A DNA stretch of 64,000 bases from Basidiobolus meristosporus CBS 931.73 (Eukaryota > Fungi > Basidiobolomycota), in assembly GCA_002104905.1 (NCBI GenBank), contig MCFE01000250.1, forward strand, positions 1-64,000, written 5' to 3'. A program made the position numbers and the translations under genes. Below, one piece after another: positions 1 through 64,000 of this stretch (position 1 is its first letter; every line of letters starts with the position of its first letter). Under the pieces are notes generated by a model. It had not been told where the DNA came from. It ran no database searches and was given only the letters and a program-made list of their open reading frames with translations.

Positions 1-3000
1 GATGTATCATCTCAAACTTGCTGAAAAGATCTGATTTTGTCTGTTTAGGTGCCTCTTGACTAAATGTAGCTATAATTTGGTTGTCCATATAAAGAACTAG
101 GATGATCACACACTTTTGAGCTGTTTCACATATATGCTGTGATCTGGAGTGCTATGAGAGAACCCAATTTCCTCTAGATGTGTCAATCTTGTTATACCAT
201 GCTCTTGGTGCCTGCATAAGCCCATACAGCAATTTCTTAAGTTTGCACATCCTATGGTGATCTTTTGGATTGGTAAAACCTTTTGGTTGCTCCATATACA
301 TAGATTCTTACAAATCCCCATTTAAAAGGCTGTTTTGACATCCATTTGGTGTAAATCCAGACTGTGTACAGCCGCCAGGGCTAGAACTGTCCTAATGGAG
401 TTAAACTTGGCAACCAGAGCAAGTGTTTCCTCAAAGTCTAGTCTCTAGAACTGGGAATAGCCTTTAGCCACCAATTTAGCCTTGTACATATCAACAGCAC
501 CATTTGAGGTTATCTCAATCTTGTAGACCCATCTACATCCTATTGGCTTTTGCCCATTTAGTAAATCTACCAGTTTCCATGTTTTTGTCTTGATTAGTGA
601 TTGGTACTCCTCCTGCATAGCTTGGTGCCATATGGTTGCATCTGGACTTTGCATTGCCTGTTCCAGATTCTGAGGTTTGGCACATGAGACAAGATATGCT
701 TCTTCATAATCATTGAAAGTCTGCCACCAGAATCCAGGGGCATTTCTTACTTGGGTAGGCCTCCTAACTGGGATAATTTGCTCTGATCTGGAACTAGAAG
801 AATTATCATCTTCATCTGGTTGAGTTAGGTATGTATCTTCTTCATTTGTGCTGATTGTATCATCAGGTACCTGGCCAATGAATTCAGTGGCTTTGTGATC
901 TATATTCTCCTCAAATGGAGTGCCCTTGCTCTTGATTAGCTTTTGAACTTGGCCATCATATACTCTATGCCTTTTAATATCTTCACAATACCCAAGAAAG
1001 ATCCATTTCCTACTCTTTGGTTCCAATTTGGAGTGTTTTTTGTCAGGGATGCAATAAAAACCATCACTGCCAAAGATCTTGAGGTGCTGCAGATCTAGCT
1101 TTTTGCCTCTAGATGCTTCAAAGGGTGTAGAATCACAGGGAGCTGTTTTTTGGCAGCTGTTCTTGATGTAAACTGCAGTAGTAACAGATTCAGCCCAGAA
1201 CTTGTGGCCCATTCCCTTGTCATGTAGCATAGATCTTCCCATCACTACTATTGTTATATTTGCACTTTCTGCTACTCCATTTTGCTGTGGAGTATTAGGG
1301 ACTGTGGTCTACTAAACTATACCAGTAGATGAGCAGAAATTTGCAAATTCCTTTGAGCAGTATTGCCCTCCATTGTCACTTTGTAGCACTTTTCAATTTA
1401 CACCCAGCTTGTGTTTCTGCCATGTTCTGGAAGTGCTTAAATGTTTCCAATGCTTCATCCTTATTTTTGAGGAAATACACCCATCTATATTTTGTCTGTC
1501 ATCAATAAATGTCATTGAGTATCTCCTGGCTCCAAAGGAAAGTGTTCTCATGGGGCCACATATGTCTAAGTGTACAATAGCCAATAACTAGGTAGTATAG
1601 ACGTCTTCTGAGCTCTTTAGATGTTACCTAGCTTGTTTGCCATCTGAACACCTCTTACAAATATTCAATTGGATTCAAATGGGGTATTTAAGGCCCAAAA
1701 CAAGCTGATTTTTTACAAATTGGGTCATTTTCCAAGCCACAATGTGTCCTAGCCTCCTATGCCATGTCTCCCAGCTAGTTTCATCAGTTTCAGCAATGTT
1801 GACATATTCAGGTCAATGATCTAGCATGGTAACTTGTATATATTTCAATCACTGATTCCCAAAGCTAATTTTTGTCCATTTTGACTCAGTATTGAGCAGC
1901 TCATCTTAATAAAAACAAATTTCAATCCCAGAGCAGTTACTTTACTGACTGAGAGTAGGTTCTTGGCTATTCCAGGTACAAAGAGTACATCAGTCAGTCT
2001 TGCTGTTGTTGCCCCCGAGCTATCACTCATATTCAGTTGTATAGACCCACTGACGGTAGCTTCCATAACAGAGTTATCTTCCAGATGAGCCTTTCTTAAG
2101 GGAATAGTTGTGAAGTTGCTGAACCACTCCTTTAGACCACAAATATGCTGTGATACTTGTGAGTCAATATTCCATTCATTACTTTGGCTACTTGCGCTGG
2201 CTTGTATGGTTACAAATAACTGTTCATCAGTGCTTATATGGTTTGCCTGCTCTAGTTTATATTTTTTGTCTACTTGTTTCTTCTGGCATTCTCTTGCCCA
2301 GTGTCCTGGCTTTTTACAGTGGTTACAGCAACCAGCTTTTCTTTGGTTTTGTTCCTTTGACTTCATTCATGAGTTCCTTTCTGAGCTGAATAAAGCATTA
2401 TCTTCAATTTTCTCTGCTTCATCATTGCATCTGAGTTCTTGACGGAGTAATCTTCCTTTGACGTAGTGTAAAGACAAATTGTCTTCTCTGCTTTCAAAAG
2501 AAGGGATGAGTGACACATACTCATCTGGTAGGCTGCAAAGCAGACAGAGTATCTTTTCTTCATCATCTGCACAAGCAATAATACTGTAAAGTTTGTCTGC
2601 AAGTGTCTCCATTCTGGTAATGAGTTGTAGCATGTCATCATCTGGCTTCTTTCTCATGTTGAAGTACTTTTGTTTTAAATAAAGCTTGCTTGATACTGAC
2701 TTTGCTCTAAAGATCTTTTTTAAGGATTCCCATGCTGCATTGGCAGTAATTGAGGCACAGACTTGTTCATTGAAGGAATCTGGCACATTGGTACATATGG
2801 CATTAAAGGCCTTTCTCTCCTTCTCTTGAAACTTCTCCACTTCTTCTGCAGTTCCTTTGGGTTCAACTTCTTTTCCTCTTACCATATTCCAAAGCTTCCT
2901 TTCCTCAGGGTGGATCTGCATCTTATTTTCCAGAGTCTGTAGCTCTTTCCATCAAACCTCACCTTTATAGGAAATGTTTGTGGTGTTCTGTTTGCTGGTA

Positions 3001-3404
3001 GAAGTCATCTTTAGAATAGGTTAAGGCAATTGGGGCTCAAAACCTGTTGCAATTTAAGAAGTGATTTGGATATAAGGAACTTGTCAAGAAATAGTGATAA
3101 TAGTTGAACTGTTGTTTATTAAAAAAGAAGCTCAGTATTTTTCCTTTGTAGAAGGAATACAGCTGTATCACTAACTAAGGAGAGTTTCTCAATATTCAGG
3201 AGCATACTGTAACAGTTTCAGGGTTAGTACATAATGTTTAGTAATGGTGCTAATTTGATCACAACTATAAGAGAATAATCATGAGATCATAGATCTGAAG
3301 AAAGTGGCAGAGTTAGAGCTGTAATTTAGTCCCACTTTGACCAAGACTAGTTCAGAAAGTAAATTTTTAGCTGCAGAATGATACCAAACATTAATATTAC
3401 AACA
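1..3404 (-). mobile_element. Decayed Ty1/copia retrotransposon, family Copia-1, element 1 (5' LTR, gag, protease, integrase, start of RT; 3' end outside window)
   Basis: Minus-strand fragments: UBN2-type gag (2367-2921), zinc knuckle CNHCKKPGHWAREC and protease (1845-2366), integrase HLDICGPM..FIDD (1393-1584), RT PIGCRWVYKI..YKAKLVAKGYSQ (445-1245); many stops and frameshifts. Confidence 0.95.
3045..3404 (-). repeat. Copia-1 5' LTR (360 bp, TGTTG...CAACA)
   Basis: Inverted copy of LTRs at 5105-5472 and 9346-9713; followed on the minus strand by PBS GGTTTTGAGCCCCA (3044-3031). Confidence 0.93.
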
Positions 3405-5104
3405 GATCAAGGTGCATTTCTTATTCTGATACATCTCCTAACTGGGATAATCTGCACCAATTAGGAGCTGGCAGAACTATCTTCTGTATCTGGTGGCTTT
3501 AGGTAGGCATCTTCTTGATTGTTATGGATTGCATCATCAATCAGCTGCCCAATTATTCTACTGGATTTTGGATTGGAACTCTCCTTAAATTCAACATCTC
3601 TGCTGATGATTTTTTGTTCCAACTTTCAGCATTCTTTGTCAGTGATGTCATGGAAGTCTTACTGCCAAAGATCCTGGGGTGCTGGAGGCCTAACTCTGGC
3701 CTGTACAAGCTCCAAAGGGTATAGAATTGTGTAGTGCTGTTGTTGGGCATCTATTCTTAATCTAAACTGCGGTAGCAACAGATTCAGCCCAAAGCATGTT
3801 TTACACTTCCTTATCATGTGGCATAGATTTCCCATCTGTACTACTGTTCTATTTGCATGTTCTGCTAGTTCATTTGGCTATGAAGTATAAGTAACAGTGG
3901 TCTGTTGTAGTAAACCAGTAGACAAGAAGTATTTTGCAAACAACTAGGTGTGTTACAAGTCTTGTATATATAACTTCATATAGTATCTCAGGTTTGCTGT
4001 TGTTCCCCTGAGATATCACTCTTAGTCACCTGTATGGACTCACTGGCAGTAGCTTCCAGTACAGAGTTGTCTCCAAGATAAACCATTCTTGCGCCAATAG
4101 TCTTTAAGTTGCACAACTACTCCTTTATACTGCAAATATGTTGTGATGGTCTAGAGTCCATATTTCATTCATTACTTTGGTTACTTGCTCTCACTTGTAC
4201 AGTTACAAGTAACTGTTGATCAGTAGTAATTTGCTTTGCTTGCACCAGTTTCTGCTTTTCATCTGCTTGTATCTTCCTGCACTCTCTTGCCCAGTGTCCT
4301 GGCTGATTACAGTAGTTACTGCAACCAGGTTTCTTTGGCAAAAAGGGACCTATCTTGGTTATTGTGAGGATACTAGATGGCACAGACTGTATGATGTCAA
4401 AGTCCAAAAGCTGATCAAGAGCAGTGATGTTATATTTGAGGAGAGTTCAGATCAGAGAGCCACTGAAATAATTGGCCAGCTGCATAATGATGCAATCAAT
4501 ATTAATGAAGAAGATATGTACCTAATTCAGCCAGATATGGAAGATAATTCTACCAGCTCCACAGCATAGCAGCTTATCCCAGTTAGGACATCTACCAGAA
4601 TAAGAAATGCCCCTGGATACTGGTGGCTGACATCCAATCATTGTTAAGAAACCTATCTTGCATCATGAGCCAAATATCAGAATCTGGAACAGGCAATGAA
4701 AAGCCCAGATGCAACAATGTGGTAACAAGCCATGCAGGAGGAGAACCAACCACTGGTCAGGGCAAAATGTGAGAAATGGGAGATTTACTAAGTGGGAGAA
4801 AGCCAATAGGATTTAGATAGGCCTACAAGATGAAGATGACCTCAAATGGTACCATTGAGAAATACAAGGCTAAATTGGTGGTTAGAGGTCATTCCCAGAT
4901 CTAGGGACTAGACTTAAGTAAACAGTGGCTCTGGTTGCCAAGATTAACTCCATTAGGACAGTTCTAGTCCCTGCAGCTGTGCACTCTCAAGATCTGCGCC
5001 AAATGAAATTCAAAACAGTCTTTCTAGATGGTGATCTGCAAGAAACTATTTTTATAGAGTAATGAGAAGGTTTACCATTCCAGAGGGCCCTTATAAGGTG
5101 TGCA
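3405..5104. mobile_element. Scrambled Copia-1 fragments in both orientations
   Basis: About 3405-3900 minus integrase/linker; about 3960-4340 minus gag knuckle/protease (CNQPGHWAREC); about 4340-5104 plus integrase tail to RT (YLGYCED.., KYKAKLVVRG). Strand switch near 4340. Confidence 0.85.
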
Positions 5105-8100
5105 TGTTGATATTTTGGACTATTTGGTATCATTCTGCAGCTAAAAATTTACTTAACAATTTTGGCCTAGTCTTGGTCACTGTAGGACTAATTTACAGCT
5201 CTAACTTTGCCACTTTCTGCAGATCTATGATCTTATGATTATTCCCCATAGTCAGGATCAAGATAACATTATTACTAAGCATTATGTACTAACCCTGAAA
5301 CTGTTACAGAATGCTCCTGAATATTGAGAAACCCTCCTTAGTTAGTGATACAGCTGTATTACTTCTACAATGGTATAAATACTGAGCTTCTTTATTAATA
5401 AACAACAGTTCAACTATTATCACTATTGCTTGATAGGTTCCTTATATCCAAATCACTTCTTAAATTGCAACAGGTTTTGAGCCCCAATTGCCTTAATCTA
5501 TTCTAAAGATGACTTCTACCAGCAAAAAGAAACGCAAACATCTTCCCTGTAAAGGAGTAGTTTGATGGAAAGAACTACAGACTCTGGAAAATCAAGATGC
5601 AGCTCCACCTTGAGGAAAGGAAGCTTTGGAGTCTGGTAACAGGAAAATAAGTTGAACCCAAAGGAACAGTAGAAGAAGTGGAGAAGTTTCAAGAGAAGGA
5701 GAGAAAGGTCTTTAATGCCATATGTATCAATGTGGAAGATTCCTTCAATGAACTAATCTGTGCCACAAATACTGCCAATGCAGCATGGGAATCCTTAGAG
5801 AAGATCTTTAAAACAAAGTGAGTATCAAGCAAGCTTTATTAAAACAAAAGTTTTTCAACATGAGGAAAAAGCCAGATGATGGCATGCAACAACTCATTGC
5901 CAGAATGGAGACACTAGCAGAAGAACTTTACAGTATTAATACTTGTGTAGATGATGAAGAAAAGATACTTTGTCTGCTTTGCAGCCTACCAGAAGAGTAT
6001 GAGACACTCAGAAGACAATTTGACTTTAGACTATGTCAAAGGAAGACTTCTCCATAAAGAACTCAGACTTAATAATCAAGCAGAGAAAATTGAAGATAAT
6101 GCTCTGTTCAGTTCAGAAAGGCACACAGAATAGAAGGGAAGGCAACAAAACCAAAGAAAACTTGGTTGCCACTACTATTGTAAAATGCCACAACACTGGG
6201 CAAGCAAATGCAAGAAGAAACAAGCAGACAAAAAACAGAAACTAGAGCAGGCAAACCATATAACTACTGATGAACAGTTACTTGTAACCGTTAAGGAGAG
6301 TGCAAGTAACCAAAGTAATGAATGGTATATGGACGCTGGAGCCTCACAGCATATTTGTGGTATTAAGGAGTGGTTCAACAACTTCAAGACTATTCCCTCA
6401 AGAAAGGTTTATCTGGGAGATAACTCTGCTCTGGAAGTTACTGCAAGTGGGTCTATACAACTAAATATGATCAATAACTCAGGGCAACAACAGCAAGACT
6501 CACTGACATACTCCATGTACCTGGAGTAGCTAAGAACTTGCTCTCAGTCAGTGAGGCAACTGCTTAGGTACTGAAACTTGTTGTTACTAAGATGAGCTGC
6601 TCAATATTGAGTGAGAATTAACAAAAATTAGCTTTGGGAATCAAAGATCACAATATGAACAAGCTACAATGCAAGATTGTTGAACTTGAGTATGTCAACA
6701 TTTCTGAAACTGATGCAACTAGCTGGGTGACATGGCATAGGAGGCTAGAAAACATTGGAGAACAGAAAATGAGCCAATTGGTGCAGAATCAGCTTGTTTT
6801 AGGCCTAAAATACTCAGTTCCAGTCAAACTGGATATTTGTAAGGGATGTTCATATGGCAAACAAGCTAGGAAACATTTTAAGAGCTCAGAATGCATCAGT
6901 ACCACCAAAATATTGGCTATTGTACACTCAGACCTATGTGTCCACATGAGAACACTGTCCATTGTAGCTTAGAGATACTTTATGATGTTTTTTGATGACA
7001 AAACATGATATACATGGGTGTACTTTCTCAAAACAAAGGATGAAGCTTTAGAAACATTTAAGCACTTCAAGAACATGGCAGAAACACAAGCTGGGTGTAA
7101 ACTGAAGGTGCTACAAAGTTACAATGGAGGAGAATACTGTTCAGAGGAATTTGTAAAATGCTGCTTGTCTACTGGTACACTTCAGCTGACCACAATCCCT
7201 CATACTTTACAGCAAAATGGAGTAGCAGAATGTACAAATGGAACAATAGTAGAACTGGGAAGATCTATGCTACATAATAAGGGAATGGACTACAAGTTTT
7301 GGGCTGAATCTTCAACTACTGCAGCTTACATCAAGAACTGATGTCAGAAAACAGATCTGCATGATTCTACACCCCTTGAAGCATATACAGGCAAACACTA
7401 GATCTCCAGCACCTTGAGATCATTGGCAGTGCTGTTTTATAGCATCCCTGACACAAAACACTTAAAGTTGGAACCAAAGTGTAGGAAACAGATCTTTCTT
7501 GGGTATTGTGATGATACTAAAGGGCATAGAGTTTATGATGGCAACATTCAGGAGCTGATCAAGATATCATTGGCCAGCTGCCTGATGATGCAATCAGCAC
7601 TAATGTAGAAAATATGTATCAAATCCAGCCAGATACAGAAAATATTACTACCAGGTCCAGATCAGAACAGATTATCCCAGTTAGGAGATCTACCAGAATA
7701 AGAAATGCCAATGGATCCCAGAGGCAGACATCCAATGATCATGAAGAAGCTTATCTTGCCTTATGTGCCAAACCTCAGAATCTGGAACAGGCAATGCAAA
7801 GTTCAGATGCTACTATGTGGCAACAAGCAATGCAGGGGGAGTACCAATCACTGATCAATGCAAAAATGTGGGTACTGGTAGATTTACCAAATTGGAGAAA
7901 GCCAATAGGATGTAGATGGGTCTACAAGATTGAGATAACCTCCAATGGTGCTGTTGATATGTACAAGGCTAGATTAGTGGCTAAAGGCTACTTCCAAATC
8001 CAGGGACTAGACTTTAAGGAAATATTTGCTCTGGTTGCCAGGTTTAACTCCATAAGGACAGTTCTAGCCCTGGCAGCTGCACAAAGTCTAGATCTACACT

Positions 8101-9713
8101 AAATGGAAGTCAAAATAGCCTTTCCAAGTGGGGATTTGCAAGAAACTATATATATAGAGCAACCAGAAGGTTTCACCCATACAAAAGACCCCCATAAGGT
8201 GTGCAAACTGAGAAAATTGCTGTATGGGCTTAAGCAGGCACCTAGAGCATAGTATAACAAGATTGACACATATCTAGAGGAAATTTGGTTCTCTTGTAGC
8301 ACTGCAGATCACAGTATATATTTGAAGGAGCTCAAAAAGGGCGTGATCATCCTAGTCATCTATGTGGATGACCTAATTATAGCTACAAGTTACTAAAAGG
8401 CACTTAAACAGACAAAATCAGATCTTTTCAACAAGTTTGAGATAAAAGATTTTGGAAAATTGAGCTATTTTCTTGAAATTGAGGTCAACTTTAAGATACC
8501 TATGCAGAGAATCGTGCTGAATCAGTCTATGTACATCAGGGACATTCTTAGATGCTTCAAAATGGAAAATTGCAAACCTGCAGCTACCCCTATGGACAAT
8601 AACCTCAATTTAAGCAAATCTCAGCTAGTATAGATGGAAATAGCTCCAAAATGGACCAAAACTTTCCCTATAAATCAGTGGTTAATAGCCTAATGTACTT
8701 GATGGTGTCTACACCTCCAGATATTGCAGTGGCAGTTGGAATAGTAAGTTGACTCCTGCAGAATTATGAATCAGATCAAATAGCAGCACTTAAGCGCATT
8801 TGAAGATATCTACAAGGTACCATAAATATGGTACTAGAATACTCTGGAGCAGCTAATAGGCAAATATTTGATGGATATTATGATTCAGATTGGTGCAAGT
8901 ATCTGATTGACAGGCCTTCCACCACAGGCTATGTATTACTTTATGCTGGTGCAGCTATTACTTGGAGTTGCAAGAAACAGCCAAATGTGGCCCTATCTAT
9001 AACTGAAGCAGAATATATGGCTGCATGTCATGCAACTATGGGGGCTATGTGGCTACAAAAATTATTCAAAGACTTAGGTTTTAATCAGATGAACCAGCAT
9101 GTATTTACAAGGATAATCAAAGTTATATTTCATTTGCTAGAAATCCTACTATGTAAGCCAGAACTAAGCACATTGATGTAAAGCATCACTTTGTGAGGGA
9201 AGCTGTAGATAATAACTTAATAGAGTTAGTGTACTGCCCAACTAACAGAATAGTGGCAGATATATTGACAAAACCACTAGCTAGGCCACAATATGAGAAT
9301 CTCAGGGAGGAGTAAGGATTAAGAAATTATTTAGTTGAGGGGGAGTGTTGAAATATTGGACTCTTTGGTATCATTCTGTAGCTAAGAATTTACTTAACAA
9401 TTCTGGACTAGTCTTGGTCACTGTGGGACTAATTTACAGCTCTACCTTTGCCACTTTCTTCAGATCTATGATCTTATGATTATTCCCCTATAGTCAGGAT
9501 CAAATTAGCACTAAACTAACTATTAAGTACTAACCCTGAAACTGTTACAGAATGCTCCTGAATATGGAGAAGCCCTCCTTACGTAGTGTTACTGCTGTAT
9601 TACTTCTACAAAGGTATAAAAACTGAGCTTCTTTATTAATAAACAACAGTTCAACTATTATCACTATTTCTTGATAAGTTCCTTATATCCAAATCACTTC
9701 TTAAATTGCAACA
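5105..9713 (+). mobile_element. Full-length decayed Copia-1 element 2 (4609 bp, two 368-bp LTRs)
   Basis: LTRs 5105-5472 and 9346-9713 (about 92% identical by eye over the first 120 bp), PBS 5473-5486, PPT GAGGGGGAG 9337-9345, gag-PR-IN-RT-RH remnants in copia order. No clean TSD (GTGCA vs GTTTG); flanks are contiguous RT sequence of another Copia-1 copy. Confidence 0.95.
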
Positions 9714-11898
9714 GTTTGGATCTAGGAAATTATTGTATGGGCTTAAGCAGGCAGTTAAAGCATGGTATAACAAGATGATACATATCTACAGGATATTTGG
9801 TTTGCTCACAGCACTGCAGATCACAGTATATATGTGAAACAGCTGAGAAACAGTGTGATCATCATAGTTCTTTATGTGGACAACCTAATAAAATCTAAAA
9901 GTGACCAAGAGGTACTTAAACAGACAAAATTACATCTCTTCAACAGGTTTGAGATGAAAGTTCTTGCAAAAACAAGCTACCTTCTTGGAAAAGATGCCAA
10001 GTTTGACATACATACACAGAATATTATGCTGAATCAGTCTAAAAACATCAGGGACATTTTCAAATGCTTTAAAGTAGAATATGCCAGCTTGCAGCTACCG
10101 CAATGGACAATATCCAAAAACTGAGCAAATCTCAGCCAATTTTAGGTCTTTAAGGCTCAAATATGGATCAAAACTTTCCCTATCAGTCAATGTTTAGTGG
10201 CTGGATGTAATTGATGGTGTTTACAGGTCAAGATATTGAAGTGGCAGCTTGAACAGTCAGTCAATTAATGCAAAACTCTGGATCAGATCAGATTACCGCT
10301 GTGGTGGTGTATAAGTCCAAGGGAGAGATACGTCTAACACTTCTCAAGTGTTTTGTGTGTGGGGTGTTCACTGGGTGCAATAACCTCTGGCAAAAGCTTG
10401 CTAGGAATACCTGGGTTCTGTCTCTAATCTAATGTGAAGGGGAATAAAGCCACAAGCTTGTCAAGGGAAAACTATTGAGCTACAATCCCCAACTCAGTTG
10501 GCGTCTTAACAAAAGTATGTGCTGGGTTCAGCATCCTTTGAGATGACAATGTACTAAAGCTTCCAAAGTCAGAACAACTGTAAACTCCACCAGCAGGGAC
10601 TTGATAAGAATGCGGCTGTGGTCAATAGTTACAAAGACAGAAAAGTATCTTTGCCTGCACAAGAACAAACTTGGGAAAGAATCAAATATAATAAAAGATA
10701 CCTACTCTGAGTATTCCTCACAAGTAGTGCCTCCAAGGTCAGTTGGCTGTCAGCATGGTTTCCTGGGAGTGTCCTGCGGTCTGGGGTTGGAAGTTCAGGT
10801 AGCAGCAGGTAGCAGTGATCACACTAATCAACAAGCTGGTATATTGATAAAAGGGATAATGATTTATTGTTGAGGGATAGCCTCCCTTATATACTTTTCT
10901 CACTGGCTAAGTGATTACTAATCATGGTGCCCCAGAAGGTTCCGGATATCAATAGAAATCTTAATGACATAAGAATGACCTAAGAATGTTCTAAGTAGGT
11001 GCTGGAAGGTTCTAAGAGGCACAGCACATCCAACCAATCAGGAATCAGTATTCTGAAACCTGTGTAACATGGGGATACCATATATGGTATGGAAATGGTA
11101 GGGATGGTGACACGGGTTGATCATGTGTCATGGGTACTGGCACGGGTATTTGCCTAATATAGAAGCACTTATAGCTAGTAATCTTACATAGAGTGAGGGG
11201 TAACTTATGTAATAAGGTAAGCAGGTGTGATAGTCAACCGGCTTGTGGGATAGTAATGATTGGGTAAGACAAATGGGATAAAACTTAAATAAGTGTAGTA
11301 GAGATATAGGGAAGTAGAAAATAGGGGGATGAGCACATCTGTCAGTGGGTGTCACTGTCACCCCACTACACCGCAGTCAAATGGTTTTCAAATATCCACA
11401 AGGTACCATCAGTATGGTATTGCCCAATTGACTAAACGGTGGCAGCTACACTGACAAAACTACCAGCTAGACCACAGTTTGAAAATCTCAGAGAGGAATT
11501 TGGATTAAGAAATTATTTAGTTGAGGGGGAGTGCAGAAATATAGGACTACTTGGTATCACTCAGCAGCTGAAAATTTATCAACATTTCTGGCCCAGTCTT
11601 GGTCACTGTAGGACTAACTCACAGCCCTAACTTTGGCTCTTTTGTCAGATCTATGATCCTATAATCATTCCCTTATAGTCAAGGTAAAATAAGCACTTTT
11701 TTCAAACAATATATACTAACACTGAAACTGTTACAGAATGCTCCTGAGTGTTGAAGAACACTCTATACTTAGTGTACAATTGAACAGCTTCTACAAAGGT
11801 ATAAATACTGAGTTTCCTTGTGAAGAAACAATAGTTCAACCAATATCACTATTTCTTGATAACTTCCTTGTATCAAAATCACTTCTTAAGTTACAACA
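9714..11898 (+). mobile_element. 3' part of the older host Copia-1 element (RT/RNase H remnant plus 3' LTR 11532-11898)
   Basis: Continues RT from 5104 (..PYKVC | [10 protein letters not shown]); interrupted by the 10300-11370 insert; PPT GAGGGGGAG 11523-11531 then a diverged 367-bp LTR ending CAACA. Confidence 0.88.
10300..11370 (-). mobile_element. Solo LTR, family LTR-X (1071 bp, gypsy-type 4-bp TSD)
   Basis: Termini TGTGGTGG...CCACTACA; perfect TSD CCGC (10296-10299, 11371-11374); removal restores host RT frame QITAVK; TATA-like and AATAAA on minus strand near 10890 and 10865. Confidence 0.9.
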
Positions 11899-14800
11899 AA
11901 TGACGGCTCACTGATAGCTTGTGCACCAAGCAGCCTTTACAGCAATGCCCTGAATCACCAGCAGACATAACTAAGAAGGAAGTTGAAGACATTCAGACAG
12001 AAATTAGTGTTTCAAGAATACATCTATTAGCATAGATGCCTACTTAGAAAGATTGGCAGAATGGACCCCCTGGATCAGGTGGATTACTTTATTGATGGAT
12101 TGAAAGAAGGAACTTGCAAAGAAGTGAGTTATTGAAGATCTTGGACTATTGAAGAAGCCATCAACATTGCCATTGACTATGACTCAGTTATGTTTGAAGT
12201 TGGAAAGCCCACAATGAGTAATCAGAGAGGCTACAATTGCTACAAAAGAAGTCAATCCAAAGCAGTGCCAATGGAAATAGACACTACACAGAAGAATCCT
12301 ACCTCAAAAGAATGTAAGAAGAAAGGACTATGCTTTGATTGCCATCAGCACCAGGACCTTTGCCCTTATTGAAGCCCTTTAGCAAAGTAACATGGGGGAT
12401 GAAGTTGAAGACAACTCAGAGTTCACCTTCTGCCTGACCAAAGAATACTTATCCCAAGTGACCCCAGACTCAGGAAAGCTCTAATACTTGAGTGGAGCAA
12501 TCAATGGAGTACCTGCCAAGATTACAATTGACTCAGTAGCATCACATGAGTACATGTCAGAGCAAATCCCTTGAAAGCTGGAATCAACTAGAAATCAACT
12601 AAATCAGCTTCAGTCTCAACAGTCAATGGGAACTCTGACATAATCAACTATATTACTTGGCCAGTAAGAATCAAAATAAATGACTAAGAAGTATACCTAC
12701 AGGTCAACATATTTGGAAAACTGCAAATTTGACCTGGTTCTTGGACACACATGCCTATCAAATGTAATCCATCAATCAGTTGGAGTACCAATGCAACTCA
12801 GATCCAAAAAAGGCAATCAAACCCATGAGCAACTAACTGCCAGACTGGAATTCAACTTGGTCAATTCCAGTGTGTTAGATATAAGTGAGCTTAGCAAGAC
12901 ACAGTTCTGTACAGCACTGAGGAAAGTTGCACCAATGTTACTCATTGCAGTATTACAAGATGACAATGTTGCAATTTAAGAAGTGATTTGGATATAAGGA
13001 ACTTATCAAGAAATATTGATAATAGCTGAAGTGTTGTGTGTTAATAAAGAAGCTCAGTATTTATACCTTTGTGGAAGTAATACAGCTGTAACACTAAGTA
13101 AGGAGGGTTTCTCAACATTCAGGAGCATTCTGTAACAGTTTCAGGGTTGGCACATAAAGTTTAGTAATGGTGCTAATTTGATCCTGACTGTAAGGGAATA
13201 ATCATAAGAATATAGATATGAAGAAAGTGGCAAAGTTAGAGCTGTAAATTAGTCCCACTGTGACCAAGACTAGTCCAGAATTGTCAAGTAAACTTTTAGC
13301 TGCAGAATGATACCAAACAGTCCAATATTTCAACAGACACCTCTACTCCAGTATCTTGGAAAGTCCAGACCCTTCTGAAGGAAAATTCAAATATGTTTCT
13401 AGAAGTGCTTGTAAGCCTACCACCTATCAGATACATGGCTCATGCCATTGAAACAGGAGATAGCCCCTAGTATGCCAAGCATCTTGCATGATGAGTCCAA
13501 TGGAGTAGGAAGAGTTGAAGAGACATATGGATCAACTACAGGAGCAAGAAAATGTCAGGGCCAGCAAGTTACCTTGGGAGCACTAGTGCTTTTTATGAAG
13601 AAGAAGGATGGATCACTTGTGATGTGCATTTACTACTGAGCCCTTAACTTAGTTTCTATGAGAAGAGGTGCCCCTTATACTGGATTAATGAGTTTTGAAC
13701 CAACTCATTGCAGCCACCATATTCAGTAAGATTGACCTCATGTCAGTATACAGCCAGAATTGAGTGAAAGCAGAAGATATCCCTGAGAGAGCATTGAGGA
13801 TCAGACATGGACATTACAAGTACTGGTCATGAGTTTTGGCCTCACAAATTCTCCTCCAACACTCATGATCTTGATGCAAAACATCTTCTAGGAGTACTTA
13901 GACAAGTCTGTGGTGATCTACCTGGATGACATATTGATATAAAACTACACAGAAGAAGACTACATGGTGCACTTTGAAAAGGTCTTAAAGAAGCTAAGAG
14001 AGGACAGGCTATATGGCATGCCGGCAAAGTGTGAATTCTTGAAGTACATGTTGAGTATCTAGGATACATAGTGACTTACACTGGAGTAAACTAAGACCCT
14101 AAGTAAGTGCAAGTGATTAAGAATCTGAAGCAGCCCCATAGCATTTCAGAGCTCAGATTATTTCTTGAAGTGGTGTCTGGTTATCTGAGATTTATCAAGT
14201 CCTTTGCAATTATAGCAGCCCCATTAACTGATATCCTCAGGAAAGACAACACCTTGAAGTGGGACATTGCCTTTGAGACTGCATTTCAGACACTCAAGAA
14301 TGAGCTTGCCAAGCTGCCAAGCTTCAGAAAAAACTTCACCAGTGCTTCATAATAGTCAACTGGTAGAGTGCTGAGCCAAAAAAATGAGGAAAATGAATAC
14401 CCAGTTGCTTTCAAATCCAAGAAACTGAACTCAGCAAAACAAAACAATCCAGTACATGAGAAGGGGATGCTTGCCATAATACACTGCATAAAGATATTGG
14501 GATACCATAATCAAGAAATCAAGTGCACTGTGAAGACTGATTGTGCCTCACCTTCATATATATTTACTCAGATAGTGCTCTACAGAAGTATGACAAGATG
14601 GAGTGAAAACACTCAGCAACTTGACCTGGAGATTGTCTACTGCCATGGGAAGAATAAACAGTTACTGAAGCCTTAACAAGACTGGAACAAGTTGCACATG
14701 AATCTGATTGGCCCAGCCTGTTACTAAGGTACTTTCCTAACAAGGAGGATAAAGATATCAAGGAGATTATCCCAGATGAAGCCAGCAAGTATGGAGTACA

Positions 14801-15200
14801 GGCTGAGACCATTGATCAATTTGCTGATGGAAGCCTGTTACCACTTCCCACTGTGTTTCTTGCATGGATTCAATAACAAGCTACACAATGAATATGGACA
14901 TCTTAGAAAAGAAGGAATCTATAGCCATGTAAAAGCTAGAGGATAATAGCTTTGAATGAAACAAGATGTTGAGAAGCTAGAGAAAACATGGCCAAGTTGC
15001 TAAATCAACTAATCTTAGCCACAGAGAATTGCTTAACTTTCTCCCTTGGAGCCAGGAAGAACATTTGAAAGATGGAGAATTAACTTTATTGAAAGATTGT
15101 GCAATACTAAAAAATGCAACAGGTAGACTCTTGTAGCAATTGACCACACCGCAAAATGGCCAGTGGCAAGAGCTGTACCAGTAGCCAGTGAGTAAGCTGG
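11899..15200 (+). mobile_element. Heavily decayed Ty3/gypsy internal region (gag-PR-RT-RH-IN remnants, no LTRs found)
   Basis: AVPMEID..KKGLCFDC gag tail (12190-12372), FMKKKDGSLVMCIYY and YLDDILI RT motifs (about 13590-13940), RNase H KSKKLNSAKQNNPVHEKGMLAII (14368-14676). Confidence 0.88.
12967..13335 (-). repeat. Copia-1 solo LTR (369 bp) inserted in the gypsy remnant
   Basis: TGTTG...CAACA, homologous to 5105-5472; near-perfect 5-bp TSD GACAA/GACAC. Confidence 0.92.
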
Positions 15201-15349
15201 TGATGAATCAGCAGATCCTTTTCAGACAGAAATAGATGCATAAAGTGAGATCTAATTGTGCAATTATGATAATATCAAATGAGTTGTCAGCCACAACCTA
15301 CATTAGGAAATACAACTCATCAATTATTAACTCCTATATCAAGACTTGT

Positions 15350-15740
15350 AACCATAGCCAAAAAGTGTGTGAGATCCAGTGTTTTTACTTCATAACCCAT
15401 ATGCATTCTTTTCATACAAACTCCAGTGCCAAGATTTATATCTTTCCATAGAGAGACCTTGTGGATGTACTTATGCAATTGCAGCAAACCTGGCAAGCTC
15501 TAAGCTATTGGCCTTAATATGGAATTGATCAAAAGCTGAATATACTTGAGAGAGATGGAGTCTATTGGTACAAATGTTTTTCACTAGGAGCATTGCATTT
15601 GCCCTTCAACACTATGCCAATACTGAAGACCAGGTTGTACATGTGCCACTTCAAGCTAAGTTAGCCCTTTGAGATGCTGAAGAGAAGTGAGAATTTGCAA
15701 AATATTAAGTAATTTTGTTAGTCAAAAGTACTTCTTTTTG
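15350..15740 (+). mobile_element. Fragment of CACTA-type transposase
   Basis: Reverse-complement homology to about 19060-19340 (..KCFSLGALHLPFN..). Confidence 0.7.
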
Positions 15741-15769
15741 TTCTGGTTAATATAGATATGTGTTCACAA

Positions 15770-17490
15770 CAACCTCTATGAGAATGATGGTGATGATCCC
15801 ATGAAAAGGCTTGCACAACTTCTAAGTCCTATGACTCAGAGGTATTGATCCCATCAGGACACCATGCATAGACTGCCAAGAAATAATTGAACCCCAGATT
15901 TGACAATAAACTTGGTCAAAATTTTTCATTACAACATTACAAAGGTGGTTTTGATTGGTTCACTGCCAATTTTCTTACTTTCTGATCCTGCACACTCTAT
16001 CACCTCCTATGGTTGTATGCATTAATTGGCTATTGCCTCTTTTCACACTCCTTACTTCTTAACTCAACTGTTACTCTTACTTATCCTGCTAACAAATTGA
16101 TTTATTTCTGCAGAAACTTCAGTGGTACCTCAATTGCCAATTGTGTTGACCTATACAAGTCCCTATACCCTATACTAACACCAAGCTCAACCTCAAAGTC
16201 AACAAGTAACTCCATTAATATCTACAACTCAATAAGTATTTTAGCTGTAACACTCTGTTTCCATGACTTTGGCAGGAGCCTTACAGCACTATGCCACTGT
16301 TGATTTGCTAGTTCCAATACATCCTGGTCTTCAGCCAGCACTGCAAGGTGTAGCATCTCATCTGCCAGTCTTTGCAATAAGTCCTTGCGTTATACATGGG
16401 CATTTTCTTGAGCGCTGCTCTTGAAGAAGTGCTGCAACCACTTGGGGTGCCTGTCAATGTTCTAAAATTCCACTGAAGGCTTTGCAATAAACTTTTGGGT
16501 TCTTGATGTAGTTACTTAGTTTGCTGATGGGATTTCCTCTCCATCTGCCATTGAGGATGTGCAGGCTGTGGTAGACAAGTTGCCTTTCTGTGCAAACTCT
16601 TCTACCTCACTGGTGTCAAGTTGAGCTTCCTGCACTTCAAACTCTTGAGATAGAGCTGCTTTCCTGTTTGCAATTCTTTGTTATCACGCTTTCATGTCTC
16701 TGGCTTGGGTAGACGTTTTCCCCTTTACCTTTTCCTTTATCAATACCAGGTCTTTCACTGCTACTTTGTGTGATTACTTCTTGTATCAAACTATGTTTTC
16801 TTCTTGATAAATGCTGCTAAAGGTGTTGGCTTGCTAGACCTCTAATAGCCTCTTGAATTTTAGCCCACTCTTCATCATTGCACTCAATAGCTTCACAGAT
16901 CTTTAGTATTGTTTAATTTTTAGGCTTTGGTATCAACACTGCAGCTGCTACATCCCATGATGTGATAGGTTTTTCTTGTAAAAAATTCATAAATCTACCT
17001 AAATTTTTACCTAACTTAGTCACTTAGATCATTACCTTCAAATCCAAGAGGATACTGCCCAAATTTCTTGTTGGGATTTACTCAGAATATTCTCATCAAA
17101 ATACCAGGTACCCAGAACACAAAAATTCTCAAAGTTGTCCAAACAACCTCAAATATGCACACATGTTGTTGGGTGAACACCACTTAATCCACTTGTCCTC
17201 CCAATCACTTCCAATATCTCCATGACTTGTACAACATTTCTATGGGTTTTATTTTTGGACACTGTTGTTGTCCTTCAAAGACTGTTTGGTGTGCCACTGC
17301 TGTTACAATAGGAAGTGGCTCAATTCTTGGATGTGACACTGAGCTTCTTGAGCTCCTTCTTTTCAGCAAACATACTGCTTTCTCTACCTGGGATAATGAT
17401 TGCTCTACACATATTTTCTGCCCATCCTGTTTCTAGACTATATTCTGATTTTTGTGGCCATTGCATCTATCCTGTCAGCCACTGCACCTA
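15770..17490 (-). pseudogene. Decayed copy of the CACTA-associated ORF2
   Basis: Inverted homology to 21250-24510 (e.g. 16321-16390 vs 23880-23950); interrupted by a Copia-2 solo LTR. Confidence 0.8.
16974..17236 (+). repeat. Copia-2 solo LTR with internal deletion
   Basis: Homologous to 27859-28207 but about 90 bp shorter; ends CAACA; TTTCT direct repeat at 16972-16976 and 17237-17241 (left boundary uncertain by 3 nt). Confidence 0.85.
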
Positions 17491-17969
17491 CCCTATGAAA
17501 AATAATTTGGTCCCACAGGTGGATCCAATCCGGATCATCTGTCAAGATCCTGTTTAGAGACCATCATAATAACAGCAGCTTGGAATTAGTGACCCTCCTG
17601 ACAGTCTTATAACAAGATCATGATGGTGTTTTGCAAATTTTACAGCCAAATCAAGGGATAAAACTTGACAATTTTTGATTGGTGCTGTGACAATGTTTGC
17701 ATGGTATTGTTGCGGTCTTTCAGCGCTCTATTACTATTTTAAGTGGATCCAGTTAGCCAGGAATTCCAATTGCCTTATATGGCAAGAAATTTGACGGTAT
17801 CTAGCCAGCCTCACAGCAAGACTCTGATGGCTCTTGTCTTGGCAGTATGACAGCCAGCTGCTGGTTCTGTATAATGCTACCATACCAGTTCACCAAATGG
17901 TATTTCCTTTTTCTACCTCCCCTGGTGCAACTTATATATTCCACTGTAGAATCACCTTACTTTATTTGC

Positions 17970-20658
17970 TTACCCACTACTACCTTGAGTATTCCACATA
18001 TAGTTTGAATCAAAAAAAACTATGGCCTCCTGCTTACTAACCTCTACAAACCCACACACCTGCCACAATTGACATACTTCTATCATATCAACTTTATGGC
18101 TTTTAAATGTGATACTTGCAAAGTTGTCATATATCTTATACTGCTGGTAGCATATACTTCTTGCAAACATATGCTTGGTTGTTGCCATTTCAGTCATGAA
18201 TACCTCCTGAATATTGGCAAAGAACTTCTTGGTATTTAGCCAATATATTCCTTCTCCCTGCTGGATTCTAGTCCCCCTTATAGGTGCGCTCTGGCTTTTG
18301 TTTGTGTGAATTCTGTATCAAATGGTGTAGAAGTTGGCTTGTTGCCACAAGAAATCCGGCATATCTTGATGGAGTTTTCCTTATAAAAATTTGTTGCTTG
18401 TTGCACCCAACCCAACTTTGCATTACTTAACTGATTACCCACTCATTGGGGCTGCTTAGCTTCTTAATGCCATTGGCATAGGTGTCCCCATGTGCACATT
18501 TGTCCTCAGTATTTTCCAACTCTTTCTGGATATCCTCTGTGTCAACTCATCACATCCATGACAGACTTGATGGTAATATTCTTGATGAGATTGGGATATG
18601 GTAGTACCTGCAACTTGACTTGTCTTCCTATCTCCCCACACATCTGCTCCATAGGAAACTCCTAAAAGGTGAAGCAAGGCCCAATATTCTCCACACGCTG
18701 TGTAAGATGGAGTAGAGAATGGATACAGTGGTGGCAGAGATCTACGCATTCAGCTTTATGTTTGTAGTATAGCTGCTCAAATGGCATCACAAACTCCTCA
18801 CACAACAGCTGTAGATGCGTCAAGTTGGCATTGGTGATCTGCTTCTGGATAAATATTCCTACAATGTCCACATATGACTCCCAATGCTTCCAATGTACTC
18901 TTGGTAGGAATGGCTTCAGAACACCACTTGAATCAATACATATCCAGTTCATCCAGTCTTTGCATTTGTACTGTTGCATATGCATATGAATATTAATTGG
19001 AGCCTGTGAGAAGTACTTAGGGTAGCGGATACTCTGTAATATCTTGCCAATTTTTTCAAATTTCTCTGGTATCTCAAAGGGCTCATTTAGCTTGATATGC
19101 CCCATGTACAACTTGGTCATCAGTATAGGGATATTGGTGAAAAGCAAATGCATTGCTCCCAGTGGAAAGCATTTGCTCCAACAGATACCCACTATCTTAA
19201 GTATCTCCAGTTTCCAATTGATTCCATATTCCGGCCAATGGCTTATTGCTTGCCAACTTTGCTGCAATTGTATGCTTACTTCTTTACATTCTCTCTGTGG
19301 GAAGATGATGTTCTTAGTGCTGGTGTTTGGGTTATAATAATGTGTGTGAGTTATGGAGTAAATCCCCGGGATCTCACACATTTGACAGCAATACCATCCA
19401 TTATGCCCAGAAAAGCCTGCTATCTTGCTGATGGCTGGGGTATCTCCAATTCAGATAGTAATATGTGCTTTTATATGATGGCCATTTACCATTATCCTGC
19501 TGGATAGCATACAAAGTTCATCCAGCAATGGATACAGGTAGCTATCCAGGTAGGACAGTGATTTAGGCCCAGATACCATGAGACTACCATCAGATTATTG
19601 CTCTGATACCATAAGATGGGCGGCAGATTCAGATTGATGAGAATCAGTGGCCAGCAGGATTTGCTGGTAGAGTACTTGTTTAATGTGAATCCATCAAGTG
19701 CTAAAGCAAAGGCATGGTCATACATACCTTCAAAGTAGCCCTTGCTTCTTAGCTGTTTGTAATGTTTGCCATCAGGTATATTGGATATGTTTGCGCTTGA
19801 TTGATACTGAGTGTGGTGCAGTACAGCTTTGCAATATCTGTTGGACTGCATCAGCTTCCTCAGATGGGGTATGACCAGAATATATCCTGAGTGTGAATGA
19901 TGTTTTCCCTCAATGGTGGTGGATTCCTGACAATTTGGACACATTGCAATGGTAGCATTTTTGGATGTTAATGCCATGCAACTGTTAATGCATGCTGGAA
20001 TCAGGATAATCTCTGGGTCATATGTTGCCAGCTGCATGATAGTTGTCTGCTTGTACCATGTACATGGCAAGTTGAATCCCGGTATGATTTTGGCAAGTAG
20101 TGGTAATAAGTCCTCAAGGCCCCCATTACTGATATTAGTGGAAACATGCCACTTCTATAGCCACAACATTACATCATTCACCAGTAGATGGATTACTGGG
20201 CTCACTTGGCTCCATAAAGTATCCTTGGCATTTGTTTCAACGGGTGTTGTCTCATTGCATATAGGGATTTGACTGGGCTCATATGTGGTACTGTTGTTAG
20301 GGGAGATAGGCTCCAAATCCATCACTGAACCTTCTTTGTCAGAGCTATCACTCTGCATGCCATATTCCAAAGGCTGAGGTGAGCTTAAAGGCATCACAAA
20401 CTCACCTGACTCAGTTTGTGCAAGGTGACAAAGACAGCCAGGTGCCAATATAGAAGTATGAACTGGCTGGCACAATAATGTTGGTACAGTAGTGACTGAT
20501 GAATGGTCAAATATGACTTGGGTGGGAAAACACTGGCTGTGATCCTTGGAATACTTCCTATGCTGTCTGCATGCTTCATGGCTGAGAGGCTTGCCACAAT
20601 AGCCACATGGTCTTTTTTCTCTTCTCTTACAGCATTGAGTCAAAGTGGTCTTGTCCAT
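17970..20658 (-). mobile_element. Decayed CACTA/En-Spm (Transposase_21/Tnp2-like) transposase gene, copy 1
   Basis: ALALDGFT..SCWPLILINLNLPP (19492-20070), FPLGAMHLLFTNI and LYYKHK..CIHSLLHL..IGPCF (18662-19381), N-terminal CGYCGK..H..C..H motif; several stops and frameshifts; no TIRs found. Confidence 0.88.
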
Positions 20659-21980
20659 GAGGCAAACAACTTGACCTTCAACAACATAATGCTGTTATAT
20701 CACTTTTTGGTCTATACTCATGTGAACTTAAGACAGTCTTGTACTTGAGACATTGCACCTACATGAATGTAAGATTCAATGATGACCCGCCATAGTTAGT
20801 ATTATAAATGAAGTTGTGGCACCACGTACACACATATATGTAACACTATTTCCCCTTTGTTTGACTCACTTCCATATATATGCCACCAAAAAATAAAGCA
20901 AATTTGTCTGGTTCTCAACCAAACCCCACTGCTGATGGCAATAGAAGAATGGTTGGACAACAGCTTGCTTTGACATACAGTGCAACAAGCAGGGCTACAT
21001 CCTAAAAAGGCCCTGTGTACAGTGTGCCCATTGAAGGAAATAATGCAGACTCCTCAGGCTCTCAGTCAAGTAGGCAATTGAGAACCTCTGCAGAGCCACA
21101 AGCTGACCGTTGTGCTCAGGCAGATGAGAATGTAGCAAACACAGTACCCTCAGTTGAAGATCAGCAAGTGGCCATGATAACATCACCACCACCCATATTA
21201 GCAAGTATGTTGTCAGCTCATACTGAAGCATTAATGAAGCAATTAGGTATAGTGGCTGATAGGATAGGTGCAATGACCCAGAGAAATCAGGCAGTAGTCC
21301 AGAAACAGGATGAGCAGATAATACATGTAGAGTAATTAATATCCCAGATAGAGAAAGCAGTATCTTTGCTGCAATGAAGAAACTCAAGTAGCTCAGTGTC
21401 ACAGCTAAGAATTGAGCCATTTCCTGATGTAACAGCAAAGGAACACCGTACAGTCTTTGAAGTACAACAACAGTGCCCAAAGATAAAGCCCACAGAAACA
21501 TTTATTACAGTGTGGGAGGGAGACAATGTGGTGTTTATACCAAAGCCTCAAAATAAAAAGACATTGAAGATCCTTGAAGCCATTGAGTGCAATAATGAAG
21601 AGTGGGCTAATATACAAGTGGCCATCAGAAGTCTAGCACACCATTACCTTAAGGCTGGCATACCATGGGACCATCAGGAACTCAAGGCCAAGCAGAACGC
21701 ACTTGACTTGTTTCATGAGCATTTTCATGGATTCAAATGGGCAAACAGATCTTGGGCCAGCATTAGTATGCTAAGAAAGTATCTTAAGAATAGCAGAAAC
21801 TATCAAAGGCCAAAGAATAAGGGAGCCATAGCTAAAAACCAGCGGCTTCCTCAAGAGCCCATTACAAGCAGGGCCAAAAGCTCCAGACAAGTGTCAAAGA
21901 GATGTCAGGCAGCTGGAAGAGTACCAATTAAGGACAAGCAGGCCAACATGGATGCACCAGCACAACATTTATCAAGGAAA

Positions 21981-23192
21981 TGTGGTAATGGAAAGTATTC
22001 CATTACTACAATATCTCTAAACCAATAGTTCACTCATTTCTTTATTTTGCTTTTTGCTATCGTAACACACAAGAGAAAGATCAAGAATTTCCAACTTTGA
22101 AGAGCAAATGCTCCAGACCCTGACAAGCAATCCACCCAAGAATATTATGTCACACAGAACACGTAGTAGCCAACACATGTTTCAAATTACAGCTCATTTG
22201 AAGCAGTACTTAAGGAGTTATGACCAAAAGAGTCTAACTATTATATATACTATGCCTTATTGCTAGGATTACTATGGTGACTTTGATCGCGTGTAACTTT
22301 TGAACCAGCCAATCAAATCACGTGAAATTTTTACAGGTGCTGCGCCTATGTCCGATCTGCGCCACTGCAAATTTTAGCTTTGTATCACGTGTATTGCTTG
22401 CGCAATCGCCCAAAAACTTTGATCCTTCAAAGTTTTCATATATATGACTTCCCCAGCTGAAAAATAAAGGGAGAGCCTCTCTTTCCAGAATCTCCACACT
22501 ACGATTACAAGTTTAAAGGTTATAAGACTTCCCCTATATCACTTGCACTGTTGAGTATTCTGACTTTGATTGGTACTACATCAGTAAAGAGACTGCAAAG
22601 CTCACAAGAATCCAATCTAAGTTCTACAAGAAACTACCACTTTTCTGTCGGTAAAGTCCCCTCTAAGAAACCCCTTTACTCTAAAGACACCCCTTTAGAC
22701 ACCCCTTTAAAAAACCCCTTTACTCTAAAGAAGCCCCTTTAGGCACCCCTTTAGTGTAAAGTCCACTTTAGAGACCACTACAAGAAGCCCCTTTACTCTA
22801 AAGACACCCCTTTAGACACCCCTTTAGGTCTAAAGACCCCTTTAGAGACTTCTACAACACACCCCTTTAGGTTAAGGGGAGTTCAGAATTTCCATATTAG
22901 GAAATATTTTCTCAGAAAGGAAAGTGACTTCCAAATAAGGAAAAGTTACTATAAAAGTAAATAAGCCCATTAGTCGACAGAAGGTCAGAACACTGCTGTA
23001 GAAGTGATAAACACTGCCTACAGTATATTTTGAGCCCAAGATTGAGGAAATTAGTGAAAGTTATATCTTCTATCGGTATATCAAACTCCCAATAAACTAT
23101 TTCAGTATTAGCATACTGGAAGTTGTTGTATATTGTTGATTAGCCTCTACATTATAGAACAAACCCCAAACTAATCATAATACAACACAACA
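21981..23192 (+). mobile_element. Solo LTR-like element, family LTR-Y copy 1 (1212 bp)
   Basis: TGTGG...CAACA termini, perfect 4-bp TSD GAAA (21977-21980, 23193-23196), TATAAAA 22950-22956, AATAAA 23091; second copy inverted at 25096-26493. Confidence 0.88.
22657..22869 (+). repeat. Array of 11 exact CCCCTTTA octamers (CCCCT = STRE core) in LTR-Y1
   Basis: Exact copies at 22671, 22690, 22702, 22715, 22734, 22746, 22788, 22807, 22819, 22837, 22862, about 80 bp upstream of the TATA box. Confidence 0.92.
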
Positions 23193-25095
23193 GAAAAAGC
23201 GTAGTATCACTCAAGAAGCACCCAGTCAAGGTAGCAGTGAAAGACCTGGCAGTGATAAAAACCAGCTGCTTTTACAGGAGCCTGTCACAACTACTGTTGA
23301 GAGCTCAAAATAAGCTGAAAAGAAATGTCAAGTTGCCAGAAGAGTGCCAGCAAGGGACAAGCAGGCCATAACAGATGTGTCAGAGCAGAACTTATCCAGG
23401 AGAAAATGTAGTTCTTTACAAGAAGCACTCAGACAACATAGCAGTGAAAGACCTGGCAGTGCTAAAGGAAAAGGTAAAGGGACAAATGTCTACCCAAGCA
23501 TGAGACAGGGAGGCATGCAAAAAAAACTGCAGTTCTTGCCAATTAGCGCCAGAAGCCAGGAACAGAATGAATCCCATCATAGCCAAGAAGAATTACCAAC
23601 AACAAACCAGCTGTTTTCATAAGAGTTGGAAGCGCAGCCAGTTGAGCTACACTCCAGCAAGGTAGATGAGTTTGCTGAACAAGGCAATTTGTTTATCACA
23701 GCCTCCACAGCCTCCATTGTTGACAGAGTGGAGATCCCACTGACAGACAAGGCTAAAATGTTAAGAGCTCAAAAGACTATCACAATGCCTTCAGTGAAGT
23801 TTTGGAACGTTAACAGGCACACCAAGAGGTTGCAGCACTTCTTCAAGAGCAGTGCTCAAGAAAATGCCCTGGAATATTGCAAGGATTTATTGCAAAGACT
23901 TGCAGATGAGGAGCTAGATCTTGCAGTGCTGGCTGAAGACCAGGATGTGTGAGAACCAGTGAATGAACAGTGGCATAAAGCCATTGGGTTTCTGCCAAAG
24001 TCATGGAACCAGAGCATTACAGCAGAAATACTTATTGAGTGGTGGATTTTAATGGAGTTACTTGTTGAGTGTGGGGTTGGGCTTAATGTTAGTGTAGGGT
24101 ATAGAGACTTGTAGAGGTCAATACAGTTGTCAATTGAGGCACAACTGCAGTTTCAATGGAAATATATCAATTTGTACGCATGAAAAGTAAGAGAAATGGT
24201 AGAGTCAGGAAGTAAGGAGTGTGAAAAAGAGGCAATAGCCAAACAATTCACACAAGCATAGGAGGCAATAGAGTGTCTGGGATCAGGAAGTGAGCAAATT
24301 GGCAGGGGCCCAATCAAAAGCCACTTATACATTGTTGTGATGAAAAATTTTGACAAAGTTTTTTGTGAAATCTGGGGTGCAATTATTTTTCAACAGTCTC
24401 TGGACGGTGTTGTGACAAGATCAGTACCTCTTAGTTATGGGACATTAACTTTGTTACGGCCTTTTGACGGGATCATCTCAATGATTTTTCATAGGGCTAG
24501 TTGCCTCTTTGATGCTTTGGAATGAGCTGACAAGCTACTTGCTAAAACAGGTGGTGATGATGTTATAACAGCCACTTGCTAGTCTTCAACTGAAGTTACT
24601 GCTTTTGTCACATTCTAATCTGCATCAGCATTATGATCAGCTTGTGGCTCTGCAGATATTCCCAATTGCCTACTTGACTGACAGCCTAACAAGTTGGCAT
24701 TAGTATATTTGGTGGCACACTGTCCACAGGGCCTTTTGGAATGTATTCCTGCTTGCTGCACTGAATTTCAAAGCCAGCTGTTGTCCAACTATTTTTCTGT
24801 AGCTCTCAGCAGTGGGGCCAGTGAGTAAGCCAGTAGACTTTGTTTTATTTTTTGGTGGCAGTTATATTGAAGTAAGTCAAACCAATGGGGAAATGTTGTT
24901 ACATATTCATGTGTATGTGGTACCATAGCTTTATTTATAATGTTTACTATGGAGGGTCCTTGTTGATTCTTACATATGTGAAGGTGCAATGTATCTAATA
25001 CAAGACTGTCTTAAACTCACATGAGTATTGACAAAAAAACTCTCTAATAGTGTTGTGTTAATGAATGTCAAATTGTTTGCCCCATGGATAAGATT

Positions 25096-26493
25096 TGTTG
25101 TATTGTATTATGATTAGTTTAGGGCTTGTTCTACAATTTAGAGGCTGATTCAGAATATACAACAACTTTCAGTTTGTTAATCCTATATTAGTTTGTTGGC
25201 AGTGTGATATACCAATAGAAGATATAACTTTTACTAACATCCCCAAGCTTAGGCTCAAAACATTCTTTAGACAGTGGTTCTCACTTGTAGAGCAGTGTTC
25301 TGACCTTCTGGTGACTATGGAGCTTATTGACTTTATAGCAACTTTACCTTATTTGGAAGTCACTTTTGCTTCTGCAATGTTGTTTCTTAATAAGTAAGTT
25401 CTGAGCTCCCCTTTAACCTAAAGGGGTGTAGTGTAGAAGTCACTAAAGGGGTCTATAGTCCTAAAGGGGTGTCAAAAGGGGCTTCTTTGGAGTAAAGAGG
25501 CTTCTTACAGTGGTCTCTGAAGTGGACTTTGCACTAAAGGGGTGCCTGAAGGGGCTTCTTTAGAGTAAAGGGGTTTCTTAAGAGTAAAGGGGTGTCTTAA
25601 GAGTAAAGGGGTCTCTTAGAGATGACTTTTCCAACAGAAAAGTGGTAGTTTTCTTGTAGAACTTAGATTGAATTCTTATGAGCTTTGCAGTCTCTTTACT
25701 AATGTAGCAACAATCAAAGTCAGAATACCCAACAGTGCAAGTCATGCAGGGGAAGTCTTATAACCCTTAAACTTGTAATTGTATTGTGGAGGATCTGGAA
25801 AGAAAGGCTCTCCTCTATTTTTCCGCAGGGGAAGTCATACATAAAAGAATCTTGAAGGATCAAAGTTTTTGAACAATTGTGCCAGCTATACACATGATAC
25901 AAAGCAAAAATATATAGTGGCACAGATTGGAGGTAAGCACAGCACCTGTGAAAATATCACATCACTTGGTTGGCTTGTTCAAAAGTTACACATGGTTGAA
26001 GTCACTATAGTAATCCTAGCAATAAAGGCCTAGTAAATATGGTAATTTAAATGTATATTAGTTTTCAGCATAAAAATAATACAATTTTAAAATAATTTGT
26101 TTGAAAAAATGTATTATGTGTACCTTTGTAATAATATAATCATGTTGCCTCTTTTGTGTTATTATGCAGGATAATATGCAAACTAAATTATACAAATCTA
26201 ATCATCAATATCTTGTGTCTGAAGTTAAAAATAAATATAATTTAGGATGGTCCCAAAAAATATTAAATACGGCTTCAAATGAGCTGTATTTTGAAGCATT
26301 TGTTGGGTACTGTGTGTTCTGCATGACATAATTTTCTTGGGTGGTTTGGTTGTCAGGGTCTTGAGCTTTTGCCCTTCAAGCTTCAAATTTCTTGATCTTT
26401 TATTTGTGTACTACAATAGCCAAAGCAAAATAAGGAAATGAATGCCATATTAGGTTGCAATATTGTAGCAGTGAAATTCTTTCCATTACTACA
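25096..26493 (-). mobile_element. Solo LTR-like element, family LTR-Y copy 2 (1398 bp)
   Basis: TGTAG...CAACA on the minus strand; TSD GATT/GACT (one mismatch); removal restores host alignment with copy 1; TAAAGGGG array at 25408-25612; longer AT-rich segment at 26040-26270. Confidence 0.85.
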
Positions 26494-27818
26494 GACTAAT
26501 CTGACTTAATGCTGCAAAAGAAGAGTAAACAGACCATGTAGCCATTGTAACAAGCCTCTCAGGCATGAAGCACCCAGACAGCATAGGAATTATTAAAAGG
26601 ATCATGGCCAATATTTTGCCTCCCAGGTGATATTTGGCCATTAACCAGCCTCAACTGTACCAAAAATATCTTGCCAGCCACTCAATACATCCATAATGGC
26701 CCATGGCTGTACATGTCACCTTGCGTAAACTGAGTCAGGTGAACTTCTAACTCCTTCAGGCTCACCCCAGCCTTTTGGATATGGCACAAAGAGTGAAAGC
26801 TCTGAAGAAGCAGGCTCACTGAGGGACTGTTAGCCTATCTTCTCTGGCAACAATACCCTGCATGAGCCTGGCAAAATCTGAATATGCAATTAGACAGCAC
26901 TCATGAAAAAAAGCACCAAAGATACCTTATGGAGTCAATTGAGCCAAGTAGTCCATCTACTTGTGAATGATGTGATATTGTGGCTAGCAAAGTGGCATAT
27001 TTCCACCAATATCAGTAATGGGGGCTTTGGGGATTTACATCTACTCTTTGCCAAAATCATCCCAGGATACAATTCACTAGGTACATGCCAACATATGACC
27101 CAGAGACCATTGTGATACTGGCATATGCTAACATTTGCTTGGCATCTACATCAGAAAGTGCCACCATTGAAAGGTGTCCAACTTGTCAGGAATCCATTAC
27201 CATTGGGGGAAACATTATTCACACTTCAGATATATTCTGGTTATACCCCATCTAAGGATGCTCATGCAGTCCAACAAATATTGTGAACCTGGTAAGTACC
27301 AAACTCAGTATCAATCAAGTGCAAATATGTCTAATATATTCAATGGTCAACATTAAAACATCTAAGAAGCAAGGGCTACTTTGAAGGTATGTATGGTCAT
27401 GCCTTTACCTTGGCACTTGATGGATCCTCTTTAAACAGGTACTCTACCAGTTGATCCTGCTAGCCACTGATTCTCATCAATCTGAATCTGCCACCTATCT
27501 AAAGGTTTCATAGCCAAAATCAGAAGTTAGTCTCACTGGTATCTGGGCCTAAATCACTGCCCAACCTGGATAGCTACCTGTATCCATTGCTGAATAAATA
27601 TTGTATGTGCTCCAGCCAGATAACAGTAAAAGGCCATTATGTCAAAGGACATAGTAATATCTGCATTGGAGATACCCCAGCCATCAGCAAGATAGCTGGC
27701 ATTTCTGGGCACAATAGACAGTATTGCTACTGAATGTGGGAGATACAGGGGATTTACTCTGTAACTCAAACACATAATTGTTACCCAAACACCAACACTA
27801 AGAACATTGTCTTCCTGC

Positions 27819-30800
27819 TGTGGTAGGGTAAACAGACTTCCTGCAGACATATATATTCTGTTGTAAAAAGTCATAATTCCACGTAGATATTCACCTAACT
27901 TAGTCACTTAGATCACTACCTTCAAATCCTAGAGGATACTAACCAAATTCCTTGTTGGGATTTACTTGGAATATTTTCACCAAAATATCAGGTACCCAGA
28001 ACATGAAAATTCTCAAAGTTGTCCAAACAGCCCCAAACTTTGCACACATGTTCTTGGGATTTTTCTTTACTTATTCTCTGTGTTTGTAGCTCCAAGATCA
28101 TTTAAAAGTATAAACACTACTTTTACACTCAATAAGTCATTAAGTGAAAACCACATAATCTACTTGTCCTCCCAATCACTTCCAATATCTAAAAGACTCT
28201 TACAGCAGGTAATGAGCCCCAAGCTGTCACTCTCTGCAGTATCTACCACTGCTGTTACTGGAAAGTTTCCCTCTGCTGACAAGCTGGATGGATCTAACTA
28301 CCAAGTATGGAAGGTGAAGATGAAGATGCTGCTACAAGAAAGAGGCCTTTGGGATATTGTCATGGCGGAAGAATTCCCTCCTAAAAACATGGGAGAGGAA
28401 GCCTTAAAGTACCAGAAGAAGGAACAAAGTGCCTTTAATTGCATTTGCCTTAATGTCAAGGACAAATTGCTAGTTCAATGCTCAAGAGCAAAAACGGCAA
28501 AGAATGCCTGGAAGGTATTAGAAGACACCTACCAGTCACGCTCAGCTGCTAAGAAAATGTATCCAAGACAAAAATTCTTTACTATCAAGATGCTGCCAGG
28601 AGAAGAAATGCAAAATCTAATTAACAGAAGTATTTTACTGGTAGATGAAATGGAATCTGTGGGCATACCAAATACTGATGAGGATGTAATAGTTACTATC
28701 CTGAATAGCCCAACAGATAGGTTTCATGGCCTTGTATCAGCCCTAGAGTCCAGAACTGAATATTTGCTCTTAAATTACATATATGGAAGGCTCCTGGATG
28801 AAGAATTAAGAAAATCAAGTGCCAATAAGAAGGAAGAAGAAAATGCTTTAATAAGCAATGATAACCAACAAAGGAGGTACCCCAGACCTTTTAAAGGTAA
28901 TAGCAACCTGTTTTGCAACTACTGCAAAAGGAAAGGACACACATCAGACTACTGCAAAAGGAAAGGACTCACATGAGGCCAGTGCTTCAAGAGGAGATAG
29001 TTGGCAGGAAAAGTCTGAATTTGGAAATGCTGCAACAACTGAAGATAGACTAATCATATTTGCACTAAATATGGCCACAAATAAGAATTCTCAGATGTAG
29101 TATATTGACTCTGGAGCATCTCAACACTTTACACACCAAAAAGAAATTTTTACCAAATATCAAGAAATTCCAATCAAGAAGGTTTTCATGGGTGACAATA
29201 GAACACTTGATGCATTGGGAGAAGGAACTATCCAGGTAAGCATAAGAAGCAGTGAAGGGAGCCATACACTGACCTTTAAAGAAGTACTCTATGTACCAGA
29301 AATAGCCAAGAACCTACCATCTGTAAGCAAGGCCACAGCAGAAGGACTTGGTTTAAGCTTTGACAACTCTGGATGCAAGATCACTGATCAAAATGGTGCC
29401 CATGTTGCTTTGGGTATTTAAGATCAGAGTCTATATAAGTTGACTTATATTCCATCATATCTGGAAGCCAATATAAGTAACTTCAACAAAGAAACACCAA
29501 TGCTTTGGCACAGGAGATTTGCACACATCAATTTTAATTATTTGCACAAAATGATTAAAGATCAACTAATTCCCAGAGTAAAAATTGATCCCCCAGCTAA
29601 TTTGAAGCACTGTGAAGCCTGCACATATGTGAAACAAGCCAGACAACTGTTCAAGAGCTCCAGGTTAATCAAAATGAAGTATTTAATCACTTTTATTGAT
29701 GATTATACAAGAAGCAAGTAGGTTTACTTCCTGGAGAGAAAGGAAGAAGCTCTGACTAAATTCAGGGAGTTCAAAGCCATGGTGGAGAGAGAAACTGGTG
29801 AAAAAATCAACAAAATAAGCTCTGACAATGGTAGAGAATAAACCTCAAAATACTTCATCCACATCTGCAAAATTCATGGGATAAAGTAAGAGACTACTGT
29901 ACCATACTGCCCACAGCAAAATAGAGTAGCAGAGCATGCCAACAGATCAATAATTGATATGGCAAGATCTATGAGCATGATCAAAAACTATCCTCTGACT
30001 TTTGGGCGGAATCAGTTGCCATAGCTGTATAATTTAAAAATAGAGGTTGTAACAGAATACTTTGAGATTCTACTCCATTTGAAGCATGGTATGGACACAG
30101 ACCAAGTGCAGAGCATCTAAGAATATTTGGGTGTAGAGCATATGCCAAGAAACTGCCTGGAAATCAGTCAAAATTTGAGCCAAAAAATGTAAAGACATAT
30201 TTTTGGGCTACTGCAGTGAGAGTAAAGCATACAGACTCTTCAATACCAAAGCAAAGAAGCTAATCAAGTCCAGGGATGTGTTGTTGGATGAAAATTCAAA
30301 ATTTGCACCAAAAATGAAATCAAGTAATGACAACAATCCCATCTCAAGTCCACCAATTATCAGGATTGAATCAGAGCAAAACAATGAAAGTTTTCTCACT
30401 CCAGAGGACTCTAAAACCGTGGTTTTGCCTGAAACAGTGCCCAGGAATATCCCAGAAGTGATCATTTCCAGTATCAAATGCCCAGAGATTCAATTGAACA
30501 AGATATAGCCCAAATAACTGTATCAATGAGGTTACAAACTTAGCTATGCCTATTAAGTTCATATTGATGAACCCCAGACTGTAAAAGAGGCCCTAAATAG
30601 CTCTCAGACAAAGTTTGGGAGATCTGCAATGACTGAGGAATATCAGGCCCTGATGGAAAATCAAACTGGGGACTTGGTCAAGTTACCAATCAACAAAAAA
30701 TCAATTGCATGCAGATGGGGCTTCAGGACAAAATACAAGGCTGATGGTACAATTGAAAGATACAAAGCAAGACTTGTGGCCAAAAAATACTCTCAACAAA

Positions 30801-33185
30801 AGGACTTGACTTTACCAGGACCTTTGCACAAGTAGCCAAGTTTAATTCCATCAGATTAGTATTAGCTATTGCAGCCAAATATAAGTTTTTTATGCATCAA
30901 ATGAATGCAAAAGCTGCATTTTTGAATGGAGAGCATGATAAAAACATATATATTGACCAGCCTGATTGGCTTGTTGACTAAGATAACCCCCATTTGGTCT
31001 GCAGGCTTAAAGGTCTCTATATGGTCTCAAATATTCACCAAGAGCCTGGAATTGCAAGATAGATTCTTATTTGGAATCTTTGAGTTTCAAATGGAGTAAT
31101 GCTGACAATAGTATATACTATAAGCCAGATAGAGCAAATTTAGATCTATTAGCTCTATATGTGGATGACCTTGTTATAGCCAGCAATAACCTAGAAGCAT
31201 TGGAAGAGACTATATTCAGCCTTTCTAAGAAGTGCAAGATGTCCAATCTAGGAGAGCTCAGTTACTACTTAGGGATTACATTCTCCATAGACAGAAGTAC
31301 CCAGACTATTACCCTAAGCCAATCCAAGTATACTAGAGATGTATTAAAGATGTACAAAATGGATGACTGTAAACCAGCAGCTACCGCAATGGAGCCAAAC
31401 CTTAACTTGGTCAAGACTCAACCAAATCAAGAGAGCTTGGTGCCCTCTGAAAGCCCTGAGTTTCCTTATCAATCAATAATTGACAGTCTGATGTAAATCA
31501 TAAATGGAACATTTCCAGATATCTTATATTCAATGGGAGCTGTGAGCCAACATAATCAGAACTATGGATCTGATCATATTGCAGCAGTTAAGCGGATTTT
31601 TAGATACCTAAAAGGAACTGCTGATATCTGCTTACAATACACTTATAAGGATTCAGAACAAGATCTTGTGGGATACTCTGACTCTGATTGGGGACAAACT
31701 TTGGAAGATAGAGGATCCACTACATGATATACCTTCTTTACTGTAGGGGAGCAATTTTGTGGAAATCAAGAAAGCAACCAACCATAGCACTTTCTACCAC
31801 AGAGGCAGAGCATATGGCAACCTCTGAAGCAACAAAGGAAGTAATGTGGTTAAGGAACCTTTTTACAGATTTAAGCCTATGTCAAAAAAAGCCTATTACT
31901 TTATTTCAAGATAATCCAGAGTGCATACAATTAGGTAGAAATCCAACTTTTCATGCTAGAACTAAGCACATAGATAAAAGACATCATTTCATAGGTGAGG
32001 CTATAGAGAATAGCGCAGTTAGCTTAGCTCCCTGTCCTACAGATGAATGCTTGCAGACATATTTATCAAGCCATTAGCTAGAGACAAATTTGAATATCTT
32101 AGGTCAAAATTAGGACTAGTCAGTATGAACATTTGGCTGAGTGGAAGTGTTGCAAAAGTTTGTAATTCCACCTAAATATTCACCTAACATAGTCATATCA
32201 TTATCTTCAAATCCAAAAGGATACTGTCCAAATTCTTTGTTGGGATTTACTTAGAATATTTTCAGCCAAATATCAGGTACCCAGCACATGAAAATTCTCA
32301 TAGCTATCTAAACAGACCCAAACTTTGCGCACATGATCTTAGGACCTTCCTTAACCTATTCCATGTGCTTGTAATGTCAAGACTATGTAAAAGTATAAAT
32401 ACCACTTTTACATTCAATAGATCATTAAGTGAAAACCACATAATCTATGTGTCCTCCCAATCACCTCCAATATCTCCAAGACTCTTATAACATATTCATA
32501 TAGCTATTATGATGCACTTGTCCATATCTTATCTTATCAGTATAGTTCCATTCTTCTTTTGCTCTTATTCTTAGTATTATCTTCTCATGATGCTTACATT
32601 GATTAGTTATTAGCATTAGCTATCCCAGATGTTATTCAGCTTTGTGATAAGTATATGTACTCACATTAGGCAAGTACTTGTGTCAGTACCTGTGACACAT
32701 GACCTAAGTCTGGGTTACCATCTCTGCCATTTCAGTACCAAATATAATATCTCTATGTTGCACAGGTTTCAGACTACTGATCCCTGACTGGTTGGATGTG
32801 CTGTGCCTTTTAGAACCTTCCAGGACCTTCTTGGAGTATTTTTAGCTCATAGTGATGCCATCAAGAGCTCCACTGATGCCTGGAATTTTCTAGAACCTTG
32901 TCATTAGTAATCACTTGGCAATCTGGAAAGATATCTAATGGAAGTCAATCCCTCATCAATAAATCATTCCTTCTAGCAGTAACACTTGTCCCTTATTGAT
33001 TAGCAGTCAATCACTCTACCTGCCTTTAACAGTTATATCTCAGACCTGCCATTAAGGGGCTTTTCAGGGTAGTGCACAAGACACACCAAGGCCTTTGGAG
33101 ACACTTGGAGCACCTAAGAAGCTAGAGAAGCAGGAGCTTTTACCATAGTGACATATTGACAAAGACATCAGCAGTTTAGACCCAG
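27819..33185 (+). repeat. 3'-truncated LTR-X copy (27819-27858 plus 32498 to about 33185), interrupted by Copia-2
   Basis: Starts TGTGGTAGGG like LTR-X; 32670-33030 aligns with the reverse complement of 10810-11165. Confidence 0.75.
27859..32492 (+). mobile_element. Full-length decayed Ty1/copia element, family Copia-2 (4634 bp)
   Basis: LTRs 27859-28207 and 32148-32492; perfect 5-bp TSD TATTC; PBS GGTAATGAGCCCC at 28208; gag KLDGSNYQVWK (27966-28976), protease, integrase, RT YVDDL (31071-31496), RNase H; stops, frameshifts and about 80 bp deleted at the integrase start. Confidence 0.96.
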
Positions 33186-34899
33186 TGGTTATTGCACCCA
33201 TTGCTTTTCAACAATATTCCTATACTGATGAACAAGTTTTACATGAGGCATTTCAAGCTCAATGTGCCCTTTGAGATAACGGAGAAACTTGAAAGAATTG
33301 ACAAGATATTACAGCATATCTGCTACTCTAAGTACTTCTCATGGGCTCCAATCAATATATATATCTGCATATGCAACAATACAAGCACAAGGTCCGGATG
33401 ATCTGGATATGTATTTATTCAAGTGGCCTTCTGAAGCCATATCTACCAAGAGTAAATTGGAGGCATTGGGAGTCATATGTGACATAGTAGGATTATTTAT
33501 CCAAAAGCATATTGCCAATGCTCACTTTATACATCCACAGCTTTTGTGCTAGGAGTCTGTGACAGGATATGAGTGGCTATACCACAGGCATAAAGCTGAA
33601 CTAGAAGATTTTGGCTGCTAATGTATCCATTCTCTACTCCATCTTGCTTGCTGTGTTAAGAATAATGGGCCTTGCTTCACCACTTAGGAGTTTCCTTTGA
33701 AGCAAATGGGGGGGAGATAGGAAGACAAGTCAAGTCACAGGTACAACTATATCCCAATCTCATCAAGGATATTGCCTTCAAGTATGTTATGAATATGATG
33801 AGTTGGCAGATGGAGAACAGCCAGGGCAAGTTGGAAAATACTGAAGACATATTTGCACATGGAGTCACCTATGCCTTTGATATTAAGAAGCTAAGCAGCC
33901 TCCATGTGTGGTTAATCAGTTGAGTAATGAAAAGTTAGTTTGGGTACAACAAGCAACTAATTTCTATTGGGAAAACTCTACTAAGGAATGCCAGATTTCA
34001 CTTGGTCACCAGCCAATATCTTCATCATTCAATGTTGAATTTACTCAAGCAAGAGCCAGAGCATGCCTATAAGGGGGACTGGAATCCAGCAGGGAGAAGG
34101 AACAGATTGGCTAAATACCAAAAAGTTCTTTATGGATATCAAGTAAGTATGCCAGAAGAGGTGTAAACTAAGCATATGTTGGCAAGATGTATATGTTACC
34201 AGCAGTATAAGGTACATGGCAACTTTGCATGCATCACACTAAAAAGCCGTAAAGTTGAGGTGATAGAAGTATGTCAATTGTGGCAGGTGTGTGTGTATGT
34301 GTAGGTTAGTGAGAAGGAGGCCATAGTTTTCTTGATTTGAACTATATGTGAAATACCCAAGGTAGTAGTGGGTAAGCAAATAAAGAGGGTGATTCTACAG
34401 TTGAATATATGAACTGTGCAAGGGGAGGTAGAAAAAGTATATAGCATTTGGTAAATTGGTATGGTAGCATTATACAAAACTAGCTGTAGGCCACCATACT
34501 GCCATTATAATGCCATCAGAGGCTTGCAATGAGGCCATCAAAGCACCATCAAACTTCTCACCATAAAAGGCAAGTGGATGTACTGGCCATTTAGATCCAC
34601 CCAAATATTAGTAGAGTGTACTATAACTGCAACAATGCTGTGCCACCATTGGCAAACACTGCCCAAACACCATTACATTTTTAACTTTATTTGACAGTAA
34701 ATTAGCCAAATGCCTTTGTAATCCTGTCATAATATTGTTTAGAGGGTCATTAATCTCAAGCTGCAGGTAATATAATGGTACCCTAATGGAATCTTGACAA
34801 CTTATCTGGATTAGATTCACCTGCAGGACCAAGTTGTTATTTGTTGGGGGCAGTAATAAAGACTAGCAGCTACCTTAGGAGCCTGTCACAGCATGGTCT

Positions 34900-35139
34900 C
34901 AAGCTATCCAGGTTGACCAACATCAAGAATTTTAAGTTAAACAGATTCTAGACTCCAAGTATATCCGGTCAAAGCTGTACTACTTAGTAGACTGGATTGG
35001 TTATGGCCCAAGTGACCAAACATGGGAACCAGCTACACATCTCACTAATTGTCAAGAACTAGTTACCCAGTTCCACCAACAATATCCTGCAAAACCTGCC
35101 CCAAAGGGAAACAGAGCTTTGCCTGGAAGAGTAGAATAG
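34900..35139 (+). repeat. Extra copy of the chromovirus 3' end (chromodomain + PPT) upstream of the 5' LTR
   Basis: 34900-35668 is a 769-bp direct repeat of 40287-41055 (offset 5387); 4 mismatches counted in the 240-bp non-LTR part. Confidence 0.93.
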
Positions 35140-35670
35140 TGTCATGATCACATGGCAACCATGAACACCCATGCCAAGTTTCAGCTTCCTAGCACAATTT
35201 CTAAGAGATTCCTTCTGGAACCTTCTACCACCTTCCAGAAAGTTCCTGACCATTCCAAACCATTGTTACCCAATGGAACATTCCATGGAAGCTTTCCATT
35301 GTATTTTTCATAGCCCAGTAGCATAAATGGAAATACCAGGTCACATGACTTAGTCACATGATCAGGTGACCCAATCCATTTCCCCATCCTGTCTCAGTGC
35401 TGTGTCATCTATGTCATTATCTCCAGCACCATTGCTGTGCCTCACCCCACAATCCCATTAGTATTAGCTAATATCTCTCAGCATCAGTATAGCCAAAAAG
35501 TATATATAGTCCTATCCCCCCTTAAGTATTCCTCAGTCTGATAAGCACAGGTCTTGAATAAACAGCCTTGCCTTGAATATCCACCTTGCCTTGTTGATCC
35601 ACACCTAAGTCCTTTCCTGGTCCTGCCTTGCCTAGCTCTACTCTCCTGCCTTGTGTCTATTCATAATAGT

Positions 35671-35681
35671 CTTATCAGACT
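35671..35681 (+). promoter_or_regulatory. Self-priming primer-binding site (Tf1-type)
   Basis: CTTATCAGACT, 2 nt after the LTR, is the exact reverse complement of AGTCTGATAAG (35535-35545), which starts 27 nt after TATATATA (35501-35508); no TGG tRNA-type PBS. Confidence 0.85.
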
Positions 35682-36979
35682 CTCCTGACTTACCTGTGGA
35701 TCCCTGCCTTCTGCCCAAAGCTTGAAGAAAACTTGTAAAAGGAATACTCACCGTAAGTATCACCCATCATCTTTCCCTAGTCTTGTCCTATAGAGGCCAA
35801 GATACTTTATCTTTGTAAAACTATTGGTCAAAGCTGCATTCACTTTATTACCCTGCTGGTGGAGTTCACAGTTGTTACAGTATTGGAAGCTTTAGTACAA
35901 TACTCTATCAAAGGATGCTGAAACCAGTACCTTCTGAAGTGACGCTAACTTATTTAAGTTGGGGATTGTGGCTCAATAGTTGTATTCTTGACATACTAGT
36001 GGCTTTACAAACCCACAACCTATTTTAGTATATTCCAGTATTCCTTGCAAGTTCATCCACCTTCCTCTGCTACCATGTCCCACCTAGAGCTGAACTTTGC
36101 CCAGCTCATGGCTGCCTTTACCCAACTGCAGCAAGAACATGCAGACCTCAGAAACACTCTTGCTCAGTTCCAGAACCAAAGTGTCCAGCAAACTAGCCAT
36201 GTCCCAGTCTACCAAGAACCCAAGTATACTCCTGCTACCAAGTTCAATGGCTCTCAGAATGAATTCCGCGGCTTCATCAACATGGTGAAGAACAATCTTG
36301 CACTCCAGCCCAACCAGTACCCCACTGACCAGGCCAAAGTTGGTTTCATCTCCAACCTGCTTACTGGTACAGCTCTCAAGTGGTTCTCCCCATTAGTGGA
36401 GACCAACTCTCCCCTCCTCAGAGACTACCAAGCTTTCCTCACTGAAATGGAGCTAACATTTGGTAACCTTGACCAAGCCAGAACTGCTGCCAACAAGATC
36501 AAGACCCTCAAACAAGGGAACAAACCAGCATCAGTCTATGCCTCAGAATTCTGACAACTCTCCAGTGACCTCAGCTCCTGGGGTCAAGCAGCCTTGATTA
36601 GCCAATTCTAAGATGGCCTCAATGATGAAGTTTGTGATCTGCTACTCACACTCCCAGATCCAGATACATTGGTTGAAGCTATGTACCAAGTAATCCGGTG
36701 TGATAACAGACTATTCCAGAAGAAGCAAAAGAACCGTCAAAGACACATTCCTGTTGCAGTCCCAGCCCCTCCTGCTCCCCAAGTCACTCCAGAAGATCCT
36801 ATGCAGATTGATAGTGCCAAATATAAGAAACTATCAAAGAGTGAAAAGTCCAGACGTCAACAAGCCAACCTCTGTCTATACTGTGGCCAACCAGGTCACG
36901 TTGCCAAGTCCTGCCCCAACAAGAAGTCCAGCTTCAAGCTGATGCAGTCCTCCAGCAACCAACCTGACTCAGATCTGTT

Positions 36980-37024
36980 GGGAAACTCCAATGTCCAGTT
37001 GCACTGACAGGCTTGCAACTGGAC
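36980..37024 (+). promoter_or_regulatory. -1 programmed ribosomal frameshift signal (gag-pol)
   Basis: In-frame G GGA AAC heptamer 36980-36986, 6-nt spacer, perfect 11-bp stem GTCCAGTTGCA/TGCAACTGGAC with a 10-nt loop; pol is in the -1 frame and open from the slip site. Confidence 0.9.
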
Positions 37025-40000
37025 CCACCCATGAAAATCCAGCATATCCAAGAATCTTCCTTTGCCACAAAATCTATCCAGTCCTTGAGAATGCCTGTCA
37101 AAATCCAGATCCCTGACTCCAGTCCTGTCCCAGCCCTAGCCCTGATTGATTCCGGTGCTTCATCCTGTTTCATTGACCAGGCCTTTGTCCAGAAGCACTC
37201 TATTCCTGTTACCTTTAAATCCTGTCCAGTCCAAGTAGAAGTTATTGAGGGAAGATCACTCTCCTCTGGTGCCATTACCCATGAAACATGCTTACTCCAG
37301 CTGTCCAGTACTGCCCACCAAGAAAGAATTGCGTTCAACATCATCAACTCACCACACTATCCTATTGTGCTTGGAAGCTCATGGTTGAGCTACCACAATC
37401 CAAGTATTGATTGGAAATCCAAGATCCTGTCATTCACCAGATCCCACCAAGTCAACTCCATGAAATCTCCAGACCCTGATAGCCGTGAAAAGACGGTTGC
37501 CAACAGTTCAACAGCCCAAGATACCTTGCCAGCTGAAGGAGCCCCCTCAGCAACTATATCAGCCAAGTACCAAGAGTTTGCCCATGTCTTTGACAAGAAG
37601 AAAGCAGAACTCCTCCCTGACCATTGGCCTTATGACTGCCCTATTGACCTTGAAGATGGAAAAGTCCCTCCATTTGGCCCAATATATAACCTCTCCCAGC
37701 CGGAGTTGAAAGAACTCCATGGTTATATTGAAGAAAACCTCCAGAAAGGTTTTATTCAGCACTCCAAATCACCTGCTGGAGCCCCAGTCCTCTTTGTCAA
37801 GAAGAAGGATGGCACACTCAGAATGTGTGTGGACTACCGTGCTTTGAATAAGATCACAGTCAAGAACCGTTACCCCCTCCCCCTGATTAACACACTGTTG
37901 GATCAGCTATCTGCTGCCCAAGTCTTCACCAAGATAGACTTGAGAGGAGCTTACATTCTTGTCAGAATCAAGCCTGGTGATGAATGGAAAACCGCCTTTT
38001 GCACAAGATATGGTCACTTTGAGTACAAAGTAATGCCATTTGGCCTCACCAATGCCCCTGCTGTGTTTCAACACCTCATGAATGACATATTCCATGAATA
38101 CCTTGACCAGCTTGTGGTAATCTACCTTGATGATATTCTCATATACTCCAAGAGCCAAGATGAACATGATGAACATGTCAAGAAAGTATTGAGAAAACTA
38201 GACTCTGCCGGTCTCTATGCCAAGCTAGAGAAGTGTGAATTTCACCAGAGAGTAGTGGAATTTCTTGGTTACCTCATCAGCCCTGAGGGAACAAGAATGG
38301 ACCCAAAGAAAGTTGACTCAGTCCAATCCTGGAAAACTCCAAGCTCAGTCAAGGAAGTACAATCCTTCCTGGGATTTTCCAACTTCTATTGCAGGTTCAT
38401 AGCCAACTACTCCAAGATAGTCACCCCTCTGACAATGCTTACCCAGAAGAACACACCTTTTGCCTGGAATGAGGAGCAATCCAGCTCATTCAACCAACTC
38501 AAGAAATCTTTCCTGAAGGCCCCCCTGCTTGCCCACCCTGACCTTGAGAAGCAATTCATAGTGGAGACTGATGCTTCTGATTTTGCCCTTGGTGCCATAC
38601 TCTCCCAGTATGATGAGGACAATGTGTTGCACCCCATTGCATTCTACTCTCGGAAGTTTTCCCCTGCAGAGATCAACTATGATATCTATGATAAGGAGTT
38701 GCTTGCCATCATTGTAGCCTTTGAACAATGGAGACACTACCTGGACGGTGCAAAACACAAAATCAAAGTCTTCTGTGACCATAAGAACCTTGAGTACTTT
38801 GCAACTTCCAAAGTACTAAACCGGAGACAAGCCAGATGGTCACTCTTCCTGTCCAGCTTTGACTTTACTATCACCTATACACCTGGTGCAAAGCAAGGAA
38901 AGCCTGATGCCCTGTCCAGAAAAAAGGAATATGCCCTGGAAGAGGGAGATGATGCCTGTTGGCAAATGGAACACCCATTGCTGAGCAAGAAACATTTTGA
39001 GATTCTTGCCACCCAGTCCTCAAGTCTTGTCATCCCTTCATTCCTAGTATCAATATCAGAATCCCAAGCCTCTGATATGACTTCTGGCACCATCAAGAAA
39101 TATCTGGAATCCCCAGTTGGGCCCCCTCCCAAGTTCCCAAGCATCCAGAACCTGCATTTGGTAAACAACCTCATCTACCACAAGCAGCAGCTTTATGTCC
39201 CAGACCTTGCCACCCAGCTAGACATCATTAAGTCCTGGCATGATTCAATGGCTGCAGGCCACTGTGGTACTGCCAAAACCTTGAATGCTATCAAAAGAGA
39301 TTTCTGGTGGCCTAGAATGATAACTCTTATCAAAGAGTACATTCTGACTTGTGATATTTGCAACCGTGCAAAACCAGCCAGACACCAGCCCTATGGACTT
39401 CTTCAACCCCTGCCTATCCCAGAACACCAATGGAGATCTATATCTATGGACTTCATTACTGACCTCCCTGAGTCATGTGGCTTCAACGCTATACTTGTAG
39501 TGGCTGACCAGCTGACCAAGATGGCTCACTTTATCCCTTGCTGTAAGAACACTGATGCAAAAGAAACTGCTGCTTTAGTCCTGAGAATATTTTCCGCCTT
39601 CATGGTTTCCCCAGTGATTTTGTGTCAGATAGAGGCCCACAGTTTGTGTCCAAGTTTTGGAAACATTTCATGCAATACCTTGGTGTTCAAGTCAAGCTCT
39701 CTACTGCCTTCCACCCACAGTCTGATGGCCAGACTGAAAGAATCAACCAGATTCTAGAGCAATACCTCCAGTGCTATATCAATTACCAGCAAGACAATTG
39801 GGTTGATCTACTCCCTGTTGCTGAGTTTGCCTACAACAACTCAAGCCATAGTGCAACCGGTTTTACACCATTCTATGCAAACTATGGATTCCACCCTCAG
39901 TTTGATATCCAGATTCCAACAAACCCAATGAGCCCACATGCGGCTGAACATGCCCAAGCAATCCAGGACATCCAGAATACCCTCAAGGAAAAACTATCCT

Positions 40001-41055
40001 TAGCTCAGGAAAACTACAAGAAATTTGCCAATCTAAAATGGCATCCCAGCCCTGATCTTAATGAGGAGATTTTGTATGGCTGCTCAGAAGAAACATCAGC
40101 ACCAACCGCCCTTGTGACAAATTGGATTTCAAGAAACTTGGTCCTTTCAAGATCAAGAAGAAGCTTAGCCCTATAGTATATCAGCTACAGTTACCAGCAA
40201 GTATGAAAATCCATGATACTCTCCATGTGTCCCTCCTGGAGCCGTATTGTAGGAACACCTTGCCAAACCGGCAAGAAGCAAAGCCCCAAGCTATCCAGGT
40301 TGACCAACATCAAGAATTTTAAGTTAAACAGATTCTAGACTCCAAGTATATCCGGTCAAAGCTGTACTACTTAATAGACTGGATTGGTTATGGCCCAAGT
40401 GACCAAACATGGGAACCAGCTACACATCTCACTAATAGTCAAGAACTAGTTACCCAGTTCCACCAACAATATCCTGCTAAACCTGCCCCAAAGGGAAACA
40501 GAGCTTTGCCTGGAAGAGGAGAATAGTGTCATGATCACATGACAACCATGAACACCCATGCCAAGTTTCAGCTTCCTAGCACAATTTCTAAGAGATTCCT
40601 TCTGGAACCTTCTACCACCTTCCAGAAAGTTCCTGACCATTCCAAACCATTGTTACCCAATGGAACATTCCATGGAAGCTTTCCATTGTATTTTTCATAG
40701 CCCAGTAGCATAAATGGAAATACCAGGTCACATGACTTAGTCACATGATCAGGTGACCCAATCCATTTCCCCATCCTGTTGCAGTGCTGTGTCATCTATG
40801 TCATTATCCCCAGCACCATTGCTGTGCCTCACCACACAACCCCATTAGTATTAGCTAATATCTCTTGGCATCAGTATAGCCAAAAAGTATATATAGTCCT
40901 ATCCCCCCTTAAGTATTCCTCAGTCTGATAAACACAGGTCTTGAATAAACAGCCTTGCCTTGAATATCTGCCTTGCCTTGTTGATCCACACCTAAGTCCT
41001 TTCCTGGTCCTGCCTTGCCTAGCTCTACTCTCCTGCCTTGTGTCTATTCATAACA

Positions 41056-42450
41056 GATGCATCAGAACAGCATGTATAAAGGAGAAAATGTAGCTCAATA
41101 CAAAGAGCACTCAGACAAAGTAGTGGTGAAAGACCCAGTAGTGACAAAGGAAAAGATAAAGGGGGAAAAGTCTACCCAGGCTTAGCAGATCAGTTGAGGA
41201 CATAATGACCACATGAAAATTGATCAGATGTGACAGCTAAAATATATTCAGAGGTGGGATAAAGTAAATCACAACTGGAATCAGTTATGTTTGAGTTGGG
41301 GAAAATCAGTTAGGGTACTAGCTTTTCTAACATAGTATCCTATGAAAAATCTCAAACTTGAAATTCATCTGATTTTCAGCTGGTACTCTGCTGGTATTCT
41401 GATGGTATTTTGCTGGTGTTCAGCTGGTGTTATGGGTCCAAAATTTCAAAAGCAACTTTTGATGGAAGTAATGGGCAGCTAATTGCCAAATTTGGTATGG
41501 ATGCTAGTTTGCCTAGTCTCCTCCTGGAGAACTTGTTTGCTTGCCTGAACATCAGCTCTAAACAGAGATATTGAGAGTAGTCAATTTTCACAACCTTGGA
41601 ACTGAGCTGATACTATGACGGTATTTTGCTGGCCTTTTCTCAATTTTTTTACTTAGGGAGTAAAATTGACCAGGTTTTTGAATATTGCTGCTCAAAATTG
41701 ATCCCACTGACAATAGTAACAATGTCAATAACTTATAAGACTATCACAATGCCTACAATGAAGTTTTGGAACATTAATAGGCATACCAAGAGGTTATAGC
41801 ACTTCATCAAGAGTGGCGCTCATAAAAATGCACTTGAATATTGCAAGGACTCATTGCAATGACTGGCAAATGAAGTGGAAAAAGGGCAAAACATTGGTAA
41901 TACTTATTTAATGGTGGATCTTAATGGAGTTGCTTGTTGAGTGTGGGGTCAGGCTTAGTGTTAGTGTGGGACATTGAGACTTGTATAGGTCAAAACATCT
42001 GGCAATTGTGCTACTACTGAAGCTTCAACAGAAATAAACCAATTTATGCACAAAAAGTAAGAGCATTAGTTGAGTCAGGAAGTAAGGAGTGTCAAAGAGA
42101 GCTAATAGTCAATCAATATACACATAGATAGGGAGTAATTGAGTGTCCAGGATCTGAAAGCGAGAGAATTAGCAGGGAACCAATAAACAACCACTTTTGT
42201 ATTGTAGTGATAGGAAATGCAGACTAAGTTTTTTGTGAAATCTGGGGTCCAACATTTTGATGATATTTACATGGTCCAGCAGGTGGATACAATTCAAATC
42301 AGTTGTCAAGACTCCACAATGAGCCTTTATTATGCTGGCAGCTTGAAATTATTGACCCTCTTCATGATCTTGTGATAGTATTGTGATGGTGATATGCTGA
42401 TTTTATTGCTAAATAGGTAAATAAGCTTGATGGTTTTTGGTGGCCCTCTA
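41056..42450 (+). pseudogene. CACTA ORF2 remnants and adjacent element sequence
   Basis: 41056-41190 matches 23372-23500; 41730-42260 matches 23770-24385; 42270-42370 matches 17510-17620. Confidence 0.75.
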
Positions 42451-42559
42451 ACAGGCCTTGTGTAGTACTCAAATGATCCTATTGCAGTCTACATATATTT
42501 TAGCAGACCCAACTTACCAATATATGCAAATGCTATATATGGAAAAAACCTGAAGGTGT

Positions 42560-43260
42560 TTTACCAGCTTTGATTTCTACAGTAGAATGAGTCCCCTAGC
42601 TGACTTGGAGCTCTGTGAATCCTTCATTTATGGGAAACATGCCAGACCATCAATCACAAGCTCTAGGTCAATCAAAACTAAAAAAATTTGTCAGGCTCAC
42701 CAATATTTGTGCAAACCTATGCACAATTTATCTGTAGGTTGAACAAGGTATTTAATCACATTTCTTGATGATTATACTAGATATGTGTGAGCCTAACTCA
42801 TAGTAAGTAGGTTGTAGCACTGTGTAAGTACAGGGAGCTGAAAGCTGTGATGGAAAGTGAGATTAGTGAAAATGTTGAGAAAATGTGTACCAGTAATGGT
42901 GGAGAATACTACTCTAAGTTCTTCATACACCTATGTAAGATACATGGGATAAAGCATAAGACTACTGTACAATACTTCTCACAGCTACATGAAGTGACAG
43001 AATGCTCAAACAGGTCCATATTTGATATGGCAATATCCATAATTCATCATCCAAAACTGCCCAATGGTATTTGGGTCAGATCAGGCAATTAAGCTGCATT
43101 TCTTTATAATAGAAGTTATAACAGAATACTTCATGATTTTACTCTGTTTGATGACCAAGCTTGGTGAATGTTTAGGTGTAAGTACAGGACTTATAACAAA
43201 ACTACATGATCCACGTGTTCTCTCAATCACCGCTAATGTTACAAGAACTCTAACAAGTTT
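42560..43260 (+). mobile_element. Copia-2 integrase fragment
   Basis: Homologous to 29600-30150 (FLDDYTR, NGGEYYSK, TECSNRSIFDMA). Confidence 0.8.
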
Positions 43261-44059
43261 CACTACTAGATAAATATATTCTTGAAGAGTATGGTTAATA
43301 TATGGTCAAATACTTGCCACTATGTATTCATTGATTAACTCAGAGTAATACCTAGTCTACACTGAGGGAGTTGAGAAGCTTCATTATCTCTGATCCCTCC
43401 AAATATTACCGTGCATATAATCAACCTTTTAGGTTACACTAGACCTGAAGACAAAGTCCACACATGTGAGAAATGCCAATCCTATCAACACGCTGACAAA
43501 AGTGCTCGAAGTGCATAAATTAAATAAGTCAACAATGCACTGTACAGTATGAATAAAAAAATCAAGTGCGCTAAGTTAATCAAATCTATTCACAACTTCC
43601 ACCTCAAGATCCATATATATCACCAATTACGGTAATGGAATATCCAGGATATTCAGTAAACTTCACACTAAAGACTGGCAATGTGATTGGCAGGACTCAT
43701 CAATGAGCAACAATATTACTATATGTCTATCCATCCCAGCACAGACACCACCTTTTACCTATTAATTTCGAACTTGACATTGGAAGTCAGCTCATCTCAC
43801 TGTCATTGGACAAGTAGTCATGACTCAACGAGCCCTTAAGACTGCCAAGTCTACGAATTATTCTGCATTTCATCACCACGTCTTGCATTGCCGATGATGC
43901 CACACAGTCCACCTTTACAGCATATTGATCTCCTAATCTGAGACAATGTTTAACGCCAAGGAATAAATTCATGCAAAGTGCAGAGGTCGAGCAACCTGAA
44001 TAAAAGCCCAGCTTGTCACCCAGGTACGAGCATCAATCTTGCACTGCACCGCATTCATC

Positions 44060-47037
44060 ATGACCATCTCCAACTCGAATGGCTCCTCCTTTTATGGTGC
44101 TAGAAGCGCTAGGAGAGCTACCGTGAAAGAATGTAAGAAGTATTCATTTACTCTCGACTGATCCATCAGTACTGACCACATCACACCAGTCAGCAAATCA
44201 GAAATAGCCAACCGAATTCAGAATAGCAACCTCGTCCGTCTAGTGGACGCATATCGCTCATTTGGCCACAAATGCGCCAGCATCGATCCACTGAATATGT
44301 GGCATCAGAGGTATGCTCACCATCCATGTGTGATGAACCCCAGTAGCTAACATCATGAACTTGCAGCCGCGACGCGTCCTTGGACCCATCAACCTATGGA
44401 CTAGATGACCCTCAAGCCGAATACCAACTTGAAGGTAAGATCAGCCACTACTGATCACTGACTGCAATACTCACCAGTGCATTAGGAATCGTGAGTATGA
44501 AGGGTCTGTCAAAAGCAACGCTTGCTCAGATCATCGAGCATCTCGAGAATGTTTACTGTGGCCACATGGCATTTGAGTTTATGCACATCACCGTAAGCCC
44601 TCTTGCTATGTGATGATTCAGCTTGACACCCACTAATGTTGATGTGCAGGATGACTCTTTGCGCAGGTGGTTTGCTAGCCAAGCGGAGACATGTATCGAC
44701 ACCAACTTCTCCAAGGAGGAAAAGTATAAGTTTCTTGAGTTGATGGCCAGGTCGGAGACCTTCGATCATTACATGATGCGTGAGTGTGGCCATCAGAAAC
44801 AGTTCAGCCTGGAAGGCTCTGAGAGTGCGCTTGTTGCGCTCCAACAGGTCCTGGAGCACTCCAGTAAGGCAGGAGTGCTGGAGGTGGTGATGTGCCTGAC
44901 TCACCGTTGTCGTATGCAGATCATGATGGAATTACTGGGAGTTCCCAAGGACTCGCTGTTCCGTAAGTTCCAAGGGCTCTCCGAGTTTCCCGACGAAATT
45001 CCTTCCCACATCATTGGCGACCTGGTGTATAACGCACAGGCGTCCGTAGACCTAAACCTTGGCGGCAAGCACCCACTGCATGTATCCGTAGTCCCCAATC
45101 CCTGTCATCTGGAACTCGTGAATCCAGTTGCCCTTGGCAAAGTCAGAGCCAAGCAGGAGGATTATTTGTCACTGGAGACGGATGACTACAAGGTAGAGGA
45201 CATGGTGATGAGTGTTCAAATGCACGGTGATGGGGGCTTCACTGGCCAAGGGGTAGTCACCGAGACATTTGGCTTGACCAATCTCCCTCACTTCACCACC
45301 GGAGGCACCGTCCACATTGTGCTCAACAACCAAGTCAGTGTCACCACCGACTCGGCCAACGGGCGCTCTACCACCTATTCCTCTGACATTGGCAAGATGG
45401 TGGAAATACCGGCCATTCATGTGAATGGTGATCATCCAGAAATGGCCGCCATTGCCGCCAGAATCGCCGTCAACTACCGCAAAACCTTTGGGAAGGACAT
45501 CATCATCGACATGATCACGTATCGTCGCCACGGCCACCACGAGGCAGAGGACCCCTTCTGCGCACAGCCGCTGATGTACAAGGAGATCCAGGCTCATGAC
45601 AGTGTCATCGACTTGTACACGCAGCACTTGGTCAGCGAGAAGGCCATTGATTCAGTCGATGTCAAGAACAACATCAAGGCAAGCCACGATGCTCACATCG
45701 CGAGCTGCTACCGAAATGCACCAAAATACCAGGTGCAGCCATCTCATTTGCTAGGAAAATGGCGATCGATGGTCATCCCACTGGAGAGCACTTGCAAAAT
45801 GGACACCGGAGTGGACCCAAGCATTCTGCGTAGCATCGGGATCCGGGCAGTCACCGTTGCAAAGGACATCGTGCTGAACGAGAAAATGCAAAAGCTGAAC
45901 ATCGACACAAGAATGGAGCAGATGAAAGAAGGAAAGAAGATCGGGTATGCCTCAGCGGAGGCCATGGCGATCGGATCTCTCCTACTTGAGGGTCACCATG
46001 CTCGCATTTGTGGCCAGGATGTGGCCCGCGGCGTATTCATACCCAGACACGCCATGATAAACTGCCAGCAAACCAACACCAAGTACACCCCCCTGAACAA
46101 CCTATCCTCGACCCAAGGGAAGCTTGAACTGGTGGATAGCCCGCTTGGTGAGCTAGCAGTGATGAGCTACGAGTACGGCATGTCCTTGGAGACTCCAAAC
46201 CGGCTGAACATGTGGGAAGCTCAGCTCGGCGACTTCTTCAACTCAGCACAGGAGGTGATCGACAGCTTCATCTCTGGAGGGGAAGAGAAATGGCTGCGTC
46301 AGTCGGGCCTAGTACTGGTGCTTCCTCATGGGTACGAAGGTGCAGGCCCTGAGCACACCTCATGCCGTATCGAGCGCTTTCTCCAGCTGTCCAGCGATCG
46401 GTTCAATGTCACCGATCCAAATGTCAGCAATAATGTCAACTGGCATGTGGTGAATTGCTCGACTCCTGCCCAATACTTCCATGTGCTACGCCGCCAGATG
46501 AAGCGAAACTATCGCAAGCCGCTGATTGTTGTTGGCCCCAAAAGGCTCACGCGCATTCCCAAGGCAGTCTCGGATCTGGATGACTTCGCACCGGGAACCT
46601 CATTCCAGCCAGTGATTTCTGATATGGAAGCCAACAAGCTATCAGTTCGACGAGTGATCTTCGTCTCTGGTAAGCTGTACTATGAGCTGCTGGAGGAACG
46701 GGCCAAGAAAGAAATGGTGGATCAAGTGGCGCTAATCAGGGTGGAGGAATACTCCCCGTTCCCCAAGGAAGACTTGGAAGCGGAGATATCCAAGTATCCA
46801 TCAGCATCCGAATTTGTGTGGTGCCAAGAGGAGACACAAAACGGCGGAGCGTGGTACTTCATGGAATCGAGGCTCAATCAGCTACTACCCAGCCAACACA
46901 AGCTCAAATACGTTGGGAGAGCCACTTGTGCTGCCCCAGCCAACGGTATTTACGTGAAGCACCTTGCCGAGCAGAAGCAGATCTATGAAGAGGCATTAAC
47001 CCTCTCATCGGCACAACATAGTCTCTTACCTCACTAA
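44060..47037 (+). CDS. DHTKD1: Divergent 2-oxoadipate/2-oxoglutarate dehydrogenase E1 (DHTKD1-type), copy A; 5 exons, 918 aa
   Basis: Exons 44060-44132, 44190-44310, 44367-44434, 44486-44592, 44650-47037 join in frame via GT-AG introns. Motifs LVRLVDAYRSFGH, YCGHMAFEFMHI, HGDG..NNQ, LPHFTTGG, GDFFN, GAGPEH, SCRIERFLQL are closer to DHTKD1 than OGDH/KGD1. The track start at 44623 is intronic. Confidence 0.93.
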
Positions 47038-48311
47038 GCCTGATTAGTGATTGCATACGTTAGTATACATACATGCATTTATTTATTGATTGATTTATCA
47101 GATCAGGATATGCAGTGGAGTATTATCATGGTTAGAAACAGAATATTCATAATGTAAAAATCCACGTACAATACAAGTAAAAAGAAGCATCTCAATCCGA
47201 GAAAAGACGAGTGTAGTATGTATACGAAAGTGACAGTGCTGACGTATTTGTAGTTATCACCCAGAAAGTTATTGCTTGTGTATGTTACTAAACTTCTGCC
47301 ATTTGGCTAGCCTACATCGTCAATAGTAGGTAGCTGGTGGCTCGCTGGGTCGCTGGCGAGGATCCGTCAGACGTGGTGCTGGAACCGGATCAATTGGGTG
47401 CGCCTTGTTCACGCCCTATCTGGTATGATCGGCGGTGTTAATGTTCTTGGCCGAGGTCTGGGCATCACTGGCCGCAAAGGCAGGCCACCTCGCCATATCT
47501 GTTGTCGTCTTCGCTTATACTGACCGAAGGTCAACGACACGTATTTCCAAAGGGTTGGAAATGATAATTATTTGAATTGTGGTCAGATTTATTTGGAAAT
47601 ATTTCGAGAAGCCCAAACACAAACTCTTGAACGTAAGCTTATTGTTCGCACTGCGATCTCTGGAGAGAGAGCTCTTTTGTCCTAAAGTCTAACTTGCATA
47701 ATCAAGATTATGCATAGTTTGGGCAATATACAAGGTGATAGTGTAACACCGCCAATCAACAATGGCTTCCATAATCATAAGTATCTACAGCAGGAATTCG
47801 AAGCATTTTTTCGATGATTGAGGCTGTGCGCATTGATCTAATCGCCTCATGCTATTTGCCACTATTTTCTTCGAACGCATGAAAGTACATAATAGAAATT
47901 TAGATTGTACTATCCGTCAGCATTACTGGCCATTGATTCTTTTTGTTACTAACCATGTTGTTATCATTGGCGTTTTCGGTTACTAACTATGCTATTACCG
48001 CATTATACTTGTTTTTACTTGCCATGGTATTAACGCAGGACTCAGGGCTTGGCTTACCAACACAAATCATCCAGAATGGGCCTATAACTATTATGCAATA
48101 GCCAAGAGTGGTTTTTGTATCCGACCAACCAATTTGCCTTGTTTTTTCGAAATTTCTTTGTCCCCATTCAACGTGAGTGATCTGAATGATACCATTTATA
48201 TCCATTGACCTTCTCCCATACTATTTGTAATGTTAGCCAAGCGAAGATTACTTCCCGAACACTCGACTTATAAAAGGGCACTCCCCCCCCCCTCATCCCT
48301 TTAGGACAAAC

Positions 48312-48896
48312 ATGGATACGAATACAACTGATCATTTCGACGCACTCTCCCCCGAACTGACCATGGCAATCTTCAGCTATTTGCTAGACCACGATCTGTG
48401 CAGGTGCTCTGTGGTCTCGCGGAAATGGAGGGCAATCAGCAACAACGAATCCCTATGGCGTAGCCTTTGCAAGGAATCCTGGGAAGGGAAGAAAGGGTGG
48501 TCAGGCCTTGCCAATCTATCGGTCGACCAAGTCGCCTCTGCTCTCGTCACCAAAAACGCTTTGTCTGCCGCCAAACTGCCACTCAATGACCACGTGAGCT
48601 GGAAGCTCTGGCTTCAACTCTCACACAAGGATAGTCAGAGGACTTGTATAACTGTGGATGAAATGTGTGGTGATTGGATTCTTCACATTGGGATCAATCA
48701 GAAATGTGACCCAATTCCCACACGATTCGAATCCGACTTCTCATTTTCATCCGAGAACACCGGTGTGTTGAAATGGGAAATAGTGGGCAATGCAATCAAG
48801 CTGCCAGACTTCCCTCCTCTGCAGGTAGCAAGAACCGCCGATTGGGGCTGGAGGCTTTATTGTCCATATTTCGCATTTTACGAAGCAGAGGTATAG
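48312..48896 (+). CDS. F-box protein, copy A (194 aa, intronless)
   Basis: N-terminal LSPELTMAIFSYL..LCRCSVVSRKW..LW F-box; C-terminal FPPLQVARTADWGW; TATAAAA at 48269-48275. Confidence 0.9.
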   Translation: MDTNTTDHFDALSPELTMAIFSYLLDHDLCRCSVVSRKWRAISNNESLWRSLCKESWEGKKGWSGLANLSVDQVASALVTKNALSAAKLPLNDHVSWKLWLQLSHKDSQRTCITVDEMCGDWILHIGINQKCDPIPTRFESDFSFSSENTGVLKWEIVGNAIKLPDFPPLQVARTADWGWRLYCPYFAFYEAEV

Positions 48897-50728
48897 AGTT
48901 TTGTATTCTACATATGTATTCTATATACAAAGAGAATTGTACATAATAAAACAATTAGACTGAAAATACTATTTACGTTGGCGTAAAAACAGAAAGTAAA
49001 TAGATCCACTGATGTACCTTCTCTACCCAAACCACTTGAATGCAGAAACGATCCAGCGCTTATTGTCAAATAGTAATCCTGGCCATACGGAATGATAAAT
49101 CAGTACAAGGCAAAGGGAAGCATTAAAGTGATTTACAATAGGTGAAATGGATTCACAAATGTTTGGAAATATATGTGGGAGCATAATGGTTGACATCAAA
49201 CAAAGCCAAGCAGTAAATTGAGTTGGGCATATTTGATGGGACCATATTTATAGTTACCAAGAACAGATTTTTGGTGAGTTTCCAGGACGGTAGATCGCCT
49301 CGCCATTTGTTCCCAAGCGCAGGAGTGCTGAACAGTTGTCGAAATGAAACAGAGAGTTTCAAACAAATCGGCCAAATTTGGAGACATAATACTTTTATAG
49401 ACAAGAGAGAGTACTTTCAGACCAAACTGCACCATGGGATTGATTCGATCATACTGGTACAGTTGATGTCGCTCATTTGATAGTTTTGCATGTTTCTTGA
49501 AAAAAGTGGATTCAGTTCATGATTGGTAACCTCAAGTAGCCTTCTTTTCTTCGCCTGGTGACCGGTGCGAACCACCTTTTACTGTTGAATACTATCAAGT
49601 GCGAATCAAACATTTCAGTACCTGCCAAAACCAGCAGCCGTACACGGAAATAAACTTCACTGCTTTGGTGACCCATGTCACCTCAATGATACCCATTTCG
49701 ACAATGGCTTCAAATTATACAGTCGAGTCATCCATGCCTAATATACATTTATGTCTGGTGAAATAGTGATAAATGCTTGTATGTATCCCCATGGATAGGA
49801 AACCATTGTTTTCATTTCAAAGTTGGGTCGCATTTGAGGGCTTGAGACGGAAGCATTTTAAGAAATACATAAAAAAATCCTCATTAGTGACTTAATATGG
49901 ATAAAGCAGCACCTGACTGAACTTGCAGAGTATATTTTATTGGGGATGCCAAAGAAATCTGGGTACGATATTTGGTGAATAAGATGTTGATTTATGTATA
50001 CGTGGTCATATACTGTCCCCCCCCCCGAGTGAGGGACGAGTATTCTATTCAATTGAACCCGTTTGGAATTGGTGATTCGATGTAGGTAAAATGTTGGAAA
50101 AACTACTTCTGGTATGGCCAAGGCAATCTGTGCCAATCTGGTGTGAGAAGAAAAGCATCACCATGGTAATGTATATTTCGATGATGGCGACATTGAAAAT
50201 AAACATAAAAAATTTGAAGATCGCTTTTCCATATAATAAATCTTTCATTTCTTAGTCTAATATCAAACGTTCCTTATCCATTCGTAGGCCCTAGTAGAAG
50301 ATCCAATAATATCATCAATTGTAGGAATACTACGCACTGATGTTTGAGCTGATCTCGCACTAAAGATCGATATTTTGATTTGTAGGGTTCATCAGATAGT
50401 AACCTGAATATATATATATTCAAGCTCTCAGCAGAACACAACTTAGAATTAACACTCCGCTTGGCTCACTGGCATAATTCAAGTGGCTGAAACTCTACCA
50501 ACCTATGTAAATGCCAAGTCTTCGATTTCTTCTGCATTTCATCACCACGTCTTGCATTGCCGATGATACCACACAGTCCGCCTTTCCAGCATATTGATCT
50601 CCTAATCTGAGACAATGTTTAACGCCAAGGAATAAATTCATGCAAAGTGCAGAGGTCGAGCAACCTGAATAAAAGCCCAGCTTGTCACCCAGGTACGAGC
50701 ATCAATCTTGCACTGCATCGCATTCATC

Positions 50729-53706
50729 ATGACCATCTCCAACTCGAATGGCTCCTCCTTTTATGGTGCTAGAAGCGCTAGGAGAGCTACCGTGAAAGAA
50801 TGTAAGAAGTATTCATTTACTCTCGACTGATCCATCAGTACTGACCACATCACACCAGTCAGTAAATCAGAAATAGCCAACCGAATTCAGAATAGCAACC
50901 TCGTTCGTCTAGTGGACGCATATCGCTCATTTGGCCACAAATGCGCCAGCATCGATCCACTGAATATGTGGCATCAGAGGTATGCTCACCATCCATGTGT
51001 GATGAACCCCAGTAGCTAACATCATGAACTTGCAGCCACGACGCGTCCTTGGACCCATCAACCTATGGACTAGATGACCCTCAAGCCGAATACCAACTTG
51101 AAGGTAAGATCAGCCACTACTGATCACTGACTGCAATACTCACCAGTGCATTAGGAATTGTGAGTATGAAGGGTCTGTCAAAAGCAACGCTTGCTCAGAT
51201 CATCAAGCATCTCGAGAATGTTTACTGTGGCCACATGGCATTTGAGTTTATGCACATCACCGTAAGTCCTCTTGCTATGTGATGATTCAGCTTGACACCC
51301 ACTAATGCTGACGTGCAGGATGACTCTTTGCGCAGGTGGTTTGCTAGCCAAGCCGAGACATGTATCGACACCAACTTCTCCAAGGAGGAAAAGTACAAGT
51401 TTCTTGAGTTGATGGCCAGGTCGGAGACCTTCGATCATTACATGATGCGTGAGTGTGGCCATCAGAAACAGTTCAGCCTGGAAGGCTCTGAGAGTGCGCT
51501 TGTTGCGCTCCAACAGGTCCTGGAGCACTCCAGTAAGGCAGGAGTGCTGGAGGTGGTGATGTGCCTGACTCACCGTTGTCGTATGCAGATCATGATGGAA
51601 CTACTGGGGGTTCCCAAGGACTCGCTGTTCCGTAAGTTCCAAGGGCTCTCCGAGTTTCCCGACGAAATCCCTTCCCACATCATTGGCGACCTGGTGTATA
51701 ACGCACAGGCCTCCGTAGACCTAAACCTTGGCGGCAAGCACCCACTGCATGTATCCGTAGTCCCCAATCCCTGTCATCTGGAACTCGTGAATCCAGTTGC
51801 CCTTGGCAAAGTCAGAGCCAAGCAGGAGGATTATTTGTCACTGGAGACGGATGACTACAAGGTAGAGGACATGGTGATGAGTGTTCAAATGCACGGCGAT
51901 GGGGGCTTCACTGGCCAAGGGGTAGTCACCGAGACATTTGGCTTGACCAATCTCCCTCACTTCACCACCGGAGGCACCGTCCACATTGTGCTCAACAACC
52001 AAGTCAGTGTCACCACCGACTCGGCCAACGGGCGCTCTACCACCTATTCCTCTGACATTGGCAAGATGGTGGAAATACCGGCCATTCATGTGAATGGTGA
52101 TCATCCAGAAATGGCCGCCATTGCCGCCCGAATCGCCGTCAACTACCGCAAAACCTTTGGGAAGGACATCATCATCGACATGATCACGTATCGTCGCCAC
52201 GGCCACCACGAGGCAGAGGACCCCTTCTGCGCACAGCCGCTGATGTACAAGGAGATCAAGGCTCATGACAGTGTCATCGACTTGTACACGCAGCACTTGG
52301 TCAGCGAGAAGGCCATTGATTCAGTCGATGTCAAGAACAACATCAAGGCAAGCCACGATGTTCATATCGCGAGCTGCTACCGAAATGCACCAAAATACCA
52401 GGTGCAGCCATCTCATTTGCTAGGAAAATGGCGATCGATGGTCATCCCACTGGAGAGCACTTGCAAAATGGACACCGGAGTGGACCCAAGCATTCTGCGT
52501 AGCATCGGGATCCGGGCAGTCACCGTTGCAAAGGACATCGTGCTGAACGAGAAAATGCAAAAGCTGAACATCGACACAAGAATGGAGCAGATGAAAGAAG
52601 GAAAGAAGATCGGGTATGCCTCAGCGGAGGCCATGGCGATCGGATCTCTCCTACTTGAGGGTCACCATGCTCGCATTTGTGGCCAGGATGTGGCCCGCGG
52701 CGTATTCATACCCAGACACGCCATGATAAACTGCCAGCAAACCAACACCAAGTACACCCCCCTGAACAACCTATCCTCGACCCAAGGGAAGCTTGAACTG
52801 GTGGATAGCCCGCTTGGTGAGCTAGCAGTGATGAGCTACGAGTATGGCATGTCCTTGGAGACTCCAAACCGGCTGAACATGTGGGAAGCTCAGCTCGGCG
52901 ACTTCTTCAACTCAGCACAGGAGGTGATTGACAGCTTCATCTCTGGAGGGGAAGAGAAATGGCTGCGCCAGTCGGGCCTAGTACTGGTGCTTCCTCATGG
53001 GTACGAAGGTGCAGGCCCTGAGCACACCTCATGCCGTATCGAGCGCTTTCTCCAGCTGTCCAGCGATCGGTTCAATGTGACCGATCCAAATGTCAGCAAT
53101 AATGTCAACTGGCATGTGGTGAATTGCTCGACTCCTGCCCAATACTTCCATGTGCTACGCCGCCAGATGAAGCGAAACTATCGCAAGCCGCTGATTGTTG
53201 TTGGCCCTAAAAGGCTCACGCGCATTCTCAAGGCAGTCTCGGATCTGGATGACTTCGCACCGGGAACCTCATTCCAGCCGGTGATTTCTGATATGGAAGC
53301 CAACAGGCTATCAGTTCGACGAGTGATCTTCGTCTCTGGTAAGCTGTACTATGAGCTGCTAGAGGAACGGGCCAAGAAAGAAATGGTGGATCAAGTGGCG
53401 CTAATCAGGGTGGAGGAATACTCCCCGTTCCCCAAGGAAGACTTGGAAGCGGAGATATCCAAGTATCCATCAGCATCTGAATTTGTGTGGTGCCAAGAGG
53501 AGACACAAAACGGCGGAGCGTGGTACTTCATGGAATCGAGGCTCAATCAGCTACTACCCAGCCAACACAAGCTCAAATACGTTGGGAGATCCACTTGTGC
53601 TGCCCCAGCCAACGGCATTTACGTGAAGCACCTTACCGAGCAGAAGCAGATCTATGAAGAGGCATTAACCCTCTCATCAGCACAACATAGTCTCTTACCT
53701 CACTAA
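50729..53706 (+). CDS. DHTKD1: Divergent DHTKD1-type E1, copy B; same exon structure
   Basis: Offset +6669 from copy A; 30 coding differences counted in 2757 nt; all splice sites intact. Confidence 0.93.
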
Positions 53707-54711
53707 GCCTGATTAGTGATTGCATACGTTAGTATACATACATGCATTTATTTATTGATTGATTTATCAGATCAGGATATGCAGTGGAGTATTATCATGG
53801 TTAGAAACAGAATATTCATAATGTAAAAATCCACGTACAATACAAGTAAAAAGTAGCATCCAACCCGAGAAAAGACGAGTATAGTATGTATACGAAAGTG
53901 ACAGTGCTGACGCATTGGTAATGATTACTCAAAAACTTGGTGATTTTTTAAACGCCTGTGACTGGTGATAATAACAGTCAGGTTCAAATAGGACAATGAT
54001 AGGAATATTAGCACTCAGCAATACAGTACCAAAATATAACATTTCTACTTATAAGTCCGCAGCACAGACATAACGCAAGGAAGCCAAACAAACTCAGCAC
54101 TCAGCCAATATACAACCAACTTGAGTGAGCGTTATTATACAGAGGCCTCGGCTAAATTTTCTAGTGTATAATGCGTAATCCTGGCAATCATTAATTAAGG
54201 CTTTATTGTGGTTTTTCGTTCCAAAGCGGATTCCGCCACGTTAATATCGTGCAAAATTAGTTCAGTCCACTGGTTGCCAGCATATTCTACCACTTCCAAC
54301 GCCTCAATGATGTACAGTCATGTTTGAGAATGTGCAATACCGATCCAATCCCCTGATGCTATCTGCTACTATTTTGATCAAAGAGCCAATCTGTACTGTT
54401 CGTCGGCATTAGTGGCCACGTTTTTACCATTAACCCGCTCCGCTACTTGACGTGTTATACCAGGCCTGCCAACGAGTACCATCAATACCCATTATGCAAT
54501 AGCCGAGAGTGGTTTTTGTATCCGACCAACCAATTTGCCTTGTTTTTTCGAAATTTCTTTGTCCCCATTCAACGTGAGTGATCTGAATGATACCATTTAT
54601 ATCCATTGACCTTCTCCCATACTATTTGTAATGTTAGCCAAGCGAAGATTACTTCCCGAACACTCGACTTATAAAAGGGCACTCCCCCCCCCTCATCCCT
54701 TTAGGACAAAC

Positions 54712-55298
54712 ATGGATACGAATACAACTGATCATTTCGACGCACTCTCCCCCGAACTGACCATATGGCAATCTTCAGCTATTTGCTAGACCACGATCTA
54801 TGCAGGTGCTCTGTGGTCTCGCGGAAATGGAGGACAATCAGCAACAACGAATCCCTATGGCGTAGCCTTTGCAAGGAATCCTGGGAAGGGAAGAAAGGGT
54901 GGTCAGGCCTTGCCAATCTATCGGTCGACCAAGTCGCCTCTGCTCTCGTCACCAAAAACGCTTTGTCTGCCGCCAAACTGCCACTCAATGACCACGTGAG
55001 CTGGAAGCTCTGGCTTCAACTCTCACACAAGGATAGTCAGAGGACTTGTATAACTGTGGATGAAATGTGTGGTGATTGGATTCTTCACATCGGGATCAAT
55101 CAGAAATGTGACCCAATTCCCACACGATTCGAATCCGACTTCTCATTTTCATCCGAGAACACCGGTGTGTTGAAATGGGAAATGGTGGGCAATGCAATCA
55201 AGCTGCCAGACTTCCCTCCTCTGCAGGTAGCAAGAACCGCCGATTGGGGCTGGAGGCTTTATTGTCCATATTTCGCATTTTATAAAGCAGAGGCATAG
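54712..55298 (+). pseudogene. F-box protein copy B with a 2-bp insertion (pseudogene or N-truncated 177-aa product)
   Basis: CCATGG in copy A is CCATATGG here. Reading from ATG 54712 stops after 25 codons; ATG 54765 gives a product lacking the LSPEL half of the F-box. Confidence 0.8.
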
Positions 55299-56750
55299 AG
55301 TTTTCTGCACATATGTGTTACCTTTATAGAGACTGTATATAGTAAAGCATTTGAGTCAATGAGACAACCTACAGTTTTTTTATAGAAATTAGGATCAGAA
55401 TACACTGTGGAAAGGCATGTTGAGCTATTTTACAAATAAACAACTAAGCGCCAAGCAAGTGTGTTCAATGATCGCATACTTTGTGGCCTGCTTGAAAATT
55501 TATCTCGGCTGGTAATTTGTTTTATGATTTGTTAAATCTCCCTGGTTTGAGGATCTGAACATTGAATTGATGCAAGCCTTGAAAATATCGAATACACCCA
55601 TCACTCTGTATGTTTCTTTTCACAACCTACCACAAAATATGTTGTGTATTATTTCTACCCCAAGCAGAACTCTCGGATAGACACCATCAGAATACCATAT
55701 GAAATTCTGCAGAAATTGTAAATTCCTCAAAGATGAGGATTATGGACTGTATTCAAGCATAACACCACATGCCAAGTATGAAGCCAAGCTATGAGCAATA
55801 CAAAAGTTATGAGTGTATTTGGGGTGGAAGACCATCGTAAGACCGTATTGAAAAGGAATGAATGCGGTCCAGAAATCCAGCTTTGAAATTTCCGATGGGC
55901 TACTGGGCGAGTTCACGCTACCTTTTATGCAATAAATCAACAAGGGAAAAATATAGTTCCTCCTAGTTTTCATCAAACCACTACCTAACTTCCAAAAATA
56001 CTCCTTCAGATCAAGATTTTAAACTTGGAATTCACAGTCCTGAAGTCAGGCAACTGATTGCATTGAACTTCTCTTCACAATCTTTGGATTACTGGTTACA
56101 AATTTTCATAGGAGCATTGTAGTAGCAAACATTGAGCCAACTTAGAATTGAACCAGGGGTCATCTGATCTCTAAGCAAACAGTACCAGCTACCGTGCCCT
56201 CTGTGCCTATACAACCTGGAAAACTCTCCCAGACTTGGAATTCAGCGTTGGGATTATACATTCCTTTTGGCAATCATTCTTCCAATCCCCGCACCCAAAC
56301 ATTTACAGATGCACTTCGCATTGACCCACGGTTACCCAATCACTTGAAAGATAGAAGATGACCCACTTTCAGCAATTCACCCAAATTTGGATGGTATTCT
56401 GAAGCCATCTGGCGAATAGTAGCGATCGAACGGCACTGAGTGTCAATCACCCTACACATCATGCAGGTACATTGACGAGCTTATGGAACATAGAGAAAGT
56501 GATTTCGTTGAAAGTGCACCGAAATTCTGCAAAAGGTGGACCTGACTGGCATTGAAGACCGTGACTATCCAAGTGGTTGGAAGGGAAATCAGGATAGATG
56601 CCTAATTGGGCTCGATTCATCTACTCGGATCTTTCATGGTTGACCGAGTATGACTGCACAAGGGATGTGGATATATTTCACGTGTGATTTGGCTAATACA
56701 TGTTGTCGGACCAGGTCAAGTTGTCCTGGGCGTACGACGAATTATCAGGA

Positions 56751-58424
56751 TTACAAATACGCAGCTTGAGGATGGCTCTGTTGAATCTGGGACCTGAGGA
56801 TGCGTCTAAGGATTTTACCATGGGTGTTCCGAGGGATATGATCCACAAAAATCACCCCCGCCCGAAGCCTCTTGAAGTCAGTCACTCTGTCCGCCACCTG
56901 GTCCACGATCTGCTCCGCAAGCCCCTCCGAAGCAAGGTGAGGATCGCTCAACACCACGCACCCACAAGGCAAATCGGTCTGCTCCCTCTCAGAGGAGAAA
57001 CCGATCACCGCCGCCTCGGATACCGCTGGATGAAGGAGAAGATGCCCCTCAAGCTCGGCCGGAATCACCACGTTGTTTTTGTACTTGATCACCTCCTTGA
57101 TGCGGTCGACGATGTGCAACGAGTTGCTCTCGTCTACGTAGCCAATATCTCCCGAATGAAAGAACCCAGAGGAGTCAAAGGCGTCCTGAGCCCCGACGGG
57201 GCTTTTGAAGTAGCCTTTCATCATGCTTGGCCCCCGCGCGCAGATCTCACCCCTCTGACCAGAGCCCAAGGCTTGGCCATCCTCGTCCACGATTTTGATC
57301 TCGTAGTTAGGCATCAGGTATCCGGTGGATTCCTCGGCAGCCGCCGAGGGAGTGGTGAAAACTATCCCCCCGCAGCATTCGGTCATGCCGTACAGGGACC
57401 CGATGACCATGTTGTACTTCTCTTGCACCAAGTCACACACCTTACGTGACAATGGACTACCGAAGTAGAAGCCCCGCTTCATGCAGCTGAGGTCATACTT
57501 GGCCACCAATGGGCTTTTCGAGAGTAGACTGATGACGTACGGGGCGACGGTGATGTTCGCAATCCGGTATTTCTCCACCGCCTCCAGGAAAAGTTCGAAG
57601 GAGTACCTTTGCGGCAAAAGAATGAAGAGGCTACCTCCCAGGAGAGTGGAAAGCACCATGGAAAACCCTGAGATGTAGCACATGGGAGAGGTGTTCAAGG
57701 CCGTCCCCCTGAGAGTGTCGCTGTATTTTCTGGCCATCGCACCGAATTGTGTCAAGTGAGCGACGATATTTCGGTGGGTCAACAGGATGCCCTTGGGTGT
57801 AGCAGTGGTCCCGGATGAGTACATCAACAGGGCGGGACTATCCGCGTACTCCTCGGGGTCCAAGGTCCAATCAAGCACCCCGGAGCTGTACGCCAGCGCA
57901 GTCCAGACGTAGTCCGGGGAATCCTCGCTGTCCAACACGAAAATCCGTGTGTCCTGGAGATTGGCCAGCCTGGCCGCCTCCTTGACCGTTTCGAATACTG
58001 CCACGCTGGAAATGATGATCCCAGGCATGGAATCAGAGAGTTGGGAAGCCATCTCCTGTGCTTTGTATTCCGCGTTAACTGGCATACATGTCCCACCTAG
58101 AGAAGGCCGTTAGAATGCAGAAGAGACAACGGCAGAAGTTCTTCCAAACATACCGGTTGCAATAGTACCAAATACCACTGAACTGTAATCCAGGTGGTTG
58201 TCGGACACCAGAGCCAGGAGACACCCCTTTCCAAAGCCATGACCTTCCCTCAGACCCTTGGCGATTCGCTTTGAGCCATCCTTCACTTGGGCCAAGCATC
58301 TAGTCTCTTGTGTGAGATGGTCCAAGAATATGGGAGCGGTCTCATCATAGCGGCCAGAAGTGGCGAATGTGTAAAGATCAAGGTTCGGGATATCCACACG
58401 CGGGTATGGTGAAGAGAAAATCAT
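56751..58424 (-). CDS. 4-coumarate-CoA-ligase/luciferase-like acyl-CoA synthetase (ANL family), 2 exons, 538 aa
   Basis: Exon 58424-58154, 57-nt intron, exon 58096-56751; motifs YSSGTTATPKG, YGMTE, GDIG, IVDRIKEVIKYK, GKILRR. Confidence 0.93.
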
Positions 58425-60143
58425 CTAGGGGTGGGCAACAGGCATAGTCAAACACCAATATATACCCCGCCCAGGGTTACAAAGGCCAACTCCAGTAGCA
58501 CAACCAACCTCGACACCATTGGCTTCTTTACCTGCAAACTTAACACTGTGTCTCCAACGAAGGAGTTGCAACTTTGGTCACCCATCAAAGAGAAACCTAG
58601 CCAAACAAATCACCAATCAACCTGGCGCATATACCATGCTTATGCACGGAATGACGATCCGCGCACTTTTTTGTCAGTGGTGGAGAGAACGATCAACATC
58701 ATAGAACTGGTATCGTGGGATGTAAATTGGGACAAATCCTTGGGATCATATACGGCAGCCTTAACCAACCTATCGGGTTCGCATCTGATGGTCAAAACGT
58801 GGACCATCAGGTGAAGTCACGTGCCGATACTCGCACCTTCTCAACAGAGTTGAACTTGGTGTGCCTAGATCGAACGTAGGCCAGCTACTGGATGAACCGA
58901 TGGATGCGGAAATTTCTACACCACATCAGGCAAGATGGCGAGTGTATGAGAGTATTGGCTGTCCTTCGTTGAAATCCCCTTCTATCAGAGGGAAGAGCAT
59001 GAGAAACACTGGTGTCACCCGTATTGGTAGCCCATTCCTTCCACAGAATGCATGGACCAACCATTGGGATTCCGGTTAGCGCGAGTTTAGAGTCGAGTGC
59101 TCGTACAACGCAACATCCAATCAGTGGTCGTGCCTGCTCGTCAGCAATGGCTTGGATTCATCAAGAGAAAAAAAGCCATTCCAAAGCATCGGTGATTCGT
59201 ATTCCATCGATAGACGAGAATTCGAGCAGGGTTCTGGATGCGGCAGAGGGAATCTTGGGAGGCATGTGGGCGGATTCTGTTGAGTGGCCAGAGATAGCAA
59301 GTCATATCACTATCTACATCTCACCGACACGGTGCGGAACGAGACATAAAGGGAATCATAAACACAAATCCATCGTTCATTTAGCCGAGCTCCATGGCGG
59401 AAAATTAAGGTAATAAGCTCATCTAATCAAGCGAGGGGTTGAGTAGATATGCTCTTTTCATCCATGGAGGCTGCAACAGAGTGACTAGTGATCTCTGACC
59501 TCCTCTGCTGAATCGAATTGGGGAATCGAACATGCCACAGTCGTTGGGGACGATGGTGACAAATGAAAAGAAGCCCATTTAGCAATCGGTATTCTATGAA
59601 TGTTTCACGGAAATCATAGGAGGGATCGATCGCAGCATCCGGATTCTGCTTGATTGATATCAGGGAATTCCTACAAATATGATCGGATGAGGCTTGAGTG
59701 ATCCCCACGAAAGGGAAAAATCAACAATGAGCATGCTGCCACACCGAGACGACGTGGCTTTCTGAATCACCGGTCCTGGCCACCATTGGTGCGATTCTTA
59801 TCCAACCAAGCGCCACGGTGAGGTCGAGGAAAATTCGATGAAGGGCCAAGATATGTTAATATCAAGATCAATCATATTCCAAGATGCTCACTGAAACCAA
59901 GCGAATCCTCCGGTGTGGATGGACCATTTCCAGCCGAACCTGCCATGGATTTTCCCATCACAAATTGTGTCGCAATGGCCTGCGATATGTTATGTTTTAG
60001 GTTGCAAACTCTCAGCAAGCCACATCATTGGATTGGTTTGTGACCGATTTATCCGCCAGCAATGGGTATAAAGTTCCAGCACTTGTCACACATCCTGACA
60101 ATTTCCCAACCTCAGCTGTCTTCTCCAAATCAAATCAATGGCT

Positions 60144-60464
60144 CTACAACGCAAGGAATCCATTCTGTCCCCCACCTACCAATCGTCGGTACAAAAGCTG
60201 GAGTTGGATCGACCTGTCCCTGAGATCGTCCTCAAGAGACGAAACGCAATTGTGGAGTCTTTGTTTCATCCTGCAAAGACTTACCAGACTCCTATCGTCA
60301 GCTCTCGTTAAGCCACCTCGCTGCTTCTGTAGATAAACCAGCCCAGCCATGACTGCCCCCAAGCCAGCCTTGTAGAAATCTTTGTCCTTTATTGGCGTAC
60401 AAATCATCCTTAGAATGTAGCCCTGTCGAGCGTGACCTCCATTAGAAATTGCGATATAGAGCAT
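60144..60464 (-). CDS. Possible small uncharacterised ORF (106 aa)
   Basis: ATG-started, protein-like composition with a hydrophobic stretch (AGLGAVMAGLVYL); no family recognised. Confidence 0.3.
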   Translation of the reverse strand: MLYIAISNGGHARQGYILRMICTPIKDKDFYKAGLGAVMAGLVYLQKQRGGLTRADDRSLVSLCRMKQRLHNCVSSLEDDLRDRSIQLQLLYRRLVGGGQNGFLAL

Positions 60465-60583
60465 CCAAGTTTATTGTAGATACCACTCCACTCTCGTAGC
60501 AGACTGACGAGTCCGAAAATTTCAACATTGAATAAAAAACCACTTGATGCCTAATTGATGTACTGCAACACCGATGGTCTGGT

Positions 60584-61698
60584 CTATTCAATGGTCTCGA
60601 TTTCAGTGGTGCCTTTCATGGTTATATGACCGTTCTGGTTGATTGCCCAGAGTTCGTACGATCCACTGGAGATAGATTTCTTGCCACAGATCTGGAATGG
60701 CTCTTGAACATACATCGGGAGTAAGGCTCTATATGAGAATGACTTGATACGCTGGTTAGAGGGAAGGTTGGCAGCCAATAGCTCCAGCAGCAGCGTGGTT
60801 GTAAGTGGGCCTTGTACCAAGCAAGCTGCATATAAATCGAGATCAGCAAACAATACTAGGGGCGCCTAATTTTGGTATCAAAAGGTACCTGGGTACTTCT
60901 CGACTTGGGTGGTGTAGCTATGATCGTAATGAATAAGATGCGGATTATATGTTAATGCTGAGTATCTGAACAACATGAGTGAGGTTGGGTGAATGGTCAT
61001 GGAAAAATCTGGAGTTTTGCGAGCTGTACGAGAATAAATCAGTACTCAAAGACATCTACTCAGGCTACGCTTCAACTACCAACCTTTCACTCCTCGTATT
61101 TCCTTGGTGCTGTGCTCAGGAATCCTCATATAGGCTAAACACCTAGTGTCTCTGACTGAGAACCCAGAGTCGTTGGTTATGTTTTTTTCCAAGGTAACTA
61201 ATACAGTCTCTCCCTGACTCCCAGTAAGTACGCTGATATCCTGGCATTTGGTCACCATGGTGACCTTTGCCCAACTGTTATGGGGTTGGAATTGTCAAAC
61301 TGTAAGATGCCAGAAGCCCACATTCGGCGTTCAAAAGGCTTCGGCGGGCGGTAGCAAGCTTCATAGCCATCAGTAGACAATTCTTCATCCCGATATCTAG
61401 GTGGGAAAAAAGCCAAATGCCAGTTTGGAGGTAATGGAGAGCCGACTTCAGGTAATTCAGCCGATTTTCTGTTTAGAACGAGAGCCATCAATTGGCAAAC
61501 AGATGCAGTAACAACATCGTTCTCTACGTTTACTTGAGAAAGTGAGGCGTCTTTCCATTTGTAAAAATCACTAGACTGAGTTGCCTCCTGACTCGAGTGT
61601 CTACTAGAGACCCTTTGAACTAAGGAGTATCCTGCGTTAAAAAGTCGGGCTGACCTTGCTTTGCTGGAGAACGGAGTCTTTCGTAATAGCTGATACAT
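60584..61698 (-). CDS. HTD2: Mitochondrial hydroxyacyl-thioester dehydratase type 2, with an apparent 1-nt frameshift near 61267
   Basis: PLPPNWHLAFF, DGY, RRMWASG, LFRYSALTYNPHLIHYD, VQGPL motifs; two later GT-AG introns; Arg-rich N-terminus from ATG 61698. Confidence 0.88.
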
Positions 61699-61870
61699 GG
61701 AAATGACCAAGTGATATCGATCATCCTACATGTGCTTGTAAATTTCCAAAACCGTTCATTTCTCGAAATGTGATTTGGGTGGCACCATCTGGAATCCGGT
61801 GAATCTTATAAATCAATCAATCTTTCAATGTTATCGTCCTTACAGTGAACAAACATTGTTGGAATACACC

Positions 61871-62104
61871 ATGAGCTCGGAGCCGACTGCCAACGCTAAG
61901 CTTGATAACAATACCAAGGTGGAAGAACAAGTGGAGGAGGAAGAGGAAGAGGAAGACGAGTATGAGCTGAGAATAAAGCGAACTGGCTGCTATGAAGAGA
62001 ATGAGGCCCTTCAACTCTGCTTCTACGACACCAAGGACTGGAGAAAATGCAAAGACGAAATGGAGAAATTCAGAGAGTGCTGGAAGAAGCATCAACAGCA
62101 ATAA
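61871..62104 (+). CDS. COA4: Cytochrome c oxidase assembly factor 4 (twin CX9C), 77 aa
   Basis: RIKRTGCYEENEALQLCFYDTKDWRKCKDEMEKFRECW; true start ATG 61871. Confidence 0.92.
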   Translation: MSSEPTANAKLDNNTKVEEQVEEEEEEEDEYELRIKRTGCYEENEALQLCFYDTKDWRKCKDEMEKFRECWKKHQQQ

Positions 62105-62328
62105 AGAGCAATTCTTGTGGTGGCCTTACTTATCTCTATCTTTTCCGGACCAGAAAAATGCCTTGATAGTGCATAGCCATACTGTACTGCCATTTATCTC
62201 TACTACGTCAATGAATAATTGGAGTTTGATAAATTTGCTCCCAGTACGAGGATAAATGCACGTGATTTGAATCCATTCAAAACATCAAGTGTAATTGTAT
62301 TTCACTGTATATCGAGTTATCTACAACC

Positions 62329-63779
62329 ATGAGTGAAAAGGTCAACACTGAAGCCACAGCCTCAAAGGTTATTAGTGAGGATGAGGTTGCCTTGTACGAT
62401 CGTCAGATTCGTTTGTGGGGTTTAGAAGCACAACAGAGGTAAACCAACTAGTTGCCCATGAAAAATTAGCCTATCGTCTCAAAGTTTTCCAGAATGAGGA
62501 ATGCCTCCATCTTGATTGTCGGCCTCTCTGCGTTATCCAACGAAGTGTGCAAAAACCTTGTGCTTGCGGGAATCGGCTCGATCACCATAGTTGATGATAA
62601 AAGCGTAACACGAGAAGATTTGGGTGCGCAATTCTACATCTCTGAGGAAAGTGTTGGTAAAAATGTAAATAGTTCGTGGCTTCACTATATCCCGACTGGT
62701 GATAGCAGACTCACTAGAATTCTGAGGTAGAGAGCGGAGTCAGCCGTGGAAGGCCTGCGGAATCTTAACCCACGCGTAAAGATAAATGTCCTTGCCGAGA
62801 ATATTCAAACGCAGGCCGATGATTTCTTTACCGGATTTGAGATAGTCGTTCTTACGGAGTGCGATCTGGCCACTATGGTTGATTTGATATTTAGCCGACC
62901 CTTTCCGCTCGATGTTCTAACCTTGGCATTTGCGTTATTCAGAAACGTATCAACCGCCTCTGCCATCAAGCAGGAACCAAATTCTACAGTGCCGATACAT
63001 ACGGGTTCTTTGGATACATCTTCTGTGATCTTGTCGAGCATGATTACATTGAGTACGCTGTTTTTAGTTGAGGTGCCTTGATTCTATCGTTATTCATACC
63101 GAATTCCTCTTCCCAGAGATCGCAAGGAAACTACGGTGTCCAAGAACGAGGAGCCGGAGATTAAGCGAGTCAAGAAGAGCGAGGAATTTGTAAGCTTGGA
63201 AGCTGCCCTGTCCAAGAGCTGGAGCAATATGACCTTGCGTCAGATCAAAAAAAGAATCTCCCCCGTATTCTTTGGGATCCAGCGTATGTTACTTTTACGT
63301 ATGAGTGAGTGAAGTACCCGAGTCCTAAACCCCCACATTAGTCTTATGGCAGTTCCAAGAAGCGCATCAACGTCTCCCGACTCCTGAAGACACCGAAGAA
63401 ATCCTAAGTCTGCGGAACAGCTTCCTTCCGACTATCTCGGTGGATACATCGGTCCTAAGTGACGAATTTTTGACGTGCGTTTGCGCCATCTACATTCGCA
63501 CGTATAACAACTCTAACCATTTGCTAAAGGACCTTGGTACTGAATGCGCGGGCTGATCTTACTCCTGTGTGCGCCATTGTCGGCGGTATATTGGCGCAGG
63601 AAATCTTGAAGGTACTATCCGCCAAAGAGCTGCCAGTGAACAATTTCTTCTTGTATAACGGACTTGATGGTATGTTGATCATTCCAAACTCATGCACACC
63701 CACTCTGACCAACACTTACCAACCTGTCGGAATAGGCACCGGGTTGGTGCACCAAGTCGAGCCAACCAAGGAGCAGTAG
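62329..63779 (+). CDS. AOS1: SUMO-activating enzyme E1 subunit 1, about 8 exons
   Basis: LYDRQIRLWGLEAQQR, EVCKNLVLAGIGSIT, LNPRVK, YGFFGYIFCDL, PVCAIVGGILAQEILK..NNFF; GT-AG introns join in frame. Confidence 0.94.
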
Positions 63780-63876
63780 TCGCTTCAATTTAGACCAAAC
63801 GACTGTTGAACATTCTCTATACATCTCAGCCTCATCCGTCCGGAATGAAACTGAGCAGTTTATTAAATAAATTTCT

Positions 63877-64000
63877 TCAAGAAAGGACCTTTTCGACATC
63901 TCCCTCATCGTGGATTTCACCGTTCTCCAGCTTGAAAACGGGAAGTTCAAACACTTCGGGGTCGAACTCTTCGAGGGAGGAATAGACGGCGACTGCTCCG
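63877..64000 (-). CDS. 3' end of a HAD-family pseudouridine-5'-phosphatase-like gene (runs off the window)
   Basis: Frame not in the track reads GAVAVYSSLEEFDPEVFELPVFKLENGEIHDEGDVEKVLS*; SLEEFDPEVFELP resembles the HDHD1/PUDP C-terminal SL.DF.PE.FGLP. Confidence 0.65.
   Translation of the reverse strand, partial: GAVAVYSSLEEFDPEVFELPVFKLENGEIHDEGDVEKVLS

Follow-up and report, generated by a model that had tools for sequence, protein, structure and literature searches.

To our knowledge, every OGDH/DHTKD1-type E1 protein described from eukaryotes acts on a dicarboxylic substrate, either 2-oxoglutarate or 2-oxoadipate. Mycobacterial KGD has decarboxylase and 2-hydroxy-3-oxoadipate synthase activity, showing that an E1o-type fold can release an aldehyde or ligate without E2. 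Attempts to bring other 2-oxo acids into this class have reportedly mutated the same histidine that is naturally replaced in the proteins described here, and the E. coli E1o variants at His260 and His298 that Shim et al. engineered in 2011 are said to be laboratory point variants. Human E1a carboligates with glyoxylate (PMC9367764).

Residue roles in human DHTKD1, whose numbering we use for positions compared across the family, were drawn from PMC7340257, PMC7835950 and PMC8146983. Contacts of the distal carboxylate of the substrate include Tyr190 (PMC7340257, PMC8146983) and His264, the counterpart of E. coli His298 (PMC7835950). The HRGR histidine, His223, pairs with the leaving carboxylate (PMC8146983), Leu290 is the V-conformation wedge (PMC7340257, PMC7835950) and Glu640 is the cofactor-activating glutamate (PMC7340257).

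Two intact E1-type genes in tandem

The window analysed here is a 64,000-nucleotide stretch of contig MCFE01000250.1 of Basidiobolus meristosporus CBS 931.73, and it holds two adjacent, intact, divergent DHTKD1-type genes (Table 1), in agreement with an earlier note that had placed a rewritten DHTKD1 paralog at 44060-53706. Both copies have complete open reading frames and conserved splice sites, their extents agree with the public annotation, and the translation of copy 2 matches the annotated protein P0001 exactly. The coding sequences differ at 30 positions (22 synonymous and 8 non-synonymous, giving 8 amino acid changes), and the arms of the segmental duplication in which they lie are 98.5% identical by self-BLAST. 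A third copy lies on a different contig and has lost 884 bp internally. The tandem locus adjoins transposon-rich DNA.

Table 1 Features of the tandem locus in window coordinates, with counterparts in human DHTKD1.
Feature	Position	Strand	Basis or state
Tandem segmental duplication, first arm	43843..47270	.	Self-BLAST
Divergent DHTKD1-type E1 gene, copy 1	44060..47037	+	Splice model; extents as in public annotation
Copy 1 exons (five)	44060-44132, 44190-44310, 44367-44434, 44486-44592, 44650-47037	+	Open 2757-nt CDS, 918 aa
K173-Q-F-S (human K188-R-Y190-G)	44797..44808	+	Residue table; Lys kept, Arg to Gln, Tyr190 to Phe
His208 (human H223, E. coli H260; HRGR His)	44902..44904	+	Kept
Tyr250-Asn251 in GDLVYN (human Ser263-His264; E. 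coli Tyr297-His298)	45028..45033	+	Distal-carboxylate His to Asn, codon 45031-45033
Cys275-His276-Leu277 in NPCHLE (human Ser288-His289-Leu290)	45103..45111	+	Ser to Cys, codon 45103-45105; His and wedge Leu kept
ThDP-Mg motif, Asp317 ... Asn349-Asn350; loop 1 Ser353-Val354 (human Gly369-Tyr370)	45229..45342	+	Residue table; motif kept
Loop 2, H417-G-H419-H420 (human W433-G-H435-N436)	45529..45540	+	Acyl-transfer His kept, flanks altered
V585-F-I587-P588 in place of T-F-S-Q (GRGTFSQRH)	46033..46044	+	Alignment to canonical sequences
Glu624 (human Glu640)	46150..46152	+	Kept
His692 (human His708, loop 3 catalytic His)	46354..46356	+	Kept
F-box gene within duplicated unit	48312..48896	+	Pfam F-box-like
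Tandem segmental duplication, second arm	50512..53938	.	Self-BLAST
Divergent DHTKD1-type E1 gene, copy 2	50729..53706	+	Copy 1 model shifted +6669 nt; five exons, 918 aa
F-box gene, second copy	54765-55298		Repeat 48084-48956 = 54485-55352

A Basidiobolus clade closest to DHTKD1

Both genes are members of the homodimeric ThDP-dependent 2-oxo acid dehydrogenase E1 superfamily (OGDH/DHTKD1 type). Pfam E1_dh, Transket_pyr and OxoGdeHyase_C are found above their gathering cut-offs in one chain of ~900 amino acids, and the NCBIfam 2-oxoglutarate dehydrogenase E1 models also score above cut-off; the OGDH N-terminal domain (2-oxogl_dehyd_N, PF16078) was not detected in P0001. The best PDB match is human DHTKD1 (E=1e-220 over 776 residues), and the best matches outside the clade, among the best 120 database matches, are fungal and animal DHTKD1. 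Of the structural check proposed in the earlier note, the comparison of folds bore out the family assignment, the AF2 model superposing on human DHTKD1 (6U3J) with TM 0.79/0.83; confidence in the model is low exactly at the active-site loops, so that the shape of the pocket cannot be read from it.

By sequence (~45-53% identity) and by fold, then, the closest relative is DHTKD1, represented by the human structures 6SY1 and 6U3J and by fungal orthologues such as P0007. The two share the three-domain architecture without an OGDH-type N-terminal domain, the ThDP-Mg motif, and Glu640, His223, His435 and His708. The clade differs in its missing presequence, in a two-residue insertion ahead of GDLVYN, in the absence of Tyr190, Ser263 and Tyr370 (the E1a signature) and of the ligands His264 and Ser288, and in 60 columns altered in every member, out of 324 whose conservation in canonical DHTKD1 is 90% or more. 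With OGDH/SucA E1o (E. coli 2JGD, M. smegmatis KGD) the proteins have the catalytic residues in common; however, identity is lower (~34-37%), 2-oxogl_dehyd_N is wanting, and E. coli His298, the NPSHLE Ser and Phe394 are replaced by Asn, Cys and Val.

Among the best 120 database matches the clade is found in Basidiobolus only, as five full-length paralogues and orthologues and one deleted copy. It is recovered as monophyletic with a support of 100, its stem measuring 1.05 substitutions per site, and a sister relationship to the DHTKD1 of Basidiobolus itself is not rejected by an AU test (p=0.53). The canonical DHTKD1 whose presence the earlier note had wished to see confirmed is indeed encoded elsewhere in the B. 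meristosporus genome, as P0007. The word 'duplicated' used in that note understates the case, the family comprising at least five ancient paralogues in addition to the recent tandem copies.

Catalytic residues are kept and the distal-carboxylate contacts exchanged

We compared the five full-length clade members with 113 canonical sequences in a residue table; the canonical set consists of 113-114 DHTKD1 sequences of fungi and animals from the best 120 database matches. K188, H223, H289, L290, D333, N365/N366, H435, E640, H708 and R715 are kept in all five members, and D317, N349/N350, L277 and E624, the counterparts of D333, N365/N366, L290 and E640, are present in both window copies. The residues that bind ThDP-Mg, activate the cofactor, hold the 2-oxo/C1-carboxylate end of the substrate and protonate or transfer the enamine are thus all in place, as had been noticed earlier for the ThDP/Mg frame and for histidines of the active site.

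The other side of the active site has changed. All five distal-carboxylate contacts are replaced in all five members (Y190F, S263Y, H264N, S288C and Y370V), mostly by less polar residues, and so is R189 (R189Q). The E1a signature is nearly uniform in the 113 canonical sequences (Y190 in 113, S263 in 111, Y370 in 110) and reads Phe, Tyr and Val in the clade; His264 and Ser288, kept in 112-113 of 113, are Asn and Cys throughout. Polarity is also lowered in a second invariant motif, GRGTFSQRH, by T600V, S602I and Q603P. Every motif change listed beforehand is present (KQFS, CLTHRCRMQ, GDLVYN, NPCHLE, HGDGGF, NNQVSVTT, GHHEAEDP, RGVFIPRH, LGE..SYEYG and WEAQLGDF). Among the best 120 database matches these variants are confined to six Basidiobolus proteins and occur in 0 of the 113-114 canonical DHTKD1 sequences, and because they are absent there they are lineage-specific substitutions, not the ordinary fungal variation that would have undone the argument. 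The GDVKYH histidine was rightly named as a distal-carboxylate contact that has been lost, although its E. coli SucA number is H298; H260, the number it had been given, is the HRGRLN histidine, which the clade retains.

The changes are concentrated. At a conservation cut-off of 80%, 26 of 52 conserved columns are altered within human residues 187-292, compared with ~9% in the C-terminal half. This same segment is the part least like P0007 (42% identity, against 55% elsewhere) and the most conserved part within the clade (82-94%, against 72-85% elsewhere).

Taken together, these comparisons suggest that the Basidiobolus-restricted offshoot of DHTKD1 is probably an active, decarboxylating ThDP enzyme that has given up 2-oxoadipate and 2-oxoglutarate as substrates. 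More likely it would take a 2-oxo acid of ~C5-C6 size whose tail is uncharged or positioned differently, candidates being straight-chain, branched, thioether, amide or aryl 2-oxo acids from transaminases. Of the three options raised earlier, a changed and probably non-dicarboxylate substrate fits best; carboligation is possible, and a non-catalytic regulator is disfavoured. A laboratory parallel is that of the engineered E. coli E1o enzymes, in which the position equivalent to the naturally substituted one was His298; in the clade, however, the exchange arose in nature, ~60 substitutions were fixed along with it, and the His260 equivalent is untouched. A natural, strongly conserved family with five distal-carboxylate contacts exchanged is a test of the specificity determinants of the E1 fold, and the window protein, P0005 and, as control, the canonical P0007 make a concrete enzyme panel.

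Less likely, the proteins are isoenzymes still acting on 2-oxoadipate, 2-oxoglutarate or a near analogue, with the carboxylate held by Lys173, Asn251, Tyr250 and His420 and with mitochondrial E2o/E3 as partners. Lys188 and Asn436 have been docked as distal-carboxylate partners in human E1a (PMC9367764; bioRxiv 10.1101/2020.01.20.913012); Lys188 is kept, and position 436 is Asn in P0004/P0005 and His in P0001-P0003. Tyr250 and Asn251 could still hydrogen-bond a dicarboxylate in a new binding mode, at positions 190 and 263 the clade has gone back to the Phe and Tyr of OGDH (F227 and Y297 in E. coli), and the human Y190F variant is still active on 2-oxoadipate, at a ~5.7-fold loss (PMC8146983). 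Also conserved in the clade are the acyl-transfer histidines and those peptides of human E1a that E2o protects. Such a role nevertheless has to accommodate the simultaneous alteration of all five crystallographic or model-assigned carboxylate contacts, the near-invariant His264 and Ser288 among them, the less polar GRGTFSQRH motif, a genome already supplied with a canonical DHTKD1 and the missing presequence, and we consider it unlikely.

Selection on the divergent family

Between the tandem copies dS is 0.037 and omega ~0.09 (last exon), and the ratio of 8 non-synonymous to 22 synonymous differences departs from expectation (binomial p=2e-8). Comparisons among paralogues give a saturated dS and a dN of 0.08-0.21, and omega is 0.03 for the orthologues of B. 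meristosporus and B. ranarum. Paralogues and the B. ranarum orthologue share the fixed rewritten motifs of the window copies. The subfamily probably originated when the fungal gene for 2-oxoadipate dehydrogenase E1 (DHTKD1) was duplicated. A burst of substitution focused on the part of the active site facing the substrate tail came next, and strong purifying selection has acted since, a clear example, in an early-diverging fungus, of a duplicated gene that first changed rapidly and then came under constraint.

These rates also bear on whether the proteins are catalysts at all. A non-catalytic E1-like scaffold or regulator, for example a competitor for E2 or another partner, would be in keeping with the long stem branch, with the rewritten surroundings of the active site, including S639G beside the catalytic Glu and, in three members, G369S in the diphosphate loop, and with His in the whole clade at the human disease position R455. 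Yet no essential cofactor or catalytic residue, of which a pseudoenzyme would have lost at least one, is lost in any of the five members, and constraint within the protein is strongest in the very region that was rewritten. Drift would be expected in a non-catalytic protein, and we find this explanation quite improbable because the catalytic residues survived a divergence that saturated synonymous sites. Decay of the duplicates under relaxed selection, for which one might cite the adjoining transposon-rich DNA and the internal deletion of the third copy, has next to no chance of accounting for the odd motifs, being contradicted by the open frames, conserved splice sites and low omega of both window copies and by the fixation of the motifs across paralogues and orthologue.

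Localisation, partners and gene neighbourhood

Judged by their N-termini, the clade proteins lack an N-terminal mitochondrial presequence: 11 residues with 0-1 basic ones precede the conserved YG motif, the canonical proteins having a median of 35 residues rich in basic ones, and no in-frame upstream extension of the gene was found in the window. With the presequence missing, carboligation or stand-alone decarboxylation becomes possible; the enamine formed by the proposed enzyme might pass to a lipoyl-E2, or end in aldehyde release or carboligation should the protein remain outside the matrix. For mycobacterial KGD and human E1a such reactions are described, whereas in the Basidiobolus proteins it is the missing presequence alone that suggests E2-free use. 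The acyl-transfer histidines, the E2o-protected peptides and a short N-terminal peptide conserved across the clade give a hint that a partner is still involved, something not easily squared with the missing presequence. Study of the family could bring to light a 2-oxo acid decarboxylase, dehydrogenase or carboligase activity that is new, and perhaps the first protein of this class to work outside the mitochondrial complex.

As a tentative extension, to which we give a clearly less than even chance, the presequence-less family may work outside the classical mitochondrial complexes, decarboxylating or carboligating on its own uncharged 2-oxo acids that transaminases supply, perhaps with aryl or thioether tails, and the P0005/P0004 locus would belong to a small specialised pathway. 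Gene neighbourhoods give a weak hint of a pathway: at P0005/P0004, the oldest locus, a conserved, divergently transcribed P450 lies alongside, joined in B. meristosporus by genes for a BNA3/kynurenine-type aminotransferase and a D-2-hydroxyacid dehydrogenase.

Tandem E1 genes with rewritten DHTKD1 motifs

We found that the window holds two E1 genes, copy 1 and copy 2, in a tandem segmental duplication, with fungal DHTKD1 as their nearest relatives, in agreement with the earlier note, which had described a duplicated DHTKD1 paralogue with a rewritten active site. Each gene has five exons, the last of which corresponds to an 804-codon open frame (44623-47037 in copy 1, 51292-53706 in copy 2); the splice sites are validated by the translation of copy 2, which is identical to the annotated 918-aa protein P0001. 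All the motif changes listed by the note were found in their places, codon 45031-45033 specifying the Asn of GDLVYN and codon 45103-45105 the Cys of NPCHLE. The note had also considered that such substitutions might be common in ordinary fungal DHTKD1. They are not: among the 120 best database matches, the variant motifs occur in six Basidiobolus proteins only, and the other 113-114 matches are fungal and animal DHTKD1, all with standard motifs. These include P0007, a canonical copy encoded elsewhere in the B. meristosporus genome.

Coordinates of features in the window and at the loci of related E1 genes
Feature	Location	Strand	Details
Ty3/gypsy LTR retrotransposon	34900-41053		767-bp LTRs 34900-35666 and 40287-41053, 98% identical
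gag ORF of the element	36045-36554
Protease-RT-RNaseH-integrase ORF of the element	37013-39757		914 aa
Tandem segmental duplication	43843-47270 = 50512-53938		98.5% identity; houses both E1 genes
Copy 1 exons	44060-44132, 44190-44310, 44367-44434, 44486-44592, 44650-47037	+
Copy 2 exons	as copy 1, shifted 6669 nt	+	same model as copy 1
Second repeated block	48084-48956 = 54485-55352		carries F-box gene
AMP-binding enzyme	56751-58424	-	538 aa; best solved relatives luciferases and 4-coumarate-CoA ligases; followed by Htd2, CHCH, ThiF
P0005 locus, L004 (MCFE01000310.1)	326-9636		D-2-hydroxyacid dehydrogenase, BNA3/kynurenine-aminotransferase-type transaminase, microsomal-type P450 divergent from E1
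Class-II fructose-bisphosphate-aldolase-family genes, L004	14066-18397		three in tandem, 338-358 aa, downstream of P0005 locus
B. ranarum locus, L005	297-5664		P450-E1-CAF1 order same as P0005 locus; P450 92% identical

The F-box genes of the second repeated block (48312-48896 and 54765-55298) are annotated at different lengths, 194 and 177 aa, and nothing equivalent to the spacer between the repeat units (48903-50511) follows the second unit. On the 5' side, the duplication is preceded by ~34 kb of degenerate repeats and a Ty3/gypsy LTR retrotransposon. The integrase core of this element runs on at 39622-40176 in a different frame, suggesting a frameshift. The AT-richer stretch at 1-34800 (GC 0.37-0.41), with many direct and inverted repeat pairs of 77-92% identity, looks like a pile of old, degenerate transposable elements. 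On the 3' side lie genes for a 4CL/luciferase-type acyl-CoA ligase (the AMP-binding enzyme of the table), Htd2, CHCH and ThiF; these neighbours and the F-box gene indicate no pathway.

Distribution and origin of the clade

Related proteins are encoded on other B. meristosporus contigs (P0002, 86% identity; P0003, 77%; P0005, 74%), and P0005 has an orthologue, P0004, in B. ranarum. A third near-identical E1 copy, 96-97% identical and again next to an F-box gene, lies on MCFE01000601.1 (1236-3551). This copy, annotated as the 611-aa P0006, is probably dead: an 884-bp internal deletion, not a multiple of three, removes the ThDP-binding core (the equivalent of window positions 45196-46079). A sharp gap in identity, seen in whole-length and region-limited word searches, separates the group from all other matches: across residues 160-300, the rewired stretch, identities of 82-100% are confined to the six Basidiobolus proteins, with the next best matches at ≤44%, in a word-based search blind to very distant relatives. 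A literature search returned no paper treating Basidiobolus together with DHTKD1, and a Basidiobolus secondary-metabolism paper makes no mention of the rewired E1 family.

The five full-length proteins, P0001-P0005 (hereafter the clade), are monophyletic (support 100); their stem measures 1.05 substitutions per site and the internal branches 0.08-0.29. In the free tree they fall at the base of fungi, beside the long animal outgroup branch, a position that may reflect long-branch attraction. The tree joining the clade with P0007 was marginally better (lnL +0.56) and was not rejected (AU p=0.53), so a DHTKD1 duplication inside the Basidiobolus lineage is the simplest origin. We do not favour horizontal acquisition or a separate family of ancient origin, since fungal DHTKD1 proteins are the nearest relatives and a position as sister to P0007 passes the AU test.

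Retained catalytic residues and replaced carboxylate contacts

We numbered the alignment on human DHTKD1, with a constant offset verified at nine anchor residues, and took residue roles from reviews and structural studies of the human enzyme (PMC7340257, PMC7835950, PMC8146983, PMC9367764, bioRxiv 10.1101/2020.01.20.913012). Lys188, His223, His289, Leu290, Asp333, Asn366, His435, Glu640, His708 and Arg715 are kept in all five clade members. In the human enzyme, His223 pairs with the leaving carboxylate, Leu290 is the V-conformation wedge, Asp333 and Asn366 coordinate Mg, His435 and His708 act on the 2-oxo group and in acyl transfer, and Glu640 activates the cofactor (PMC7340257, PMC7835950, PMC8146983). 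The five distal-carboxylate residues, each invariant or nearly so across 113 canonical sequences, are all replaced in every clade member (Tyr190Phe, Ser263Tyr, His264Asn, Ser288Cys and Tyr370Val). Other changes in the clade are Arg189Gln, Phe665Leu and, in the otherwise invariant GRGTFSQRH, Thr600Val, Ser602Ile and Gln603Pro/Ala; the subclade P0001-P0003 adds Gly369Ser, Trp433His and Asn436His.

The description of a rewritten active site holds for the motifs, the five replaced contacts and the retained ThDP/Mg and catalytic residues, and fails for the E. coli residue number. The His of GDVKYH had been equated with SucA H260, whereas translated K-12 sucA gives His298; His260 is the HRGRLN histidine, kept in the clade, and the position of His298 is Asn. 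The title of a paper by Shim et al. (2011), cited in PMC5986005, names two histidines, His298 among them. The clade has regained OGDH states at two sites, 190 and 263 (E. coli Phe227 and Tyr297), which suggests a pocket resembling one of 2-oxoglutarate size, stripped of its carboxylate ligands. On balance, we favour a catalytically active ThDP enzyme whose substrate has changed and is probably not a dicarboxylate; its enamine may be passed to an E2 or used by the E1 alone. A dicarboxylate isoenzyme, in which new ligands would stand in for the five lost contacts, we judge rather unlikely.

The changes are unevenly placed. Conservation among canonical proteins reaches ≥90% at 324 columns, and 60 of these are altered in every clade member. 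With a cut-off of 80%, 26 of 52 such columns between human residues 187 and 292 are changed, against ~9% in the C-terminal half. This stretch is the part least like P0007 (42% vs 55% identity elsewhere) and the best conserved within the clade (82-94% vs 72-85% elsewhere). Strong change followed by high conservation in one stretch would be expected for a functional shift with new constraint, and not for loss of function. A pseudoenzyme, a further reading offered by the earlier note, could account for replaced active-site residues, yet it appears improbable when the rewritten stretch is the most conserved part of the clade proteins.

Of the 30 CDS differences between copies 1 and 2, 22 are synonymous and 8 non-synonymous, with dS 0.037 and omega 0.09 in the last exon, and neutrality is rejected (binomial p 2e-8). 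Between clade paralogues, synonymous sites are saturated (dN 0.08-0.21); the P0005/P0004 orthologue pair has dS ~2.8 and omega 0.03. The clade genes are old and constrained, and decaying duplicates are effectively excluded by this strong constraint in both comparisons, the omega values ruling out a pseudogene reading.

The AF2 model (pLDDT 72.8), a monomer without cofactor built from a 17-row alignment, served for fold assignment only, and its best match was human DHTKD1 (TM 0.79/0.83). Its active-site loops have pLDDT <50 and coincide with low-confidence segments; in DHTKD1 these loops become ordered only upon cofactor binding (PMC7340257). The 'active-site loop' before GDLVYN carries a two-residue insertion in all clade members, EIPSHIIGD vs canonical ESLPA--TGD (window 44980-45030, copy 1 residues ~234-250), and its length differs between DHTKD1 and OGDH too.

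Predicted location and possible partners

As annotated, four of the clade's five proteins begin 11 residues ahead of the conserved YG motif, and of these residues 0-1 are basic and at most two acidic; in P0003, the fifth, an internal Met lies at the position equivalent to the other four starts. The corresponding segment of canonical proteins is basic-rich and has a median length of 35 residues (P0007: 56 residues, 9 basic). With these short, basic-poor N-termini and a stop codon just upstream of the E1 ATG in the window, a classical mitochondrial presequence is missing. No PTS1-like C-terminal tripeptide was found in the clade protein sequences. The protein may be cytosolic. Against such a location, the acyl-transfer histidines, Arg715 and the equivalents of the human-E1a peptides protected by E2o are conserved, as is a short N-terminal peptide within the clade; with these features retained, the protein may work with an E2 or another partner.

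Neighbourhoods of the paralogues

The neighbourhoods of P0002 and P0003 consist of unrelated housekeeping genes, with no conserved partner gene. The only shared neighbour pairing is P450-E1, between the P0005 and B. ranarum P0004 loci; the B. ranarum contig ends short of the positions of the D-2-hydroxyacid dehydrogenase and aminotransferase. The P0005 neighbourhood may be a small metabolic cluster, and its genes offer a lead, though not evidence, towards transaminase-derived 2-oxo acids.
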